From the NCBI GenBank assembly GCA_963783725.1, contig CAWAOJ010000002.1, forward strand, positions 2,045,279 to 2,109,278: a stretch of DNA of 64,000 bases, given 5' to 3'. The position numbers and the translations under genes were made by a program. Each line of letters opens with the position of its first letter. Positions within the stretch are counted from its first letter, which is position 1. The notes beneath the pieces were generated by a model, which made no database searches, had not been told where the DNA came from, and worked only from the letters and a program-made list of their open reading frames with translations. This stretch comes from an uncultured Chloroflexia bacterium. Lineage in GTDB: Bacteria > Chloroflexota > Limnocylindria > QHBO01. This document shows, in pieces, positions 1 to 64,000 of this stretch.

Positions 1-672
1 GACGGGTGGTCGTGGCTCCTCGCCGAGCTGCGCCACGGCGAGCCGACCCTCGACGCGGTGCGCGCCATCGGTGAGCTGACGGCGCGGATGCACGCCACCC
101 TCGCCTCGCGCCCCGACGACCCCGCATTCCCGGCTCGCCCGGCGACGCGCTCCGAGCGCGACGAGTGGCGTGCCGCGGCGGACGGTCAGCTGGCCGGCGC
201 CCTCGTTGCGGCGCCCGAGATCGCGCCGCTCGCCGACGCGATCCGGGAGGCGTTCGCCGCGCTGTCGCGCGCCGGCGCGGAGGTGCCACTCAGCCGCGTC
301 CACGGCGACTACCACCTGGGGCAGCTGCTGCACGATGGCGCCGGCCGCTTCTGGGTCATCGACTTCGAGGGCGAGCCGGCGCGCTCGCCCCGCGAGCGCC
401 GCCGGCCCGGCTCACCGCTGCGCGACGTCGCCGGTATGCTTCGCTCGCTCGACTACGCCGCCCGCACGGCGGGCGCCGCGGAAGGCTGGCTGCCGGCGGC
501 GCGCGAGGCGCTGCTCGCCGGGTATCGGTCGGCGGCCGGGCAGCTGGACGACCTGCTGCTGCGAGCATTCGAGCTGGAGAAGGCCTGCTACGAGGTGCGC
601 TACGAGGTGAACAACCGCCCCGATTGGGTTCGCCTGCCGCTCGACGCTCTGCGCCGCCTCGCGGTCCGATGA
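1..672 (+). CDS. mak: Maltokinase (Pep2/Mak-like aminoglycoside-phosphotransferase fold), 3' part; the ORF runs off the window start.
   Basis: Frame 1 is open from nt 1. HGDYHLGQ and VIDFEGEP motifs are typical of maltokinase. The stop overlaps the glgX start (ATGA). Confidence 0.55.
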   Translation, partial: DGWSWLLAELRHGEPTLDAVRAIGELTARMHATLASRPDDPAFPARPATRSERDEWRAAADGQLAGALVAAPEIAPLADAIREAFAALSRAGAEVPLSRVHGDYHLGQLLHDGAGRFWVIDFEGEPARSPRERRRPGSPLRDVAGMLRSLDYAARTAGAAEGWLPAAREALLAGYRSAAGQLDDLLLRAFELEKACYEVRYEVNNRPDWVRLPLDALRRLAVR

Positions 673-2795
673 CGGTGTGGCGCGGACGACCGCATCCGCT
701 GGGCGCCACGCCCGACGCCGAGGGAACGAACTTCGCGCTCTTCAGCCGCCACGCGACCGCGGTCGACCTGTGCCTCTTCGACGCGGACGGGCATGAGCGG
801 CGCGTGCGGATCGGTGAGCACTCCGACTTCGTGTGGCACTGCTACCTCCCCGGCATCGGTCCCGGCCAGCGCTACGGCTTCCGCGTCTGGGGACCGTTCG
901 AGCCGGAGCAGGGTCATCGGTTCAATCCGAACAAGCTGCTGCTCGACCCGTACGCGCGCTGGATCGACGGCAGCATCCCGGCCGACGACCTCCTCTTCGG
1001 CTACGTCCCCGGCGATCCGGAGCTCGACTTGTCGTTCGACACCCGCGACTCCGCGCCGGCGCTTCCCAAATGCGTCGTCGTGGCGCCCTCCTTCGACTGG
1101 GGCGACGACCGCGCGCCGGGCACCGCCTGGGAGGAGACGCTCATCTACGAGATGCACGTCAAGGGCTTCAGCGAGCTGAATCCGGCGGTGCCCGAGGCGG
1201 TGCGCGGAACGTACGCGGGCCTCGCCAGCGACGCCTCGCTGGCGTACCTCACCTCGCTCGGCGTGAGCGCGGTCGAGCTGCTGCCGATTCATCATCACCT
1301 CAGCGAGCGCTCGCTGGTGGAGCGGGGGCTCAGCAACTACTGGGGATACAACACGGTCGGCTTCTTCGCGCCCGACCCACGCTTCGCCGCCACCGACGAT
1401 CCGGTGCGCGAGGTGAAGGAGATGGTGCGCCGGCTGCACTCGGCCGGCCTCGAGGTGATCCTGGACGTGGTCTACAACCACACCGGCGAGGGGAGCGAGA
1501 CCGGTCCCACGGTCGTTTTTCGCGGCATCGACAACGTCGCCTACTACCGCATGCGGCGCGACGAGCGGCGGCGCTACGTCGACTACACCGGGACCGGCAA
1601 CACGCTCGACGCGACCGAGCCGCACGTGCTGCAGCTCATCATGGACAGCCTGCGGCACTGGATCAGCGACTACCACGTGGACGGCTTCCGCTTCGACCTC
1701 GCCTCGGCGCTCGCCCGCGAGCTGCACGAGGTGGACCGCCTCTCCGCCTTCTTCGACATCATCGGCCAGGACCCCCTCATCAGCCGCGTCAAGCTCATCG
1801 CCGAGCCCTGGGACCTGGGCGAGGGCGGCTACCAGGTCGGCAACTTCCCGGCCGGCTGGTCCGAGTGGAACGGCCGCTACCGCGACACGGTGCGACGCTT
1901 CTGGCGTGGCGACGGCCGCCAGGCGGCGGAGCTGGCGTATCGGCTCAGCGGCTCGTCGGACCTGTACGCCAGCGACGGCAGGCGTCCGCACGCGTCGATC
2001 AATTTCGTCACCAGCCACGACGGCTTCACGCTGCGCGACCTGGTCAGCTACGAGCAGCGGCACAACGAGGCGAACGGCGAGGACAACCGCGACGGCTCGC
2101 AGGCCAACGACTCGCTCAACTTCGGCGTGGAGGGGCCGACCGACGACCCCGTCGTGCTCGAGGCGCGGGGTCGCCAGCAGCGCAACATGCTGGCCACCCT
2201 GCTCCTGTCGCAGGGCGTGCCGATGCTGCTCGGCGGCGACGAGATCGGCCGCACGCAGCAGGGGAACAACAACGCGTACTGCCAGGACGACCGGATCTCA
2301 TGGTTCGACTGGTCCACCGCCGACGAGCCGCTGCTGGCGTTCACGACCGGCCTGGTGGCGCTGTTTCGGCAGCACCCCGTCCTTCGCCGGCGGCGCTTCT
2401 TCCAGGGCCGCCGCATCCGGGGCTCATCGGTCAAGGACCTGACCTGGTACGGGCCCGGCGGCACCGAGATGACCGACGAGGAATGGTCGGCCGATGTCCG
2501 CACGCTCGGCCTGCGCCTCGCCGGTGACGCCATCACGGAGACCGATGACCGCGGCGAGCGGATCGTGGACGACACGCTGCTGCTGGTCCTGAACGCCGCG
2601 GATGCTTCGGCCGAGTTCGCCCTGCCGCGCGACCACGGCGGCGAATGGCGGCTCGTCTTCGACACCTCGGCGCCGGGCGCGCCGGCGCTCGGCCGCGATG
2701 CGCCGATCGCCGCGGCGCGCCACGAGCTCGGGCCGCGATCGATGGCGGTCTTCCTGCTCCCCCGGCGGCCCCCGGGAAACGGCAAGCCCGGCTGA
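669..2795 (+). CDS. glgX: Glycogen debranching enzyme GlgX (GH13).
   Basis: The N-terminus MTVWRGRPHPLGAT...GTNFALFS and the GH13 catalytic blocks (GFRFDLAS, EPWD) match GlgX. The true start is the ATG at 669; the track ORF starting at 165 overlaps mak. Confidence 0.85.
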   Translation: MTVWRGRPHPLGATPDAEGTNFALFSRHATAVDLCLFDADGHERRVRIGEHSDFVWHCYLPGIGPGQRYGFRVWGPFEPEQGHRFNPNKLLLDPYARWIDGSIPADDLLFGYVPGDPELDLSFDTRDSAPALPKCVVVAPSFDWGDDRAPGTAWEETLIYEMHVKGFSELNPAVPEAVRGTYAGLASDASLAYLTSLGVSAVELLPIHHHLSERSLVERGLSNYWGYNTVGFFAPDPRFAATDDPVREVKEMVRRLHSAGLEVILDVVYNHTGEGSETGPTVVFRGIDNVAYYRMRRDERRRYVDYTGTGNTLDATEPHVLQLIMDSLRHWISDYHVDGFRFDLASALARELHEVDRLSAFFDIIGQDPLISRVKLIAEPWDLGEGGYQVGNFPAGWSEWNGRYRDTVRRFWRGDGRQAAELAYRLSGSSDLYASDGRRPHASINFVTSHDGFTLRDLVSYEQRHNEANGEDNRDGSQANDSLNFGVEGPTDDPVVLEARGRQQRNMLATLLLSQGVPMLLGGDEIGRTQQGNNNAYCQDDRISWFDWSTADEPLLAFTTGLVALFRQHPVLRRRRFFQGRRIRGSSVKDLTWYGPGGTEMTDEEWSADVRTLGLRLAGDAITETDDRGERIVDDTLLLVLNAADASAEFALPRDHGGEWRLVFDTSAPGAPALGRDAPIAAARHELGPRSMAVFLLPRRPPGNGKPG

Positions 2796-2804
2796 GGAGG
2801 CGGC

Positions 2805-5018
2805 TCAGCGCGACGCGGGGACGAAGACCAGCGTGCCGAGCGGCGGCAGCGTCAGCTCGGCCGAGGCGGGAAGGCCGTGGAACGGGATCGCCTCGCCGCG
2901 CACGCCGCCCAGGTTGCCGACGTTCGAGCCGCCGTACAGCTCGGCGTCGGAGTTGAGCACCTCGTCGTACGCGATGGCGCGCGGCATCCCCAAGCGGTAC
3001 CCGTGCCGCACCACCGGGGTCAGGTTCTGGACCACGACCGCGAACTCGCCCGACTCGACCGACCCGCGGACGAAGGCGAAGATCGAGGCCTCGACGTCCG
3101 AGCAGTCGATCCAGGCGAATCCGGCCGGGTCCGGATCCGACCTCCACAGCGCCGGCGTGCCGAGGTAGAGCGCGCCGAGATCGGCCAGGTAACGGCCGAA
3201 GGCCGCCCGCATCGGGTCATCGGCCAGAGACCAGTCGAGCCCGACATCGGCGTTCCACTCGGTCCATGGCGCGAGCTCGGTGCCCATGAAGAGCAGCTTC
3301 TTGCCCGGCTGGGTGTACATGTTGGCCAGCAGGCAGCGCAGGTTCGCGAACTTGCGCCACTCGTCGCCGGGCATCTTGTCGAGCAGGGAGCGCTTGCCGT
3401 GCACCACCTCGTCGTGCGACAGCGGCAGCACGAAGTGCTCGGTGTTCAGGTACAGGCCACGGAAGGTCAGCCGGTCCTGGTGGTAGCGCCGGTGGATCGG
3501 GTCGCGGCTGAAGAAGTCGAGCGTGTCGTGCATCCAGCCCATGTCCCACTTGAACCCGAAGCCGAGCCCGCCGGCATACGTCGGGCGGGTGACGCCGGGG
3601 AAGGCGGTCGACTCCTCGGCGATGGTCACGATGCCGCCGAAACGCCCGTAGCAGCGCTCGTTGAACTCGCGCAGGAAGGCGATCGAGTCGAGGTTCTCGT
3701 TGCCGCCGTGCACGTTGGGAATCCACTCGCCGCGCTTGCGCGAGTAGTCGAGGTAGAGCATCGAGGCCACCGCGTCCACCCGCAGCCCGTCGATGTGGAA
3801 CTGGTCGAGCCAGTACAGCGCGTTGGCGACCAGGAAGTTGCGCACCTCGTTGCGCCCGGTGTTGAAGATCAGGGTGCCCCAGTCGGGATGCTCGCCGCGA
3901 CGCGGGTCGGCGTGCTCGTAGAGCGCCGTGCCGTCGAAGCGGGCGAGGCCGAACGCGTCCCGCGGGAAGTGCGCCGGGACCCAGTCCAGGATGACGCCGA
4001 TCCCCGCCCGGTGCAGCGTGTCGACCAGGAAGCGCAGGTCGTCGGGCGAGCCGAAGCGCGAGGTCGGGGCGTAGTAGCCGGTCACCTGGTAGCCCCACGA
4101 GGCGTCGAACGGGTGCTCCGCCAGCGGCAGGAACTCGACGTGGTTGAAGCCGAAGCGCCGGCAGTGCTCGACCAGCAGCGGCGCGGCCTCGCGGTAGCTC
4201 AGCCACGATCCGTCGGCGTGCCGGCGCCACGAGCCAAGGTGGAGCTCGTAGGTGGCGGCGGGGGAGCGGAGCTGGTCGCGACGGGCGCGTTCCGTCATCC
4301 ACGCCTCGTCCCCCCAGGCGTAGTCGTCGAGGCGCACCACTCGCGACGCGGTCTGCGGTCGCAGCTCCATGGCGAAGCCCACCGGATCCCCCTTCAGGCG
4401 CAGCTCGCCGTCGCCGCCGAGGACCTCGTACTTGTACAGCTCCCCGGGACCGATGTCGGGGACGAACAGCTCCCACACGCCGGACGAGCCGAGCGACCGC
4501 ATCGGCATCAGGCGGCCGTTCCAGATGTCGAAGTCGCCGGCCACCCTCACCGACCTCGCCGCCGGCGCCCACACCGCGAACGCGACGCCGTCGACGCCGT
4601 CGATCGTGCGCGGGTGCGCCCCGAGCACGTCATACAGCCGCTCGTGGGTGCCCTCGCCGATCAGGTGCAGGTCCACCTCGCCCAGGGTCGGCAGGAACCG
4701 ATACGGGTCGCCGTGCTCCCAGTGGCTGCCATCGGCGAAGGTGAGACGCAGCCGGTAGCGAAACGCGGCCGGCTGGGCCCCCGCGACGAAGGCCGCCCAG
4801 ATCCCGTTCCCGACGGACTGCATCTCGTACGGGCCGGAGGGGGCGAGCACCGATGCGGCAGTCGCGTCGGGGTGGAAGGCGCGGACGACCACCCCGTCCT
4901 CGACGGCGTGAATGCCGAGCACCGAGTGCGGATCGTGGTGCTCGCCGCGCGCGATTCGGGCGGCGTCGTCGAGCGGCGGCGCCAGCAGGTCGAGCTGAAG
5001 GGACATCGGTCTAACCAT
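2805..5018 (-). CDS. glgB: 1,4-alpha-glucan branching enzyme GlgB.
   Basis: 737 aa. Blocks such as GFRFDAVASMLY and the overall length are typical of GlgB. Confidence 0.9.
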   Translation of the reverse strand: MVRPMSLQLDLLAPPLDDAARIARGEHHDPHSVLGIHAVEDGVVVRAFHPDATAASVLAPSGPYEMQSVGNGIWAAFVAGAQPAAFRYRLRLTFADGSHWEHGDPYRFLPTLGEVDLHLIGEGTHERLYDVLGAHPRTIDGVDGVAFAVWAPAARSVRVAGDFDIWNGRLMPMRSLGSSGVWELFVPDIGPGELYKYEVLGGDGELRLKGDPVGFAMELRPQTASRVVRLDDYAWGDEAWMTERARRDQLRSPAATYELHLGSWRRHADGSWLSYREAAPLLVEHCRRFGFNHVEFLPLAEHPFDASWGYQVTGYYAPTSRFGSPDDLRFLVDTLHRAGIGVILDWVPAHFPRDAFGLARFDGTALYEHADPRRGEHPDWGTLIFNTGRNEVRNFLVANALYWLDQFHIDGLRVDAVASMLYLDYSRKRGEWIPNVHGGNENLDSIAFLREFNERCYGRFGGIVTIAEESTAFPGVTRPTYAGGLGFGFKWDMGWMHDTLDFFSRDPIHRRYHQDRLTFRGLYLNTEHFVLPLSHDEVVHGKRSLLDKMPGDEWRKFANLRCLLANMYTQPGKKLLFMGTELAPWTEWNADVGLDWSLADDPMRAAFGRYLADLGALYLGTPALWRSDPDPAGFAWIDCSDVEASIFAFVRGSVESGEFAVVVQNLTPVVRHGYRLGMPRAIAYDEVLNSDAELYGGSNVGNLGGVRGEAIPFHGLPASAELTLPPLGTLVFVPASR

Positions 5019-5054
5019 ACCCCTCGACGCGCTGCACGCCGCGTGCGAGGCCGT

Positions 5055-7115
5055 TCAGCTGTCGGGCGAGAGGGCGCTGCGCACTGCATCCTCGGTCTCT
5101 GCGGAGGTCAGCACGGTGAGCCGATCGCCCGCGTGGACGGTCGTGTCCGCGCGCGGGAAGAGCACCTCCGCCTCGCGCAGCAGCGAGACGACCAGCGTCG
5201 CCGGAGGCAGGATCGCGTCGGCCAGGGTGTGCCCGGCCAGCGGCGACGAATCGGTCACCAGCACCTCGAGCAGCGTCGTCTCGGGCGGCAGGGCGGTGAC
5301 GCGACGGACGCTCTGGCGCAGGACCGACTTGTAGGCTCGCACCACGTCGCGCACGCCAAGGCGGCCGATGACCCGATCGCCGTCCACCACCGGCGCCCAG
5401 CGCACCCGCGCCTCGTCGAGCGCCTGCAGCGCCTCGTCGAGGGCGAGGTCGGGCGACAGCGCGGCCCGCTTCTCGGCGACGTCGCCCACCGTCGCGTCGG
5501 ATGGCGCCGCCAGCAGCGCGTCGGCCGTCACCACGCCGACCAGCCGCCCGCCATCGGCCACCACGGCGCCCGTCTCCGCGGCAGTCGTGCGCGCGACCGC
5601 GATCGTCGTCGACGAGCTGAGCGGCATGACCGCGACGACCGCGTCGCGAACCGCTAGCGAGGAGAGCAGCGGGAACGAGAGGCGAACGCGGTGCGCCGGC
5701 GAGGCCGCCCGGTTGGGGAGCTGCGAGCGATAGATCGAGTGGTCGCCGACCAGCGCGGTGGAGAGCGCCACCGCGATCATGGCCGGCGCCAGCAGCGACA
5801 GGTTGCCGGTCATCTCGGCCACCATGAGCATCACCGCCAGCGGCGCGTGGGCGATCCCGCCGAAGAGCGCCATCATGCCCACGATCACGAAGGGCGCCGG
5901 ATCGGCGGGGAGGCCGGGCAGCACCCCCACGCCGAGCCGCCACAGCGCCGCCCCCAGGAAGCCGCCGATCACCATGCCGGGGCCGAAGATGCCGCCGGAT
6001 CCTCCCGATCCGATCGACAGCGCGGTGGCGGCGATCTTGGCGAAGGGCAGGACCAGCACGACCCACAGCGGGATGCCAAGCAGCTCGCGGGTCATGCCGA
6101 CCTGCACCCACCCGTAGCCGGTGTGCAGCGCCTGGGGCAGCACCAGGCCGATGAGCCCGACCGCCAGGCCCCCGATGGCGGGCTTGGTCCAGCGCGGCAG
6201 CCTGAGCCGCTTGAACGCGTCCACCGCGCCGTAGAAGACCTTCGAGTAGAGCATCCCGACCAGGCCGCAGGCGATCCCGAGCACCGCGTAGTACGGCAGC
6301 TGGATCGGCGATTCGAGCGCGATCCCGGGCTGCGCTCCGAAGATCGGCTGGAAGCCGTAGAAGGCGCCGAAGACGCTGTAGGCGACGATCGAGGCGATGA
6401 GGCCGGGGATGATCGCCTCGACCTCGAGGTCGTGCAGGTACAGGATCTCGGCGGCCATGACCGCGCCCCCGAGCGGCGCGCGGAAGATGGCGCCGATCCC
6501 CGCGCCCATGCCGGCCGCGACGGCGATGCGCCGATCCTGCGCGCTGAGGTGCAGCCAGGTCGCGAGCAGCGACCCGAACCCGGCCGAGATCTGCGCGGCC
6601 GGCCCCTCGCGCCCGCCGGAGCCACCGCTGCCGATGGTGATTGCCGAAGCGATGAGCTTGATGGGCGGGATGCGCGCCCGCATTCGTCCGCCGCGGTGAT
6701 GCACCGCGTCGATGGCCGCATCGGTCCCGTGGCCCTCCGCCTCGGGGGCGAGGCCGAACACGATGGCGCCGGAGACAAGGCCGCCCAGCGCCACGACCAG
6801 CGGGACGAGGAGCGGGGCGCTGCTCGGCAGGGCCGCGCCCCTGACGCCGCCTTCGCCGAAGGGCAGTGGCGGAAGGTAGCCCGCCAGGTCGCCGAGCAGG
6901 AGCCGCGTGGCGAGCTCCAGGACCAGGAAGAAGAGCGCGGCCCCGAGCCCCGCCACGATGCCGATCAGCGTGCTCAGCACCGCCCACTTGCCCAGGTAGG
7001 CCTGGCCCTCGAAACCGCCGGCTCCGCCGCGGGAAGGGACGGCGTGCACGGCGCGAGCGAGCAGCGTGCGCAGGCCACGGCGCGAGGCCGGGGCCGACTC
7101 CTGGGGTGGTGTCAC
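5055..7115 (-). CDS. ClC-family chloride channel with C-terminal CBS pair and TrkA-C domain.
   Basis: GSGGSGGREGP and GIFGPGM selectivity motifs, about 10 TM segments, and a C-terminal RCK_C-like tail. Confidence 0.8.
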   Translation of the reverse strand: MTPPQESAPASRRGLRTLLARAVHAVPSRGGAGGFEGQAYLGKWAVLSTLIGIVAGLGAALFFLVLELATRLLLGDLAGYLPPLPFGEGGVRGAALPSSAPLLVPLVVALGGLVSGAIVFGLAPEAEGHGTDAAIDAVHHRGGRMRARIPPIKLIASAITIGSGGSGGREGPAAQISAGFGSLLATWLHLSAQDRRIAVAAGMGAGIGAIFRAPLGGAVMAAEILYLHDLEVEAIIPGLIASIVAYSVFGAFYGFQPIFGAQPGIALESPIQLPYYAVLGIACGLVGMLYSKVFYGAVDAFKRLRLPRWTKPAIGGLAVGLIGLVLPQALHTGYGWVQVGMTRELLGIPLWVVLVLPFAKIAATALSIGSGGSGGIFGPGMVIGGFLGAALWRLGVGVLPGLPADPAPFVIVGMMALFGGIAHAPLAVMLMVAEMTGNLSLLAPAMIAVALSTALVGDHSIYRSQLPNRAASPAHRVRLSFPLLSSLAVRDAVVAVMPLSSSTTIAVARTTAAETGAVVADGGRLVGVVTADALLAAPSDATVGDVAEKRAALSPDLALDEALQALDEARVRWAPVVDGDRVIGRLGVRDVVRAYKSVLRQSVRRVTALPPETTLLEVLVTDSSPLAGHTLADAILPPATLVVSLLREAEVLFPRADTTVHAGDRLTVLTSAETEDAVRSALSPDS

Positions 7116-7184
7116 GGGTCGAGTCTAGGATGGACCGGCCGCTTCTGGCGAACCGATGGCTCGCGGCGGCCACGGCGTGCTAGG

Positions 7185-7218
7185 GTTGCACCCGATCTCT
7201 CGTTGCACCCGATCTCTC
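7185..7218. promoter_or_regulatory. Perfect tandem duplication of the 17-bp unit GTTGCACCCGATCTCTC in the mreB / ClC divergent promoter region.
   Basis: Seen directly in the sequence: two adjacent identical 17-mers about 55 bp upstream of the mreB start. Confidence 0.4.
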
Positions 7219-7270
7219 AATGAGCGCCGTCCCGAGCCCGCGGACGCGCTGAGCACTCTGCGGAGGACGC

Positions 7271-8326
7271 TTGGGACTCTTCGACGGCCTGCTCGGCCTC
7301 CTCAGCCACGACGTCGGCATCGACCTCGGCACGGCCAACACGCTCGTCACCGTGCGCCACCGGGGCATCGTGATCTCCGAGCCGAGCGTGGTGGCCATGG
7401 ACACCCGCACCAAGCGCGTGCTCGCCATCGGCGCGGAGGCCAAGCGCATGGTCGGACGCACGCCGGCCAACATCGTCGCCATCCGTCCGCTGCGCGACGG
7501 GGTGATCAGCGACTTCGACGTCACCGAGCAGATGATTCGCTACTTCATCGCCAAGGTCCACGACCGATACGCCCGCATTCCGCGCCCGCGCGTCCTGGTC
7601 GGCATCCCGTCGGGCGTCACCGAGGTCGAGAAGCGCGCCGTGCGCGACGCGACCATCAACGCCGGCGCGCGCTGGGCGCGGCTGATCGAGGAGCCGATGG
7701 CCGCCGCCATCGGCGCAGGGCTGCCCGTGGCCGAGCCGTCGGGGTCGCTGATCGTGGACATCGGCGGCGGAACGACCGAGGTCGCCGTCATCAGCCTTGG
7801 CGGCATCGTGGTCGCGCGCAGCATCCGCATCGGCGGGGACGAGATGGACGTGGACATCGTGGGATTCGCGCGACGCGAGTACAACCTGCTGATGGGCGAG
7901 CGGACGGCGGAGGAGATCAAGATCGCGGTCGGCTCCGCCTATCCGCAGTCGGGCGACCGCACGGTCACGTTCCGCGGGCGCGACCTGCTGACCGGCCTGC
8001 CGCGCAGCGTCGAGGTCAGCAGCGAGCAGATCCGCGAGGCGCTCGAGCCGTCGGTGGCGCAGATCATCGAGGCCATCAAGGAGACGATCGAGGAGACGCC
8101 GCCGGAGCTGGTGGCCGACATCATGGACCAGGGGATCGTGCTCGCCGGCGGCGGCGCGCTGCTGCTGGGGCTCGATAAGCGTGTCGCGGAGGCGACCCAG
8201 ATGCCGGTGCACATCGCGGACGATCCGCTGACCTGCGTGGTGCGCGGCACGGGACGCGTGCTCGAGGAGCTCGACTCGCTCGAGCGCGTGCTCGTCTCCG
8301 AGCAGTTCACCCGCGCGCCGCGCTGA
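7271..8326 (+). CDS. mreB: Rod-shape-determining actin homologue MreB.
   Basis: The N-terminus GIDLGTANTLV and the actin-like ATPase blocks match MreB. 351 aa. Confidence 0.9.
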   Translation: MGLFDGLLGLLSHDVGIDLGTANTLVTVRHRGIVISEPSVVAMDTRTKRVLAIGAEAKRMVGRTPANIVAIRPLRDGVISDFDVTEQMIRYFIAKVHDRYARIPRPRVLVGIPSGVTEVEKRAVRDATINAGARWARLIEEPMAAAIGAGLPVAEPSGSLIVDIGGGTTEVAVISLGGIVVARSIRIGGDEMDVDIVGFARREYNLLMGERTAEEIKIAVGSAYPQSGDRTVTFRGRDLLTGLPRSVEVSSEQIREALEPSVAQIIEAIKETIEETPPELVADIMDQGIVLAGGGALLLGLDKRVAEATQMPVHIADDPLTCVVRGTGRVLEELDSLERVLVSEQFTRAPR

Positions 8327-8342
8327 TCGCGGAGGAGCGGTC

Positions 8343-9194
8343 GTGATCGGCGCGTCGCGGCAGCGATCGCGCAGTGGGCTGTGGTTCGCGGCCTTCACCA
8401 TCCTGAGCCTGCTGATGCTGCTCGCCTCGCGAACCGAGCAGGCGAGCACGCTGCAGCAGGTGAGCGCGCAGGCCCTCGACCCGCTGAGGCGCGCGATCGG
8501 CGGTGTCGGGGAAGGCGTGGCGGGGCTGTTCGGCACCATCGGCGAGATCGACCGCCTGCGAAGCGACAACGACCGGCTGCGCAGCGAGCTCTCCGGCGCC
8601 GAGCAGCGCATCGCCGGCCTGACCGAGGCGGCGCGCGAGAACGACCAGCTGCGTGCGCTGCTCGGGCTCACCCGTGCCCTCGACATGAAGCTCCTGCCGG
8701 TGCGGATCGTGAGTCGCGACCCGAGCAACTTCACCTGGGAGGTGGGGATCGACGCCGGGACCGATGACGGCGTGCGCCCCGGCATGGCGGTGGTCGGCAG
8801 CGCGGAGGGCGCGGGCGCGCTGGCCGGCACGGTGGTGTCCGCGGGGACCTCGACGGCACGCGTCCGATTCGTGGTGGACACGCGGTCGAGCGTCATCGGC
8901 CTCGACCAGCAGACCCGCGCGCTCGGCCTGGTCCAGGGCCAGCTCGGCGGGCAGCTGGTGATGGTCAAGCTGCAGGCCACCGACCCCGTGACCGTGGGCG
9001 ACGCGGTCGTGTCGGCCGGCCTCTCCATCGGCACGGAGGCCCGCAGCCCGTACCCCAAGGGACTGCTGATGGGAACCGTCCAGGCGCTGCAGACCGATGC
9101 CAACGGCCTCACCAAGACCGCCTTCCTGCGCTCGGCGATCGACTTCGGCAAGGTGGACCGGCTGCTGGTGGTGACCTCCTTCACGCAGGGCTGA
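8343..9194 (+). CDS. mreC: Rod-shape-determining protein MreC.
   Basis: Placed directly after mreB, with an N-terminal TM segment, a coiled-coil region and an MreC-like C-terminal beta domain. A GGAGGA SD precedes the GTG start. Confidence 0.7.
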   Translation: MIGASRQRSRSGLWFAAFTILSLLMLLASRTEQASTLQQVSAQALDPLRRAIGGVGEGVAGLFGTIGEIDRLRSDNDRLRSELSGAEQRIAGLTEAARENDQLRALLGLTRALDMKLLPVRIVSRDPSNFTWEVGIDAGTDDGVRPGMAVVGSAEGAGALAGTVVSAGTSTARVRFVVDTRSSVIGLDQQTRALGLVQGQLGGQLVMVKLQATDPVTVGDAVVSAGLSIGTEARSPYPKGLLMGTVQALQTDANGLTKTAFLRSAIDFGKVDRLLVVTSFTQG

Positions 9195-9343
9195 CTCCAA
9201 GCGCCGGGCGGCGGCACGCTCCGACCCGTGCCGATCGGCATGGCCCCAATGCCGCTCGGCCGATGCGACCATCCGGTCATAGGAAGCCCCGAAGTCGGGG
9301 CATAGGGTGAGGAGCCGAGCCGACCGAACCCGAGGATCCCGCA

Positions 9344-11146
9344 TTGCCAGACCGACTGCGCGTCGCAGCGATCGCGTTTACGCTGCTGCTGACGAGCCTC
9401 GCCAGCGTAACCCCTGCCGCCGCCGGCGGGCTGAAGGTCGTCATCATCGTCGGACCCACCGAGGGCCAGACGGCGGATTACATCAGCTATGCCAAGCAGG
9501 AGGCGGCCGTTGCCGACGCTGCCGGCGCCACCGTCGTCTCCGTGTATTCGCCCAACGCCACCTGGGCCAAGGTGAAGGCCGCGGTCGCGGGCGCCAACGT
9601 GATCATCTACCACGGTCACGGCAACGGCTATCCGAACCCCTACAGCGCCACGGAGTGGACCGACCGCGTCAACGGCTGGAACTTGAACCGGGCGCTCGGG
9701 GCCGGTGACACCGGTGGCGTGTACTGCGGCGAGAAGGCACTCCTCGGCACGCTGAGCTCGAGCGACGGCGCCGACCAGTGGAAGTACTGCGGCGGCAGCA
9801 CCAACACTGACGGCATCGCCCCCGCCGCGAACTTCGTCATGATCTACGCCAACGCCTGCTACGCGCCCGGCGCGGGCGAGGCCCGACCGGCGCCGACTTC
9901 GTCGGTCGCGCGGTCGCGGGTGGCGAACTACTCCTACCCGGCGCTCAAGCTCCACGCCGGCGCCTACTTCGCCACCGACATGGGCGCCGGGCCGATCCTC
10001 GACGCGGTGCTGCGCTCGCGCAGCACCAGCTTCGGGCAGATCTTCACGCGCGGCAACGGCTACGACGCCGGCGCACTGCAGAAGTACGCGCACCCCGACA
10101 TCGCCGGCGACCAGGTCTGGATCCAGAAGACGTACAACACCTGGCTCGGCACCGACTACTGGTACGCCTACGCCGGCAATCCCAACGCCACGCCCGACAA
10201 CGGCAGCGTGGCGCCGCCTCCACCGCCCGCGCCGGCGGTGGTGATCGACCGATTCGCGGGCGGGAACCGCTACGAGACCGCGGCGAGCATCTCCGCGGCG
10301 CAGTTCGACCCGAGTGTCGCGGTGGCCTACGTCGCGGCGGGCACCAACTTCCCCGACGCGCTCGCCGGCGGAGCGGCCGCCGCTCACTTCGGCGGACCCA
10401 TGCTGCTCGTCGCACAGGACTCGCTGCCGTCGGTGACGGCCGGGGAGCTGCAGCGCCTGGCACCGAAGCGCATCGTCGTCCTCGGCGGCACGGCCAGCGT
10501 GTCCGACGCGGTCCTCGCCCAGCTCAAACCGTATGCCGGCAGCGCAGGCAGCGTGCAGCGCATCTCGGGCGGCAACCGCTACGAGACCGCCGCGCTCATC
10601 TCCTCGTCCAGCTTCACCAGCGGGGTCCCGGTGGCGTACGTCGCTGCCGGCACCAACTTCCCCGATGCGCTGGCCGGCGTCCCCGCCAGCGGCGTCAACG
10701 GCGGCCCGGTGCTGCTCGTCTCGCCCACGGCGGTACCGTCGGCCACCGCCACGGAGCTGAAGCGGCTGCAGCCGGGCAGGATCGTCATCCTCGGTGGCAG
10801 CGGCAGCGTCTCGGCCGGCGTGGCCACCGCACTCGGCGCTTACGCCAGCGTCACCCGCCTGGCGGGCAGCGACCGCTACGCGACGTCGGTCGCCATCTCG
10901 AAGGCGAGCTTCACCAGCGCATCAGTCGTCTACGTCGCCACCGGCGCGACCTTCCCGGATGCGCTGGGCGGCGGCCCGGTGGCGGGCATCACCGGCGGAC
11001 CGCTGCTGCTGGTGGCGACGACCGCGCTGCCCGCATCGGTCGCGACCGAGCTCGGACGGCTGCGGCCCGGCCGGGTGGTGATCCTGGGTGGCACCAGCGT
11101 GGTGTCCCAGTCGGTCGCCGACGCGATCGAGAGCCTGCTCGGGTGA
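9344..11146 (+). CDS. Secreted protein: signal peptide + ~280-aa N-terminal domain (possible His/Cys caspase-like peptidase) + three CWB2-type cell-wall-binding repeats.
   Basis: The signal peptide is RLRVAAIAFTLLLTSLASVTPAAA. Three repeats of the G(G/S)NRY(E/A)T...F...GTNFPDAL..GPVLLV...LP...LGG..SVS type are present. The N-terminal domain has the motifs IIYHGHG and MIYANACYAPG. Confidence 0.7.
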   Translation: MPDRLRVAAIAFTLLLTSLASVTPAAAGGLKVVIIVGPTEGQTADYISYAKQEAAVADAAGATVVSVYSPNATWAKVKAAVAGANVIIYHGHGNGYPNPYSATEWTDRVNGWNLNRALGAGDTGGVYCGEKALLGTLSSSDGADQWKYCGGSTNTDGIAPAANFVMIYANACYAPGAGEARPAPTSSVARSRVANYSYPALKLHAGAYFATDMGAGPILDAVLRSRSTSFGQIFTRGNGYDAGALQKYAHPDIAGDQVWIQKTYNTWLGTDYWYAYAGNPNATPDNGSVAPPPPPAPAVVIDRFAGGNRYETAASISAAQFDPSVAVAYVAAGTNFPDALAGGAAAAHFGGPMLLVAQDSLPSVTAGELQRLAPKRIVVLGGTASVSDAVLAQLKPYAGSAGSVQRISGGNRYETAALISSSSFTSGVPVAYVAAGTNFPDALAGVPASGVNGGPVLLVSPTAVPSATATELKRLQPGRIVILGGSGSVSAGVATALGAYASVTRLAGSDRYATSVAISKASFTSASVVYVATGATFPDALGGGPVAGITGGPLLLVATTALPASVATELGRLRPGRVVILGGTSVVSQSVADAIESLLG

Positions 11147-11173
11147 TCGACACGACCCAGGCCTGCGGCTAGG

Positions 11174-13478
11174 ATGGCCGCCCTCGCCGAACCTGCGGGC
11201 ACCAGGAGAAGCACAAGTCACGTGATCTCGCCGAATCGACTCCTCGTTGCGCTCCTCGCGCTGACCATCGCGCTGCCGCTGGCGGCGGCACCGGTTGCCG
11301 CCGCCGATCCCGCCGGGGCGCCGCTGCCGGCGGAGCTGAGCCACCCGTCGGCACAGGCGGAGATGCTGGCGCTGCACGCGAACGACCGGGTAGCCGCTGC
11401 CCCCAGCGCCTCCGGCTCGGTCGAGTCGCTGGGCACCGACACCGCGCCGCTGGCGACGGTCGCCTCCGCCTACTCCGGCCCCGCGGGGGCGCTTCCGAAC
11501 GGGCTGCGCCGCGAGGTCCTCGGCTTTCTGCCGTACTGGTACCTGACCCCCTCCAAGCTGGCGGCGCTGCGCTACGACCTCGTCTCCACCATCGCCTACT
11601 TCAGCGTCGGCGCTCAGTCGAACGGCTACCTGCTGCGCGGCACGAGCAGCAACCCGGCCATCGGCTGGACGAGCTGGAACTCGTCGGCCATGACCGGCGT
11701 GATCAACGCCGCCCACGCCCGCGGCGTGCGCGTGGTGCCGACGATCACGATGATGGCCTGGGACTACGACTTCACCGGCATGACCCAGCTCCTCACCAGC
11801 AGCACGTATCGCACGCGGCTGGTGGGAGAGATCGTGAAGATGGTCGCCGACCGCCGGGCCGATGGCGTGAACATCGACTTCGAGCCCGTGCCGTCGTCGC
11901 TGCGAGCGGCGTTCACTGCCTTCGTGCGACAGGTGAAGGCGGGCCTCGTCAATGCTCACCTCCCCTCCTACGTCACGGTCGACACCTCGGCCGGCGCGGC
12001 GGCCTGGTCCACCGGCTACGACGTCCTGGGGCTGACCGCGCCGGGGGCCGCCAACGCGCTGATGGTGATGGCCTACGATCTCAACTGGTCCGGCTCCTCG
12101 CGCGCCGGCGGCGTCGCTCCCATCGACAGCCCCTACGCCTATGACGTGCGCCAGGCGATGACCGACTACCTGGCCCTCGGCGCGCCCCCCGGCAAGCTGA
12201 TCTGGGGCGTCCCGTACTACGGCCGTGCCTGGAACACCGCCGACGGCTCGCTGAACGCCGTGGTGCGCTCGCCGGCGAGCTCGACCGCATTCATCTACTA
12301 CGGGACCGATGCCGACGGGCCTTACGGCGGCAAGGTGCTGGGCCAGACCTACGGCCGCAAGTGGGACGCCACCGGGCAGGGGGCGTGGGTCGCCTGGCAG
12401 GCCAGCGACGGCTGGCGCGAGGCCTACTACGACGATCCGGCATCGCTGGGCGTGAAGTACCGCATGGTGAGCGGCAGGGCGATGGCCGGGATCGGCATCT
12501 GGTCGCTCGGCATGGACGCCGGCACCAACGACCTGTCGAACGTGATCTACGACCGCTTCGTGAAGCTCGACGTGCGACTGGCGGGGTCGAACCGATACGC
12601 CACCGCCGCGGCGGTCAGCCGCTCGAGCTTCGGAGCCGGGCGCCGCGGTCGCCTACGTCGCGAGCGGCGAGGGCTTCGCCGACGCGCTGGCCGGCGGCCC
12701 GGCCGCCGCGCTCGGAAAGGGCCCGGTGCTGCTCACCGCGCGCGACAGCCTGCCCTCCGCAACCGCCACAGAGCTCGGGCGCCTCGCGCCGCAGCGGATC
12801 GTGGTCCTTGGTGGTACGGCGGTCGTGTCCGACGTTGTGCTCCGCGCCCTTGGCAAGTACACGACCGGCGGCGTGACGCGAGTGGCGGGCACGAATCGCT
12901 ACGCCACCGCGGCGGCGATCAGCTCGGTCTTCCCGGCCGGCGTGAAGACGGCCTACGTCTCGAGCGGGCTGGCCTTCGCCGACGCGCTCTCCGGGGGCGC
13001 CTCGGCCGCCAGGCAGTCCGCGCCGATGCTGCTGACCACCAACCGCTCGACGGTGCCGCAGGCGACGCTCGACGCGCTCGGGCGCCTTAAGCCGGGGCGC
13101 ATCGTCGTGCTCGGCGGCTCGGGGATGGTCCCCGACGCGCAGCTCGCCACGCTCGCCCGCTACACCTCCGGCACCGTGACGCGCCTGGCGGGCGTCGACC
13201 GCTACGCGACTTCCGTCGCCGTCAGCCGAGCGAGCTTCGGCGCCGACGCGCCAGGGACCGTCTACCTGGCGACGGGGGCCAACTTCCCGGACGGCCTTGC
13301 CGGCGCATCGCCGGCGGGGCTGGGCGCCTCGCCGCTGTTGTTGACCGGCTCGACCAGCCTCCCGTCGGTCGTCGCCGACGAGCTGAGGCGCCTGAACCCG
13401 TCGCGGGTCGTGATCCTGGGCGGGACCGCATCGGTCGGCAGTGGAGTGGTGGCGCAGGTTCGCGCGCTCTGGGACTGA
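11174..13478 (+). CDS. Secreted GH18 (chitinase-like) domain protein with three C-terminal CWB2 repeats; one frameshift near 12620-12635.
   Basis: The GH18 catalytic block DGVNIDFEP is present. The C-terminal repeats continue in another frame (ORF 12726-13478), so the frame junction is near 12628. An alternative start is the GTG at 11222. Confidence 0.7.
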
Positions 13479-13567
13479 CGGCGTGGGCCGATAGGGCCAT
13501 GGAGGTTCCACAGGCGGCCACATAGCGTGGCCGAGCGAACCCATCCAGCGACCCGAGGAGACCATTC

Positions 13568-14986
13568 ATGGGGGATTCCCGCGCCCCGTTCCGCCGTTTC
13601 GCCAGCCTTCTGATCGTCCCCGCCCTGGTGGCGCTGATGACGGCGACGTCCGTCGTCCCGGCCATGGCGGTGGGCGGCCAGACCTACGTGCAGCTGACCA
13701 ACGTCAAGCGCGCTTCGGTGGGCAAGCCGCCGGTCGCCTTCTCCTCGGCGATCGACCAGATCACCGTCGAGCGCGCGCAGCAGCTCGCCTCCACCGACGT
13801 CTTCGCCCATGACCTGGCCTACGTCACGCGGCGCATGACGCAGCTCGGCCTCTGCTACACCGGCTATGGCGAGATCATCGCCTGGGAGAGCGGCTACGCG
13901 ACCTACGACTACCAGCGCACGATCAACCAGTGGTGGGCGTCGCCCACCCACCAGGCGATCATGCTCGGCGACTACAACGCCGCCGGCGGAAGCCACGCCA
14001 AGTCGAGCGCCAGCGGCAAGACCTACTCGGTGATGGTCTTCGCCAAGCTGTGCCAGGCGCCGGCCGTGACCGCCAGCGACGTCTCGCGACTGGCCGGCAG
14101 CGACCGATATGCCACCGCCGCCGCAATCAGCCGCTCGCGCTTCGCCGCCGGCGTGCCGGTCGTCTACCTCGCCACCGGCGTCGGCTTCCCCGACGCGCTC
14201 TCGGCTGCAGCCGCGGTGGCGAGCAAGGACGGGCCGGTGCTGCTCACCGCGCGCGACGCCCTTCCCTCCGCCACCGCGACCGAGCTCGCGCGCCTGAAGC
14301 CGGCCCGCATCGTGGTCGTCGGCGGCACCGGGGTCATCTCGGACGCCGTCGCTCGCGCCGCCGACGCGTACACCGCCGGTTCGGTGACCCGCCTGGCGGG
14401 CGCGGACCGCTACGCCACCGCGGCGGCGGTCAGCCGCTCCAGCTTCAGCAGCGGCCGGCCGGTCGTGTACATCTCCACGGGACAGCAGTTCGCCGATGCT
14501 CTCGGTGGCAGCGCGGCCGCGGGACGCGACGGCGGGCCGATCCTCCTCGTCCAGCGCGGAAGCGTGCCGTCCTCGACGGCGACCGAGCTCGCGCGCCTCA
14601 AGCCAGGACGCATCGTCGTGCTCGGTGGCTCCGCCGCGGTGAGCGACGCGGTCGTCGCCGCGCTCTCGCGCTACGCCTCCGGTGGCGTCACGCGCATCGC
14701 CGGCAGCGATCGCTACGCGACCGCGGTCAAGCTGAGCCGCGCCGGCTTCGCCTCGGACGCGGCGAGCGTGTACGTGGCGACAGGGGCGAAGTTCGCCGAC
14801 GGGCTGGCCGGCGGCCCGGTGGCCGCGCTCCTGCCGGCGCCGCTGCTGCTCGTCACCTCGACCACCGTCCCGTCGGCGGTCGGCAGCGAGGTCCAGCGCC
14901 TGGCGCCGGACCGAATCGTCGTCCTGGGCGGCAGCGAGGTCGTCTCGAACTCGGTGGTGCAGCAGCTCGACGCGCTGGTGCCCTAG
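13568..14986 (+). CDS. Secreted CAP/SCP/PR-1-like domain protein with three CWB2 repeats.
   Basis: Signal peptide, then a CAP-like block (HDLAYV...[14 protein letters not shown]...[12 protein letters not shown]) and three CWB2 repeats. A GGAGA SD precedes the ATG. Confidence 0.75.
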
Positions 14987-15885
14987 CCGGCCCTTCGGGC
15001 GGCGAGGACCGACTCCCACAGCTCGGACATGCGGCGGCGGTGTGCCGCGGCGTCGAAGCGGGACGCCTCGGCCGCCACCGCCGACGGATCGTAGTCCGGG
15101 ACGCCGGCAAGGGCGGCCGCGAAGTCGCCGTCGCGGACGAGCGTGCCGGTGACGCCGTCGCGAACGACGTCCGGCAGCCCGCCGACGGCGCTGGCCACCA
15201 CCCAGCGACCCGAGGCCGTCGCTTCCGCGGCGACGAGGCCGTATCCCTCGGCGGTCGAGGGGACGAGGACGACGTCGTGGGACGCGATCAGGTCGGGAAT
15301 CTCGTCGGGCGCGACCTCGTGCAGGCCAGGACCGGCCAACGTGTCCGCCAGCCGGCGCGCGACCTCGACTCCCTTGTAGGCGGCGTCTCCGCCCAGGTAC
15401 AGCACGCGGCGTTGCGACGGCCGCCGCGACGGATGGAAGCGCGACAGGTCGATGCCCGGCGGGATCACGGCAGCGCGTGCACCCAGGCGCTCGACCTTGG
15501 CCGCGGTGGCGGTCGAGTTGGTGGCCACCGCGTCGGCGCCGCGAACCACCACGCGCGCCAGCCAGCGCATCAGCGCGTTCCGCTCGGCCAACGCTCCCAC
15601 GTCGCTGCCGTGCGCGTAGACGACCAGTGGCAGGCCGCGAATGCGGGCGGCGAGAAGCGCCACGACCCCCGAGGGGAGCACGAAGTGGCCCTCCACGCCG
15701 TCGTACCGTCCGCGGTCGGTGAGCGCGCGCCAGGTGAGCGCCAGGTATCTCTGCCAGCCCGGCCGGTCGTATTCGCCGGCCGACAGGACGCGAGCATCGG
15801 CGCCGGCCAGGCGCTGCTGCACGAACGAGCCTGCGGCGGGGTGGTGCGGAGTGGGGTAGCGGGCGGTGATCACCAGCAGGCGCAT
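14983..15885 (-). CDS. GT4-family glycosyltransferase (short form).
   Basis: [12 protein letters not shown]-terminus and a GT4 C-terminal [10 protein letters not shown]...G block. The upstream 181 codons of the track ORF are antisense to rph and were trimmed. Confidence 0.6.
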
Positions 15886-15918
15886 CGGGCCGACGGTAGC
15901 ACCATCTACAATCGCGGC

Positions 15919-16656
15919 GTGACCTCCACCGCCGCGCCCTCCAGGCGCATCGACGGCCGCCTGCCCAACCAGATGCGTCCGGTGAAGATCGTGCCCGACT
16001 ACCTCAAGTTCGCCGAGGGCTCGGTCCTCATCCGCGTCGGCGACACGCGCGTCCTGTGCGCCGCCAGCATCGAGGACCGCGTTCCCGGCTGGCTGCGGGG
16101 CAAGGGTCGCGGCTGGGTCACCGCCGAGTACAGCATGCTGCCGCGAGCGGGCACCGAGCGCAGCCAGCGCGAGGCGTCGCGCGGAGCGATCGGCGGGCGC
16201 ACCCACGAGATCCAGCGCCTCATCGGCCGCTCGTTGCGCACCTGCGTCGACATGGCGCGCCTGGGCGAGCGCACCATCACGCTCGACTGCGACGTCATCC
16301 AGGCCGATGGCGGGACGCGCACGGCGAGCATCACGGGCGCCTACGTCGCCCTCGCGCGCGCCCTGCGCAAGTACGGCATGGGGCATCTCCTCACCCAGCA
16401 GGTGGGGGCGGTCAGCGTGGGGATGCACGGCGGCCGGCTGCTGCTGGACCTGAACTACGCGGAGGACTCAAGCGCCGAGGTGGACTTCAACGTCGTCATG
16501 CTCGGCGACGGCCGCTTCGTGGAGATGCAGGGGACGGCCGAGCACGAGCCGTTCACGCGCGAGCAGGCGGACCAGATGGTCGAGCTCGCGGCGGCCGGCA
16601 TCCGCCAGCTGTTCACGCTGCAGAACGCCGCCGTCGAGGCGCCCGCCGGCGAGTGA
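15919..16656 (+). CDS. rph: Ribonuclease PH.
   Basis: Aligns along its whole length with E. coli Rph (MRPV..., GSVL...[33 protein letters not shown]). A GTG start was chosen by alignment. Confidence 0.85.
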
Positions 16657-17246
16657 GGGAGCTCCTCCTCGCCACCACCAACCCGGGCAAGCAGCGCGAG
16701 TTCATGCGCCTGCTCGACGGCCTGCCGGGCCGCGTGGTGCTTCCGCAGCAGATCGGCGTGGCTCTCGACGTCGACGAGCCGTACGACACCTACGTCGAGA
16801 ACGGCAGCGCCAAGGCCGATGCATGGTGCAGGGCGTCCGGGCTGCTCACCCTCGCCGACGACTCCGGCATCGAAGTGGCGGCGCTCGACTGGCGTCCCGG
16901 CGTCCACACCGCCCGCTTCGGCGGCCCCGAGGTGACCGACAAGGCGAGCTACCTGATCGAGCAGCTGGACGGCGCGTCGGATCGCAGGGCGCGCATGCGC
17001 TGCCTGCTGGCCGTCGGCATCCCGATGGCCGACGGGCCGAGCATCGAGCTGTTCGAGGGCCTCATGCACGGCAGCGTGGCCACGTCGCGCCGCGGCGAGG
17101 GCGGCTTCGGCTACGACCCGGTCTTCCTCCTCCCCTCGGGCGTGACGACCGCCGAGCTGCCGGAAGAGGAAAAGGACCGCATCTCGCACCGCGGCCGCGC
17201 CGTGGCGGCCGCCTGGCCGCGACTGACCGAGCTGCTCTCCAACTGA
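16653..17246 (+). CDS. rdgB: dITP/XTP pyrophosphatase (RdgB/Ham1).
   Basis: [10 protein letters not shown]...FGYDPVF motifs. The GTG start overlaps the rph stop (GTGA). Confidence 0.85.
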
Positions 17247-17273
17247 TCCCTCCCGCGCGTTGGCGCCCCATAC

Positions 17274-17319
17274 GTACGGGGTCGAAGGTCCACTTTGTCG
17301 CCCCGAAGCGACCCCGTAC
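17274..17319 (+). promoter_or_regulatory. Perfect 11-bp inverted repeat (GTACGGGGTCG ... CGACCCCGTAC, 24-nt loop) in the leader of the S8 peptidase gene.
   Basis: Seen directly in the sequence. Its 5' arm lies within a 14-nt core CGTACGGGGTCGAA that is also present in the two ~120-nt elements at 57.7 and 58.3 kb. Confidence 0.4.
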
Positions 17320-17393
17320 CGTCGATGCACCCGGCGGCCCGAGCGCGTGGGCACTCGCCTCGACCCGTCGGAGTTCCCGGAGCCCCAGCCATC

Positions 17394-20260
17394 GTGTCGC
17401 GATCCCGCTCGGTCGTCCTCAGCCTCGTCCTGCTCGCCACCTCGGCACTCCCCGCCGCCGCCGCCTCGCCATCGCCGGCGGCGACGACCGGCGCGCCAGC
17501 CCGCGCCAAGCAGGCAGCCACGCCCGCGGCACGCTTTGTTCCGGGTCGCGTCATCGTGCGCTGGAAGGACCCCGTCGTCGGGCCGGCGCGCGAGAAGGCG
17601 CACGGACTGGCGCGCTTGGTGACGCTGCCCGGCCCCGGCGCGCCGGGCCTGCTCGGCACGAAAGGGAAGGGCGTCGGCAAGACCGTCGCCGAGCTGCGGG
17701 CCGATCCCGCCGTCGCCTGGGCGCAGCCCGACTACATCGTCAGCGCCGAGGGGGGGAGGTGAGCGCGGTGGGGGTGAACGACCCGCTCACCACCAGGCAG
17801 TACTCGCTCGACCGGATGCGGGTGCGTGACGCATGGTCGCTCACCAAGGGCGGATCGACGGTCGTGGCGGTGGTCGACACCGGCGTGCAGTTCAACCATC
17901 CCGACCTGCAGGGACGGCTGCTCGGCGGCTACGACTTCGTGAACCGCGACTCCGACGCCAGCGACGACAACGGGCACGGCACCTGGGTCTCCGGGGTCAT
18001 CGCCGCCAACCCCAACAACGGGATCGGCACGGCGGGCATCACCTGGACCAACAAGGTGCTGCCGGTCAAGGTCATGGACGCCACGGGACACGGCATGACG
18101 TCGGACCTCGCGCTGGGGATCGACTACGCCGTCCAGCACGGGGCCAGGATCATCAACCTCAGCCTGGGCGGCTTCCCGGACGAGTACCTCGTCAAGGACG
18201 CCATCAGCCGTGCCTGGACCGCCGGGGCCGTCGTCGTGGCGGCCGCCGGCAACTACCGCACCTCGCAGCCCTCGTACCCGGCCAGCTACCCGCACGTGAT
18301 CTCCGTATCGGCGACGCAGGCCGACGACGAGTTCACCAACTGGTCGAACTACGGGCTCAACGTGGACGTCGCCGCGCCCGGCGCCGCGGTGACCACCACC
18401 AACTGCAACGCGTGCAACGGCTGGGGCGACTACACCGACATCAGCGGCACCTCGTTCTCGACGCCCAACGCGGCGGGGGTGGTGGCGCTGATCATGGCCC
18501 GCTACCCTGCTGCCACCAACTCGTGGGTCGTGGACCGGCTGCTCGGAACGGCCGACGACCTGGGCTTCGCCGGCTGGGACGACCGATACGGGCGCGGCCG
18601 GATCAACGCCTGGCGCGCGGTCGGCGGCTCGCCACCCGCGACGGCCGCCCAGATCGGGGACGGGTGGGAGCTCAACCAAGCCCCCGGCACCGCTCGCAGC
18701 CTTGGTTTCGGCACCTTCTCGCCCACCAACTACCCTGCCGGCGACGTGGACTTCTTCCGCTTCACTGCGCCGCGCGCGGGCCGCATCGACGTCGCGGTAA
18801 CGCCAGTGGTCGACAGCGTGCGGCTTCCCAAGAGCTCCCTCTCGTTCGACCCGATGCTCGAGCTGTGGGTCAACGGCGCTTTGGTCAAGAGCGTGGACAA
18901 CCCGACCGATTCGACGGCCGTCGAGCGCGTTTCGTACCAGGCCGCCGGGCCGACCGCGATCGTGATCGGCGTGCGCAACTGGCTGCCCAACGGCAGCAGG
19001 GTCGCCTATCCGCTCTCGGGCGCCTTCGTCGACAACGTCGCGCCGACCATCGTCGCCCGATCCCCCGGACCGGGGGTCTCGGGCTTCGGTGACGGCAGCG
19101 TGACGCCCACCATCTCGTTCAGCGAAGCGGTGAGCGGCGTCGGCGCGACGACGCTCGGCCTGCGCAACGCTGCGGGCGCGGCCATCACCGCATCGGTCAC
19201 CTACGACGCGGCGCAGCGGCGCGCGACGATCACCCCGCAGTGGCCGCTCGGCGGCGAGCAGACGTTCAGCGTGGTCGTCGGTCCTGGCATTCGCGATCTC
19301 GCGGGCAACGCGCTCGCCGCCACCTCGTGGCAGTTCACCACCGGCCAGCTCGCCTATCGCCTCGCCGGCGCGAACCGCTATGCGACCTCGGCGACGCTCA
19401 GCGCCGCCACGTTCGCGCCGGGCGTTCCGGCCGCCGTGCTGGCCACCGGGAGCGGATATCCCGACGCGCTGGCGGGCGCGTCGCTCGCCAAGCGGCTCGG
19501 TGGCCCCGTGCTCCTGGTCGGCCGTGACGCCATCCCTGCGGCGGTCGCGGCGGAGCTCTCACGACTGCGACCGGGGCGCATCGTCGTCCTGGGCGGCACC
19601 GCCAGCATCAGTTCCGCCGTCGCGACCGCGGCGGCCGGCTACACCTCCGGTGGCGTGACGCGCATCTCGGGCAGCGACCGCTACGCCACGGCGTCGGCGG
19701 TCAGCGCGAAGACCTCTTCCCCGGGCGTCGCCACCGCCTACGTGGCGACAGGCCTGGGCTTCCCCGACGCGCTCGCCGGTGCGGCGGTCGCGGCACGCGA
19801 CGGCGCGCCGGTGCTGCTCGTGAGCCGCTGGTCGGTCCCGGCCAGCACGGCGGCCGAGCTGACGCGGCTGCATCCGGGCCGGATCGTGGTGCTGGGCGGC
19901 AGCGCGGTGGTCTCGGACGGCGTGCTGACGGCGCTGCGCGGCTACACCGCGGGCGGCGTGTCGCGCCTCGCCGGCAGCGACCGCTACGCGACCGCGGTGG
20001 CCATCAGCGCCGCGAACTTCGCCGCCAACGGTCCCGACACGGTCTACGTCAGCGCCGGGGCGAACTTCCCCGACAGCCTGTCGGCCGGACCGATAGCGGG
20101 GCGCGGCGCCGACCCCGTGCTGCTCGTGCCGCGGACGTCGCTGCCGAGCGCCGTGGCGGCCGAGATCGCGCGTCTCAACCCATCGCAGGTCGTGGTCATC
20201 GGCGGCAGCGCGTCGGTCAGCGATGCGGTGCGCGGGGCGATCCAGGCGCTGCTGGACTAG
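17394..20260 (+). CDS. Secreted subtilisin-like (S8) serine peptidase: I9-type propeptide, S8 catalytic domain, SbsA-type Ig-like domain and three CWB2 repeats; frame break at a G7 run (17751-17757).
   Basis: The propeptide ORF (frame 0, stop at 17760-17762) and the catalytic region (frame 2: VVDTGV...HGT...GTS) are split at GGGGGGG. A GTG start at 17394 gives the signal peptide [23 protein letters not shown]. Confidence 0.7.
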
Positions 20261-20325
20261 GGCCCGCCGCGGCCGTCGCCTCGGCGCTCGGGTAGAATCT
20301 GCGGCGACTCTTCCGTGGAGGCCGC

Positions 20326-20921
20326 ATGAACGACCGCGCGTCCGTGCGCATCCACCCCACGGCCGAGGTCTCGCCGAGGCGAGCATCGGTCCCGGCACCA
20401 GCATCTGGAACCAGGCCCAGGTGCGCGAGGGTGCTCGCATCGGGGCTGGCTGCGTCGTCGCCAAGAACGTCTACGTCGATGCCGGCGTGGTCGTCGGGGA
20501 CAATGTCAAGATCGGCAACAACGTCAGCCTCTTCCACGGATTGACGGTGGAGGACGGCGTCTTCATCGGTCCTCACGTCTGCTTCACAAACGACCGGCTG
20601 CCACGCGCCATCAACCCCGATGGCTCGCTGAAGGGCGCGGACGACTGGGAGGTCAGCCCCACCCTGGTGCGCCACGGCGCGTCGCTGGGGGCCAACAGCA
20701 CCATCCTGCCCGGCATCACCATCGGCCGATGGGCGATGGTCGGCTCGGGAGCGGTGGTGACCCGCGACGTGGCCGACAACGAGCTGGTGGTCGGCAACCC
20801 GGCGCGCCGTCTCGGCGGGGCCTGCCGCTGCGGCCAGCCGCTGCGCGACGCCGCCGACGGCACGCCCTTCACGGGCGAATGCCCGCGCTGCGGCGAGCCG
20901 TTCACCGCGGGCGCCAGGTGA
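20326..20921 (+). CDS. Left-handed beta-helix (hexapeptide-repeat) sugar N-acetyltransferase, WbpD/PglD-like; single-base frameshift near 20370-20380.
   Basis: [16 protein letters not shown] in frame 1 continues as [15 protein letters not shown]... in frame 0. The break looks like one missing G in ccgGaggcg. Confidence 0.7.
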
Positions 20922-22024
20922 AGGTTCTCTCCGTCGTCGGCGCGCGGCCGCAGTTCGTCAAGGCGGCGCCGGTCAGCCGTGCGCTGCGCGACGACCACCA
21001 GGAGGTGCTGGTCCACACCGGCCAGCACTACGACGACGCGATGAGCGCCGCGTTCTTCCGCGACCTCGAGATGGCGCCGCCCGACGTCAACCTCGAGGTC
21101 GGCAGCGGGTCGCACGCGGCGCAGACGGCGGAGATGCTGCGCAGGCTCGAGCCGGTCGTGCTCGAGCACGAGCCGGACGCGATCCTGGTCTACGGCGACA
21201 CGAATTCGACTCTGGCAGCCGCCGTCGTCGGCAGCAAGGTCGCCTATCCCGACGGACGGCGACCGTGGATGGGGCACGTCGAGGCGGGCCTGCGGTCGTT
21301 CAACCGCGCCATGCCCGAGGAGCGCAACCGCATCGTGGCCGACCACCTCGCCGACCTGCTGCTCGCCCCGTCGGCGGCCGCGGTCGAGCACCTCGCGCGC
21401 GAGGGCCTGGCCGATCGCAGCGAGCTCGTCGGCGACGTGATGGTGGACAGCCACATGTGGGCCACGGAGCGCAGCAGCGCGCACCTTCCGCAGGAGGCGC
21501 GTCACGCGCCGGGCTATCTGCTGCTCACCCTGCACCGCGCCGAGAACGTGGACGACGCAGCGCTGCTGACGGCGTGGATGCGCGCGCTGGCCGTCGCCGA
21601 GCCGATCATCTTCCCGGCGCATCCCCGCACGCGCGCAGCGCTCGAGCGAGCGGGAATCGCGCCGCCGCCCAACGTGCGCCTCATCGAGCCGGTGGGGTAC
21701 CTCGAGATGGTCGCGCTGGAGGCGAGCGCGCGCGCGGTGCTGACCGACTCGGGCGGCGTGCAGAAGGAGGCGTATCTCTCGAGAGTGCCGTGCCTCACCC
21801 TTCGCGGCGAGACGGAGTGGGTCGAGACCGTGGCCGCGGGATGGAACCGTCTGGTCGGGCCGGGTGAGGGCGAGCTGGCATCCGCGCTGAGCGACGACGA
21901 ATTCATGCGCCGTGATCGCCCGCGCCCCGAGCTCTACGGCGACGGCCGCGCCGCGTCGCGTATCGTGGCAGCGCTCGAACGACAGCAGATGCGGCGGCAG
22001 CGCCGTCCGGAGGTGGTGGCTTGA
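20918..22024 (+). CDS. wecB: Non-hydrolysing UDP-GlcNAc(-derivative) 2-epimerase (WecB/WbpI-like).
   Basis: [17 protein letters not shown] and DSGG.QKE motifs. The GTG start overlaps the upstream stop (GTGA). Confidence 0.85.
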
Positions 22025-23124
22025 TCCCGATCGCGCGCCCGCAGATGGGCGAAGAGGAGAAGGAGATGGTGGCGCGCACGCTCGACTCGGGCGTGCTGGC
22101 GCAGGGGCCGCGCGTGGCCGAGCTCGAGGCCGCCTTCGCGGCCTTCGTGGGCGTGCCGCACGCCATCGCCACCTCGTCGGGGACGACCGCGCTGCACCTG
22201 GCGCTGCTCGGCTACGGCATCGGTCCCGGGGACGAGGTCATCACCGTCCCGTTCACCTTCATCGCCAGCGCCAACTCCATCCTGTACACGGGAGCGCGCC
22301 CGGTCTTCGTCGACATCGACGAGGCGAGCTTCGACATGGATCCCGCACTGATCGAGGCGGCGATCACGCCGCGCACCAAGGGGATCATGCCGGTCAGCCT
22401 GTACGGCAACCCGGCCGACATGCCGCGCATCACCGAGATCGCCGGGCGCCACGGCCTGGTGGTGATCGAGGACGCGGCACAGGCGCACGGCGCGGCCATC
22501 GACGGCCGGCGGTCGGGCAGCTGGGGCGCCGGGGCCTTCAGCTTCTACCCGACCAAGAACATGACCACCGGCGAGGGCGGGATGGTCACCACCGCCGACG
22601 CCGCGCTGGCCGAGCGGGTTCACCTGCTGCGCGAGCACGGCATGAAGGTGCGCTACCACCACGACATCCTGGGCTACAACTTCCGCATGACCGATGTGCA
22701 CGCCGCGATCGGGCTCGCCCAGCTGCCGAAGCTGGCGGCCAACAACGCGCGTCGGATCGAGATCGCGGAGCGCTACGGGCGCGAGCTGCGCGGCGTGATC
22801 ACGCCGAGCGTGCGTCCCGGCGTGACGCACGTCTTCCACCAGTACACGATCCGGGTCAACCGCCGCGACGAGTTCGCCGAACGGCTGCGCCAGCGCGGCG
22901 TCGGGACGGGCATCTTCTACCCGATCCCGGTGCACCACCAGAAGCCGTTCATCGAGCTCGGCTACGGCGACCAGTCGTACCCGGTCACCGAGCGGCTGAC
23001 GGAGCAGGTGATCTCGATCCCGGTGCATCCCACGCTCAGCGACGACGAGGTCGCGGCGGTGATCGCGGCGGTGAACGAGACGGCGATCGCGCTCGGTCCC
23101 CTGGCCGCCGCGGTGAGCGCATGA
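22021..23124 (+). CDS. DegT/DnrJ/EryC1-family PLP-dependent sugar aminotransferase (WbpE-like).
   Basis: The N-terminus [19 protein letters not shown] and the SSGTTALHLAL block match the family. TTG start with a TTGA overlap. Confidence 0.8.
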   Translation: MIPIARPQMGEEEKEMVARTLDSGVLAQGPRVAELEAAFAAFVGVPHAIATSSGTTALHLALLGYGIGPGDEVITVPFTFIASANSILYTGARPVFVDIDEASFDMDPALIEAAITPRTKGIMPVSLYGNPADMPRITEIAGRHGLVVIEDAAQAHGAAIDGRRSGSWGAGAFSFYPTKNMTTGEGGMVTTADAALAERVHLLREHGMKVRYHHDILGYNFRMTDVHAAIGLAQLPKLAANNARRIEIAERYGRELRGVITPSVRPGVTHVFHQYTIRVNRRDEFAERLRQRGVGTGIFYPIPVHHQKPFIELGYGDQSYPVTERLTEQVISIPVHPTLSDDEVAAVIAAVNETAIALGPLAAAVSA

Positions 23125-24170
23125 GGGACGGCCGCCGGCTGCGCGCCGGCGTGGTGGGGCTGGGCATGATGGGACGCAACCACGTCCGCGTCTACGACGA
23201 GCTGCTCGACGACGTGGAGCTGGTCGCGGTGGCCGACGCCTCGCCGGAGGCCGTGACGCGCGCCACCGCCGGTCGCGCGGCGCGTGGCTACACCGACGCC
23301 GGGCGCATGTTCGCGGAGGAGGAGCTGGACCTGGTGAGCGTGGTGGTGCCGACGTCGCTGCACCTGCCGCTCACCCTGGCGGCGCTCGACGCCGGGGCGC
23401 ACGTCCTGGTCGAGAAGCCGATCGCCGGCCGCCGCGACGAGGCGGAGAAGATGATCGAGGCGGCGCAGGCGGCAGGACGGATCCTCAGCGTCGGCCACAT
23501 CGAGCGCTTCAACCCGGCCATCCGCGAACTCAAGCGCCGCCTGGAGGCGGGTGAGCTCGGCCGGCTGTTCCAGATCAAGGCGACGCGGCTGGGGCCGTTT
23601 CCGGCGCGGATTCGCGACGTGGGGGTCGTGATCGACCTCGCGCCGCACGACCTCGACATCATGCGCTACCTGATCGGCAGCGACCCGGTGCGGCTCTACG
23701 CCGAGACGGAGCAGCGCATCCACACCGATCACGAGGACCTTTTCAGCGGCATCCTCAAGTTCGCCAACGGGGTCATCGGCGTGCTCGACATCAACTGGCT
23801 CACGCCGACCAAGCAGCGAACGCTGTCGGTGACCGGCGAGCGCGGGATGTACGTCGCCGACTACATCGGCCAGGACCTGGTCTTCTTCGCCAACCCGGAC
23901 GCCACGCACACCTGGCGCAACCCTGGCGCCTCGGCCGCCTCGCCGGTCAACTCGGTCGCCGAGGGCGAGATGACGCGTCGCTACGTCAAGCGCGAGGAGC
24001 CGCTGGCGGTGGAGCTCAGCGAGTTCGCGCGTGCCGCTCGGTCGGGCGGCCCGCCGCCGGTCGATCCGCACGACGCCATGGTCGCCCTGCTGCTGTCGCA
24101 GAAGATGGTCGAGGCGGGCGAGACGGGCCGCGTCATCGACGGCGCGGCCCTGGCGGAGGCGCTGGCATGA
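23121..24170 (+). CDS. Gfo/Idh/MocA-family NAD-dependent sugar 3-dehydrogenase (WbpB-like).
   Basis: GVVGLGMMGRNH Rossmann motif and an EKP...GHIERFNP block. ATGA overlap at the start. Confidence 0.8.
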   Translation: MRDGRRLRAGVVGLGMMGRNHVRVYDELLDDVELVAVADASPEAVTRATAGRAARGYTDAGRMFAEEELDLVSVVVPTSLHLPLTLAALDAGAHVLVEKPIAGRRDEAEKMIEAAQAAGRILSVGHIERFNPAIRELKRRLEAGELGRLFQIKATRLGPFPARIRDVGVVIDLAPHDLDIMRYLIGSDPVRLYAETEQRIHTDHEDLFSGILKFANGVIGVLDINWLTPTKQRTLSVTGERGMYVADYIGQDLVFFANPDATHTWRNPGASAASPVNSVAEGEMTRRYVKREEPLAVELSEFARAARSGGPPPVDPHDAMVALLLSQKMVEAGETGRVIDGAALAEALA

Positions 24171-25447
24171 GGATCGCGGTGGTGGGGCTGGGACACATCG
24201 GCCTGCCGCTGGCGGTGCAGTACGCCAGCCGCGGCCACCAGGTCGTGGGCTGCGACACCGCCGCCTGGATCGTCGAATCCATCAACCGCGGCGAGTCGCC
24301 GCATGACGACGAGCAGGCGCTGGTCGAGCGGGTGCCGCAGCTCGTCGCAGCGGGCAACCTGCGCGCGACGACCGACGACGCCGAGGGCGTCCGCGGGGCC
24401 GAGGCGGTGGTCGTCATCGTGCCAGTGGTGGTGGACGCGCAGCGCGAGATCGACTTTCGGCCCATCGACGCCGCGACGCGCGACATCGCGGCCGGGCTCC
24501 AGCCGGGAACGCTGGTGGTGTACGAGACGACACTGCCGGTCGGCACCACGCGCGACCGCTTCGGACCGATGCTGGCCGAGGGCAGCGGCCTGGAGCGCGA
24601 CGGAGACTTCTTCCTCGCCTTCTCCCCGGAGCGGGTGCTGGTCGGCCGCGTCTTCACTGACCTTCGGCGCTACCCGAAGATCGTGGGCGGGACGAGCGAC
24701 GAGAGCACGCGACGCGCGACCGAGTTCTATCGGTCCGTGCTCGACGAGGGCACCGACGTGTGGGCCGTCGCGAACGCGGAGACCGCGGAGATGACCAAGC
24801 TGGCCGAGACGACCTACCGCGACGTCAACATCGCCTATGCCAACGAGCTGGCCCGCTACGCCGCGAAGCGCGGCATCGACGTGCTGGAGGTCATCGGCGC
24901 GGCGAACTCGCAGCCGTACAGCCACATCCACCAGCCGGGCGTGGGCGTCGGCGGTCACTGCATCCCGGTCTACCCGCACTTCCTGTTCAACGGCGACCCC
25001 TCGCTGCGCATCCCGCCCCTGGCGCGGGAGATCAACGAGGAGATGGCGGCCTGGACGGTGGACGCGGTGGAGGACGTGGTCGGATCGCTCGACGGCGTGC
25101 CGGTGCTCGTGCTCGGCGTCGCGTACCGGGCCGACGTGCGCGAGGACGCCTTCTCGAGCGCCTTCCGGCTGCGCGACGAGCTGCTCGCGGCGGGTGCCAC
25201 CGTCTACGGCCACGATCCGTACTTCGACGCGCAGCACCTGCGCTCGCTGGGCTTCGAGCCGTACGACCTGGCCGATCCGGCCCCCGCCAGGGTGGCCATC
25301 CTGCAGGCCGGCCACGAGGCATATCGGCAGCTCGACCCGGGTGCCATCCCGCGCCTGGAGCTCTTCGTCGACGGGCGCAACGCCCTCGACCCCGCGCCGT
25401 TCGAGGCCGCCGGGGTGCGCTACCTGGGCGTGGGTCACCGCAGCTGA
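24167..25447 (+). CDS. UDP-N-acetyl-D-glucosamine/mannosamine 6-dehydrogenase (WbpA/WecC family).
   Basis: MRIAVVGLGHIGLPLA N-terminus and the UDP-glucose/GDP-mannose dehydrogenase family architecture. ATGA overlap at the start. Confidence 0.8.
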   Translation: MRIAVVGLGHIGLPLAVQYASRGHQVVGCDTAAWIVESINRGESPHDDEQALVERVPQLVAAGNLRATTDDAEGVRGAEAVVVIVPVVVDAQREIDFRPIDAATRDIAAGLQPGTLVVYETTLPVGTTRDRFGPMLAEGSGLERDGDFFLAFSPERVLVGRVFTDLRRYPKIVGGTSDESTRRATEFYRSVLDEGTDVWAVANAETAEMTKLAETTYRDVNIAYANELARYAAKRGIDVLEVIGAANSQPYSHIHQPGVGVGGHCIPVYPHFLFNGDPSLRIPPLAREINEEMAAWTVDAVEDVVGSLDGVPVLVLGVAYRADVREDAFSSAFRLRDELLAAGATVYGHDPYFDAQHLRSLGFEPYDLADPAPARVAILQAGHEAYRQLDPGAIPRLELFVDGRNALDPAPFEAAGVRYLGVGHRS

Positions 25448-25457
25448 GCCGATCGCG

Positions 25458-26231
25458 GTGACGCAGGTCGAGGAGGCGCCCAGCGTGGGACTGGCGGCCG
25501 GCCGGGGAGTGTGGGTGGTGCTGCCCACCTACAACGAGCGCGAGAACCTGCAGCTCGTCAGCCGTGCCATCCTCGAGTCGCTGCCGCAGGCCAACCTGCT
25601 CGTCGTCGATGACGACTCGCCCGACGGGACGGGGGCGCTCGCCGACGAGCTTGCGCACCTCGAGCCGCGCGTCAGCGTCCTGCATCGGCCGCGCAAGCAG
25701 GGCCTGGGCGCCGCGTACCGCGAGGGGTTCCGCTGGGTGCTCGATCGGCCAGACGTCCGCGCGGTGGTGCAGATGGACGCCGACTTCAGCCACGACCCCG
25801 ACGACCTGCCGCGCCTGCTGTCTCCGCTCATGCGCGAGGCGGACCTGGTGCTCGGCACGCGCTACGTGCGCGGCGGCGCGACCGTCGGCTGGCCGCTCCA
25901 TCGGCGCCTGATCAGCCGGGCCGGGACATTGTTCGCGCGCACCGTGCTGCTGCTGCCCTACCGAGATCTGACCGGCGGCTTCAAGGCGTGGCGCCGCGAG
26001 CTGCTGGAGTCGATCCGCCTGCGCGAGGCGGCGGCCTCGGGCTACGGCTTCCAGATCGAGACGACGTGGTGGGCGCACCGCCGCGGCGCGACGATCGTGC
26101 AGGTGCCCATCGTCTTTCGCGAGCGCGTGGCGGGGCACTCCAAGATGAACTCGGGCATCGTGCGCGAGGCGCTGCTGATGGTGCTTCGCCTGCGCTGGGA
26201 CGCCGTGCGCGGCCGAGCGCCGCGGGCATGA
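25458..26231 (+). CDS. GT2 polyprenyl-phosphate sugar synthase (Ppm1/DPM1-like).
   Basis: VVLPTYNERENL, VVDDDSPDGTG, DADFSHDP and the C-terminal FKAW motifs. The GTG start is tentative; an alternative is 25485. Confidence 0.7.
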   Translation: MTQVEEAPSVGLAAGRGVWVVLPTYNERENLQLVSRAILESLPQANLLVVDDDSPDGTGALADELAHLEPRVSVLHRPRKQGLGAAYREGFRWVLDRPDVRAVVQMDADFSHDPDDLPRLLSPLMREADLVLGTRYVRGGATVGWPLHRRLISRAGTLFARTVLLLPYRDLTGGFKAWRRELLESIRLREAAASGYGFQIETTWWAHRRGATIVQVPIVFRERVAGHSKMNSGIVREALLMVLRLRWDAVRGRAPRA

Positions 26232-26319
26232 TGTGCGTTGGCGCGCGCCGGACGCATCGGCTAGCATGCAGCTTCGCCCAGGAGGTCACCTGTCCTCCGG
26301 CGCTGCCTTGTAGCTGAGC

Positions 26320-28083
26320 ATGTCCTTCCGCAACCGTTCCGTCCTCAATCGCAAGCATCGTCCCCGCTGGCAGGACGAGCTGCGCAGCCAGCAGCTCATC
26401 GTCGCCGGCTTCGCCGTGGCCATCGCGCTCGCCCTCGGCATCTTCGGCGCCACGGTCTGGAACAGCTACTACGACGCGCACCTGCGACAGATCGCCCTGG
26501 TCGGCGACGCGTCGCTGGATCGCGATGCGCTCGGCACCCGCCAGCGCGCAATGGCGGCAGAGCTCAACGCCAAGGGCGTCGACCTGCAGTCGCAGCAGGG
26601 CGGGGCCCGCGACGCGGTGATCAAGCAGCAGCTGGACGTCGTCAGCGGCCAGCTGCAGACGCTCGCCAGCGACGCCACCACGTCCCTCGTGGACGGCACC
26701 TTCATGCGCGAGCGCGCGGCGGCGGCCGGGATCTCCGTCAGCGACGCGGAGATCGACGCCGAAGTCAAGGCGCGCCAGGACCTGCCGCGCCGCCTCAAGC
26801 TGCTCAGCATCTCGATCTCGGCCCTGCCGGCCGACGCGAAGGGCGGGACGACGCCGACCGACGCTCAGTGGAGCGCCGCGCAGAAGGAGGCGAACGACGT
26901 GCTCGCCCAGCTGCGAGCGGGCGGTGACTTCGCTGCGCTGGCCAAGGCGCACTCGAATGATGCCGCCACCAAGGACAACGGCGGGCTGATCGGCTGGGTG
27001 CAGGCCGCCGACGCGACGTACGGCAAGCAGTTCGACGCCGCGAAGGCCGCCAAGGTGGGCGACCTGGTAGGACCGGTCAAGACCGATGCGGGTTATCAGA
27101 TCCTGCGCGTCGACGACGAGCGCAAGGGCGGGTCCGACCCGGTCTTCAAGTCGCTGCTCACCGGCGCGGGCATCGGCGAGGACGCGTATCGCAGCTACAT
27201 CCACGACGAGCTGCTGCGCCGCAAGTTCACCGACTACTTCGGGGCGAGCGTGGTCAAGGCCAACCAGCCGCAGCGCAAGATCGCCCAGATCCTGATCGCC
27301 CCCGACGACCAGGGCGTGCCGGTGCCGAAGCTGCACCTGCGCCACATCCTCGTCCAGCCGCTTCCCGGCGCCAGCGACCAGAGCAAGGCCACCCCCGCGC
27401 AGTGGGCGGCCGCGCTCGAGAAGGCGAAGAAGATCCGCGTCGAGGCGGCCAAGCCCGATGCGGACTGGTACGCGCTCGCCAAGCAGAGCGACGACCAGGC
27501 GAACGCCACCCGCGCCGGAGACCTCGGCTGGTACGACCCCGCCACGTCCACCTTCGTCAAGGAGTTCAAGGACGCGGTGCGCACGCTGCGCGTCGGCCAG
27601 GTCAGCCAGCCGGTGAAGACCTCATTCGGCTACCACATCATCAAGGTCGTCGGCGAGCGCCTGCGCGCTGCCGACCAGGCCGAGCAGCTGATCACCCAGC
27701 TCAAGAAGGACCCCGGCAGCTTCGCCGCGCTGGCGCGTGACAACAGCGAGGACAGCGGCACCGCCGCCAAGGGCGGCGAGGTCGGCTGGGTCGCCCACTA
27801 CGAGCTGCCCGCGGAGCAGGACCAGGCGGTCTTCGCGCTCACCAAGAAGGACCAGATCAGCGACCCGGTCGTCACCAGCACCGGTACGTACATCTACAAG
27901 CTGCTCGACAGCAGTGACAGCATGCCGGTCTCGGATGCCCGGCAGGCGCAGATCAAGCAGAACGGGTTCCCGCGCTGGCTCGACGAGCAGAAGAAGTCGG
28001 CCAACATCTGGGTCGATCCGCAATACGCCTCGACCTCCTCGAGCACGGCCAGCAGCGGCTCCGGCGTCAGCACCGGCGGTTGA
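26320..28083 (+). CDS. Membrane-anchored SurA/PrsA-like peptidyl-prolyl cis-trans isomerase with two parvulin domains.
   Basis: An N-terminal TM segment and two PpiC-type blocks (GYQILRV..., FGYHIIKV...). Confidence 0.7.
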   Translation: MSFRNRSVLNRKHRPRWQDELRSQQLIVAGFAVAIALALGIFGATVWNSYYDAHLRQIALVGDASLDRDALGTRQRAMAAELNAKGVDLQSQQGGARDAVIKQQLDVVSGQLQTLASDATTSLVDGTFMRERAAAAGISVSDAEIDAEVKARQDLPRRLKLLSISISALPADAKGGTTPTDAQWSAAQKEANDVLAQLRAGGDFAALAKAHSNDAATKDNGGLIGWVQAADATYGKQFDAAKAAKVGDLVGPVKTDAGYQILRVDDERKGGSDPVFKSLLTGAGIGEDAYRSYIHDELLRRKFTDYFGASVVKANQPQRKIAQILIAPDDQGVPVPKLHLRHILVQPLPGASDQSKATPAQWAAALEKAKKIRVEAAKPDADWYALAKQSDDQANATRAGDLGWYDPATSTFVKEFKDAVRTLRVGQVSQPVKTSFGYHIIKVVGERLRAADQAEQLITQLKKDPGSFAALARDNSEDSGTAAKGGEVGWVAHYELPAEQDQAVFALTKKDQISDPVVTSTGTYIYKLLDSSDSMPVSDARQAQIKQNGFPRWLDEQKKSANIWVDPQYASTSSSTASSGSGVSTGG

Positions 28084-28090
28084 GGGCCGC

Positions 28091-29191
28091 GTGGCAGTAC
28101 CCGCGCGCACGGTTGACGAGCTGCTGGCGGCCGCCGGCGTCGATCCCGCCGACGGCGTGCAGCTGGCATCGGCGAGTCGGCTGCCGGGCCTCGCCTTCGA
28201 CCCGGCCCTGCCGCTCCTCATCTTCGCCTCCGACGAGCCGCCGTCGGACGCGCTCCCCGGGCGTCACGCGCGCAGCGGCCCGCTCGAGGTGCTGGACGCC
28301 CTCTACCCGCCCGCGCACCGGCTTCGAAGGCTGGACTCGGGCGACGAGGTCGCGCTGCAGGACCTGACCGATGCGGACCTCGCCGCGCACGACTGGCTCG
28401 TCCCGGCGCTGCCCGCCCTCGAGAACCTTGCCTCTCCGCACGGCATGGCGGCCATCAGCGCGCGCCTGCGCGCTCCCGACGGCTGTCCCTGGGACCGGCG
28501 CCAAACGCACGCCACGCTGCGGCCGTTCGTGCTGGAGGAGGCGTACGAGACCGTCGACGCCATCGAGAACGGCGCGCCGGCGGACCTCGCCCAGGAGCTC
28601 GGCGACCTGCTGCTGCAGATCATCCTGCATGCCCAGCTCGCCGCCGAGGCGGGCGAGTTCGACCTCACCGACGTCTACCGCTCCATCGGCGCCAAGATCG
28701 TGCGACGCCACCCGCACGTCTTCGGCGAGGTCGAGGTGAGCGGCGTCGAGCAGGTGCTCGCCAACTGGGAGACGATCAAGGCCGCCGAGCGCAGCGACGC
28801 CGGACAGGATGCGGGCCCCTTCGCCGGGGTCGCGCGGGCGCTGCCCGCCCTTGCGGCCAGTCGCGAGATCCAGGAGCGCGCGGCGGCGCTGGGCTGGGAC
28901 TGGCCCTCGGTCGAGGGCGTGTGGGACAAGGTGCGCGAGGAGCTGGGAGAGCTGGCCGCCGCCGAGGACCCCGCCGCGCGCCTGCACGAGCTGGGTGACG
29001 TCCTGTTCGTGCTGGTCAACCTGGCGCGCTGGCTGAGGCTCGATCCCGAGGAGTCGCTGCGAGCGGCGAACCATCGCTGGATCCGGCGCTTCGAGGCGGT
29101 CGAGTCCCTCGCGGTCGAGCGCGGCGACGACCCGCGCGCGCTGAGCGCGGAGGCGCGCGACGAGCTGTGGGAGGCGGTGAAGGACCGATGA
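28091..29191 (+). CDS. mazG: MazG-family nucleoside triphosphate pyrophosphohydrolase with an N-terminal extension.
   Basis: Tandem MazG EExxE blocks (VLEEAYE..., ELGDLLLQ..., ELGDVLFVLV...). GTG start inferred. Confidence 0.75.
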   Translation: MAVPARTVDELLAAAGVDPADGVQLASASRLPGLAFDPALPLLIFASDEPPSDALPGRHARSGPLEVLDALYPPAHRLRRLDSGDEVALQDLTDADLAAHDWLVPALPALENLASPHGMAAISARLRAPDGCPWDRRQTHATLRPFVLEEAYETVDAIENGAPADLAQELGDLLLQIILHAQLAAEAGEFDLTDVYRSIGAKIVRRHPHVFGEVEVSGVEQVLANWETIKAAERSDAGQDAGPFAGVARALPALAASREIQERAAALGWDWPSVEGVWDKVREELGELAAAEDPAARLHELGDVLFVLVNLARWLRLDPEESLRAANHRWIRRFEAVESLAVERGDDPRALSAEARDELWEAVKDR

Positions 29192-30366
29192 GCGGCGAGC
29201 GAATCGCCATCGTGGTGCACGCCGTCTTTCCCGGCGACCCGCGAATCCATCGCCAGACCGATGCGCTGCTGGCGGCCGGGCACGAGGTGGATGTCTTCTG
29301 CCTGCGCGAGCCGGGCGAGCCGGCCCGGGAGGTCGACGGCGCGCTGCGCATCGTGCGGCTGCCGGTGACGCGCAGCTTCATGGGCTTTGCGGGCCACATG
29401 GCGGAGTACCTCGCCTTCGCCGGCATGGCGGCCGTCCGACTCACGGCCGAGCAGCGCCGGCGTCACTATCGGCTGGTGCAGGTGGCCACCGTCCCGGACT
29501 TCCTGGTCTTCTCGGCCGCAGCCCTCAGGCTCGCCGGCGTTCCGCTGCTGCTCGACCTTCACGAGGACATGCCCGAGTTCTTCCGCGACCGATTCGCGCA
29601 TCCGCTGCTGCGGCCGCTGCTGCCGCTCGTCAGCGGAGCCGCGCGCGCATCGGCCGCCGTGGCCGACGCGATCATCACCGTCCACGAGCCGCTGCGCCAG
29701 CTGTCGATCGCCCGCGGCGTGCCGCCGGACAAGATCAGCGTGGTCATGAACAGCGCCGACGACGCGCTCTTCGATCCGAGCCGCCACGCGCGCCGCGCGT
29801 TCATGGCCGACGGCGAGCTGCGGGTCATCCATCACAGCAACCTGCAGCGCATCTACGGCCTCGACATCGCGGTCGAGGCGGTCGCCATGCTGCGCGACGA
29901 GCTCCCCCTGCGGCTCGACGTCTACGGCGACGGGCCGTTCCGTCCCGACGTCGAGGCCGCCATCGCACGCACCGGGACCGCGGACCGGGTCCACCTCAAC
30001 GGCCGCGTCCCGCTGGTCGACCTGCCGGCGCTCATCGCCGGATCGGACGTCGGCATCGTGCCGTCGCGCGACGAGCCGTACCTGCGCTACTCGCTCTCGA
30101 CCAAGCTGCTCGAGTACGCCGCCATGGGCATCCCGATCGTCGCCTCGGACCTCGCCACGTTCCGCAGCCACTTCACCGACGACGCGCTCTTCTACGTTCC
30201 CGGCGGCGACCCCGCCGCGCTGGCTGCCACGTTGCGGACGGTCGCAGCCGACGCCGAGGCGGCGGCGCGACGTGGAGCCGAGGCGCGCCGGCAGGCAGCC
30301 GCCTACGCCTGGGCCGAGCAGCGCGCCGCCTACCTCTCGGTGGTCGAGGGGTTGCTCAGCCGCTGA
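29188..30366 (+). CDS. GT4-family glycosyltransferase.
   Basis: GT4 fold blocks, including a C-terminal E..KLLEY.AMG.PIVASD block. ATGA overlap with mazG. Confidence 0.75.
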   Translation: MSGERIAIVVHAVFPGDPRIHRQTDALLAAGHEVDVFCLREPGEPAREVDGALRIVRLPVTRSFMGFAGHMAEYLAFAGMAAVRLTAEQRRRHYRLVQVATVPDFLVFSAAALRLAGVPLLLDLHEDMPEFFRDRFAHPLLRPLLPLVSGAARASAAVADAIITVHEPLRQLSIARGVPPDKISVVMNSADDALFDPSRHARRAFMADGELRVIHHSNLQRIYGLDIAVEAVAMLRDELPLRLDVYGDGPFRPDVEAAIARTGTADRVHLNGRVPLVDLPALIAGSDVGIVPSRDEPYLRYSLSTKLLEYAAMGIPIVASDLATFRSHFTDDALFYVPGGDPAALAATLRTVAADAEAAARRGAEARRQAAAYAWAEQRAAYLSVVEGLLSR

Positions 30367-30372
30367 GGCTGC

Positions 30373-31824
30373 TCACGGCAGCTGGACGAGACAGAGGGTC
30401 TTCCAGCCCCACGGCGTGCACAGGCGGCTGGTCCTCGCGGCCCACGCCTCGGGATGCGACTGCGCCAAGCCCGGCGCGGCGCGGTTGACGGTGACGACCC
30501 ATCGAACCCCGCGCGTACGGTACAGGTCGCCGCCGTTCACGCCGCTGTCTGGCCGCGAGACGAGGATTCGCACCGGCGCGCTCATCGCCAGCAGCGGCGC
30601 GTACTCGCCCTCGACCGATGCGCCGCGCGGGACCGTGGCCGCGACGGCCTGCTGGAGCGCCGGCAGTCGCGAGGTCGCGCTGCGGACCCAGCCGCCATAG
30701 GCCAGCACGCCCGGCAGGACCAGCGCGATGCAGAGCGCCCCGACCGCCACTGCCCCCGCGATGCCTCGAGCGTGGAGCCGGCGAAGCAGGTCCGCCGCCG
30801 CGAAGCCCGCCAGGATGGCCAGCGGCGGGAGCAGCGGCTCGATGTAGCGGCTGGGGCGGTAGGGAGACACCAGCATCGCCGCCATGCCGACCCCGAACCA
30901 GCCCAGCGAGGCACCGATCAGCAGGCGTTCGGCGCGTTCCAGCCGGCGCCATGAGCGAACCGCCAGCACGGTTCCGGCGAGTGCCGCCAGGAGCAGTGGC
31001 AGGGACAGCGGCAGGAACTGGTCGCTGCTGAACAGGTACTCCCAGGCGCGCTGCCAGGGCGGCGCCGGCCTGGTGGCCAGGTCGGGCCAGATCCGCAGGT
31101 CGGTCAGCACGCGCTCCCAGCGCGGCAGGGCGACGAGCGCGAACCAGCTCAGCCCCACCACCGCGCCGGTGGCCGCGGTGACGGCAAGCCGCGACAGCGC
31201 GCGGCGGTCGCGGATTGTTCCCGCCAGCAGGACGCCGATCAACGCTCCGGCCACCGCGAACACGGCGCTCGGCTTGGTGAGCACCGCGCCGGAGTAGGCG
31301 ATGCCGGCGAGCAGGCCCATGCGGATCGCGCCGTCCCGGGGTCGCGCGACGAGCGCGACGGTGCCGAGGACCAGCAGCAGCATCACCATCTGCTCCAGGT
31401 ACACCAGCCGCCCGTAGTACAGAACCACCACGTTTGCGGCAAGCCCGAGGGCCGCCACGGCGCCTCCGGCCGTCCCGAAGCGACGCGTGGCGAGCAGCCC
31501 GACGCCCGCCACGCTTGCCACCGTCATCAGCAGCGCGACCACGCGCGCCTGGATGATCCCGACGCCGAACACGGAGAAGACCCCCGCCAGCGTGACGCTG
31601 AACGGCAGGTTGACCAGGTGCAGGTTCCAGTCGTCAGTCGCCCACGTGCCGAGCAGGACCAGGTTCCTGGCATTGAGCGCGTTGTAGCCCTCGTCCGTGA
31701 ACGGCGAGGTGCTCGCGGTGAACGCGTTGGCGGGGTCCGTGGCGAGCATCGCGAGCAGCGCCAGCAGCAGCAGCGCGGCGGGAAGCAGCGGCAGCAGCCA
31801 GTCGAGCCGCCGCGCTCTGCTCAC
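30373..31824 (-). CDS. Polytopic membrane glycosyltransferase of the GT-C superfamily (PMT/ArnT-like, lipid-carrier-dependent).
   Basis: 483 aa with about 11 TM segments and an early-loop acidic motif FTDEGYNALNARN, as in GT39/GT83 enzymes. Confidence 0.6.
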   Translation of the reverse strand: MSRARRLDWLLPLLPAALLLLALLAMLATDPANAFTASTSPFTDEGYNALNARNLVLLGTWATDDWNLHLVNLPFSVTLAGVFSVFGVGIIQARVVALLMTVASVAGVGLLATRRFGTAGGAVAALGLAANVVVLYYGRLVYLEQMVMLLLVLGTVALVARPRDGAIRMGLLAGIAYSGAVLTKPSAVFAVAGALIGVLLAGTIRDRRALSRLAVTAATGAVVGLSWFALVALPRWERVLTDLRIWPDLATRPAPPWQRAWEYLFSSDQFLPLSLPLLLAALAGTVLAVRSWRRLERAERLLIGASLGWFGVGMAAMLVSPYRPSRYIEPLLPPLAILAGFAAADLLRRLHARGIAGAVAVGALCIALVLPGVLAYGGWVRSATSRLPALQQAVAATVPRGASVEGEYAPLLAMSAPVRILVSRPDSGVNGGDLYRTRGVRWVVTVNRAAPGLAQSHPEAWAARTSRLCTPWGWKTLCLVQLP

Positions 31825-31954
31825 CGCATTCCTCCGTCACGACCCACCAGGCCCGCCGTGTCTCGTACCTTACCCGCTCGCACGGACGCTCCGGCTCGTC
31901 GCCGGTCGGCGGCATCGCGTCGTACGATGCGCACTGCGCGGGGGCACTCACCGT

Positions 31955-32031
31955 CGGGGCGTAGCACAGCCTGGTAGCGCACCTGCTTTGGGAGCAGGAG
32001 GTCGCCGGTTCGAATCCGGCCGCCCCGACCA
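31955..32031 (+). tRNA. tRNA-Pro (anticodon TGG).
   Basis: A cloverleaf was folded by hand: 7-bp acceptor stem, anticodon loop TTTGGGA (anticodon TGG, G37), T-loop TTCGAAT, a 5-nt variable loop, and a 3' ACCA. The D-stem has one A-C mismatch. Confidence 0.85.
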
Positions 32032-32054
32032 ACCCGGTATCATCCCGCCGTCCG

Positions 32055-32993
32055 ATGCTGAGCTACGCGATCACCTTCTCTGTCGCCGTGCTCGTCGCCG
32101 CCGTGCTCGTCCCCCTCGTGCGCACCTGGGCGACGTCGCGTGGGCTGGTCGACGCGCCCGGCGGACGCAAGATCCACGAGCGGCCCGTGCCGCGCTTGGG
32201 CGGCATCGCCATCGCCGTTGCGTTCTACGTCGCGCTGGCGGCGGGCGTGGTCCTGCCGCTGTACGGGAGGTTGCCCGGGCTGCCGGAGCTGCCCGGAATC
32301 GCGGCGGGCGGGACGCTGCTGGTGCTGGTCGGCCTGGTGGACGATCTCGTCGGTCTCTCGGCGGTGGTGAAGCTGGTGATGCAGATCGCCGCGGGCGTGC
32401 TCGCCTACGCGCTGGGGATCGGGATCCACACGCTCGCCTTCCCGTGGGGCAATGTCGACGTCGGGTGGCTGTCACTGCCGCTGACCGTCGTCTGGGTGGT
32501 CGGCGTGATCAATGCGGTCAACCTGATCGACGGCCTGGACGGCCTCGCCGCCGGCGTGGTGGTCATAGCCCTGGCGGCGCTGTTCGTCATCGCGCCGAAC
32601 AGCGCGCCGCTCTCGCTGATCCTTGCCGCCGGCGCGGGCGCCGTTCTGGGATTCCTCATCTACAACGTGTACCCCGCGTCGATCATCATGGGCGACAGCG
32701 GGTCGATGTTCCTCGGCTTCCTGGTGGGAGTGGCCGCGATCGCCGTCGCGTCCCCGCCGGGCGGATCGGTGTACGCGTACGTGCCGGCCATCGTGCTCGC
32801 TCTGCCGCTCGCCGACATGGTCTGGACGGTGCTGCGCCGCGCCAGTGGCGGCCGCCCGGTCTTCTCCGCCGATGCCGGGCACGTGCACCACCGGCTGCTG
32901 CGCGGCGGGGTGAGCCACCGCGACGCGGTGCTCGCGCTCTACGCCGTCGCGGCGGTCTTCGCGCTGATCGGGATCGTGCTCGACCGGATCTAG
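32055..32993 (+). CDS. wecA: UDP-GlcNAc:undecaprenyl-phosphate GlcNAc-1-phosphate transferase (WecA/TagO, MraY-like GT4 family).
   Basis: [13 protein letters not shown] and [12 protein letters not shown] motifs, with multiple TM segments. Confidence 0.85.
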
Positions 32994-34495
32994 GCTGCCT
33001 CGACCCGCGGAACGCTCAGCAGCGAGCCGAGCCCGAGCATGAACCAGAACATGAACGCCACGGTGTTGGCCTCGAGGCCCATGGTGGTGCCGGTGGTGAT
33101 CGCCACCGCCACGCTCCCGGCGAACAGGCCGGTCGCGAGGACGTACGTGACCCGGTCGCCGGCTGCGCGGCGAATGACACGAACCAGTCCCGCGTAGATG
33201 AATGCGAGCGTGGCGAGCAGCGCCGCGGCCCCGAGGATGCCTCCCTCGATGAGCACGTGAAGCCAGAAGTTGTCGACGGTGATCTGCGCCACGAGCAGCT
33301 TGTCGGTGCCGTACTGCGCGTAGACGGGGGTCGCGAAATGCGCGGCCGCGCCGCCGCCGTATCGGCCCGGCCCCACGCCGAGCAGCGGGTGATCGCGAAG
33401 GATCGGCAGCGCGTTGAGCACGAACTGGGTACGGAGGTCGCGTCCCGCGCCGACGGCGCCGACGCGGTCGCCGGTCGTGCCGATCAGGTCGAACTGCGTC
33501 GGAGGCGCCGGAGCGCCGCCGGCGGCCCTGGGCACGATCAGGTCGCGCGGCATGAAGGTGACCGCGGCGATGGCGAGAAGTCCCACCGCCAGCGTGGCGA
33601 GCAGCACCCGCCGGTCGAAGAGGAGCATCGTCGCGCCGCCGCCGACCAGCAGACCCAGCCACGAGCCGCGCGAGTAGGTGAGCAGCATGGCCATGGTCAG
33701 CAGCAGCGAGACAACCGCGAGGCCGGTGCGCCACCGCGCGTCTCGCAGGCGCACCATCCCGAACAGGGTGAGCGGCAGCACCATGGCGACCAGGGTCCCC
33801 ATCGAGTTGGGGTTGCGCACCAGCGAGCCGATGCGTGAGAAATCGCCGGACCGCCCCTCGACCACCGTGAGGCCGAACAGGTCGGGCCGCAGGACCCCCT
33901 GACCGATGCCGATCACGGCCATCACCAGCACGGCCGCCACGAGGGCGCCGACGGCGGTCACGGTCTGACGGCGGTCGAAGCCGACGATGCGGACCAAATA
34001 GAACAGCGTCACCGCGTCGAGCGTGTAGAACAGCCCGGCTCCGAGCGGAAGCAACGGCACGCGGTTGACGAGCGCGGAGAGCAGGCCGAGCGCGACGAAC
34101 GCCGCCAGCGCGATCGTCGCGGGATGCCGCAGCGCCAGGCCGATGCGGTGCGCGCGGATGCCGAGGGCGAGGATCACCAGCGCGACGACGCCGAGGAGCG
34201 CCTCCGACGAGAACTGGGTGTACGTCTGGACCGCGACCGGCATGAACGGCGCGATCAGGAAGCGGTCGGCGATCGGCGCCAGCGCCGTCACCACGAGCAT
34301 CGACCGCGGCCACCGCGCCGTCGCCATGGCGAGCAGCGCGAAGAGCGCGATGGCGAGCAGCACGAACGCCGAGTTGGAGGCCCGCGCGACGACCACCGTG
34401 GCGCCGAGCAGCACGAGCGCAATGAGCGCCACCGCGCCCGCCGGCACGTTCGCGAACGCTGTGCGCATCGGTCGCACGGAGGTGACCTCGGACAT
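32990..34495 (-). CDS. O-antigen ligase/polymerase-like (Wzy_C domain) polytopic membrane protein.
   Basis: YSRGSWLGLLVG motif and at least 10 TM segments. The start MSEVTS at 34495 overlaps the upstream stop by 1 nt (TGATG). Confidence 0.65.
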   Translation of the reverse strand: MSEVTSVRPMRTAFANVPAGAVALIALVLLGATVVVARASNSAFVLLAIALFALLAMATARWPRSMLVVTALAPIADRFLIAPFMPVAVQTYTQFSSEALLGVVALVILALGIRAHRIGLALRHPATIALAAFVALGLLSALVNRVPLLPLGAGLFYTLDAVTLFYLVRIVGFDRRQTVTAVGALVAAVLVMAVIGIGQGVLRPDLFGLTVVEGRSGDFSRIGSLVRNPNSMGTLVAMVLPLTLFGMVRLRDARWRTGLAVVSLLLTMAMLLTYSRGSWLGLLVGGGATMLLFDRRVLLATLAVGLLAIAAVTFMPRDLIVPRAAGGAPAPPTQFDLIGTTGDRVGAVGAGRDLRTQFVLNALPILRDHPLLGVGPGRYGGGAAAHFATPVYAQYGTDKLLVAQITVDNFWLHVLIEGGILGAAALLATLAFIYAGLVRVIRRAAGDRVTYVLATGLFAGSVAVAITTGTTMGLEANTVAFMFWFMLGLGSLLSVPRVEAA

Positions 34496-35526
34496 CAGAG
34501 CCTTTCGTCGGAGAACAGCACGTCGAGTACCTGCTGCGCCCGAGCATGCCACGAGTTCGCCGTCGCTGCGCGCTGGGCGGCGGCCCCGAACGCGTCGAGC
34601 TCCTCGCGCGACGCAGTCGCCAGGCGGCCGATCGCCCCGGCCATGTCGTCGACCTCATCGGGCACGACGAGCCCCGCATCGGCTGCGCGCACGATGCGTG
34701 CCTGCTCGGAGCAGTCGGTCACCAGAAGCGGACGGCCGTAGCTGAGGTAGTCCATCAGCTTGATCGGCACCGCCAGGTCGTTGTACGCGCTTCGACGCCG
34801 CGGGATGACAGTGGCCAGCACCTGCGGAAGCAGCGCGTGGATCTCGCTCCCGCTCGCGCGTTCGACGCGCAGCCATGCCGGGTGCGAGCCCGGCGGCTCC
34901 TCGCCCCTGCGCGCCACGCAGATGAGGTCGATGTCGTGCCCATCCGCCCGCGCACGCTCCACCGCGGCGAGCAGCAGCTCCCCGCCCAGCTCGGGCGATC
35001 GGATGGCGCCGACGTGGAGCAGGGTCCGTGCGCCAGGGCTCCGCTGGACATCCAGCGGTGGAGGTGCTCCGGGCGGCAGCAGCACGCCGTCGGCGCCGTG
35101 TCCCATCAGCGTCGCCAGGCCGCGCGACGGGAATGCGGCGCGAGTGGATGCGGCGAGCAGCGCGGCGAACGCCGGGCGGAAGAGGCCCGCTGCGATCCGA
35201 TGCTTCACGCTGTCGCCGTACCCCGGCAGCAGCTGATAGGCGTCGCGCACGAAGGTGAGCACCGGGATGCCGAGGGCCCTGGCAAGGCCGAGGAACGCGA
35301 CGTCGGCCGGCGATGGCAGGAACGAGGAGCTTTCGACGTAGATGCCGTCGAGCCCGCGCAGCCGCCCGCTCGCCGCGTACCGCGCGAGGGCCACGCTGCG
35401 CTCGCCGCGGTTCCCCGCCACGACGTCGAGCGAGGCGAGCCCGGCCAGCGCGTCACGCAGGCTGCTGATGCGAACGGTGGGTCCGGAGTTGGCGACGCCG
35501 AGCCGGTACATGGAGACCAGGAGCAC
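34495..35526 (-). CDS. GT4-family glycosyltransferase.
   Basis: The N-terminus VLLVSMYRLG..GP (GTG start; alternative ATG at 35511) and the C-terminal DYLSYGRPLLVTD block are typical of GT4. The track fuses this ORF to the upstream LCP gene only because of a read-through frame. Confidence 0.6.
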   Translation of the reverse strand: MLLVSMYRLGVANSGPTVRISSLRDALAGLASLDVVAGNRGERSVALARYAASGRLRGLDGIYVESSSFLPSPADVAFLGLARALGIPVLTFVRDAYQLLPGYGDSVKHRIAAGLFRPAFAALLAASTRAAFPSRGLATLMGHGADGVLLPPGAPPPLDVQRSPGARTLLHVGAIRSPELGGELLLAAVERARADGHDIDLICVARRGEEPPGSHPAWLRVERASGSEIHALLPQVLATVIPRRRSAYNDLAVPIKLMDYLSYGRPLLVTDCSEQARIVRAADAGLVVPDEVDDMAGAIGRLATASREELDAFGAAAQRAATANSWHARAQQVLDVLFSDERL

Positions 35527-35540
35527 CCGACGGCGACGCC

Positions 35541-36972
35541 TCACGGGCTCCCCCCCGAGGGGGAGGAAGCGGCGACCGGCGGCGCCTTGGCGGTCGAGCC
35601 GAGGTACCACCCTTCCAGCGGTTCCCCGAAGAGCACCGTCATCTCGTCGCGTACCGCCGCTCGCTTCGGGATGAGCAGGTAGTTCGTCTGCGGGTCGACC
35701 GGCGCGTCCACGTACTGCGGGTAGCCCAGCACGACTCGCTGGATGTCCGGTCCGCTGACGAGCGGGATGAGGCGTGGACAGGTCGCCAATCTGGTCGCGC
35801 GGAAAGTCGGTCGCGACCGTTCGGCCCACCGCTCCCAGGATGCCCGGCAGGTCGAAGACGAGGTTCGTCCTGGCGAACTCTTCGCGCAGCGCGAGGAGCA
35901 GCTTCTGCTGGCGGTCGGCGCGCAGGAAGTCGTTCTGGTAGTCGCGCGTGCCGTCCGGCATCTCCAGGTAGCCCTTGCGGATGCGGGCATAGGCCAGCGC
36001 GTGCGCGCCGTCGTAGTGGTTGCACCCCGCGTCGAGCGCGATGCCCATCTTGGGATACCAGGTCGGGCCGGTGTACGTGTCGTCCACGAGCCGGCCGGGG
36101 AGGCACAGCTGCACTCCGCCGAGCGCGTCGATGAGCTGCGAGAAGCCCTCGAGGTTCACGGTTGCGTAGTAGTTGATGGTGATGCCCAGGTAGAGGCCGA
36201 TGGACCGCTCGAGCGTGCGCAGCCCGCACTGCGCGGTCTCGACCATGTCCGGGCACCACAGTGCCGGGTTGGCTCCCGCATCGGTCGAGAGCTGGTTGAT
36301 CTTCTGCGGATAGCGACCGCTGGCGTAGATGCGCGTGTCGGGAAGTGGCAGGAAGCCGGTGTCGCGCGGTACGGAGACCATCACCGCGGTGTGCGCCACC
36401 GGGTCCACCGAGACGACGAGGATGGTATCGGTCAGGGCCTCCTGGCGCCCCGGGCCGGAGTCGATGCCGAGCAGCAGGAAGTTGATGCGCTCGGTGCCGT
36501 TCCAGCGATACGTCGGCTCGTTGAGTGGCGGCACCGGCGTCGCGTGTGGCGCCGCCGGGGCCGGCCCGCCGGCGAAGACCTGCCCGAGCGTCGAATCGAT
36601 CTCGGCCACGATGAACCCCGCCCAGGCATGCATCGCGATGGTCACGATCAGCAGCGCGCCCACCACGGCGAGGTTTCCGCGACGGCGCGGGGCGGAGAGA
36701 CCGGCCTCGCCGATCGCGAAGAGGCGCCATATGAGCAGGCCGCCGTCGATGACGAGCACCGCCCACAGGAAGGACGAGCTGAGCAGCTCGTTGCGCAGGC
36801 GGGTTCCATAGGCGATCGCGGCGACCGCGATGACGGCGATCAGCAGCAGGACGGGGATCGCGAGCACGGCGGCAAGCAGCCGCTTGCCAACGTACGCCTG
36901 GCCGAGGCCGGGAAAGACGAACGACAGTGCGGCAGCCAGCGCCGGGTGTCGCGGGCGGGACGAAACCGTCAT
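35541..36972 (-). CDS. LytR-CpsA-Psr (LCP) family glycopolymer transferase, membrane anchored; frameshift near 35770-35800.
   Basis: N-terminal TM, then an LCP core (INFLLLGIDSGPGR...TDTILVVSVDP...ISVPRDT). The C-terminus continues in the frame of ORF 35541-35990 (..LVSGPDIQRVVLGYPQY..NYLLIPK), which resembles the C-terminus of the intact paralogue at 40077. Confidence 0.65.
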
Positions 36973-37201
36973 GGCACCCCACGCAAGCTGGACGGGCGGG
37001 CGGCAAGTGTAGCACCGCGTTTCGAGCGTGCAGACGCGCCGGATCGGGGGTCCGGGAAGCGGAAGTGGTGACAGGACGCACGGGCTGGGTAGTACGGGTG
37101 GGTTAGTACCTTTGCGCCATGCCGAGACCGCGGCCTAGACTGCGGACTCATCGGATTTCATCCATGTTCCACGCGGGCTGCCCCGCCGCACGAGTTCATC
37201 T

Positions 37202-38818
37202 GTGCCCATCCAGCTCACCTTCATCGTCGTCACCGCCGTCGTCGCGGCACTGCTCGGGCTCGGCGCTCTGCTCGCGCTGATCACCGGGCGTCGCGACTCC
37301 GAGCTGGCGTCCGACTTCCGATCCGACCCGTCGACCTCCCTTGACGTCGTGACCAAGTACGACGTTGCGGAGGAGGTGAGCCGGCCGGCGGAGACGGCCG
37401 AGGTCGAGTCGCGGGCTGCGTACGAGCGCGTGGTGCGGATCCTGTGGTGGCTCACCATCGCCATCGTCCTGGTCGGCGTCGGCGTCTCGAACGCCTTTGC
37501 GGCGGATCAGCCGCTCGTGTTCGCCATCGGCGGCCTGGGCGTGGTGGCGGTCCTGGTCCTGCACGAGCTTCGCCCCGAGCGCTGGCGCTCGGTGGTCGTG
37601 TCCGCCATCGAGGCGCTCATCGCGCTGGCCCTCGTCACCGGGCTGCTGGTCGTCACCGGTTACGGCGGCTCGCCGTTCTTCTTCGCGCTCGACATCGTGG
37701 CGGTCGCGGTGGCGCTCGGCCACAGCAACCGCATCGCGCTGGTCGTGTCGGCGCTCGCGACGCTCGCCTACCTGGGCGTGCTGACCGTCGATCCGGCGCG
37801 GTCCACCTACGCCGCCACGGACCTGCTTCGCTTCGGCCTCAACATCGGCTCCATCTGGCTGCTGGCGTACCTCGCCGCGGTCTTCGCCGGGCAGGAGCGC
37901 AGGCGGCGCGACCGGCTGATCGCCGTCTCGCAGATCGACCCGCTGACAGGGCTCTTCAACCGGGCGCACATCTTCCTCACCGTCGAGCAGGAGGTCCGCC
38001 GCACGCGGCGCAGCGCGCGGGGCTTCTGCCTGCTGATGATCGACCTCGATGGGCTGAAGGCCGTCAACGACACCCTCGGCCACACCCGCGGCGACGAGGT
38101 GCTGCGCGCGCTCGGCGCGGTGATCCGCCACTCGATCCGCACGGTGGACACGGCGTACCGATACGGTGGCGACGAGTTCACCGTCCTGCTTCCCGAGACC
38201 GATATCGCGGGCGCCTTCGTGGTGGCCGAGAAGATCCGTGCCGGCGCCGAGGAGGTCGGCGAGGCGATCGCCGACGGCGCCGCCGAGACGAGCGTCAGCA
38301 TCGGACTCGTCTCGTACCCGGAGGACGCCACCGGCGCGGACGAGCTGATGAACGCCGCCGATCGCGCCATGTACCAGGCGAAGTCGCTCGGCAAGAACCA
38401 GATCAGCGGCGTGCCGCGCGTCCGACGTGCCGCCCGCCACCTCCCGCCGCCGCTCGAGTCGCCGCCCGAGGGCAGCGCGACCGCGGTGCCGGTCGGGGAA
38501 GCGCCGGCGCCGCCGGCTGCCGACCCGCAGGCCGCCGCTCCGCAGCGGGCCGCTCCCCAGCAGACCACGCAGGCCGCGCAGGCCGCGACCGAGGCCGCGA
38601 CGGCGACCGCGGCGCAGGCCCCGCCGCCGGCGCCCGTGGCTGCCGCCGTCGTCGAGGCGGAGCAGGAGACCGACGAGCGCGAGCCCGACCCCGGCGACGT
38701 GCGGCGCCAGATCGCGGCGGCCCGGCGCAGCTTCGACCCCGACGACCAGATCCGGCGCGCGATGGACGCGTTCCTGTCGTCACCCAGTCGCGAGGATCGC
38801 GGCCACCCCGACGCCTGA
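37202..38818 (+). CDS. Membrane-bound GGDEF diguanylate cyclase with a Pro/Ala/Gln-rich C-terminal tail.
   Basis: About 8 N-terminal TM helices, a GGDEF domain (RYGGDEF, LFNR) and a ~130-aa low-complexity tail. Confidence 0.8.
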   Translation: MPIQLTFIVVTAVVAALLGLGALLALITGRRDSELASDFRSDPSTSLDVVTKYDVAEEVSRPAETAEVESRAAYERVVRILWWLTIAIVLVGVGVSNAFAADQPLVFAIGGLGVVAVLVLHELRPERWRSVVVSAIEALIALALVTGLLVVTGYGGSPFFFALDIVAVAVALGHSNRIALVVSALATLAYLGVLTVDPARSTYAATDLLRFGLNIGSIWLLAYLAAVFAGQERRRRDRLIAVSQIDPLTGLFNRAHIFLTVEQEVRRTRRSARGFCLLMIDLDGLKAVNDTLGHTRGDEVLRALGAVIRHSIRTVDTAYRYGGDEFTVLLPETDIAGAFVVAEKIRAGAEEVGEAIADGAAETSVSIGLVSYPEDATGADELMNAADRAMYQAKSLGKNQISGVPRVRRAARHLPPPLESPPEGSATAVPVGEAPAPPAADPQAAAPQRAAPQQTTQAAQAATEAATATAAQAPPPAPVAAAVVEAEQETDEREPDPGDVRRQIAAARRSFDPDDQIRRAMDAFLSSPSREDRGHPDA

Positions 38819-38826
38819 GCCGTCGT

Positions 38827-39984
38827 TCAGCGGTCGCTCACCGAAGCGGTGACCGGCACGATCTCGACCCACACCCGCCCCGGGCGGAGCACCACCGGAT
38901 CGCCGGTGGCGTAGGTCCACCTCGTGCCGTCCTTCGCGCTGGGGCGTGACCAGCGCACGGCGATCGCCCGGCCGTCGGCGTACAGCGTCCCGACGCCGCT
39001 GCCGACAAGGTGCTGCAGCCGGCGGGAGTTGCCGCCCGGGTCGGGATCGCCGAAGACGACCTCCTGCGTGACCCGCTGGACGAGGACGCTGGTGGCGCTG
39101 ACCGAGCGCGCCGTCGACGGCGTCCACGATCGGCTTGCCGGCGTCCTGGCGGTGCCACTCCGCCGCGCCGGCGTCCCAGCTCCAGCCGAAGCGCCAGTAG
39201 GCGTTGGTCTGGATCGTGAGCGCGGCGACCGCGCGGCCCGACGGCAGCGTGGCCGCCGGATCGAAGCGCAGCGGCGGGCGCAGGGAGCCGCCCACCCGCG
39301 CGGCAAGCTGGTCGAGCCGCGCCATCGAGCCGAAGGAGCGGCGCACGCGCTCGAGATCCGCGTACAGGTTGTGCGGCGCCTCGCGGCCGCTCACGCGCTG
39401 GTACCACGGCCAGCCGCCGGTGATGCCGTTCACGTACGGCATGCCCGCGGCCTCGAACCGCGTCGAGCGGCGCCATTGCTCGCCCCGAAGCCGACGGTGA
39501 GCGCATGCAGGTCCTGCCACAGGTCGATGTTGTAGTAGCGCGCGCTGCGCACCGGGCCTGACAGGCCGGTCGTGGGCTGGCACAGGAAGACCGCGGAGAA
39601 GCGGGTGGTGTCGCCCTCCACCGGCGCCTCGTAGACCATGTCCGCCTCGTTCAGCCCACGAGCCGGTCGCGCCAGAGGATGGTTCTCGATCTGGACCACG
39701 ATCGCGGTCCGCTTGGCCAGCGCGGCGTCGCCCATCGGCAGGCCGTCGAGCGGGCAGCGGGCGGCGACGACGGACGTCGCGCTCGGGGTGGCGCTGCTCA
39801 GCGGCGTGGGGCTCGCGGTCGCAGCCGGGAGGCTGAACGAGGGCGCCTGGGTGGGCGTGGGGGTCGCCTCGGCCACCGGACGCGCGCCCGCGTTTCCGAA
39901 GACCAGGAACGCCGCGACGCCGAGCAGCAGCGCCCCGGCCGCGATGGCCACCGCCAGCATCGGTCTCGCGCGCAGGTAGTCCAT
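38827..39984 (-). pseudogene. DUF3048 (YerB-like) lipoprotein-like protein, disrupted by at least two frameshifts (~39450 and ~39100-39300).
   Basis: Three collinear fragments lie in different frames: an N-terminal part with signal sequence (39984-39430), a middle part (frame of ORF 38780-40084) and a DUF3048_C-like end (frame of ORF 38827-39306). Confidence 0.5.
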
Positions 39985-40076
39985 CGGCCGATGCTAGACC
40001 CCCGCTGCCGTGGCGAAGGGGTGATTTCGCTATACTCGCCGCCGCCGGCGCGGGCCGGCGCACAGGTCGAGGGCCC

Positions 40077-41438
40077 TTGAGCACATCATCGACGCGGCGT
40101 GCCGCGGCCGATCCCCGAGCAGCGTTGGCCGCCTTCTGGTCCTTCGTGCTGCCCGGCCTGGGGCAGGCCTACAACGGCCAGTCGCGCCTGGCCTGGATCC
40201 TTCTCGCGCCGGCCCTGCTGCTGATCGGCCTCGGGGCGGCGGCGCTGCTGATCGCCGGATCGGGCCTGCTCTCGAGGCTGCTGGACACCCGCTTCCTGGT
40301 GGGGCTGATCGTGCTCGACCTCGCGCTGCTCGGCTGGCGACTGGTGGCCATCCTGCAGGCGCACGGCGCCCGCGAGCGACCCAGTCCCCATCGCTGGACG
40401 ACCTACGTCACCACCGGCGTGGTGGTGCTGACCCTGGCCATGCACATCCTTCCGGCCTACTACGCCGTGAAGGCGATCGACACGCTGGGTGCCATCTCGC
40501 GCGACGACGGCCCGCAGCAGGCGCCGAACCACATCCCGGGCATCAGCAACCTGCCGGAGCCCTCGGACCAGCCCGACGTCAAACAGGGCGAGCGGGTCAA
40601 CGTGCTGCTGGTCGGCGTCGACGCCCTTCCCGGCCGCACCACGCAGCTGACCGACACCATGCTCGTCGTCAGCCTCGACCCGCAGGGCGGGCGCTCGGCG
40701 ATGATCTCCGTCCCGCGCGACACCTACGGCGCCCCGCTGCCCGATGGAACCTTCTTCAACGAGAAGCTGAACGCGCTGATGGTGCGCGCCGAGCAGAACC
40801 GCGGCCGCTTCCCGGACGGCGGCGTGGCGACGCTGAAGAAGACGATCGGCGGGCTGCTCGGGGTGGACATCCACTACTTCGCCGCCATCAACCTGCTCGG
40901 CTTCAAGCAGGCCGTGGACAGCGTCGGCGGCGTGGACATCACGGTGGACCGCGCGGTGAGCGACCCGACCTACTACGACGAGACCGGCAGGCAGACCGGC
41001 TTCTACATCAGACCCGGCGCGCATCACATGGACGGCCACACCGCCCTCGCCTACGTGCGTTCGCGGAAGGGCGTGGGCGACAGCGACTTCACCCGCGCCG
41101 ACCGCCAGCAGCAGCTGCTGGAGGCGCTGCGGGCCAAGCTCACCGCCGGCAACCTGCTCACCGCGCTGCCCGGGCTGCTCGACGCGGTGAAGGGCGCGAT
41201 CACCACCGACGTGCCCTCCGACAAGATCTCGCAGCTCGCCCAGGCGGTGCAGGACGCCGACATGTCGCACCTCGAGCGCATCGTGCTGCAGCCGCCGGAG
41301 TACTACAGCGTGGACGCGCACTCGGCGGCGGGGTACATCCTGATTCCGAAGCTCGACGCGATCCGCGCCATCGGCGAGCGTCTCCTGGGCCAGACCGCGT
41401 CCTCCACCCAGGGCGCATCCGCCACGCCGGCGCCCTGA
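40077..41438 (+). CDS. LytR-CpsA-Psr (LCP) family protein, intact.
   Basis: An N-terminal F.LPGLGQAY.G motif plus TM, then an LCP core (VNVLLVGVD...TDTMLVVSLDP...ISVPRDTY). It is paralogous to 35541-36972. Confidence 0.8.
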   Translation: MSTSSTRRAAADPRAALAAFWSFVLPGLGQAYNGQSRLAWILLAPALLLIGLGAAALLIAGSGLLSRLLDTRFLVGLIVLDLALLGWRLVAILQAHGARERPSPHRWTTYVTTGVVVLTLAMHILPAYYAVKAIDTLGAISRDDGPQQAPNHIPGISNLPEPSDQPDVKQGERVNVLLVGVDALPGRTTQLTDTMLVVSLDPQGGRSAMISVPRDTYGAPLPDGTFFNEKLNALMVRAEQNRGRFPDGGVATLKKTIGGLLGVDIHYFAAINLLGFKQAVDSVGGVDITVDRAVSDPTYYDETGRQTGFYIRPGAHHMDGHTALAYVRSRKGVGDSDFTRADRQQQLLEALRAKLTAGNLLTALPGLLDAVKGAITTDVPSDKISQLAQAVQDADMSHLERIVLQPPEYYSVDAHSAAGYILIPKLDAIRAIGERLLGQTASSTQGASATPAP

Positions 41439-41456
41439 GGGGCTAGACTCGCCGGC

Positions 41457-42641
41457 ATGCCCGGCTTCTCGACGCGTGCCATCCGCGCGGCGAGCCGCGC
41501 GCCGGAGGCGCCGCAGCCGCCCGTCAACGTGCCGATCTACCAGAGCAGCACGTTCGAGGTGGGCAGCGCGCAGGACCTCGGCGACCTGCTCGAGTTCAAG
41601 GTCCCCGGGCACTCCTACACCCGCTACTCCAACCCGACCCACGCCGCGCTCGAGGACGCGCTGGCCGAGCTGGAGGGCGCCGAGGCGGCGCACATCACCG
41701 CCAGCGGCATGGCCGCCGTGCACGCCGCCATGCTGTCGCTGCTCGCCCCGGGCGACCACGTCGTGGCCGGTGCGGCGCTCTACGGCGGCACCTACTCCCT
41801 GCTCAACGACCTCCTGACGCGGTTCGGGATCGCCTTCACCCAGGTGGACCAGACCGATGTGTCGGCGGTCACGCGGTCGTTCACCGACCGCACCCGCCTC
41901 GTGTGGCTGGAGACGATCGCAAATCCGACCACGGCCATGCCCGACATCGCTGCGGTGACCGCCGCTGCGCACGAGCGCGGCGTGTCGGTGGTGATCGACA
42001 ACACGTTCGCCTCGCCGTACCTGTGCACGCCCATCGCGCTCGGTGTCGACCTGGTGGTGCACTCCATGACGAAGTACATCGGGGGGCACTCGGACCTGCT
42101 TGGCGGCGTGGTGCTCGGATCGGTCGAGCGCGTCGCCGCCGCTCGGCACGTCGCCGTGGACGTGGGCGGCAACGCCAATCCGTTCGAGGCGTTCCTGGCG
42201 CTGCGCGGCCTCAAGACGCTGGCGCTGCGCATGGAGCGCCACTCCGCCAACGCCCTCGCGGTGGCGGGAGCGCTCGAATCGGCCCCGGGCGTGGCATCGG
42301 TGCGCTATCCAGGGCTGCCGTCGCACCCGCAGCACGCCCTCGCCAGCCGGCAGCTTCGCGACGGGAAGGCGGGCGGCATGCTGTCGCTGGACCTCGCCGG
42401 CGGACGCGCGGCCGGTGAGCGCTTCCTCGATGCCCTGAAGGTCGCCGTCCACGCCACCAGCCTCGGCAGCGCCGAGACCCTGTGCAGCCACCCGGCCTCC
42501 TCCTCGCACCGTCAGCTCGGGACCGATGCGCTGGCGGCCGGCGGCCTCACCCCGGGAACGGTGCGCATCTCGATCGGCCTGGAGGATCCGGACGACCTGA
42601 TCGAGGACATGGTGACGGCCGCGGCGACGGCCGCGGGCTGA
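41457..42641 (+). CDS. Cys/Met-metabolism PLP-dependent enzyme (cystathionine gamma-synthase / gamma-lyase / O-acylhomoserine sulfhydrylase family).
   Basis: The lysine block HSMTKYIGGHSD and the overall family pattern. 394 aa. Confidence 0.8.
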   Translation: MPGFSTRAIRAASRAPEAPQPPVNVPIYQSSTFEVGSAQDLGDLLEFKVPGHSYTRYSNPTHAALEDALAELEGAEAAHITASGMAAVHAAMLSLLAPGDHVVAGAALYGGTYSLLNDLLTRFGIAFTQVDQTDVSAVTRSFTDRTRLVWLETIANPTTAMPDIAAVTAAAHERGVSVVIDNTFASPYLCTPIALGVDLVVHSMTKYIGGHSDLLGGVVLGSVERVAAARHVAVDVGGNANPFEAFLALRGLKTLALRMERHSANALAVAGALESAPGVASVRYPGLPSHPQHALASRQLRDGKAGGMLSLDLAGGRAAGERFLDALKVAVHATSLGSAETLCSHPASSSHRQLGTDALAAGGLTPGTVRISIGLEDPDDLIEDMVTAAATAAG

Positions 42642-42652
42642 GGCGCGGGTCG

Positions 42653-43651
42653 ATGGCGAGCGTCATCGACGTCTGGCGTGCCGTCGATCCGGATGCGCGG
42701 CTGCTGTGGGGACCGGTGGGCGCCCTGGCGCACGTCGCGCGCGGCGCGGCCACCAGCCGGATCAGGCCGCCGCACCTGCCGCCCTCCCTGGACGGCCTCA
42801 TCTTCGTCGTCGACACGCAGCTGCTGCGCAGCACCTCGCTCGACGCGCTGCTGGCCGGGGTGGCGGCAGCCGGGCTGGCTCCCGTGGCGATCCTTCTCGC
42901 CGGGGAGGGCTCGTCGCTCCGCGACGTCCCGCCGCTCGCGGCCGGTGATCTGCCGATCCTCGCCAGCGGGCGAGCCGCCGCACGGCTCACCGAGGAGATC
43001 GGCCGCTACCTGTCGAACGAGCCCGCGTTCCTGTCCGCCTTCGCCGCGGAGCTGCGCCTGGGCGGCGCCGAGGCGGCGCTGGCCGATCCGGCGCCCGGCT
43101 CGCCGGCAGGCCTCCTCGCCGCGCGCCTGCGCCGGGGCGTCGCCGTCGCGGCGGAAGGGGAGCTTCGAGCGCTGAACCCACGCGCCGCCGGGAGGGCCCT
43201 CGCGGCGCGTTTCGCCGCCACCTTCGCGCGACATTTGGCCGCCGGGCCTGCGCGGCGGGAGCCGCTGCGACGACAGCTCGACGGCCTGTGGCTCTTCGAG
43301 CATCGCGTGCACGCGGGCGCATCGGTGTGGCTGTTCGACGACCTGCCGTTCGCGCGCATCGACGAGGTCGGCGCGGAGGCGCTGGGCATCACGCTGCGTG
43401 CCCTCCTGCGCCGGCCGCGCAGCGCACCGCCTGCCGCCGCCGCGACGGCGAAGCCGGAAGGCGACTCGCTCGACGTGACGCTGCTCGCGGTCGCGCGCGC
43501 CAACGGTCGCGTGGCGGCGGCCGCCCGGGCGCTCGGCGTCCACCGCAACACGGTGCTCTACCGGCTGCGCCGCGCCAGCGCGGAGCGAGGCATCGACCCG
43601 CGCCGGGCGGAGGACGCCCTGAGGCTGCTGCGACGGAGTGACGACGGGTGA
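42653..43651 (+). CDS. PucR/CdaR-family transcriptional regulator (C-terminal HTH).
   Basis: C-terminal GRVAAAARALGVHRNTVLYRLRRA helix-turn-helix. The N-terminal domain is low complexity. Confidence 0.55.
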   Translation: MASVIDVWRAVDPDARLLWGPVGALAHVARGAATSRIRPPHLPPSLDGLIFVVDTQLLRSTSLDALLAGVAAAGLAPVAILLAGEGSSLRDVPPLAAGDLPILASGRAAARLTEEIGRYLSNEPAFLSAFAAELRLGGAEAALADPAPGSPAGLLAARLRRGVAVAAEGELRALNPRAAGRALAARFAATFARHLAAGPARREPLRRQLDGLWLFEHRVHAGASVWLFDDLPFARIDEVGAEALGITLRALLRRPRSAPPAAAATAKPEGDSLDVTLLAVARANGRVAAAARALGVHRNTVLYRLRRASAERGIDPRRAEDALRLLRRSDDG

Positions 43652-43670
43652 GCGCCGGTGCGCCTTGCGA

Positions 43671-45002
43671 TCACGCCAGGAATGCACCGTGGACGACCCA
43701 GTCCGCCACCTCGTCCAGGCTCGTGACCCATAGCGACGGGTCAGCGGCGAGGCGATCGAGGATTGCCAGGTACAGCGCTCCCCATCGCGCAAACTCCCGG
43801 TTGGAAGGGACCGAGGTGCGGACGTGCCAGTCGATGCTGCCGAAACCGCCCGAATCAGCGATCGCAGCGAGATAGCGCTCGAACAGCTCCAGTGGTGGCT
43901 CGCCGGCGTTGACAAGTGCCGAGTCCATGCAGAAGGTCGGCAGCTGCACCGTGGACAGCGGCCGGCTCAGCTCGTCGTCCCACGGTTGGAACGGGAGCGC
44001 GACGTTGCGCCGGAACCCGGGGTGGTCGTTGAAGGCGAGCGAGGCGTCGAACCGGAAGCCGGCGGCCTCGTGCGCGCGCAGCGTGGCCGCTACATCGTCG
44101 CCGAGGTGCCAGTGATGGTGCCGCACGCCTAGCACGTCGACATCTGCCAGGGCAGAAAGCCGCTCTCGCTCGTGTACGAAGCGGCCAACGTTCCGGTGTG
44201 CCTCGTAACTGGCATGCAGCGCGATGCCGAATCCCGCCCCCCTGAGCGCATCGAAGACCCTTTGGAAGCGAGGCCATGCGATGTCGTAGTAGACGTCCTC
44301 GTAGCGTCCCCACTCCGCGAAAGCGGGAACCGCCGCAAAGAAGAAGGTCGAGCGGAACCCCCGTCGCTCCTCCTCCTCGACGATCTGGTCGAACAGCCAG
44401 AAGTCGTCAGCCGCCCGGCGCAGGCGCGCGGCGGATGTCGCAAGCACCTTGACTGCGTAGATCGGCAGGTCGGTCCGCCGAGCGACGAACCGTCCCTCCC
44501 GGAAGGCGCGCAGGATTCCCCATTTTGTCGGTCGATCGACGTCGTGTGACAGCCCGATGGCAGCGCGTTTCCCCCCGGGCCAGCGTGGCTGCGGTTCAAG
44601 GCCGATTCGCTCTGTCATGAGCGCACCGGCGCGCGCCACGATCTCGTTGACGATAGCGTGCTCACCGACTCCGGCGCCCGCCTGCCACGAGGCGTCGTAA
44701 CGGAGCCGCCCGTGTCGGTCGAACGCATCGGGCGGCCGGTCGGCGTTCAGCGCATCGGTCAGCAGGCGACCGACGCCACCGACGAAGTCCACAACATCAT
44801 CGGGATCTCGTGGCACGATCAGGTCGGCGCGTCCCAGCGGCGGACGGTCCCCGCGAAAGAGGAGCGGCCCTGGTGTTCTCGGGTCGACCTCCACCGCCCG
44901 CATGCCCAAGGCGGTCGCGACGAAGCCGATCGCATAGCGATCCAGCGGGACGTCGCGCTCGAGCGCGAACCGCAGCTCAGCTGGCGCCTGGGAGTCCGGC
45001 AC
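43671..45002 (-). CDS. Polysaccharide deacetylase (CE4 / NodB-homology) family protein.
   Basis: GLSHDVD metal-binding motif and His-rich blocks (HHHWH). 443 aa. Confidence 0.6.
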   Translation of the reverse strand: MPDSQAPAELRFALERDVPLDRYAIGFVATALGMRAVEVDPRTPGPLLFRGDRPPLGRADLIVPRDPDDVVDFVGGVGRLLTDALNADRPPDAFDRHGRLRYDASWQAGAGVGEHAIVNEIVARAGALMTERIGLEPQPRWPGGKRAAIGLSHDVDRPTKWGILRAFREGRFVARRTDLPIYAVKVLATSAARLRRAADDFWLFDQIVEEEERRGFRSTFFFAAVPAFAEWGRYEDVYYDIAWPRFQRVFDALRGAGFGIALHASYEAHRNVGRFVHERERLSALADVDVLGVRHHHWHLGDDVAATLRAHEAAGFRFDASLAFNDHPGFRRNVALPFQPWDDELSRPLSTVQLPTFCMDSALVNAGEPPLELFERYLAAIADSGGFGSIDWHVRTSVPSNREFARWGALYLAILDRLAADPSLWVTSLDEVADWVVHGAFLA

Positions 45003-45642
45003 GGCGGCGGATCCTCTTGATCACCTGCGAGTAGCGCCGCAGGTTCCGGTGCGTGCGCCGAGTCTCGAGCGTTCGCGGCGCGCTGAGCAGCAGATCGCGC
45101 AGCGATGTCGTGTCGTCCGGCGCGTCTAACGTGACCAGCGTCCCGCCGCGGAGCAGCTCCCAGGCAGTGTGCGTGTCTGCTCCGGCGAGCTGTGGCAGGC
45201 CAAGCGCGACCGCATCGGCCAGCGCGCGCTCATTCTCGGCATCCGACGAGCGCGAGTTGAAGACCTCGATCGCGTCGACGTGCGGGTAGAGCGTGGGGTC
45301 GCCCTTCGTATGCCGATACGGATGCGGCAGCACAACGAGTCCTCCCTGCGCGTGGATATCGGCCACGACCTCGGCGAAGCGGCGCGACAGCACCTCCTGG
45401 TGCAGGAAGAGGCCCAGGATGTCGGCGCGCTCGGTGGCGTACTCGGCGCCGATGACGATCTCGAGCCGGGGATCGCGATTCCGTCGTGCGAGCTCGAGTG
45501 AGCCGGCCAGTGTGTTGTGGTCGGTGACGCACACGAAGTCGAGCCCGGCGCGTCGCGCCAGCGAGAGGTATGCGCCGGCGGGCAGGATGGAGTCGAAAGA
45601 GCGCCAGGTATGCGCGTGAACGAGGCCGCGCAGGCGCCTCAT
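44977..45642 (-). CDS. PHP-domain metal-dependent phosphoesterase.
   Basis: LVHAHT...VCVTDHN...HP motifs. The start is taken at MRRLRG; upstream codons of the track ORF overlap the next gene. Confidence 0.6.
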   Translation of the reverse strand: MRRLRGLVHAHTWRSFDSILPAGAYLSLARRAGLDFVCVTDHNTLAGSLELARRNRDPRLEIVIGAEYATERADILGLFLHQEVLSRRFAEVVADIHAQGGLVVLPHPYRHTKGDPTLYPHVDAIEVFNSRSSDAENERALADAVALGLPQLAGADTHTAWELLRGGTLVTLDAPDDTTSLRDLLLSAPRTLETRRTHRNLRRYSQVIKRIRRRAGLPGAS

Positions 45643-46754
45643 CGCCGCAGCATCCGTCCGATCGTGCCGGCCAGCTCCACGACGTGTGGCAGTGGATCCG
45701 ACCAGCGAATGTTGCTGCGTGCCGCGCCGAACCAATCCGCCAGGATCGAGCGCGCCTCGCCTGGCCGCGCCACCAGGTGGCGCAGGTCGTTACCGAGCGG
45801 CCAGCAGTAGCGGAGCTGTCCGGACGGCTCAGGCAGGTCTGGCAGCTCCTCCCCGGCGCCGATGCGTATGAGATCGCCGGGAAAGTCCGCGCCCGCGGCC
45901 AGCGCGAGGTCCAGCGAGCCCCAGAACTTGGGGTTGACCTCCATCAGATAGAGGAGGCCGTCAGAGTCGTTTCGCTTCAGCTCGACCATTGCCGCGCCGT
46001 GCCATTGCAGCGCGTCGAGCAGCGTTCGCCCGATTCGTAGCGCCTCGGCGTCGTGCGCGAGCTCGCAGCACGTGCTCTCGCCTCCCGTCGGCGGAAACTC
46101 TCTGATGCGGCGGTGGACCATCAGCCGCTTCGCGCGCCCGCGCTGGTACGTGACGAATACGCCGATCCCCGGCCCTTCGATTCGCTGCTGAAGCAGCGGC
46201 ATCTCGCCGGTGTGGTATTGCTCTTGATATCTGGCAACCTCGGCGGCGAGGTCGCCCGGGTGATCAACGTAAGCCACACCGGCCGCGCCCTCCACCGGCG
46301 CCTTGATCACCAGCGGGAAGCCGACGTCCTCCCCTGCTCTCGAGACTTCTTGCTTGGAAGTTGGCTGCCGGAAACGCGGCGTTGCGATGCCGAGCTCAGC
46401 CGCCAACGCCAGCATCACGCGCTTGTCGAGTGCCTTGCTCATTTGTTCCGGGGTAGGCAGAACGATGCGCGTCGCCGGCCATCGATCCGCGTGATGCGAA
46501 AGCAGATCGCAGCTCAGCGCCCCGACCGGGATGATCTGGTCGACGGCGTACCGCGGGATCGTACGGTCGAGCCAGGCGACGAAGGCTTTCGCATCGCTCG
46601 GTGCGGGCGCGAGGAGCCTCCGCACGGTGAACCGCGAGACAGTGGCCATGGCGAGTCGTCGGGGCGCGCAGACCAGCACCTGGTGGGTTGGTGCGAGAGC
46701 CCGCACGATTCCGAGCGACTGCTTGTAGTGGCCGTCGGTCACGAGGATGCGCAT
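45639..46754 (-). CDS. Stand-alone ATP-grasp ligase (carbamoyl-phosphate-synthase-like ATP-binding fold).
   Basis: MRILVTDG N-terminus and the ATP-grasp blocks (GFPLVIKAP.EGAAGV..., MVELKR...YLMEVNPKFWGS). Confidence 0.6.
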   Translation of the reverse strand: MRILVTDGHYKQSLGIVRALAPTHQVLVCAPRRLAMATVSRFTVRRLLAPAPSDAKAFVAWLDRTIPRYAVDQIIPVGALSCDLLSHHADRWPATRIVLPTPEQMSKALDKRVMLALAAELGIATPRFRQPTSKQEVSRAGEDVGFPLVIKAPVEGAAGVAYVDHPGDLAAEVARYQEQYHTGEMPLLQQRIEGPGIGVFVTYQRGRAKRLMVHRRIREFPPTGGESTCCELAHDAEALRIGRTLLDALQWHGAAMVELKRNDSDGLLYLMEVNPKFWGSLDLALAAGADFPGDLIRIGAGEELPDLPEPSGQLRYCWPLGNDLRHLVARPGEARSILADWFGAARSNIRWSDPLPHVVELAGTIGRMLRR

Positions 46755-46799
46755 CGGAGGCACCGTACCATCGCCTGAACGCCCCTGCGCACCGGAGGA

Positions 46800-46826
46800 A
46801 GCGATTGTGCACAGTGCACAAACATT
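46800..46826. promoter_or_regulatory. Near-perfect 17-bp palindrome TTGTGCACAGTGCACAA in the glnA / ATP-grasp divergent intergenic region.
   Basis: Seen directly in the sequence, about 90 bp upstream of the glnA ATG. Coordinates may be off by +/-2 nt. Confidence 0.3.
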
Positions 46827-46918
46827 CGTCGTGACCGCAGGTCGGATGAGGGTCCGCATCGGTCCGGTCGGCCCCTACGCTGGTGGCCAAACCCAAACGC
46901 TTCACACAGGGGAGCCCC

Positions 46919-48283
46919 ATGCCATCGAAGGACCTCGCCGCCGCTCTCGCCATGGCCGAAGAGAAGAACCTGCGCTTCGTCAGCCTGCAGTTCACCGACG
47001 TGGTGGGCTCGGTCAAATCGGTCCAGGTCCCGATGCACCAGCTGGAGGACGCGGTCGAGCGCGGCAAGTGGTTCGACGGCAGCAGCATCGAGGGCTTCGC
47101 GCGCATCGCGGAGTCCGACATGTTCCTGGTTCCCGACCTGTCCACCTTCGCCGAGGTGCCGTGGGAGCGCGGCTTCGACGACGCCGGGAAGCCCATCGCC
47201 AGCGGCAGCGCCCGCGTCATCTGCGACGTCTTCACCCCCAACGGCGACCCGTTCCCCGGTGACCCGCGCCACGTGCTGCGGCGCCAGGTGGACAAGGCGC
47301 GTGAGATGGGCTTCGTGCTCAACACCGGCCCGGAGCTCGAGTTCTTCCTGCTCAAGATGAACGGCGGCGGGGCGCAGACGCTGCCGCACGACAGCGCCGG
47401 CTACTTCGACCTCTCCGAGGACCTCGGCACCGAGGTGCGCAAGGAGATGATGAACGACCTCGAGGCGTTCGGGATCAAGGTCGAGACGGCGCACCACGAG
47501 GTCGCCACCGGACAGCATGAGATCGACTTCGAGTACGCCGATGCGCTGCGCACCGCCGACAACGCCGTCACCTTCCGCACCACCCTGAAGGCGGCCGCGG
47601 CGCGACGCGGCCTGTACGCCACCTTCATGCCGAAGCCATTCTTCGGCATCAACGGCTCGGGCATGCACACCCACCAGTCGCTGTGGGACGTAAAGCGCGG
47701 CGTGAACGCCTTCGCCGATCCGTCCGACAGCTACGGGCTGTCCGACCTGGCGCGCTCCTACATCGCCGGCACGCTCGAGCACGCGCGCGGGATGATCGCC
47801 GTGCTCGCGCCGCTGGTGAACTCGTACAAGCGGCTGGTGCCCGGGTACGAGGCGCCGGTCTACATCGGCTGGGCGCGCATCAATCGATCGGCGCTGATCC
47901 GTATTCCGCAGATCAGCGCCGGCCAGACCAACTCGACGCGGATCGAGCTGCGCTGCCCGGATCCGTCGACGAACCCGTACCTCGCCTTCTCGGCCATGCT
48001 CGCCGCGGGCCTGGACGGCATCCGGCGCAACCTCACGCCGCCCGACCCGGTGGAGGAGAACCTCTACCACTTCGACGCGGCCAAGCTCGAGTCGCGCCAG
48101 ATCCGCCAGCTGCCCGGCACCTTGCGCGAGGCGCTCGACGAGCTGTGCGCGGACGAGGTGATCCGCGAGGCGCTCGGCGAGCACGTCTACGAGCGCTTCG
48201 TCGAGGCCAAGACCGAGGAGTGGGACGACTACCGCATGCAGGTCTCGCCGTGGGAGCTGAACCGCTACCTGGAGGCCTTCTGA
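46919..48283 (+). CDS. glnA: Glutamine synthetase type I.
   Basis: Aligns with GSI (FVDLRFTD-type N-terminus, FDGSSI, and the ATP-binding and Tyr-loop blocks). The ATG at 46919 has a GGGGAG SD; the upstream GTG at 46883 is also in frame. Confidence 0.85.
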   Translation: MPSKDLAAALAMAEEKNLRFVSLQFTDVVGSVKSVQVPMHQLEDAVERGKWFDGSSIEGFARIAESDMFLVPDLSTFAEVPWERGFDDAGKPIASGSARVICDVFTPNGDPFPGDPRHVLRRQVDKAREMGFVLNTGPELEFFLLKMNGGGAQTLPHDSAGYFDLSEDLGTEVRKEMMNDLEAFGIKVETAHHEVATGQHEIDFEYADALRTADNAVTFRTTLKAAAARRGLYATFMPKPFFGINGSGMHTHQSLWDVKRGVNAFADPSDSYGLSDLARSYIAGTLEHARGMIAVLAPLVNSYKRLVPGYEAPVYIGWARINRSALIRIPQISAGQTNSTRIELRCPDPSTNPYLAFSAMLAAGLDGIRRNLTPPDPVEENLYHFDAAKLESRQIRQLPGTLREALDELCADEVIREALGEHVYERFVEAKTEEWDDYRMQVSPWELNRYLEAF

Positions 48284-48333
48284 GGGTGGAGCCTCCGCGC
48301 TTGTCCGTCGTTAGCGCCCGTTTGCCTGGCGGC

Positions 48334-48360
48334 GTCGCGGCGCGCTGACGACGCCGCGAC
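48334..48360 (+). terminator. GC-rich hairpin (9-bp stem GTCGCGGCG / CGCCGCGAC) about 50 nt after the glnA stop.
   Basis: Seen directly in the sequence. There is no U-tract, as is common in high-GC genomes. Confidence 0.35.
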
Positions 48361-48499
48361 GACGTCCGCCACGACGTACCAGGACAAATGGCTCGTGCGG
48401 ACGCCGTTGACAGCCGCTTATACTGGCGCCGGTTCGCGTTGGGCACGACGCAATCCGGGCAAACGCTCGGGCGTACGCGGACGAAGGGTGAGGGAACGC

Positions 48500-49165
48500 G
48501 TGGAGCAGATCTCCCAGCGTCAGGCTGCGGCCGATTCGGCGTCCCTATCGAGACTGCTCTATTACTTCACCAAGCGCCTCGTCGACATCTTCGGATCGGC
48601 GCTCCTGCTCGTCGTGCTCTCGCCGCTGATGGTCGCCATCGCCGCCGCGATCTGGCTCGACTCCGGCCTTCCCGTCATCTACCGATGCCAGCGCCTGGGC
48701 CGATACGGCGAGCCGATCACCGTCCTCAAGTTCCGCACCATGCGCAACGGCAGCCACCATCACCTCGAGGAGCTGCTCACCGTGGACGAGGAGCGGCGGC
48801 TGGAGTACGGCGTCAACAAGAAGCTGCGCAACGATCCGCGACGCACCCGCATCGGTACATTCCTCCGTCGGGCATCCCTCGACGAGCTCCCGCAGCTGGC
48901 GAACGTGCTGGTCGGGCAGATGAGCCTCATCGGCCCGCGACCGTACTTCGCCGACGAGCTTCGCGGCCGCTCGGAGGCAACCGAGCTGCTGAGGGTCCGC
49001 CCCGGCATCACCGGCCTGTGGCAGGTCAACGGGCGCTCCGACCGCACCTTCGAGGAGCGAGTGGCGCTGGAGAGCGACTACGTCCAGCGCCGCGGCTTCG
49101 TCCTCGACGCCATGATCGCGCTGCGCACCGTGAAGGCTGTCGTCTCCGGCCGCGGCGCCTACTAG
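48500..49165 (+). CDS. Bacterial sugar transferase (small WbaP/EpsL/PssY-type polyprenyl-phosphate hexose-1-phosphate transferase).
   Basis: PF02397-type blocks ([46 protein letters not shown]). A GTG start at 48500 was chosen; the track ORF starts at 48395. Confidence 0.75.
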
Positions 49166-49223
49166 CACCGGCTTTCCGGGCCCTCCCGTCGGCGTCCCGC
49201 CGATCCTCTGCTAGATTGCGGCC

Positions 49224-50528
49224 ATGAACATCACCGTCATCGGCGCCGGCTACGTCGGCCTCGTCACCGGCGTGAGCCTCGCGCGGACCGGTGATCACCA
49301 GGTCACCTTCGTCGAGAAGGACCCCTCTCGCGTCGCCGAGCTGCGCGCCGGCAAGATGCCGATCGAGGAGCCGGGCCTGGTGGAGGCGTTCGCGGAGAAC
49401 GGCGATCGCATCAACGTCGTGGACTCGCTGGAGGGCGCCGAGCGGCCGGACCTCGTCTTCGTCGCGGTCGCGACGCCGGTGGACGAGAACGGCGACCCGA
49501 ACCTGGCCCAGATCCATTCGGTGCTGGCCGACCTGCGGCCGTACCCGGAGGTGGACGTGAGCGTGCGCAGCACGCTACCCCCGGGCTTCTCGTCGCGCCT
49601 GGCGACGCTGCTCGGGCGTGCCGACAACGCGCGCATCTCCACCAACCCCGAGTTCCTGCGCCAGGGATCGGCGCTGCACGACTTCGCGCACCCGTCGCGC
49701 ATCGTGGTCGGCCGCTTCCCTGACACCTCGCAGGAGCATCTCGACAAGGTCGCCGCCGCGTACGGGCCCATCGAGGCGCCGCGCATGGTCGTCGACGTCG
49801 CCGCCGCCGAGCTGATCAAGAATGTCGCGAACGGCTTCCTGGCGCTCAAGCTCTCCTTCGTCAACGAGGTCGCCGCGCTCAGCGAGGAGTACGGCGTGCA
49901 GGTCGAGGAGGTGCTCGACGGCATCGCGCTCGATCCCCGCATCGGTTCGTCGTACATGCGCCCCGGGCTGGGCTTCGGCGGCTCGTGCCTGCCCAAGGAG
50001 CTGCAGGTGCTGTCCGCCGCGGGGCGCCGCCAGGGGCTCGCCATGCACATCGCCCGCGCCGCCGCACAGGTCAACGTCGAGCAGCAGGACCGATTCGCGC
50101 GCCGCGTCCTGAAGGAGGTTCCTGCCGGCGGCCGGGTCGGCATGCTGGGCCTGAGCTTCAAGGCCAACACCGACGACCTGCGCGGATCGCCCGCCATCCA
50201 CGTGGCGCGGCGCCTGATCGAGGCCGGCGTCGAGGTGGTGGCCTACGACCCCGCGGTGCGTGCCGAGCGCGCGCGAGCGGGCGCGCCGGGCATCGAGATC
50301 GCGGACGAGGAGCTCGACGTCTTCACCGATGCGGACGCCGTCGTGATCGCCACCGAGTGGCCGCAGTTCGGCCGCCTCGACCTTGCCGCAGCGGGGTCGC
50401 GCATGCGCGCGCGGCGGCTGTTCGACGGCCGCGGGATGGTCGATCCGCAGTCCGCCCTCGCCGCCGGCTTTGCCTATCGCGGCGTCGGCCGCCGCTCGCT
50501 CGATCCGGAGACCCAGGCCGTCTCGTAG
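49224..50528 (+). CDS. ugd: UDP-glucose 6-dehydrogenase family (nucleotide-sugar dehydrogenase).
   Basis: MNITVIGAGYVGLVTG Rossmann N-terminus and a GFGGSCLPKE catalytic-Cys block. Confidence 0.8.
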   Translation: MNITVIGAGYVGLVTGVSLARTGDHQVTFVEKDPSRVAELRAGKMPIEEPGLVEAFAENGDRINVVDSLEGAERPDLVFVAVATPVDENGDPNLAQIHSVLADLRPYPEVDVSVRSTLPPGFSSRLATLLGRADNARISTNPEFLRQGSALHDFAHPSRIVVGRFPDTSQEHLDKVAAAYGPIEAPRMVVDVAAAELIKNVANGFLALKLSFVNEVAALSEEYGVQVEEVLDGIALDPRIGSSYMRPGLGFGGSCLPKELQVLSAAGRRQGLAMHIARAAAQVNVEQQDRFARRVLKEVPAGGRVGMLGLSFKANTDDLRGSPAIHVARRLIEAGVEVVAYDPAVRAERARAGAPGIEIADEELDVFTDADAVVIATEWPQFGRLDLAAAGSRMRARRLFDGRGMVDPQSALAAGFAYRGVGRRSLDPETQAVS

Positions 50529-50529
50529 G

Positions 50530-51992
50530 TCAGGCTCGGCGCCGGCGACGGAATGACTTCGGAGACCGTGGTCGAGATCCGTTGTTCGCACGATTCGAAG
50601 CGCGATCACGCTGACGGGATAGGCGAGAACGCAGCCGAGTCGCCAAGCAAGCGTGTCTGGCCCGAGCAGCGCCGCCCCTGCCAATACCCCGCCGATGCCC
50701 AGCGTTGCCATCACGCGCGGGTAATCCCAGGCTACGGGGTAGTAGCGCTGTGAGATCCATCCCGAGGCTGACGACGAGCTGGGCATAGCTGAACAGCGAC
50801 GCGTACGCCGCACCCATGTAGCCAAACCGTGGTACCAGCGTCAGGTTGAGCAGAACGTTCCCGATCGCCGCCGCCCCCATGGTGAAAGGGAGCCAGCGCG
50901 TTTGCGACTGCAGGTTGATTCCGGTCGTGACGATCGTATACGAGCCGTAGAGCACGGAGGAGAAGGCGCTGAATGGCACGACGAATCGCGCTGCTTCGAA
51001 CTGGTGCCCGAGAAGGATTCTTATCGCGTCGGTCCCGATGGAGGACAGCCCCACGGCTGCTCCGACTGCCGCGACGATGTAGACGGTGAGAACTCTGCTG
51101 AAGACTCGCGGCGCGTCGGCTGACCGCGAAATCTCCCAGTAGGCGGCGCCCCAGGCGAGCGCAAACGGTGCCACCGCGATCGCGGTGACGATCAGGCCCG
51201 CGGTATACCCCGACGAATAGATTCCGGCAGCACTGAAGCCATCAACGGCCTTCACCACATAGCGGTCCGAAAGGTTTAGACCCCACGAGGCGATGGAGGC
51301 GGGAACAAGGGGCAGGCTGAAGAGCAGCATGTAGCGCATCAGGCGCGGATCCCAGGCGAGTCGCAGCCGTGTGGTCTTGATCAGCGCCAGCACCCCGATG
51401 CGTCGTCGCGACGAGCGCCGAGATCGTGGAGCCCAACACCACGCCGAGCGGTCCAAGGTGCATAACGACGACGAAAACGATGATCAGCACGCTGCCGAGG
51501 ATCGACGCGGGTGAAGCTGATCGCGACGTATGGGCCGGGGCGTCGCTGCGCACGCAGATACGACAGTGGGACCGTGTTCACCGAATCGAAGAAGACGATG
51601 GGGCCGATCAAGAGAATCAGGGGCAGTTCGCCGGAGTCGCCGCCGAAAACGAGGAGCGTGAGAGGAACTGCGACGAGGCTGAACAGACCCAAGAAGATGA
51701 TCGACGCGGTGAGCCTGAGGGCAGCCGTGACGGCGAGGACGTGGGCCTTCTCTTGCTCGGTCGTCGCTTCCTTGAGATAGGAGCGGAAGAACGCCCATGG
51801 CAGCGCGAGGACACCGATCATCGATGCGAGAGACAGCGTCGCGTTTATGACGGCGACCACGCCGTAACCGCTGGTAGCGAGCTGGCGCGCGTAGATTGGC
51901 ACCAAGATGATGTTCAGGGCCTGATTGGCGACCCCGCCGATGCCGTAGACAACAGACTCGCGAAGAAGACCGGGCAGCAGCCGGCGTGTCAT
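50530..51992 (-). pseudogene. Wzx-type (PST family) polysaccharide flippase, broken into three frames.
   Basis: The N-terminal part is 51992-~51480 (LRESVVYGIGGVANQALNIIL...), the middle part is in the frame of ORF 50530-51456 and the C-terminal part in the frame of ORF 49575-50825. This gives at least two frameshifts (~51400-51480 and ~50790-50830). Confidence 0.5.
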
Positions 51993-53214
51993 CGGCGGGG
52001 CCGGACAGTGGAGTCGAGCCAGGCCACGATTTCCTCGAGCTCAGCGTCGAGCCGCTGCGGCGAATGGAACTGCTCGATGTAGCGACGCGCTCTTGCGCCG
52101 CGTCCGTGCCGAACTGCTGGATGATCCGCGAAACGGGCGATCGCCGATGGTGATCGCCGCGGCGTCATCGACGTCAACCGCCACCCCGCGCCCGTCGTCG
52201 AGCATCTCGCGGTGAACGCGCGGTTCGGTGGTCGCGATCACCGGAAGCCCGCTGGCCATCGCCTCGAGCACGGCATACGGAGTGTTCGCGCCCTGCCTAC
52301 CCGCGTAGACGAAGAGGTCGGACGCACGCAGCAGGAGTGCCACGGCATCGGGATCAAGCTCACCTAGGAACCGCGCCTCTAGGCCCGAGCTCGGACGGCG
52401 TTCCAGCGAGCGCGGAGCGGTCCGTCGCCGCCGAACGCGAGCAGAACGGTCGCGTGGCAGGTGCCAGCGCGGCGACCGCGATCGATCAGCATCCAGCCCC
52501 TTCTCGGGTGCCAGGCGGCTGACGCTGCTGACAATGATGCGGTCCCGCGGAAGCGCAGAGCGGAGCGCGCAATCCGCTTGACTTCACCAGCGATCGCCGG
52601 CCGGAAGCGCTGAAGGTCGACCGGGAAGTGGTACCGACGCATGCGCAGATGCGCAGGGATGCCCGCAGCCACATACGCCGCCGCGCTCTCGTCGCCCGCG
52701 AGCAGCACACCGTCGGCCAGACGCACGCAGGCCAGTGGAGAAGGCGGGCGGACGCCCACAGCAGGGGCTTCGTCGGCCGGTCCCGGAGCCGGCGCATCAC
52801 CACGCGTTCGCGCCAGTAGTAATGGCTGCGAACCGCTGTTGCGTTGCCGTGCTCCATGACCATCACGGGCGTCTGCGTCAGGCGGCCCGCCAGCGCCGCT
52901 GCCGCCCCGGTCGCGACCGAGTCTTGCGGCAGCAGGAACGATGCGCTCCTGCGTGGCGCGGGCGCAGGCCCAGCACATGCGCCCCGCGTAGATCCAGATG
53001 GCCGGGAAGCGCATCGGCCCGCCGAACCGGCCGCCGACCGAGATCACTGCCGGGTCGAGCCGCGACCGAGTCGGGGCCGTGGCTGATACCCGCACCCGCT
53101 GCCGTGGTGCTCGAGCCTGGGCCAGATGCTCGAGCATGACCGTCAGCGTGCCTCCCCGTGCAAGCGCGGTCACCGCAAAGACGAATCGCTGCGGCTGCCT
53201 CGTCTGCACGCCGG
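51989..53214 (-). pseudogene. GT4-family glycosyltransferase, disrupted by at least three frameshifts.
   Basis: GT4 fragments lie in different frames: N-terminus (VQTRQPQRFVFAVTALARGGT...), middle (VRLADGVLLAGDES...) and C-terminus (YAVLEAMASGLPVIAT...; ...RRYIEQFHSPQRL...). Confidence 0.5.
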
Positions 53215-53318
53215 TGACTATACCGAAGGCCGCCCGGGTCGCTGATATACTTCGCCCTCCCGCCCGGCTGGCTCCTGCCATGCTGCGCGCCGCTCGAGAG
53301 GCATGATCCGCAACGCCC

Positions 53319-54491
53319 ATGACTGATCCGACGGCCCGCCCTCGGGTCACCATGCTCGTCCGCAACGCCTTCACCCACGACACGCGCGTCGAGCGCGAGG
53401 CGCGCTCTCTCGCCGCGGCCGGCCATCGGGTGACGATCGTCGCCGAGGCGAGGCCGGGGCTCCCGCTGCGCGAGGAGAAGGCGAGTGCCAGCGTGATTCG
53501 CGTTCCGCGACCGCTCGCGCGCGTGCCGGCGCTGCGCTTCCTGGCGTACGTGTGGCGGCTCCAATCGGTCGTCGAGAAGACCCGGCCCGACGTCCTGCAT
53601 GCCCATGACACCGATGCGCTGCAGTCGATGGGGCCTGCCGCCCGGCGCCTGGGCGTTCCCTTCGTCTACGACGCGCACGAGCTGTGGCTTGGCCGGGCCG
53701 CGCGCGGGCATTCGGGCGTCTACGACCGGCTGGCGCGTGCCTACTACGGGCTGGTCGAGCGACGCCACGTCCCGCGTGCCGCGGCGGTGATCGTGGCGAA
53801 TCCCGGCGTCGGGCCCGAACTAGAGCGCCGTTACGGCATACGCGGCGTGCGCGCGGTGCCGAACTACCCCGTCGAGACCGGGCCGGTCGAGCGCCGCGAG
53901 CTGCGCTCCCTGCCGGGGGGCGACCGCATCCCGCACGACGCGCCGATCGTGCTGTACAGCGGCGGGATCACCATCGATCGCGGCATCGAGCAGCTCGTGC
54001 AGGCCATGACCGAGGTCCCCGACGCGCACCTCGTCTTCATGGGTGGCGGCGGACTGGAGCCGGAGATCCGCCGCCTGGTGTCGCAGCTCGGCCTCGACGA
54101 TCGGGTCCACTTCCTGGGCATGGTGCCCAGCGACGAGGTGGTGGCCTACACCGCATCGGCCACCGTCGGCGTGCTCAGCACCGTGCCGGTCAGCCTCAAC
54201 AACGTGCTGGCGCTGCCGAACAAGATCTTCCAGTACATGGCGGCGGGCATCCCGCTCGTCGCCAGCGACTACCCGCAGATTCGCGAGGTCGTGGAGGGCT
54301 CGGGCGCCGGGCGGGTGATGGACTCCTCGGACCCCTCGGCCATCGCGGCGGCCCTGCGCGCGGTGCTCGCCGACCCCGATGCGGCACGCGCCGCGGGGGA
54401 GCGGGGCCGCGCCGCGGTCGTCAGCACCTACCATTGGGCGGTATCCGAGCGGACGCTGCTCGAGGTCTATCGGCAGGTGGAGGGCGCATGA
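53319..54491 (+). CDS. GT4-family glycosyltransferase, intact.
   Basis: PRVTMLVRNAFTHDTR N-terminus, AHD..A motif and a C-terminal NKIFQYMAAGIPLVASD block. Confidence 0.8.
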   Translation: MTDPTARPRVTMLVRNAFTHDTRVEREARSLAAAGHRVTIVAEARPGLPLREEKASASVIRVPRPLARVPALRFLAYVWRLQSVVEKTRPDVLHAHDTDALQSMGPAARRLGVPFVYDAHELWLGRAARGHSGVYDRLARAYYGLVERRHVPRAAAVIVANPGVGPELERRYGIRGVRAVPNYPVETGPVERRELRSLPGGDRIPHDAPIVLYSGGITIDRGIEQLVQAMTEVPDAHLVFMGGGGLEPEIRRLVSQLGLDDRVHFLGMVPSDEVVAYTASATVGVLSTVPVSLNNVLALPNKIFQYMAAGIPLVASDYPQIREVVEGSGAGRVMDSSDPSAIAAALRAVLADPDAARAAGERGRAAVVSTYHWAVSERTLLEVYRQVEGA

Positions 54492-55803
54492 CGGAGCTGG
54501 CGGATCCGCGCATCGCGGTCATCGGGCTGGGCTACGTCGGCTTGCCGTTGGCGCTCGACCTCGCGGACGCGGGCTACGACGTGCTGGGCATCGAGGCATC
54601 GCCGGAGCGGCTGGCCCAGCTGCGCGCAGCCGACAGCTACGTTGACGACGTCCCGTCTTCGCGGCTGCAGGCGGCGTACGACGCGGGTCGCTTCCGGGTC
54701 GGCGACACCGACACCCCATGGACCGATGCGGACGTCGCCTTCATCTGCGTCCCCACGCCGGTGACGGCGAGCCGCGAGCCGGACCTGCGTCCGGTGCTGG
54801 CGGCGGGCGAGTACGTCCGCGCCGGGCTGCGTCGCGGCGACATGGTGGTGCTGCAGAGCACGACCTACCCGGGCACGACCGTCGGGCCGCTGCGAGATGT
54901 CCTCGAGCGGGACGGGCTGCGGGCCGGGACCGATTTCGGCCTCGCCTTCTCGCCGGAGCGCGTCGAGTCCGGGCGAGGGCCGCCCTTCGTCCAGCATCCC
55001 GCGCCTGGTGGGCGGCACCGATGCGGCGACCACGGCGCGGGCGTCGGCGATCCTGGGCAAGGTGGCCCCATCGGTCACGGAGATGTCCAGCCCCGACGCC
55101 GCGGAGCTGGCCAAGCTGTTCGAGAACGTCTTCCGCAACGTCAACATCGCGCTGGTCAACGAGCTCGCGCTGATCTGCGAGCGCCTTGGCCTGGACGTGT
55201 GGGAGGTGATCCGCGGCGCGTCGACCAAGCCGTTCGGCTTCATGCCCTTCTACCCCGGGCCGGGCGTGGGCGGCCACTGCATCCCGGTCGACCCGTACTA
55301 CCTCGCCGCGCGCGCCCGCGAGGTCGGCGTGCAGGAGCGCTTCATCGAGACCGCTGGCGACATCAACTCGCGCATGCCGGAGCACGTCGTGCGGCTGGTG
55401 CAGGAAGGGTTGAACGAGCGATCGAAGCCGCTGCGCGGCTCATCGGTCCTGGTGCTCGGGGTGGCGTTCAAGCCGGGCGTCTCGGACGCCAGGAACTCGC
55501 CGGCGGCCGGCGTCATCGCCGGGCTGCAGCAGCGCGGAGGGATCGTCAGCTACCACGACCCGCGCCTGCCGCACTTCGACCCGCGGCACGAGACGGGAGA
55601 TGGGCGAGCCGCTCGACAGCACGCCGCTCGCGGAAGCGCTCGACGCCGATCCCGACTGCGTGGTGATCGTCACGCCGCACGCCGAGATCGACTTCGACGC
55701 GGTCTTCGCGCGCTGCGACCTGGTGATGGACACGCGCGACGTCTCCCACGATCGCTCGGTTCGCCCGGGACAGGTGCTCAAGCTCGGCGCGGGCTGGAGC
55801 TAG
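54488..55803 (+). pseudogene. UDP-N-acetyl-D-hexosamine 6-dehydrogenase family (WbpA/WecC-like), with two frameshifts (~54990 and ~55600).
   Basis: The N-terminus (MTELADPRIAVIGLGYVGLPLA) is in frame 2, the middle (..NELALICERLG...GGHCIPVDPYYL...) in the frame of ORF 54897-56594 and the C-terminus in the frame of ORF 55600-55803. The feature length is not a multiple of 3. Confidence 0.55.
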
Positions 55804-56909
55804 CGCACCCGCTCCAGGACCGCGACGATCCGTTCGGCCGCGTGGCCGTCCCACAGCGGCGGCGTGCGAGCGGCGCCCGGATCCTCGCGAAGGCGCGCTC
55901 CAGCTGCCGGACCGATGCGGCCCGGATCGGTCCCGATCAGGCGGTTGGTGCCCTCGGTGATCGTGATCGGTCGCTCGGTGTTGTCGCGGAAGGTGAGGCA
56001 CGGCACGCCGAGCACCGTGGTCTCCTCCTGGATGCCGCCCGAATCGGTCAGCACCAGCCGGGCATGGGCCTCGAGGCGCAGGAAGTCGAGGTAGCCCGAC
56101 GGCGGGATCGCGCTGATCAGCGGGGCGTCGAGCGCGAGGCCGGCCGCGTCGGCCACCGCGCGCGTGCGCGGATGGATCGGGAAGACGACCGGCAGCGGGG
56201 CGCCGCGCGAGCGCGCCTCAGGATCGGCCGCAGCTGCTGCGGGTCGTCCACGTTGGCGGGCCGGTGCAGCGTCACGAGCAGGTACTCGCCCGGCGGCGAG
56301 CCCGAGCTTCGCCAGCGGGCCGCGGTCGGGCGCCTCGCCGCGGTGGCGCTCCAGCGTGTCGATCATGGTGTTGCCGACCAAATGGATCTGCGTCCGGCGC
56401 GTGGCCCTCGTCGCCGAAGGTTCCCGTCGGCGTCGGCCGAGGTGGTGAAGAGGATGTCGCTGAGCGCGTCGGTCACGATGCGGTTGATCTCCTCGGGCAT
56501 CGTCCGGTCGAACGAGCGCAGCCCGGCCTCCACGTGCGCCAGGCGGCACGCCGCGCCTTGGCGGCGACCACGCTGCAGGCGAGGGTCGAGTTGACGTCGC
56601 CGAACGACCATCACCAGGTCGGTCGCGTCGCCTCGAAGCAGCTGCTCGAAGCTCGACCATCACGCGGCCGGTCTGCTCGGCGTGCGAGCCGGAGCCGACG
56701 CCCAGGTGGACGTCCGGATCGGGCGATGTCCAGGTCCCGCGAAGAAGGCCCCGCTCATCGCGGCGGTCGTAGTGCTGGCCGGTGTGCACGAAGCTGGTCG
56801 CGAACCGGTCCCGGCCGTCGCAGGGCAGCGCAGCACCGGCGCCGCCTTCATGAAGTTGGGCCGCGCGCCGGCGACGAGCGATGATCCGCAGCGTCAGCTG
56901 CCCCGCCAC
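55800..56909 (-). pseudogene. Second UDP-GlcNAc 2-epimerase (WecB-like) copy, with at least three frameshifts.
   Basis: An intact C-terminal half (IHLVGNTMIDTL...LTDSGGIQEET...) and N-terminal blocks ([28 protein letters not shown]) that lie in two other frames. Confidence 0.55.
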
Positions 56910-56910
56910 G

Positions 56911-57444
56911 TCAGCGCCACGTTCCCGGCTCGACGTCCCTCGGTCCGCTTCCGCTCCTCATCGCGTCGTCGATGATCCGCCACGCCTCGTCCACGCCCAC
57001 CCAGCCCTTGATATCGGTCTCGCGCTTCTCGAGGGTCTTGTAGGTCTGGAAGAAGTTCTCGATCTCCACCAGCCGATGCGGCGAGACGTCCTCGAGCGCG
57101 TTCGCCCCCTCCCAGCGCGGGTCGTCGTGCGCCACGGCGAGGATCTTGTAGTCGTGGCCCTTCTCGTCGGCCATGTCGAGCGCGCCGATCGGCCGCGCGC
57201 GCACCACGCAGCCCGGAAAGGTCGGCTCGCTGATCACCACCAGCACGTCGAGCGGGTCGCCGTCCTCGGCCAGGCTGCCGTCGATGAAGCCGTAGTCGCA
57301 CGGGTAGTGGACGCTGCTGTACAGCACGCGGTCGAGCACGAACCGATGCTTCACGTGGTCGTACTCGTACTTGTTGCGGCTGCCGGCGGGGATCTCGACG
57401 GTGACCTCCAGCATCCCGCGGCCCGGTCGCGCCTCGTCGTTCAC
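56911..57444 (-). CDS. ppa: Family I inorganic pyrophosphatase.
   Basis: EIP.GS.NKYEYD and DGDPLDVLV motifs. An alternative start is the Met at 57414. Confidence 0.85.
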   Translation of the reverse strand: MNDEARPGRGMLEVTVEIPAGSRNKYEYDHVKHRFVLDRVLYSSVHYPCDYGFIDGSLAEDGDPLDVLVVISEPTFPGCVVRARPIGALDMADEKGHDYKILAVAHDDPRWEGANALEDVSPHRLVEIENFFQTYKTLEKRETDIKGWVGVDEAWRIIDDAMRSGSGPRDVEPGTWR

Positions 57445-57485
57445 GCGCTCAGTATGCGACGGGGGAGCGTGCCGGGGCCCGGATA

Positions 57486-57693
57486 TCGGCCCTGGCGATA
57501 ATTCCGCGTCAGAACCGGCCGCCAGCCCCCAATTGACGCGGTTTCATCGGCCCTGGCGATAATTCCGCGTCAGAACCGGCCGCCAGCCCCCAATTGACGC
57601 GGTTTCATCGGCCCTGGCGATAATTCCGCGTCAGAACCGGCCGTCCTGCCCCCAATTGACGCGGTTTCATCGGCCCTGGCGATAATTCCGCGC
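57486..57693. repeat. Tandem direct repeat: 61-bp unit x3.4 (three full units plus a ~25-nt partial). Each unit carries TTGACG-N19-GATAAT and an 8-bp inverted repeat TGACGCGG/CCGCGTCA.
   Basis: Seen directly in the sequence. Units begin at 57486, 57547 and 57608 with a partial at 57669. The third unit has a 3-nt variant. Confidence 0.8.
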
Positions 57694-57739
57694 CAGAGCT
57701 GGCCCGCAGACGCCGCGACCGCCGTACCGGTCGCCTGAT

Positions 57740-57856
57740 GACCCCTTAAGTCCGAAGTGGCGCGCGATTCTCTGCGTACGGGGTCGAAAACGGTCCGGTA
57801 TGAGCACCGATGCGGCCACTCCCGACCATAAGGTCCCGAGTCGGACCCCTTAGCGC
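57740..57856. repeat. Copy 1 of a ~120-nt intergenic repeat element, starting GACCCCTTAAGT and ending GACCCCTTAGCG.
   Basis: About 80% identical to copy 2 at 58319-58442. Contains the core CGTACGGGGTCGAA and internal palindromic arms GACCCC...GGGGTC. Confidence 0.6.
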
Positions 57857-58272
57857 GTGTCCGAGTCACCGAGGACCGAGCCCCGAGCGCCCCCGCGCCA
57901 GAGCGCACCGGCGACCGCGATCGCGGCAATCCCGGCGCAGCCCAGCCCCACGATAAGCGCCGGCAGCAGCGACGGGTTGTACGTGCCAGCCCCCGCGTAG
58001 TGGATGCCGCCCAGGCTCGAGCAGACGGTGCTCGAGACGCCGCCCACGATCCCCGTCGCGGTGCAGCCGAACGGTGCGACCGCCAGGTAGCCGATGTCGA
58101 ACGCCACGACGGCCGCGAGTGCGGGCCACAGGATCAGCCGCCGCCGGCGGAACGGGGATACGACCAGCATGGCGGCACCCAGCAGAAGGAACGGTTGACC
58201 GATGGTGAAGCCAGCCACGAAGCCGAATACCAGCAGCGCGACCGCCACGATCCAGTAGCCCATCACCCGCAT
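57850..58272 (-). CDS. Small hydrophobic membrane protein (~140 aa, 4 predicted TM), function unknown.
   Basis: Only the distal 140 codons of track ORF 57850-58692 look protein-like (MRVMGYWIVAVALLVFGFVAGF...). The upstream part is low complexity. Confidence 0.45.
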   Translation of the reverse strand: MRVMGYWIVAVALLVFGFVAGFTIGQPFLLLGAAMLVVSPFRRRRLILWPALAAVVAFDIGYLAVAPFGCTATGIVGGVSSTVCSSLGGIHYAGAGTYNPSLLPALIVGLGCAGIAAIAVAGALWRGGARGSVLGDSDTR

Positions 58273-58318
58273 TGTCGGCCAGGAATCAAGTCCGGCCTGG
58301 CGGTACCGGGCCCCTGGC

Positions 58319-58442
58319 GACCCCTTAAGTGGCGCGACAGCGCGATTCCCTGCGTACGGGGTCGAGATCGGACCGGTATGTCGGCCGACACGGGCCGATG
58401 CGGCCACTCCCGAGTTAAGGTCCCGAATCCGACCCCTTAGCG
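58319..58442. repeat. Copy 2 of the ~120-nt intergenic repeat element.
   Basis: Aligns with 57740-57856 along its length with two short indels. Its end overlaps the stop codon of the GH15 gene. Confidence 0.6.
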
Positions 58443-60401
58443 GGTCGGCGATCTCCTCCGCTGCCCCGCCCCGTTCCCATGCCCGTTCGCGGCGTGCCGT
58501 GGCGAGAGCGACGTCGGTCGGTCCGCGCCCCGCTGCTCGGCCGCCTCCGCGGCGATGAGGTGCGTCACCGCGTTGATCAGCGCCAGGTGGGTGAACGCCT
58601 GCGGGAAGTTTCCGAGGTGGCGCCCGGTCTCCGGGTCGATCTCCTCGCCGTACAGGCCCAGGTCGCTGGCGAGGGCGAGCAGCTTCTCGCACAGGCTGCG
58701 CGCGCGTCGCACCTCGCCGATCTCCACCAGCGCGGAGACGAGCCAGAAGGAGCAGATGGTGAAGGCGCCCTCGTGGCCGGAGAGGCCGTCATCGGTCTCG
58801 TCCGTGCGGTAGCGCAGGACCAGCCCGTCGTCGGTCAGCTCGTCCGCGATGGCGAGCACGGTGCGCCGGATGCGGTCGTCATCGGGCGGCAGGAAGCGCA
58901 CCAGCGGCATGAGCAGGACCGATGCGTCCAGCGCGTCGCTGCCGTACGACTGCGTGAAGACGCCGCGCTTGTCCACGGCGTTCGCGCAAATGTCGGCCTT
59001 GATCTCGTCGGCGGCGGCGCGCCAGCGGGCCATCCGCTCGTCGTCGCCGCGCAGCTCGGCCAGCAGCGCCCCGCGATCGGCCGCCACCCAGCACATCACC
59101 TTGGAGGACGTGAAGTGGCGCGGCTCGCCGCGGACCTCCCAGATCCCGCGGTCCGGCTCCCGCCAGTGCTCCAGCGCGGAGTCCACCAGCCGCACCAGGA
59201 TCGGCCAGATGCGCTCGTCCAGGTGATCGGTGGACTTGGTGTGCAGGTAGAACGAGTCGAGCACCGCGCCCCACACGTCGTGCTGGGTCTGGCCGAAGGC
59301 GCCGTTGCCGATGCGGACCGGCTGCGCGCCCTCGTAGCCCCGGAGGTGCGAGAGGATCGTCTCGTCGGGGACCGGGTCGCCCTCGAGCGTCGTCATCACG
59401 GGGAGCCGCTCGTAGCGCTCGGCGACCTCGGCGATGAAGTGCAGATAGTCGTTCGCCTCCCAGTCGAAGCCGAGCGTGTAGAGGCCCCACAGCGCGAAGG
59501 TCGAGTCGCGGATCCAGGTGTAGCGGTAGTCCCAGTTGCGCTCGCCGCCGGGCGTCTCCGGCAGCGAGGTCGTGGCCGCGGCCGCCACCGCCCCCGTCGG
59601 CCCGTAGGTGAGCCCCTTCAGGGTCAGCGCCGAGCGCTCGAGCGCGGCGCGCCAGGGATGGTCGGGGAACGTCCCGCGCGCCAGCCAGTGCTGCCAGTGG
59701 TGGGCGGTCCAGACCAGCCGTCGATACGCCTCGTCGGTGGTGGTGGGCGAGGCGTTGAGGCCCCACGACAGCGCGCAGAAGCGGGTCTCGCCCTCCTTGA
59801 TCAGCGTCCGGCCGAGCGCGCGCGGGCCTTCCGCGCCGAGGTTGATGTCGCTGGTCAGGGTGAGCGCGATCTCCTCGCCGTCACCGCGACACACCATCTG
59901 GCGGTAGCCGGCGCCTGCGTACTCCCACGTCCCCAGCCGGCGGCCGTAGTCGAAGACCGGCTCGCAGTCGATGGTGAGCTGCACGGCGCCGTTCACGCAG
60001 CGGACCATGCGCAGCAGGATGTGCTCCGCGTCGTAGTCGGTCGGCGCGCGGCGCTGCGACTCCGAGCGCTCCTCCTCATGTCGCCAGGGACCGATGAGCA
60101 GCACGTCGCGGATCACGACCCATCCCTGGCTGGTGCCCCAGCTCGTCTCGAGCACCATGGTGCCGGGCAGGTAGCGGCGCGCGGCCGGCACCTCGACGTC
60201 CGAGGGCCCGAAGCGGAAGCCGCCCGCCGTGCGGTCCAGCAGCGCGCCGAAGACGCTGGGCGAGTCCACGCGAGGCAGGCACAGCCATTCGACGTTGCCC
60301 GACGGCGCGATGAGCGCCATGTTCTCGCAGTCGGAGAGGAACCCGTAGTCGGCGATGGGCGGGAACTGCGACGCCCCGTACGGCACGTCGAGGCCCGGCA
60401 T
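58437..60401 (-). CDS. GH15-family glycoside hydrolase (glucoamylase/trehalase-like).
   Basis: 654 aa with the GH15 (alpha/alpha)6 catalytic-domain pattern (..WIRDSTFALWGL.., ..SSKVMCWVA..), as in actinobacterial GH15 trehalases. Confidence 0.8.
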   Translation of the reverse strand: MPGLDVPYGASQFPPIADYGFLSDCENMALIAPSGNVEWLCLPRVDSPSVFGALLDRTAGGFRFGPSDVEVPAARRYLPGTMVLETSWGTSQGWVVIRDVLLIGPWRHEEERSESQRRAPTDYDAEHILLRMVRCVNGAVQLTIDCEPVFDYGRRLGTWEYAGAGYRQMVCRGDGEEIALTLTSDINLGAEGPRALGRTLIKEGETRFCALSWGLNASPTTTDEAYRRLVWTAHHWQHWLARGTFPDHPWRAALERSALTLKGLTYGPTGAVAAAATTSLPETPGGERNWDYRYTWIRDSTFALWGLYTLGFDWEANDYLHFIAEVAERYERLPVMTTLEGDPVPDETILSHLRGYEGAQPVRIGNGAFGQTQHDVWGAVLDSFYLHTKSTDHLDERIWPILVRLVDSALEHWREPDRGIWEVRGEPRHFTSSKVMCWVAADRGALLAELRGDDERMARWRAAADEIKADICANAVDKRGVFTQSYGSDALDASVLLMPLVRFLPPDDDRIRRTVLAIADELTDDGLVLRYRTDETDDGLSGHEGAFTICSFWLVSALVEIGEVRRARSLCEKLLALASDLGLYGEEIDPETGRHLGNFPQAFTHLALINAVTHLIAAEAAEQRGADRPTSLSPRHAANGHGNGAGQRRRSPTR

Positions 60402-60526
60402 GCGGGTCGTCCCGTTGTGCTTCTCATTCGCTTGCCTGACTACTCACTAGGCATTCAGTCTGCCACTGGCATGCCACCACGCAAAGAGGACCAACGGAGT
60501 TGGTCTCGACGTGGTTCCGCGCGCGG

Positions 60527-61270
60527 CTATCGGATGCGGCCGAACGCCAGGAGAGCGCCGAACTTCAGATACGCCGGCAGGCGGTGCAGCCGGCGCGGCT
60601 CACGCACGAACTGGTACGCCCATTCCAGCCCGATGCGCTGAACGACGACCGGCGCGCGCGGCTTTCGTCCGGCATAAACGTCGAAGCTTCCCCCGACGCC
60701 CATGTACAGCGCCGGATGCGCCTCGTAGAGCGCGCTCATGAGCACTTCTTGCCGCGGTGAGCCCATGCCCACGAATACGAGTTCCGGCTTAGTTGTTTGG
60801 AACTCCCGCACGAGTTCCTCGAGGTCGCCAACCTTGAGGAATCCATCGCGGAAATCGAGCGACACGCCTGGATGGCGCTTGCGGAGCCTCGCAGCGACCG
60901 ACTCAATGACTGGGCGTCTAGCGCCGATGAGATAGATCCGCTTCGTACTGGCGTACTGAGCGACAATCCGCTGCCACAAATCTGCTCCGGCGATCCGGAC
61001 GGCTGGGATCCCAAGCCGCCGGAGCGCGATAACCGCACCCATTCCGTCCGGATAGGCAACATTGTGGTTGGCGACATCGCGAAGCGTCGCATCGGCGCGA
61101 GCGAACTTCTCGGCATTGACGGCGACAAGCAGTCCGGTAGCTTCGCCCGCGAGGGTGACGAGCTCTTCGTCGCTGGTCGGAGCAAAAGTTGAGAAACGTC
61201 GGATATAGCGATGCTGAAACTTCGCTTGGGCACGGTCCCGGAGAGGACTGCTCCGCAGCTTCGTCGTCAC
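60527..61270 (-). CDS. WecG/TagA/CpsF-family (GT26) N-acetylmannosaminyl-type transferase.
   Basis: GT26 blocks (YPDGMGAV, IYLIGARRPVIE, VFVGMGSPRQE, YMGVGGSFDV). GTG start inferred; the upstream part of the track ORF overlaps the divergent GT4 gene. Confidence 0.7.
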   Translation of the reverse strand: MTTKLRSSPLRDRAQAKFQHRYIRRFSTFAPTSDEELVTLAGEATGLLVAVNAEKFARADATLRDVANHNVAYPDGMGAVIALRRLGIPAVRIAGADLWQRIVAQYASTKRIYLIGARRPVIESVAARLRKRHPGVSLDFRDGFLKVGDLEELVREFQTTKPELVFVGMGSPRQEVLMSALYEAHPALYMGVGGSFDVYAGRKPRAPVVVQRIGLEWAYQFVREPRRLHRLPAYLKFGALLAFGRIR

Positions 61271-61375
61271 TGGCCGAGGGTACTTGTCTTCCAGTCTTGC
61301 TGCTTTGGTTTCGCACGGCCGGGGGGTCCCGGTCGCTAGGCTAGACAAACGATTGCCGAGCACTGAGAGACCACG

Positions 61376-62479
61376 TTGCGCATCCTCGTGATCACGAATC
61401 TCTACCCAGATCACAAGCAGCCGGCGTTTGGCACCTTCATTTCTGCCCATGTCGAAGCGCTGAGAAGAGCTGGCGCGGAGGTCGACGTGGCTGCCATTCG
61501 TGGAGTCGCCGCGCATGAGCATGTCGCGCGAAAGTACGGCGCGCTGTGCCTGACCGCACTGGCCAGCGCCGCACGCGCCCTGCTCCATGGCTCCCGACCG
61601 GATGTCGTGGAGGCGCATATCGCCTATCCCACGGGCATCATCGCTTGGCCGATCGCGCGGCTGATCGGAGCGCAGCTGGTCCTCTACGTCCACGGCGCGG
61701 ACGTCCATGAGGTCGGGAGGCGGTCGGGCGCGCACCACCGCCTGGCGCGGTTTGTGTTCGCACGCGCGGATCTCGTCGTTGTCAACAGTAGATATAGCGA
61801 ACAGAGCCTGCTCCACGGCTACGGCGTCGCGCCACAGAAGGTCGTGGTGTGGAGTCCTGGTATCGATATCGATCACTTTCCCTCGATGCCCGACGTTTCC
61901 CGTGATCCACACCAGGTGCTATTCGTCGGTAGGTTGAGTGATCAGAAGGGCGTGGACGTGCTACTCACGGCCGTGGCACGGCTCGACACCGCCGTCTCAC
62001 TCCGAATTATCGGTGACGGGCCAGCGCGAGCCTCACTGGAGGCTGAGGCAGCGATCCTCGGGCTCGATGTCCGATTCGACGGAGCCGTTGAGCCGAGTGT
62101 TGTCGCCGGAGCCATGGCGCAGTGTGGCGTTCTCGCCGTTCCCTCGAAATACGGCGAGGCGCTCGGTCTCGTGGCGCTGGAGGGCATGGCGTCCGGCGCC
62201 CTGGTCATCGCCTCCCGGACCGGCGGCCTCACGGAGACAGTGGAAGACGGCGTGAACGGATTCCTGGTTCCGCCGGGAGACCCTGAGGCCCTTGCAAGCT
62301 GCATCGGGCACGCGCTCCGGCTTTTCGATGGTGGCGGCGAGGCGATGCGCGTCCTCACGACGGCTGCCCGAGAGCGGGCGGCAGACCACGACATCAATAC
62401 AGTGACGCGTGAGGTGGTGGCTGCATACTCCAAGCTTGTGAGCACAGCGCCCTCCGCCAGTACGGATCACGGTCGGTGA
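61376..62479 (+). CDS. GT4-family glycosyltransferase.
   Basis: MRILVITNLYP N-terminus and an EA.GLVALEGMASGALVIAS C-terminal block. Confidence 0.8.
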   Translation: MRILVITNLYPDHKQPAFGTFISAHVEALRRAGAEVDVAAIRGVAAHEHVARKYGALCLTALASAARALLHGSRPDVVEAHIAYPTGIIAWPIARLIGAQLVLYVHGADVHEVGRRSGAHHRLARFVFARADLVVVNSRYSEQSLLHGYGVAPQKVVVWSPGIDIDHFPSMPDVSRDPHQVLFVGRLSDQKGVDVLLTAVARLDTAVSLRIIGDGPARASLEAEAAILGLDVRFDGAVEPSVVAGAMAQCGVLAVPSKYGEALGLVALEGMASGALVIASRTGGLTETVEDGVNGFLVPPGDPEALASCIGHALRLFDGGGEAMRVLTTAARERAADHDINTVTREVVAAYSKLVSTAPSASTDHGR

Positions 62480-63933
62480 ACGACAGCCTCCACCTGCTTC
62501 TGGCCGTTGCCATAGTCTCTGCCGGCTGGGTCGCGTGCAATCTGATATCACGCTGGCAGCGGTGGGCCGGCGCGGGTCCACTGGCGTTGCTTGCGGCGGC
62601 TCCGCTTGTCCCGCATATCGAAGTTATCAGCCGGTTGTCGACCGACGATCTGCTACCGCTCCTCGGGCTGGCTTTGCTGCTCCCGACGGTGCCGCGCCCG
62701 CAGATGACGCGCAGACGGCTGTGGCGCACCGGTCTCATGGCCGTCTTGGGTGCGATCTTGATGCGCGTGTTGACCACACTCGCGCACGAGGCATCGGCGC
62801 TGGACGCCGTAATGACCATGACTGCGGCCGTGCTCCGACCGCTGTTCCTCGTCGCGGTCGTGATTTATGTCGCGCGGGCAGCCGCCGATCCGGATCGTCG
62901 GGCGTGGATCGCGAAATCCCTCGCCTTGGTCGCGACGTTCGAAGCGGCATTCAGCCTGCTGATGTTCGTTATACCCGTTCCCGGCGTTGGAGTCCGCGAA
63001 GGGCTGTGGTATGAGAGCCTTGCGGGCTGCGGCCTCAGGATTACCGGCACCCTCGGTCTCTCTGCCAACCACATCGGCGCGGTGTTCGTGGTCGCGATTC
63101 CTGTGACGGTCGGCGTCGCGATCACGACCCTGAGGCGCGCGCGCTACGCTTGGGCGGCCGCGGCTGGGGTTCAGGGGGCAGCGCTCGTCTTCACATTCAC
63201 CCGGGCGTCAATCCTCCTCGGCCTCGTCGCCGGTGGGCTGCTGCTGCTGTATTACCTCCAAGTCCGCCTCGCCGCGGTGGCCGCGGGCGTCTTGCTCCTC
63301 GTTCTCGCCGGCGTTACGTCGTACGCATGCGCTCCTAACGCGCCGATAACACCGCGCTCGAGTCAGTCACCAGCCAGCGCGCCGAGCGCGACATCGTCCG
63401 CGTCCGGCCCATCGCCAACATCAGCGTTGCAGTCTCCTGGTGAGGGAGAGGGAATCATCAATCGCTTCACCGATCCAAGCGACCGCTTGGCTCTGTGGTA
63501 TGCGGCGTTCCAGATCACCGTGGATCACCCGCTTCTTGGGGTCGGTATCGGGAACATGGTTAACGTCATTCGGAGTGACCCCGCGCGCTACGCGGACACG
63601 CCCTTCGGCAAGGCGACCAATTCCGCGCACAACACGATCCTCTTAGCGGGCGCGGAAACAGGCCTCCCGGGGGCGCTCAGCACTCTCGCCATCAACGTGG
63701 TCCTCGCGTTGGGCGCGCTGGAGGCCTGCCTCTTCGGGCGTCGCTACCCTCTGGCGGTCGCGGCCGGCATCGCCAGCCTGGCGTTCTTGGCACAGGGAAT
63801 GGTCAACAACCTCTTCACGGTGCCGGCAACGGGAACGCTTCTCGCGATCCTCATCGCGATCATCGTTGCGACACCGTCGGTTCGCCGCGGGCCTGGGCTG
63901 CCGGGCAGTGGCGCTCACCGGCTGGTGGCCTAG
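62476..63933 (+). CDS. O-antigen ligase/polymerase-like (Wzy_C) polytopic membrane protein.
   Basis: FTFTRASILLGL motif and at least 10 TM segments. ATGA overlap with the upstream GT4 gene. Confidence 0.65.
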   Translation: MNDSLHLLLAVAIVSAGWVACNLISRWQRWAGAGPLALLAAAPLVPHIEVISRLSTDDLLPLLGLALLLPTVPRPQMTRRRLWRTGLMAVLGAILMRVLTTLAHEASALDAVMTMTAAVLRPLFLVAVVIYVARAAADPDRRAWIAKSLALVATFEAAFSLLMFVIPVPGVGVREGLWYESLAGCGLRITGTLGLSANHIGAVFVVAIPVTVGVAITTLRRARYAWAAAAGVQGAALVFTFTRASILLGLVAGGLLLLYYLQVRLAAVAAGVLLLVLAGVTSYACAPNAPITPRSSQSPASAPSATSSASGPSPTSALQSPGEGEGIINRFTDPSDRLALWYAAFQITVDHPLLGVGIGNMVNVIRSDPARYADTPFGKATNSAHNTILLAGAETGLPGALSTLAINVVLALGALEACLFGRRYPLAVAAGIASLAFLAQGMVNNLFTVPATGTLLAILIAIIVATPSVRRGPGLPGSGAHRLVA

Positions 63934-64000
63934 GCTGTCGGCCGCTCGTCGAGTCGTCGCTTCCCGGGAGAGAATCGGGCTCGCAACCGTTGTCTCAGGC

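Follow-up and report, generated by a model that had tools for sequence, protein, structure and literature searches.

The 64,000-nucleotide stretch of DNA analysed here (the window) contains six co-directional genes on the + strand, g1 to g6, whose order is as the first-pass annotation had given it and each of which is backed by GC3 frame analysis. The families are, from g1 to g6, Hexapep, Epimerase_2, DegT_DnrJ_EryC1, GFO_IDH_MocA, UDPG_MGDP_dh (N, central and C domains) and Glycos_transf_2, and the genes are as follows.

20326..20921, + strand: g1, WlbB/WbpD-type left-handed beta-helix N-acetyltransferase (Hexapep; repaired protein compared with WlbB), with a 1-nt deletion near 20375-20377
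20918..22024, + strand: g2, predicted UDP-GlcNAc3NAcA 2-epimerase, WbpI/WlbD type (8SXY match; TIGR00236)
22021..23124, + strand: g3, DegT-family PLP aminotransferase with a TTG start, putative 3-aminotransferase (PF01041, 435 bits)
23121..24170, + strand: g4, predicted Gfo/Idh/MocA UDP-GlcNAc(A) 3-dehydrogenase, MMP0352/GnnA/WlbA type (NF040723; 7BVJ, 3Q2K, 3Q2I)
24167..25447, + strand: g5, predicted UDP-N-acetylhexosamine 6-dehydrogenase, WbpA/WecC subgroup of NDP-sugar dehydrogenases (TIGR03026; 4R16)
25458..26231, + strand: g6, short (257 aa) DPM1/Ppm1-like GT2 polyprenyl-phosphate glycosyltransferase (PF00535; 5MLZ)

The claim that nearly every junction is a 4-nt start/stop overlap holds for four of them (g1/g2 GTGA, g2/g3 TTGA, g3/g4 ATGA and g4/g5 ATGA), but g5 and g6 are separated by a 10-nt spacer (stop at 25447, GTG at 25458). 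High-GC genomes commonly show such overlaps within their operons, and by themselves they mean little; the real evidence against a chance arrangement is the conserved gene set. The closest relatives are metagenome-assembled genomes (MAGs) of Candidatus Limnocylindria (Chloroflexota), not Actinobacteria or Firmicutes, and the whole neighbourhood is syntenic there, so the organism is a Chloroflexota rather than one of the Gram-positives envisaged in the first-pass annotation. All six genes occur in the same order in four related MAG loci (L001, L003, L005 and L006), flanked by rph-rdgB and prsA-mazG-GT4, while L004 and L007 carry a subset of this order and reach the contig edge, and L002 and L008 keep the order without g3 (L008 between the same flanks). 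The six genes form an operon that is conserved and belongs to the genome of an uncultured soil bacterium of Candidatus Limnocylindria.

The first gene of this operon does not read through. Its ATG at 20326, preceded by GGAGG 5 nt upstream, is out of frame with the stop at 20921 and opens a frame that closes after about 72 codons, and the only in-frame starts for that stop are an ATG at 20223, which overlaps the upstream gene and has no coding signal, and a GTG at 20421, which would give a truncated 166 aa product. A DNA alignment with six orthologous loci placed one missing base at GTCTCG-CCGAGG, around position 20375; g1 is intact in all six of the aligned relatives, and the repaired protein has WlbB (3MQG, E 2.5e-39) as its best match, in an alignment that spans the shift. 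The missing base thus breaks the acetyltransferase gene in the sequence as it stands, and the description of the five-enzyme pathway as complete, although right in that all five enzyme families are present, was overstated.

At least five further conserved genes of the window are split by indels, one of which falls in a G7 run, yet their coding signal is still strong and their family scores are high, making an assembly error likely; a rate of nine or more indels over 64 kb agrees with an error-prone assembly, and the 2.24-Mb source contig is consistent with, but no proof of, assembly from long reads. We consider it quite likely, though not proven, that the g1 shift is a homopolymer-type assembly error, and with this as the best explanation the pathway is probably whole in the living organism. 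Should the gene be truly inactivated, in a decaying or phase-off glycan locus for the same pathway, synthesis would stop at UDP-GlcNAc3NA, or another acetyltransferase would be needed. This seems unlikely to us, although the frameshift is present in the sequence as given, every gene found with a frameshift has an envelope, glycan or secreted-protein role, several of them have at least two lesions (a DUF3048 gene, a third dehydrogenase and a second epimerase), and the G7 run, the window's only one, is where the S8 subtilase gene is shifted (at ~17752), a phase-variation kind of tract. Against these points, the g1 indel sits in a C run of 2-3 bases rather than in a long tract, the five other operon genes are intact and align over their full length to orthologues, the broken genes keep a strong GC3 periodicity and family scores (373 bits against TIGR03026 for the third dehydrogenase after repair) that would be unexpected in old pseudogenes, and the density of indels and the size of the contig are in keeping with an error-prone, long-read assembly, as above.

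The substrates of g3, g4 and g5 are proposed from comparisons. The product of g5 exceeds the cutoff of TIGR03026 (313 bits), and its top scores, among models as among structures, are with UDP-ManNAc dehydrogenases (4R16 and Cap5O are among its PDB matches), while JGI names its orthologues UDP-N-acetyl-D-glucosamine dehydrogenase; its earlier assignment as a UDP-GlcNAc 6-dehydrogenase is sound as to the 6-dehydrogenase family, but the libraries cannot separate the UDP-GlcNAc from the UDP-ManNAc type. For g4, likewise, a Gfo/Idh/MocA 3-dehydrogenase was correctly proposed but not its WbpB type: the curated family that fits best is NF040723, archaeal UDP-GlcNAc 3-dehydrogenase (292 bits, with the next family at 132 and the cutoff of 450 not reached), the best PDB matches are 7BVJ (3e-30), 3Q2K and 3Q2I, the last two of which we take to be WlbA entries, and no PDB match at E <= 1e-10 is named WbpB or T. 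thermophilus 3-dehydrogenase. We therefore rejected g4 as a WbpB orthologue and place it with the archaeal MMP0352/GnnA/WlbA type; JGI names its orthologues UDP-N-acetylglucosamine 3-dehydrogenase.

The g3 product belongs to the DegT family, as claimed, but is not specifically WbpE-like, since it scores 250-294 bits against all of DesV, QdtB, perosamine synthases, ArnB and WbpE, and WbpE is outscored by DesV, the perosamine synthases and an inositol transaminase. Sequence comparison does not fix its position specificity, and we regard it as a putative 3-aminotransferase. Its best NCBIfam matches, PseC and ArnB, and the JGI names of its orthologues (generic, "perosamine synthetase" or "dTDP-4-amino-4,6-dideoxygalactose transaminase") might instead point to bacillosamine/QuiNAc4N, perosamine or another 4-amino-6-deoxy sugar. 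Such a route, of which the first-pass annotation had named UDP-QuiNAc4N/bacillosamine as an example, is very improbable: every specific g3 match is under its family cutoff, all six operon genes fill other roles, and no rival-route enzyme was found, there being no 4,6-dehydratase or SDR enzyme in the operon or among the scanned window ORFs. Furthermore, among 42 full-length loci of the g4 family from bacteria and archaea, a DegT homologue lies beside the Gfo/Idh/MocA 3-dehydrogenase in 37.

These loci also hold an LbH acetyltransferase (30/42), a 6-dehydrogenase (25/42) or an epimerase (15/42), and many have the 3-dehydrogenase/aminotransferase/acetyltransferase module without 6-dehydrogenase or epimerase. 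The operon might serve two products, UDP-ManNAcA from g2 and g5 working as a pair of the WecB/WecC kind, and UDP-GlcNAc3NAc, with no uronic acid, from g4, g3 and g1, on the model of lipid A GlcN3N or archaeal-type routes; the best scores of g5, and the nearest curated family of g4, which acts on UDP-GlcNAc itself, would agree with this. We think it improbable on account of the epimerase. The best PDB match of g2 is the Thermus thermophilus UDP-GlcNAc3NAcA 2-epimerase 8SXY, an enzyme of biochemically proven function (347 bits, E 1e-102), compared to 249 bits (M. jannaschii) and ~139 bits (E. coli) for UDP-GlcNAc 2-epimerases, and it scores 276 bits against TIGR00236, over its cutoff. Ala18, Tyr96 and Trp307 are the substrate determinants of the T. 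thermophilus enzyme (Thoden 2023, PMC10622841), and all three are present in g2 as A16, Y92 and W301, the Trp taking the place of the Arg by which the 3-OH of UDP-GlcNAc is bound and the Ala/Tyr pair being linked to a bulkier substrate. They are kept in all seven Limnocylindria orthologues with the N-terminus on the contig, of the 23 cluster-linked epimerases covering the position of the Trp, 22 have it, and clusters that lack a 6-dehydrogenase have epimerases with other residues at K15, A16 and Y92. The second epimerase, elsewhere in the window, is canonical and WecB-like, with Arg at the position of the g2 Trp, and adjoins another dehydrogenase, which makes g2 the specialised copy. The proposal of a WbpI-type 2-epimerase is thus upheld by the 8SXY match and the three determinants, and the epimerase is the strongest evidence for a UDP-ManNAc3NAcA route.

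The operon therefore probably makes UDP-ManNAc3NAcA by a Wbp/Wlb-type route, for a cell-wall polymer, the g1 shift being an artefact; this core reading, followed by a Ppm1/DPM1-like GT2, was that of the first-pass annotation and holds with the epimerase, the WlbB-like g1 and the 5MLZ-like g6. C6 would be oxidised by g5 and C3 by g4, in a relative order that the data do not set; after C3 oxidation g3 would transaminate C3, g1 would then N-acetylate it, and g2, judging by the active-site residues of the epimerase, would act last, epimerising C2 on the 3-N-acetylated uronic acid. The pathway itself is already well known, with five-enzyme precedents in P. aeruginosa and T. thermophilus, and what the sequence shows of it here is the families and order of the genes, their synteny, the determinants in the epimerase and the g1 frameshift, whereas the substrates of g3, g4 and g5, the fate of the product and the g6 donor are inferred.

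The Ppm1-like GT2 adjacent to these genes is confirmed by PF00535 and by its sole PDB match, the archaeal dolichol-phosphate mannose synthase of P. furiosus (5MLZ, 3e-35), although g6 aligns only to the catalytic part (residues 25-251 of the 374-residue chain) and is too short for the C-terminal membrane region. It comes straight after g5 in every Limnocylindria locus reaching past g5. Its scores against the PpgS, AglJ and DPM-like models are all far under cutoff and do not assign a donor sugar. The predicted GT-C gene was also found:

30373..31824, - strand: GT-C (PMT_2) membrane glycosyltransferase (PMT_2, E 7.7e-10)

We suggest that g6 makes a polyprenyl-phosphate monosaccharide and that the GT-C enzyme is the likely user of this lipid-linked sugar outside the membrane. 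A DPM1-type GT2 with a GT-C gene 4 kb away resembles known pairs of polyprenyl-phosphate sugar synthase and GT-C enzyme (Ppm1/mannosyltransferases, PpgS/Rv3779, ArnC/ArnT, GtrB/GtrC); unlike those pairs, g6 is far under the cutoff of every specific family model.

Around the operon lie four CWB2 proteins with three repeats each, the neighbours that had been claimed, together with a WecA-like primer enzyme, two LCP ligases, GT4 enzymes and the GT-C enzyme:

9344-11146, + strand: N-terminal domain of no known family + triple CWB2
11174-13478, + strand: GH18 + triple CWB2, frameshifted at ~12640
13568-14986, + strand: CAP + triple CWB2
17325..20260, + strand: secreted S8 subtilase + Big_5 + 3x CWB2, frameshifted at ~17752
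26320-28083, + strand: PrsA/SurA-like triple-parvulin PPIase, co-directional with the operon
28091-29191, + strand: MazG, co-directional with the operon
29188-30366, + strand: GT4 glycosyltransferase, ATGA overlap with MazG
32055-32993, + strand: WecA/TagO-like polyprenyl-phosphate GlcNAc-1-P transferase
32990-34495, - strand: Wzy_C-domain membrane protein
34495-36867, - strand: LCP ligase + GT1 fusion ORF

The view of the operon product as the ligand of the CWB2 proteins is overstated, as its only basis is this gene neighbourhood, which some relatives do not share (the operon has no adjacent CWB2 gene in L005, L006 or L008). Triple-CWB2 protein genes also adjoin a wall-polymer locus with LCP ligases in Clostridioides difficile (the AP locus beside slpA/cwp), where CWB2 proteins bind the PSII polymer; PSII, however, has no diacetamido uronic acid, and binding of the CWB2 proteins described here to a polymer would be putative.

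These five enzyme families also make up the P. aeruginosa WbpA/B/E/D/I and B. pertussis Wlb pathway, whose end product the operon probably shares, although the 3-dehydrogenase here is from the MMP0352/GnnA/WlbA-like Gfo/Idh/MocA subgroup, unlike P. aeruginosa WbpB. In Methanococcus maripaludis MMP0352 g4 has its nearest family, albeit under the 450-bit cutoff, and archaeal loci join homologues of g4, g3, g1 and g5; archaeal diacetamido-sugar products decorate N-glycans. Thermus thermophilus HB27 likewise has all five families in one cluster (WP_011172736-739 + WP_148187554; PMC10622841), with an epimerase of identical specificity residues but a WbpB-like 3-dehydrogenase (49% identical to WbpB).

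ManNAc3NAcA occurs in the Geobacillus secondary wall polymer and in Streptomyces teichuronic acids, the latter built by the Wbp-like utr cluster (ManNAc3NAcA/GlcNAc3NAcA polymers on wall teichoic acid; PMC13274773). As there, the locus described here has a Wbp-like module in a wall-glycopolymer setting in a bacterium without LPS, and Streptomyces loci are among the g4 homologues (~40% identity); unlike utr, it belongs to another phylum, has CWB2 proteins, a GT-C enzyme and a DPM1-like GT2 in addition, and is without ribitol-phosphate machinery among the scanned window ORFs. The neighbourhood fits a wall-linked teichuronic-acid-like polymer, and, in place of the LPS O-antigen use of the Wbp and Wlb products, UDP-ManNAc3NAcA may in this Chloroflexota bacterium feed a peptidoglycan-linked polymer of that kind, which would be primed by the WecA/TagO-like enzyme, extended by the GT4 enzymes and attached by the LCP ligases.

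The window has a G+C content of 72%, and third-codon-position GC analysis of 20.3-26.2 kb revealed six successive coding frames on the forward strand, as follows.

Genes of the operon
20326-20921 (+), g1, acetyltransferase, Pfam Hexapep, frameshifted
20918-22024 (+), g2, 2-epimerase, Pfam Epimerase_2, GTG start
22021-23124 (+), g3, DegT aminotransferase, Pfam DegT_DnrJ_EryC1, TTG start
23121-24170 (+), g4, 3-dehydrogenase, Pfam GFO_IDH_MocA
24167-25447 (+), g5, 6-dehydrogenase, Pfam UDPG_MGDP_dh, three domains
25458-26231 (+), g6, DPM1/Ppm1-like GT2, Pfam Glycos_transf_2

The first-pass annotation described 4-nt start/stop overlaps at nearly every junction, and these were found as GTGA, TTGA, ATGA and ATGA from g1 to g5, with a 10-nt spacer at the g5/g6 junction; TTG 22021 is the sole start for g3, with no other between the preceding stop at 21913 and 22021. 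Scanning 17-32.5 kb for promoters and terminators gave no signal exceeding that of shuffled sequences and so the boundaries of the operon are drawn from spacing alone. Rfam, tRNA and repeat scans found no element inside the operon, their sole results being a tRNA-Pro (31955-32031) and the periodicity of the CWB2 repeats.

The five-step UDP-ManNAc3NAcA route is a textbook pathway which has been reconstituted in vitro; it is established in Pseudomonas aeruginosa and Bordetella pertussis and has been proposed for Thermus thermophilus. The protein encoded by g2 matched the T. thermophilus UDP-GlcNAc3NAcA 2-epimerase (8SXY) at 347 bits (E 1e-102), compared to 249 bits for the UDP-GlcNAc 2-epimerase of M. 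jannaschii and about 139 bits for that of E. coli. Three residue changes fit the T. thermophilus epimerase to its bulkier substrate, namely Trp307 in place of the Arg that binds the 3-OH, Ala18 for Leu/Met and Tyr96 for His/Gln (Thoden et al. 2023, PMC10622841). W301, A16 and Y92 of g2 align with Trp307, Ala18 and Tyr96 respectively, and the catalytic Asp and the allosteric-site residues are retained in the alignment with 8SXY. All three determinants were common to the 7 of 7 Limnocylindria orthologues whose N-terminus lies on the contig, and the Trp was present in 22 of the 23 cluster-linked epimerases that cover its position, whilst epimerases from clusters without a 6-dehydrogenase have Gln for Lys15 and other residues where g2 has the Ala and the Tyr. 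Lys17 of the T. thermophilus enzyme touches the C6 carboxylate of the substrate, and its equivalent is Lys where the locus has a 6-dehydrogenase (L001-L008, which are related Limnocylindria loci, and L011, L035, L052, L054 and L063 among other loci with g4 homologues) and Gln in L019, L020, L022, L023, L041 and L043, none of which yielded a 6-dehydrogenase (two of them, L019 and L020, being partial loci); it is also Gln in L046, which has a distant 6-dehydrogenase. The residue at this position may be a marker separating GlcNAc3NAcA from GlcNAc3NAc epimerases. The published determinants (Ala18, Tyr96 and Trp307) follow gene context across phyla. A second epimerase in the window (55809-56875, reverse strand), beside another dehydrogenase, is canonical and WecB-like with Arg at the Trp307 position, and so g2 is, judged from these alignments, the specialised copy. 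The epimerase provides the decisive evidence for the identity of the pathway. The g2 enzyme would thus work on a sugar with the 3-N-acetyl group already present, which would most likely already be oxidised at C6, and the operon probably encodes the UDP-ManNAc3NAcA route.

The best family model for g4 was NF040723 (archaeal UDP-GlcNAc 3-dehydrogenase) at 292 bits, below its cutoff of 450, with the runner-up family at 132, and its best structures were 7BVJ, which we take to be GnnA, and 3Q2K and 3Q2I, presumably both WlbA, whose PDB titles read just “oxidoreductase” and “dehydrogenase”. Close orthologues of g4 carry the JGI name UDP-N-acetylglucosamine 3-dehydrogenase, and MMP0352 has been employed as a UDP-GlcNAc dehydrogenase. 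g4 is thus a clear match to Gfo/Idh/MocA at the family level with UDP-GlcNAc(A) 3-dehydrogenases as its nearest specific relatives; the operon uses the same families as the Wbp/Wlb pathway, with a WlbB-like g1, but its 3-dehydrogenase is not of the WbpB type that had been claimed for it. For g5, TIGR03026 scored 313 bits, above cutoff, and the best specific models and structures, from libraries without a WbpA reference, were of the UDP-ManNAc dehydrogenase type and below cutoff; g5 falls in the WecC/Cap5O/archaeal subgroup and some orthologues are named UDP-N-acetyl-D-glucosamine dehydrogenase by JGI. Whether C6 or C3 is oxidised first, the end product is identical. The aminotransferase g3 matched WbpE (3NU7) at 252 bits, with DesV, perosamine synthases, QdtB and ArnB scoring equally or higher, and automated names, informative for g4 and g5, are only generic for its orthologues. 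No 4,6-dehydratase was found in the operon or in the scanned ORFs of the window, on which grounds a bacillosamine or perosamine route was rejected, and this, together with the near-constant pairing of the aminotransferase with a 3-dehydrogenase, argues for g3 acting at C3.

The pathway had been described as complete, and the five enzyme families do lie in the order given for them, but examination of frames and starts found no full-length ORF for g1 in the window sequence. GGAGG lies five bases 5' of ATG 20326, and the frame from this start encodes the N-terminal part of the protein and then nonsense and a stop, the remainder of the beta-helix protein being in a different frame, the one closing at 20921. 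Alignment with six orthologous loci showed that exactly one base is missing, at GTCTCG-CCGAGG near 20375. Two other starts, ATG 20223 and GTG 20421, were rejected, since the GGAGG precedes ATG 20326 and either of them would drop conserved N-terminal turns of the beta-helix; ATG 20223 moreover shows neither coding signal nor a Shine-Dalgarno sequence. The repaired protein, made by joining the two frames, had WlbB (3MQG) as its top PDB match (E 2.5e-39, residues 8-193) in an alignment spanning the junction, placing the predicted product in the WbpD/WlbB-type LbH N-acetyltransferase family, and g1 is a single unbroken match in every related locus that carries it. The original observation is confirmed in part and its interpretation supported in part, the latter by the matches of g2 and of the repaired g1; the differences lie in the character of g4 and in the g1 gene not being intact. 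At its C-terminus (window 20800-20921) g1 encodes a CxCG...CPxCG four-cysteine motif resembling a zinc ribbon, which is kept in Limnocylindria, Dehalococcoidia, some CPR bacteria and archaea and has a degenerate WVGxxG...CPxTG version in WlbB and actinobacterial homologues.

At least six conserved genes of the window are broken by indels, g1 and at least five others, with at least nine frame changes in 64 kb.

Other broken genes
Break near 17752, S8 + CWB2 protease, at the window's only G7 run
Break near 12640, GH18 + CWB2 gene
38830-39993 (-), DUF3048 gene, N- and C-terminal domains in separate frames
54484-55803 (+), third NDP-sugar dehydrogenase, three frames, 373 bits to TIGR03026 after joining
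55809-56875 (-), second UDP-GlcNAc 2-epimerase, at least two frames

Proteins identical to those of g3, g4 and g5 have been deposited, all from one contig of 2,238,515 bp, a size which suggests a long-read assembly. As so many indels hit genes which otherwise appear fully functional, the g1 frameshift is most likely an assembly error. Alternatively, g1 may be a genuine pseudogene, which is the less probable explanation. Every gene so affected belongs to the envelope, glycan or secreted-protein group, and housekeeping genes of the window, including those for MreB, GlnA, RNase PH and GlgB, are intact. Pseudogene calls in such an indel-rich assembly need read-level support.

With one genome taken per species, g4 had its closest relatives, 65-79% identical, in MAGs of Candidatus Limnocylindria and other Chloroflexota. 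The window comes from a Limnocylindria-like genome, and an actinobacterial origin, guessed from the 72% G+C, was rejected on this basis. The gene order rph, rdgB, g1-g6, PPIase, MazG, GT4 was found in L001, L003, L005 and L006 (MazG lying beyond the contig end in L006), of which only L001 and L003 have the S8 + CWB2 gene between rdgB and g1, and L004 and L007 have the identical g1-g4/g5 order as far as the contig end. The arrangement is kept in L008 with g3 missing, and L002 is also without g3. The stretches concerned (L002:1-1724 and L008:8913-10978) have no DegT gene between epimerase and 3-dehydrogenase and retain the rest of the operon; either these two have their aminotransferase gene at another site, or their pathway is a different one. 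Neighbours of g4 homologues were counted across bacteria and archaea, in the 42 loci whose flanks are complete.

Enzymes encoded near g4 homologues
DegT aminotransferase, 37/42 loci
LbH acetyltransferase, 30/42 loci
6-dehydrogenase, 25/42 loci
2-epimerase, 15/42 loci
All five enzymes together, 7/42 loci

This is the pattern expected of a core 2,3-diacetamido-sugar module in which C6 oxidation and C2 epimerisation are optional.

The last gene, g6, encodes a 257-amino-acid GT2 protein (PF00535, 109 bits) whose only PDB match was the P. furiosus dolichol-phosphate mannose synthase 5MLZ (E 3e-35, residues 18-249); the match covers the catalytic part, g6 being too short for the C-terminal membrane region of that enzyme. 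The top NCBIfam models differ in donor (PpgS, which uses UDP-GalNAc, AglJ and a haloarchaeal hexose transferase) and all scored far below their cutoffs, so that the Ppm1-like label holds for fold and reaction type and does not extend to the donor sugar. g6 immediately follows g5 in all Limnocylindria loci reaching past g5, and otherwise seldom occurs near g4 homologues (6 of the 42 full loci, four of these being from Limnocylindria).

The operon is surrounded by the following genes.

Surroundings of the operon
MreB and MreC genes, 5' of the operon
9344-11146, 11174-13478, 13568-14986 and 17325-20260, four proteins with three PF04122 (CWB2) matches each, 5' of the operon
Triple-parvulin PPIase, MazG and GT4 genes, 3' of the operon, same direction
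GT-C (PMT_2) gene, 3' of the operon, opposite strand
31955-32031, tRNA-Pro, 3' of the operon
WecA/TagO-like transferase, then Wzy_C protein and LCP + GT1 fusion ORF, 3' of the operon
Second LCP gene and separate WbaP/UDP-glucose dehydrogenase/GT4 locus, farther 3'

The presence of LCP ligases and CWB2 proteins is in better keeping with a wall-linked polymer than with LPS. The PPIase (26320-28083) is PrsA/SurA-like with three parvulin domains and a SurA_N-like N-terminus, and its gene, followed by MazG, lies directly 3' of the operon in each Limnocylindria locus that extends there. L001, the closest relative, has two tandem GT-C (PMT_2-like) paralogues (17334-20190, reverse strand) compared to one in the window, each 46% identical to the window gene. 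The LCP + GT ORF (34495-36867, reverse strand) encodes 790 amino acids with LCP (LytR-CpsA-Psr) at residues 146-331 and a GT1/GT4-type domain at 614-750, domains usually found on opposite sides of the membrane, and the coding-frame model marks a short odd stretch within it (35570-35772); it could be a true fusion, or two genes fused by an indel. The second polysaccharide locus comprises genes for a WbaP-like protein (48488-49165), a UDP-glucose dehydrogenase (49224-50528) and a GT4 (53352-54491), and a convergent pair (54484-56875) encoding a UDP-HexNAc-type 6-dehydrogenase, 37% identical to g5, and the WecB-like 2-epimerase, both multiply frameshifted. Two stretches, 50444-53344 (about 2.9 kb) and 60425-64000 (about 3.6 kb), have no clear GC3 coding signal and no Rfam or tRNA match, with G+C falling to 0.65 at the 3' end of the window; foreign origin, heavy damage to genes, or genes of different codon usage could account for them.

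There are precedents, the product being already known from wall polymers of Gram-positives. The secondary wall polymer to which S-layer proteins bind in Geobacillus stearothermophilus has ManNAc3NAcA as its acidic residue, in C. difficile the CWB2 protein genes adjoin the locus for PSII, the polymer bound by these proteins, and Streptomyces utr clusters with a Wbp-like module give rise to teichuronic acids with ManNAc3NAcA or GlcNAc3NAcA (PMC13274773). Given these and P. aeruginosa, the locus is a further case of a known pathway, here in an unstudied phylum. The suggestion that its product is the CWB2 ligand is a reasonable analogy drawn from neighbourhood only, and CWB2 genes do not adjoin the operon in L005, L006 and L008; that in Limnocylindria the triple-CWB2 enzymes encoded nearby (protease, GH18 and CAP) have a ManNAc3NAcA-containing teichuronic-acid-like polymer as the wall ligand anchoring them we consider unlikely. 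In a bolder variant, g6 would load polyprenyl phosphate with the diacetamido uronic acid itself, for use by the GT-C enzyme.

To our knowledge, Limnocylindria is a Chloroflexota class with neither a cultured member nor a described wall chemistry, and a term search of one Limnocylindria genomics paper for cell wall, S-layer, envelope, teichoic, monoderm and glycosyltransferase found all of these absent. The value of the operon is descriptive, in that it provides a first testable wall-chemistry prediction for an abundant, uncultured class of soil Chloroflexota; if the anchoring proposal were true, the anchoring of CWB2 proteins to anionic polymers would reach beyond the Firmicutes and would include a new class of ligand.

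Follow-up and report, generated by a model that had tools for sequence, protein, structure and literature searches.

MIRUs are a dispersed family, present at dozens of loci, whose small ORFs overlap the neighbouring genes at their stop and start codons. REPs are also dispersed, in hundreds of copies, and alternate in orientation within BIMEs. In sites of the sopC type an inverted repeat lies within every one of the direct repeats, and sopC and iteron arrays, with periods of 43 or 22 bp, keep helical phase and are neighbours of plasmid par or rep genes. In Mycobacterium tuberculosis, tandem repeats with units of 54–58 bp are found 12–29 bp upstream of leaderless genes and vary in copy number (VNTR3690 at lpdA, QUB15 at cysG and the repeat of the dop promoter), and modulation or insulation of the promoter has been proposed as the effect of these promoter repeats (PMC12817950).

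The window analysed here, a stretch of DNA of 64 kb, contains an array of a 61-bp unit in the intergenic region upstream of ppa, a gene that is very probably leaderless. Comparison with described systems suggests that the array is a further case of a known kind, for which the promoter tandem repeats of M. tuberculosis are the nearest precedent (PMC12817950). The unit, of 61 bp as against 54–58 bp, is present in few head-to-tail copies in a high-GC genome, the array lies directly upstream of the promoter of a leaderless gene, and a promoter-like sequence is found within the unit. Two features of a promoter-proximal VNTR, a non-coding unit of ~40–100 bp repeated head to tail (here 61 bp × 3.6) and an adjoining leaderless promoter, are present; the behaviour that defines a VNTR is variation in copy number between strains or within a population. 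The likeness is incomplete: in M. tuberculosis the repeat comes to within 12–29 bp of the gene and includes the gene-facing promoter, and its variation in copy number is documented, whereas the array described here stops 40 bp before the start codon, excludes the conserved −10 hexamer and carries its best hexamer pair facing away from the gene.

With MIRUs the array shares tandem units of 40–100 bp placed between co-oriented genes. It differs in occupying a single locus, as judged from the 64 kb and from public collections, and in its 12-codon mini-ORF (ATG...TGA), which lies inside the unit, overlaps no flanking gene and loses its frame in unit 3 through a 1-nt insertion. The REP and BIME elements of enterobacteria and pseudomonads are extragenic imperfect palindromes of 35–40 nt, clustered between same-strand genes, and the palindrome of the array, at 39 nt, is of the same size and setting; unlike those elements, however, the copies in the array are all direct, and neither the rest of the window nor the public collections searched contain another.

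Architecture of the tandem array

A TRF run over the 64-kb window returned one outstanding array with a period of 61, 96% matches and no indels scored, far ahead of the other repeats of the window in strength (Table 1). An earlier note, made from the letters of the sequence, had described a 61-bp tandem repeat present 3.4 times; the head-to-tail repeat is real, and its copy number by TRF is 3.6. Successive copies start 61, 61 and 62 nt apart, and core words of 21 and 25 nt recur four and three times, respectively, where shuffled sequences give an expectation of 0.

Each unit joins a 39-bp imperfect palindrome to a 22-bp C-rich linker, GAACCGGCCGCCAGCCCCCAAT. The palindrome, TGACGCGGTTTCATCG-GCCCTGG-CGATAATTCCGCGTCA, has 16-nt arms that pair at 13 of 16 positions, a 7-nt loop and exact outer 8-mers. 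The 8-bp inverted repeat that the earlier note had ascribed to each unit belongs to a strong palindrome, in which TGACGCGG-N23-CCGCGTCA is exact in two units and degenerate in the third, where the outer arm reads CCGCGCCA.

Units 1 and 2 are identical (100%). Unit 3 does differ from them, as had been noticed, although the difference is not a 3-nt variant (GCCAGC to TCCTGC) but a T inserted at 57644 together with an A-to-T change at 57647, both located in the linker and extending the period to 62. These differences may be sequencing errors, since the adjacent genes carry several frameshifts. The palindrome is perfectly kept in every complete copy, and the location of both inter-unit changes (2 of 2) in the linker gives a weak hint of constraint on the palindrome, with a chance probability of ~0.13. 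In the distal partial unit, the sequence decays beyond CCGCG.

The array is non-coding, with no coding signal and no Pfam domain. A coding repeat was rejected on the length of the unit, which is not divisible by 3, and two overlapping ORFs, 57570–57929 on the minus strand and 57371–57562 on the plus strand, were rejected as genes on their flat GC3 and lack of a Pfam match. The array is also not a CRISPR array, as the earlier note had recognised: the units are contiguous and the 22-bp linker is itself repeated, leaving no unique spacers. Elsewhere in the window, a second perfect tandem duplication, 17 bp × 2 at 7185–7218, is located in another promoter region.

Table 1 Features of the array and of the flanking genes, in coordinates of the window
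Feature	Position	Strand	Evidence or remark
Tandem array, 3.6 × 61-bp unit	57485–57704	.	TRF score 403; register from copy spacings
Unit 1	57485–57545		
Unit 2	57546–57606		
Unit 3 (62 nt)	57607–57668		
Unit 4, partial	57669–57704		
Sole differences among complete units	57644–57647	.	T insertion and A-to-T, in the 22-bp linker
TTGACG-N19-GATAAT, 10/12 consensus	57533–57563	+	Own scan; again at 57594–57624 and 57656–57686 (TTGACG at 57533, 57594, 57656; GATAAT at 57558, 57619, 57681)
Orphan GATAAT	57497–57502	+	
39-bp imperfect palindrome, copy 1	57534–57572	.	Inverted-repeat search, folding
39-bp imperfect palindrome, copy 2	57595–57633	.	Identical to copy 1
39-bp palindrome, copy 3	57657–57695	.	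Degenerate outer arm, CCGCGCCA
ppa, inorganic pyrophosphatase, 177 aa, GTG start	56911–57444	−	Pfam PF00719, E 1.4e-55
CATACT, ppa −10 hexamer	57451–57456	−	6 nt before GTG; conserved in relatives
Element A, ~140-nt copy of GH15 3′ flank	57716–57855	−	Begins at last two codons of the membrane ORF plus TAA
140-aa membrane ORF between elements B and A	57850–58272	−	GC3 0.89
Element B, paralogue of A	58293–58442	−	Begins at last two codons of GH15 plus TAA
GH15 glycoside hydrolase, upstream gene of the string	58437–60401	−	Pfam PF00723; 86% identical to the L026 orthologue

The probably leaderless promoter of ppa

The real genes around the array are all on the minus strand, in agreement with the ppa/membrane-protein string that the earlier note had placed opposite the hexamer pairs. 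Their order is GH15, a 140-aa membrane ORF, a 405-nt gap, ppa and a wecB-like gene, and the wider neighbourhood (ORFs at ~43.7–63.9 kb) is a polysaccharide-synthesis cluster that also includes a glutamine synthetase and an ATP-grasp protein. Homologues of the membrane ORF occur in other gene contexts, and a 2.24-Mb contig encodes a protein 100% identical to it. Frameshifts interrupt the wecB-like gene and the genes of a UDP-sugar dehydrogenase and a flippase, with their domains resuming in other frames, which may reflect an indel-rich assembly or pseudogenes.

The GTG start of ppa at 57444 is consistent with the N-terminal length of homologous proteins, the best named of which, at ~80% identity, are from Candidatus Limnocylindria (Chloroflexota). 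The start codon is preceded by the hexamer CATACT, and five related lineages (L002/L003, L004, L026/L027, L028/L029 and L030) have it as well, 7 nt before their ppa start. Within the window, the arrangement TAnnnT-6/7 nt-ATG/GTG opens seven long ORFs of high GC3, compared with 0–1 at each of the other spacings tested. No Shine–Dalgarno site precedes ppa; other genes of the window have GGAGG sites. Because CATACT is conserved 6–7 nt before the start and the leaderless signature is enriched in the genome, ppa is very probably leaderless, with its transcription start at ~57444. Conservation of CATACT as the likely −10 element of ppa, in the lineage of the window and five others, and the frequency of the leaderless signature in this genome are among the more solid results obtained from sequence comparison.

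The array ends 28 bp upstream of CATACT and 40 bp before the GTG codon, and spans positions of about −41 to −260 relative to the ppa promoter, with its best hexamer pair facing away from ppa. In the first 60 kb of the window, which were scanned for both kinds of signal, full-consensus sigma-70 promoters and U-tail terminators are at or below chance, and the recognisable promoters of this genome are of a −10-only type, TAnnnT.

A probably young array in a remodelled spacer

A relative, L026/L027, retains the synteny of GH15 and ppa (GH15 is 86% identical), with a gap of 277 nt between the two genes. This gap contains no tandem repeat and no sequence similar to the unit, and the membrane ORF that separates GH15 from ppa in the window is absent from that gap in L026. 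There are no further copies of the unit within the 64-kb window, no single-copy palindrome is found elsewhere in it, and the flanks of the array show no homology to the unit. Exact searches with a core 20-mer gave 0 matches in JGI metagenomes and 0 in viral contigs, and a blastn search of plasmids and phages gave no match to the unit. The one exact 20-mer match among GTDB representatives, located inside an ABC-transporter gene of Salinispira, was dismissed as chance. The possibility raised in the earlier note that the unit is a common dispersed element is therefore not borne out, no other copy being found in the 64 kb of the source genome or in any of these collections. The near-identity of its copies suggests that the array is young, and its absence from the collections searched and from the syntenic relative that it is lineage-specific.

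Two paralogous sequences, elements A and B, bracket the membrane ORF, and element A is the ~120-nt element that the earlier note had placed next to the array. Element A follows the membrane ORF and element B follows GH15; they are 76% identical (nhmmer E 1e-44 and 2e-47), and each contains two [C/T]TAAGGGGTC motifs and a central GACCCC able to pair with either of them. Element A also has a weak colinear alignment to the sequence after the GH15 stop codon of L026; 1.3% of shuffles attain its score of 31. Element B has neither an upstream repeat nor a promoter of the TTGACG/GATAAT type. An Rfam scan of 56500–59000, at E values of up to 10, gave no relevant match, and at the gathering threshold the whole window gave tRNA-Pro only. 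A 19-mer of the adjacent element gave no match in viral contigs; its 18 matches in metagenomes were all rejected as chance.

On the simplest reading of these sequences, the element would be the ancestral 3′ flank of GH15, of which a second copy arose as the membrane gene entered the GH15–ppa spacer. A remodelled GH15–ppa spacer, with an inserted membrane gene flanked by duplicates of the 140-nt GH15 3′ flank, is a more solid by-product of the analysis.

A putative promoter-proximal VNTR

The explanation favoured here, which we consider to have about an even chance of being correct, is that the array is an intergenic minisatellite, young and lineage-specific, and a putative VNTR of the promoter-proximal type. 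A 61-bp piece of the ancestral GH15–ppa spacer, composed of the 39-bp palindrome with its one A/T-rich patch and the 22-bp C-rich linker, would have been amplified head to tail, most likely through slipped-strand mispairing or unequal recombination, both of which a hairpin-forming palindrome would favour. The surroundings, on this view a structurally unstable spacer, have been rearranged too: the 3′ flank of GH15 is duplicated and the membrane gene inserted. Each unit would then have carried the palindrome and the sigma-70-like hexamers along with it, without their being selected as a device.

Each step in copy number would add or remove 61 bp (5.8 helical turns), and with them a hairpin and a symmetric −10-like patch, in the stretch that separates the ppa core promoter from upstream transcription. 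If such steps have an effect, it would consist in modulating the activity of the ppa promoter or in insulating it from read-through or divergent transcription, as has been proposed for the M. tuberculosis repeats of 54–58 bp that precede the leaderless genes lpdA, cysG and dop (PMC12817950). Contrary to the minisatellite explanation, the unit holds the best sigma-70 match of 128 kb, in an intergenic region where real promoters are to be expected.

If the array is a VNTR beside a leaderless promoter, a phenomenon documented mainly in mycobacteria would extend to an uncultured high-GC lineage. A promoter-proximal tandem repeat of this type would be a source of rapid variation in expression, and the array would provide a ready marker for strain-level variation in metagenomes. 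Current understanding is unchanged by these findings.

Promoter, operator and hairpin readings of the unit

A different reading takes each unit as a working promoter. Three units firing rightwards from the plus strand would yield a non-coding transcript that runs antisense to both element A and the membrane ORF. It could keep the inserted gene silent, or run into read-through transcription and thereby shield the leaderless promoter of ppa. The hexamers TTGACG and GATAAT each match the sigma-70 consensus (TTGACA/TATAAT) at 5 of 6 positions, in three copies, with A at position 2 and T at position 6 of the −10 hexamer, and the combined match of 10/12 is the best of the window on both strands (128 kb) and is intergenic. 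The rarity of GATAAT, pointed out in the earlier note, is confirmed, four of its five occurrences in 128 kb lying within the array. Three complete TTGACG-N19-GATAAT pairs are present, and the fourth GATAAT, the one nearest to ppa, is an orphan without a TTGACG partner. The palindrome covers about −36 to +3 of the putative promoter, which would be a typical position for a repressor operator, and a canonical, promoter-like TTGACC-17-TAATGT site, identified by eye upstream of the homologous gene in L025, suggests that full-consensus promoters may be used in at least one other lineage.

Against this, the spacer of 19 bp is outside the canonical sigma-70 range of 16–18 bp (optimum 17), and a standard scan with spacers of 16–18 bp called no promoter at the array because the spacer exceeds 18. 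Matches of at least 10/12 with spacers of 15–20 bp are expected by chance 0.49 times per window (128 kb, both strands) and occur at least once in 39% of shuffles, and the three copies are one duplicated event, not independent occurrences. By the GC3 test, no plus-strand gene lies downstream, to the right of the array, compared with GC3 values of 0.89–0.96 for the minus-strand genes. The −10-only style of the recognisable promoters of this genome also argues against a full hexamer pair. The 5′ arm of the next hairpin contains the predicted transcription start, leaving no neat RNA unit of promoter plus terminator; on this ground, and on the poor U-tract, tandem mini-sRNA genes, each with a promoter and a hairpin terminator per unit, were rejected.

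The suggestion of the earlier note that stacked promoters feed the adjacent element is not supported, given the chance-level match, the 19-nt spacer and the lack of a plus-strand gene downstream; in addition, the element has the orientation of the minus-strand genes, and no repeat lies upstream of its paralogue. Stacked promoters, which we regard as unlikely, remain a weak and unproven reading of the array, less likely than a recent minisatellite beside a conserved leaderless promoter, and the array is a caution against taking duplicated hexamers for stacked promoters.

The unit also resembles promoters of the MerR type, which have spacers of 19–20 bp: its −35 and −10 hexamers are good, the spacer measures 19 bp and a dyad is present. 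In those promoters the dyad lies inside the spacer, whereas the dyad of the array is centred at 57553, 5 bp towards the −10 hexamer from the centre of the spacer at 57548. A MerR-type promoter was rejected on this off-centre dyad, which extends past both hexamers, and on the absence of a MerR-family gene among the neighbours scanned.

The palindrome itself may be the functional part of the unit, as a putative site for a dimeric protein, with three to four such sites forming an operator-like or iteron-like array upstream of the ppa promoter. Its role would be regulation of ppa, a decoy or a centromere-like function (compare sopC of plasmid F). In favour, the dyad is strong and its outer arms of 8 bp are exact, the linker varies while the palindrome is invariant, and direct tandem repeats that each contain an inverted repeat match the architecture of sopC-type centromeres and iterons. 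Unlike those arrays, the period of 61 bp corresponds to 5.8 helical turns (61/10.5), which would place successive sites on different faces of the helix, and the locus is a chromosomal sugar-metabolism cluster (on a 2.24-Mb contig) with no par or rep gene nearby. The ORFs scanned at ~43.7–63.9 kb (about 10 kb on each side, apart from ORF 61376–62479) include no gene for a regulator, Rep or Par, and the window contains no single-copy site outside the array. With these points taken together, a protein-binding array is improbable. A parS site was rejected, there being one half-site-like GTTTCA only (by eye), and a Pho box, a type I toxin–antitoxin system and a G-quadruplex were rejected on sequence.

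The palindromes could instead act in RNA. Read-through transcripts of GH15 and the membrane ORF, on the gene strand, would fold into three to four GC-rich stem-loops that halt RNA polymerase, make it pause or obstruct 3′ exonucleases, in the manner of REP/BIME elements, and that insulate ppa. The leaderless ppa promoter could not make use of read-through mRNA, because ppa has no Shine–Dalgarno site. Folding of the 39-mer gives −18.8 kcal/mol on the minus strand (z −4.0) and −18.6 kcal/mol on the plus strand (z −3.5), the 61-nt unit folds at −27.9 (minus) versus −23.7 kcal/mol (plus), and the whole array folds better than its own shuffles, with z of −3.2 on the minus strand and −2.2 on the plus strand. 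Since the 39-mers alternate with the linker, hairpins are possible in two registers, the alternative one (CCGCGTCA-22-TGACGCGG) being close in stability to the first. U-tail terminators are not above chance in this window, so other termination signals may operate. However, no U-tract follows the hairpin in either register, and the near-equal energies of the 39-mer on both strands leave no strand signature, for which reason an assignment of strand by hairpin energy was rejected. Another leaderless gene of the window (41457) sits 18 nt behind its upstream gene, a gap with no room for such a device. An RNA hairpin array is accordingly a reading of low probability.

The A/T patch within the palindrome is symmetric, with GATAAT on the plus strand, AATTAT on the minus strand and A-11 and T-7 reciprocally paired. 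In the work of Warman et al. 2021, as summarised in PMC10268837, such a symmetric −10 geometry characterises bidirectional promoters, and by that model divergent transcription starts 18 bp apart would be predicted. If it fires at all, the patch could fire in both directions. The symmetry is not evidence of function, because any nAnnnT hexamer gives this geometry automatically.

A compound scheme draws these features into one device: a copy-number-variable stack of bidirectional promoter/operator modules, firing divergently from GATAAT/AATTAT under the control of a palindrome-binding protein. Its rightward RNAs would silence the membrane gene by antisense or end read-through, and the array would tune the essential leaderless ppa as a phase-variable device in an uncultured Chloroflexota-like lineage. 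We consider this scheme highly unlikely.

The weakest alternative, that noisy long-read assembly created the repeat or its number of copies, is suggested by the indel-rich assembly to which the frameshifts in the wecB-like gene, the UDP-sugar dehydrogenase and the flippase point, but is very improbable indeed: perfect duplications of 61 bp are not produced by indel noise, a single read could span so short a repeat, and ppa, GH15 and the membrane ORF are intact.

An inserted membrane-protein gene beside ppa

Comparison with the relative L026/L027 (L026, 214-3037) shows the 140-aa membrane ORF to be an insertion: in that relative the GH15 glycoside hydrolase orthologue (86% identical) is followed directly by the pyrophosphatase gene ppa after a gap of 277 nt. 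Homologues of the ORF in other genomes (L023-L025) lie in unrelated gene contexts. On both sides the ORF is flanked by one of two paralogous elements of approximately 140 nt, 76% identical to one another, each of which starts with the final two codons and the TAA of its upstream gene. The motif [C/T]TAAGGGGTC occurs twice in each element, and a GACCCC at the centre could pair with either copy. No Rfam match to the elements was found, nor were further copies in the public collections searched; the 3' flank of GH15 in L026 shows weak, colinear homology to them.

Coordinates of features in the window
Feature	Position	Strand	Remark
Membrane ORF	57850-58272	-	140 aa
~140-nt element	57716-57855	-	flanks membrane ORF
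~140-nt element	58293-58442	-	flanks membrane ORF
wecB-like epimerase	55800-56909	-	frameshift-split; conserved motifs run on in other frames
UDP-glucose/GDP-mannose dehydrogenase-family gene	54480-55800	+	as above
Polysaccharide flippase	50530-51992	-	as above
Leaderless-gene signature (TAnnnT, 6-7 nt, ATG/GTG)	57451-57456	-	CATACT of ppa
Leaderless-gene signature	41457	+
Leaderless-gene signature	49224	+
Leaderless-gene signature	7115	-
Leaderless-gene signature	39984	-

Gene neighbourhood

ppa is set in a polysaccharide-synthesis cluster (48395-63933) encoding a sugar transferase, glycosyltransferases, a flippase, WecG and a Wzy-like protein. Because several relatives (L002, L004 and L028) share this arrangement, the association appears to be conserved. 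Three neighbouring genes are split by frameshifts, with their motifs continuing in other frames, which suggests that the assembly is rich in indels or that the gene cluster is decaying.

Promoters and terminators

In the first 60 kb of the window (1-60000), neither full-consensus sigma-70 promoters (spacer 16-18) nor hairpin-plus-U-tract terminators exceeded the number expected from shuffles. TAnnnT stood 6-7 nt upstream of the start codon (ATG or GTG) in seven long ORFs of high GC3, with none or one at other spacings, and the CATACT of ppa is kept at this position in five related lineages (L002/3, L004, L026/7, L028/9 and L030). Promoters in this genome thus seem to consist of a -10 element only, and its transcripts seem to end at non-canonical signals.

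A canonical promoter-like TTGACC-17-TAATGT occurs in the relative L025 (4960-5000), approximately 25 nt upstream of the membrane-ORF homologue, so other lineages carrying this gene may have full -35/-10 promoters. A perfect 17-bp tandem duplication (two copies of GTTGCACCCGATCTCTC, 7185-7218), a second promoter-proximal tandem duplication within the window, lies immediately downstream of a -10-like TAGGGT hexamer in a divergent intergenic region.

Follow-up and report, generated by a model that had tools for sequence, protein, structure and literature searches.

The GH15–ppa junction and its insertion

The locus lies within a 64-kb stretch of DNA (the window), which is mostly a cell-envelope polysaccharide region. 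Going by how close GH15 homologs are named, the organism is a Limnocylindria-like member of the Chloroflexota. Several CWB2-repeat proteins are encoded at 9.3–20.3 kb, and UDP-GlcNAc 2-epimerase and UDP-glucose dehydrogenase paralogs occur twice, in inverted orientation (20330–25444 vs 54400–56909); inverted repeats at 21270–21393 and 56418–56541, which are 76% complementary, belong to these paralogous gene pairs. All genes at the locus are on the minus strand, and a small membrane-protein gene lies between genes for a GH15 glycoside hydrolase and an inorganic pyrophosphatase (ppa), together with a tandem array and two copies, E_A and E_B, of a non-coding repeat (E). The features are as follows.

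56911–57444, minus strand: inorganic pyrophosphatase gene (ppa); ~16–20 nt upstream of its start (CGCATACTGAG..) are kept at 57445–57459
57460–58446, minus strand: lineage-specific insertion block of 987 bp between GH15 and ppa; right boundary uncertain within ~57460–57480
57485–57704, no strand assigned: 61-bp tandem array, 3.6 copies with 96% matches, the ppa-proximal part of the insertion
57720–57861, no strand assigned: E_A, adjoining the membrane gene on its 3' side (minus-strand sense), with a TAA stop (57850–57852) inside
57850–58263, minus strand: gene for a membrane protein with four transmembrane segments (4-TM); start at 58263 (MGYW...) picked by homolog alignment, alternative ATG at 58272
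58299–58446, no strand assigned: E_B, with the GH15 stop TAA (58437–58439) inside, at the GH15-proximal end of the insertion
58437–60401, minus strand: GH15/trehalase-like glycoside hydrolase gene; ancestral C-terminal tail replaced, last codons and stop from E_B

The minus-strand order that had been predicted (GH15, E_B, membrane gene, E_A, 61-bp repeats, ppa) was correct, and 35 nt separate E_B from the start of the membrane gene downstream of it. Compared to relatives, GH15 homology stops at ...GAGATCGCC (58447) and restarts at TCGCATACTGAG..GTGAAC (57459), just upstream of ppa, in a region that forms the GH15 tail in two relatives (L002 and L019); the 987-bp block is therefore a lineage-specific insertion. 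In relatives whose GH15 is 83–84% identical (L002, L015–L018 and L019; four lineages), GH15 and ppa overlap by 4–14 nt (L002 2168–2181, L015 4998–5001, L019 2217–2230), which suggests that the two genes may be translationally coupled there; in the closest relative (L001, GH15 86% identical) an unrelated 277-nt spacer separates them. The element, the membrane gene and the 61-bp repeats are all absent from the GH15–ppa junction in five related lineages (L001, L002, L015–L019). These comparisons show that the insertion split an ancestrally overlapping GH15–ppa pair, brought in the membrane gene and replaced the GH15 tail. GH15 in the window now has an E-encoded end (..SPTR*), and the old tail sequence persists as the upstream region of ppa. 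The TAA stops of GH15 and of the membrane gene both lie in the CGCTAAGGGGTC of the element, and E supplies the stop codon of both genes. At the two junctions of the block, a possible 4–5-nt duplication, TCGC(C), was seen by eye against the relatives and is tentative; terminal inverted repeats at the block ends were not significant (p 0.37). That E might be native sequence on the 3' side of GH15, or of the membrane gene, was also considered and rejected, as the likeness seen by eye to two contigs (L001, L009) was no better than in shuffles.

Judged from its homologs (44–58% identity in a MAFFT alignment) and a GC3 of 0.89, the membrane gene is real. The protein has no Pfam match and belongs to an uncharacterised family of ~130–170 aa with invariant Cys70, Cys84, W49-P50 and Y92/G94, members of which occur in soil metagenomes next to varied genes; these homologs lie in unrelated contexts, and their flanks do not carry E. 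One homolog (56% protein identity in the MAFFT alignment), on a Limnocylindria-like contig (L011), has clusters of another 9-mer, GACCATCGA, on both sides (4660–4830 and 5450–5600), in alternating orientation at ~61-nt spacing and with 12 occurrences vs 3.8 expected. Because this homolog is flanked by a different alternating 9-mer, lineage-specific, hairpin-forming intergenic repeats built on short motifs appear to be common in these genomes.

Each unit of the 61-bp array contains inverted 8-mers (TGACGCGG/CCGCGTCA) and, on the plus strand, TTGACG-N19-GATAAT directed away from ppa. One possible role is that of an operator array; another is that of a promoter whose amplification restores ppa expression. 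A promoter and terminator scan of 57300–58700 found neither sigma-70 promoters nor intrinsic terminators.

Two repeat copies and a motif shared with a third intergenic locus

The original prediction of two elements with about 80% identity was borne out: E_A and E_B are direct copies with 77% identity over 145 columns including gaps (BLAST within the window, E 2.7e-24) and 85% column identity in a MAFFT alignment. The limits first given for them (57740–57856 and 58319–58442) fall inside the copies, and the homology is wider (57720–57861 and 58299–58446, from the alignment with flanks included). Three sequences said to be common to both, GACCCCTTAAGT, CGTACGGGGTCGA and GACCCCTTAGCG, are indeed present in each, and the identical blocks comprise GACCCCTTAAGT, GCGCGATTC.CTGCGTACGGGGTCGA, CCGGTATG, the 19-mer CCGATGCGGCCACTCCCGA, TAAGGTCCCGA and GACCCCTTAGCG. 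Differences between the copies are moderately clustered in patches (p 0.02), mainly at two variable hairpin tips. A coding element or small conserved ORF was excluded because three indels (1, 10 and 1 nt) distinguish the copies and their stops differ in every frame. The two full copies are 579 bp apart, and the homology does not extend significantly past E toward the downstream genes. No third full copy was found elsewhere in the 64-kb window, and this absence from the remaining 63 kb suggests that full copies number fewer than about 100.

Within both copies we found a 9-mer, GACCCC(G/T)TA (GACCCCKTA), that occurs eight times in the window vs 0.27 expected, a count reached in 0 of 100 shuffles (64 kb only); the hexamer on its own was not enriched in the window. 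All eight occurrences are in three intergenic loci and alternate in orientation, being forward, reverse, forward in each copy of E (with spacers of 28–67 nt) and reverse, forward in the leader of the S8 peptidase.

57740–57748, plus strand: first motif of E_A (m1), 9-mer GACCCCTTA; equivalent in E_B at 58319–58327
57777–57785, minus strand: second motif of E_A (m2), 9-mer GACCCCGTA, inverted, in the shared core CGTACGGGGTCGA; equivalent in E_B at 58355–58363
57844–57852, plus strand: third motif of E_A (m3), 9-mer GACCCCTTA, overlapping the minus-strand TAA stop; equivalent in E_B at 58431–58439
17274–17319, plus strand: third motif locus, inverted pair GTACGGGGTCG / CGACCCCGTAC, 11 bp perfect with a 24-nt spacer

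The link to the third locus also includes the 14-mer CGTACGGGGTCGAA, which has exactly one further occurrence in the 64-kb window, at 17273–17286, where it forms the 5' arm of a perfect 11-bp hairpin (17274–17284 with 17309–17319). This recurrence before the CWB2 S8 peptidase had been predicted correctly, hairpin included, with coordinates (17272–17285) that were off by one. The hairpin, which lies between a Ham1-family gene, whose stop is 28 nt before it, and the S8/CWB2 peptidase downstream, is weakly similar to the centre of E over an extended stretch (BLAST E 0.008) and, with a fold z of −2.4, was the sole locus that stood out in comparison with the E elements and their halves. Outside the window, GACCCC(G/T)TA was absent from the sampled contigs with GH15 synteny (L001, L002, L015–L020) and from L009/L010, and single isolated occurrences were found in L011 and L012/L013.

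We searched sequence collections for further copies. A three-anchor scan (GACCCCTTA..GGGGTC..GACCCCTTA) of 185,579 species-representative genomes gave no copy of E, returning two chance matches and unrelated AAGGGGTCnGACCCCTT tandem palindromes in an Actinomycetota MAG. In that MAG (JBKPBS01), tandem arrays with a 32-nt period (L003 2934–3070, L006 5234–5367, L007 7239–7343 and L008 7319–7455) are built on the palindrome AAGGGGTCnGACCCCTTAAG, which includes an 11-mer, GACCCCTTAAG, that is the same as the end of E; overall the arrays are unrelated to E. A scan of JGI metagenomes for GTACGGGGTCGA..GGCCACTCCC gave one chance match, within a coding region, two scans of viral contigs gave zero matches, and a blastn search of plasmids and phages with the entire block returned nothing relevant. 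Spurious ORFs annotated over other copies were looked for with a protein query that joined the 12 reading frames of the two copies; nothing was found at E ≤ 10.

The reading we favour, at a probability of roughly 45%, is that E is a genome-specific composite repeat of REP/BIME-like type, tied to a local insertion or duplication. A REP/BOX-type repeat had been among the options originally proposed, and it fits best, as all copies of the 9-mer lie in three intergenic loci, with alternating orientations, and the element is absent at the syntenic site in relatives; the copy count refers to the window only. The exact 14-mer at 17273, with its weak extended similarity, and the position of both copies at or just after stop codons are consistent with a repeat. 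So are the indels that exclude coding, the patches of difference at hairpin tips, the closure of each separately folded half by motif pairs (below), the lack of the element and the membrane gene at the junction in relatives, and the alternating clusters around the L011 homolog. Several observations count against it: three loci are visible, in the window only, no related sequence was found in the searched collections, the two ends of E are direct repeats (GACCCCTTA...GACCCCTTA) and not inverted, and fold energies are no better than those of shuffles. The pair would have arisen at the time of the insertion or later, through duplication or through recombination of one repeat copy with another.

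The alternative with most in its favour, which we nevertheless consider unlikely, is a purely local duplication scar, in which ~145 bp was duplicated when a rearrangement brought the membrane gene to its place between GH15 and ppa. On this account the same unstable spot made the 61-bp array, there is neither a repeat family nor a function, and the likeness at 17273 is coincidental. The proximity of the two full copies in one lineage-specific block, beside a 96%-identical tandem array, agrees with such a scar, as do the absence of another full copy from the 64 kb and from public collections and the absence of covariation and excess stability described below. Against it, a different intergenic region, 40 kb away, also contains the 9-mer and the exact 14-mer (with the BLAST similarity noted above), and the ~20% divergence falls in patches between long stretches of perfect identity, unlike neutral decay.

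Folding of E and the alternatives involving RNA or a gene cassette

The elements had been described as structured, and possibly as cis-regulatory leaders or riboswitches, and neither description was supported. Whether folded whole or as halves, and on either strand, the elements had unremarkable z-scores (−0.06 to −1.8), and the two copies did not show the pairing-preserving differences that had been proposed, since GGTCCG/CGGACC in E_A and GGACC/GGTCC in E_B do not fall in the same columns of the alignment. Every helix of ≥4 bp common to both copies was examined, on both strands, with 0 compensatory (two-sided) changes found, and RNAalifold, from two sequences only, reported 0 or 1 compensatory pairs. 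Among 4227 Rfam models, only a tRNA at 31955 passed the gathering score across the whole window, and nothing overlapped E in 57400–58600 at E ≤ 10. Conservation in relatives, which the original prediction had itself named as a test, was also lacking (L001, L002, L015–L019). The reading of E as a conserved regulator is not supported, and nothing suggests ligand sensing.

When the halves of E were folded separately, the minimum free energy (MFE) structures were closed by motif pairs in both copies. In a minus-strand polycistronic mRNA, these MFE structures suggest that the central GACCCC could pair with the GGGGUC on either side of it; the resulting two hairpins would exclude each other, and one of them would start at the stop codon, which the upstream GGGGUC overlaps. 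By analogy with REP and ERIC elements as generally known, such hairpins might act as 3'-end barriers, as terminators that have no U-tract, or as decouplers of cistrons.

A more specific version of this pairing is a translation-coupled cis-RNA switch in the minus-strand mRNA, in which a terminating ribosome would cover UAAGGGGUC and free the central GACCCC. We regard such a switch as improbable, together with its proposed consequence that the freed GACCCC would pair with the downstream GGGGUC, along with a UACCGG/CCGGUA stem, and alter termination, processing or expression of the next cistron (membrane gene or ppa). The stop codon does lie within the 5' arm in both copies, both have the two mutually exclusive helices, each of which is the MFE structure of a half, and conserved blocks alternate with variable hairpin tips. 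Against a switch stand the lack of an Rfam family, the absence of the element in relatives, zero compensatory changes and the unremarkable z-scores; the key pairs are, moreover, all Watson-Crick and form equally on either strand, and the common position of the stop codon is trivial if the copies are duplicates.

A very improbable alternative is that the copies are recombination sites (integron/attC-like or other site-specific) bounding a single-gene cassette of E, gene and E. Direct repeats of ~120–150 bp in the same orientation lie on both sides of a single small gene; each of them begins at the stop of the ORF upstream on the minus strand, comparison with relatives shows the block to be an insertion, and homologs of the gene lie in unrelated contexts. 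A regex search for the attC cores RYYYAAC and GTTRRRY found neither in either copy on either strand, however, the ends of E are direct, no integrase or recombinase Pfam match was found among the ~40 window ORFs scanned, and the gene homologs elsewhere are without E. That E represents something new, either a stop-codon-embedded, translation-coupled RNA switch or a boundary site of a small gene cassette, we likewise hold to be quite improbable; if it were true, E would travel with the 4-TM membrane gene and set the expression of the cistrons that it separates. The alternating clusters of a different motif around the L011 homolog are a weak parallel for it.

A plus-strand small RNA gene, transcribed from the promoter-like hexamers of the 61-bp repeats into E_A, is the least credible of the alternatives, for although TTGACG and GATAAT are present on the plus strand of each unit and the last unit ends ~25 nt before E_A, a gap of 19 nt separates the hexamers, the scan of 57300–58700 found no promoter or terminator, Rfam gave no match, and E_B, which has no such sequence upstream, keeps the same blocks.

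Comparison with known repeats and regulators

If the REP/BIME-like reading is right, the value of E is mainly descriptive: an uncultured Chloroflexota (Limnocylindria-like) lineage would have its own short-motif, hairpin-forming intergenic repeats, and E would be a clean case of a repeat marking a recent insertion of ~1 kb that split a possibly translationally coupled GH15–ppa pair, rewrote one C-terminus and added an accessory membrane gene. Greater importance would follow only if the alternative hairpins that take in the stop codons regulate the flanking cistrons. For annotators and those who search for RNA motifs, the locus is a caution that paired, similar intergenic elements of ~120 nt need comparative support before they are labelled riboswitch-like.

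Riboswitches and other cis-regulatory leaders resemble E in being intergenic, in a length of ~120 nt, in having conserved blocks with variable hairpin tips and in their possible alternative pairings; they differ from it in Rfam membership, conservation in relatives, covariation and excess stability. Integron attC sites and VCR-type arrays share with E direct repeats of ~120 bp, a small single gene in the same orientation and a repeat that starts at the stop of the upstream ORF; unlike them, E has no RYYYAAC/GTTRRRY cores, no end-to-end dyad symmetry and no nearby integrase, and there is a single cassette only.

REPINs consist of two inverted REPs and a spacer and are mobilised by a RAYT (PMC3116915, PMC3337134). 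Unlike the REP unit, which is an imperfect palindrome, the motif of E (9–12 nt) is not itself palindromic, and the loops between paired motifs are long (24–67 nt) compared with those of classical REPs. E also has three motif copies and long, unrelated conserved blocks beyond the motif, such as the 19-mer, that a REP model leaves unexplained. REPs and REPINs number tens to hundreds of copies per genome, whereas the copy number of E is probably low (window only), and they have a cognate RAYT (a Y1 transposase) in the genome, whereas neither a RAYT nor a transposase Pfam match was found among the ~40 window ORFs scanned. The likeness to REP, BIME and REPIN elements consists in a short motif confined to extragenic DNA, in alternating, hairpin-capable copies, in a lineage-specific sequence and in the siting at or just past stop codons. 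Over-representation and intergenic restriction of the motif, as in REPs and REPINs, also hold for GACCCCKTA (within the 64 kb), and the locus in the S8 leader consists of exactly two motif copies, inverted and separated by a 24-nt spacer.

ERIC, Correia and BOX repeats and MITEs differ from E in that E has no terminal inverted repeats (nor does the 987-bp block) and was seen in two full copies only; as to the target-site duplication of MITEs, the block offers the tentative TCGC only. As generally known, however, these repeats match E in their size of ~120–150 bp, in being non-coding, in their transcribed intergenic location, in overlapping the 3' ends of genes and supplying stop codons, and in having variable internal patches and indels. 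E is in neither Rfam nor any of the searched collections, and nothing so far sets it apart from the known classes of bacterial intergenic repeats. It is best read not as a conserved regulator but as an extragenic repeat that is REP/BIME-like in kind, or ERIC- or MITE-like in size.
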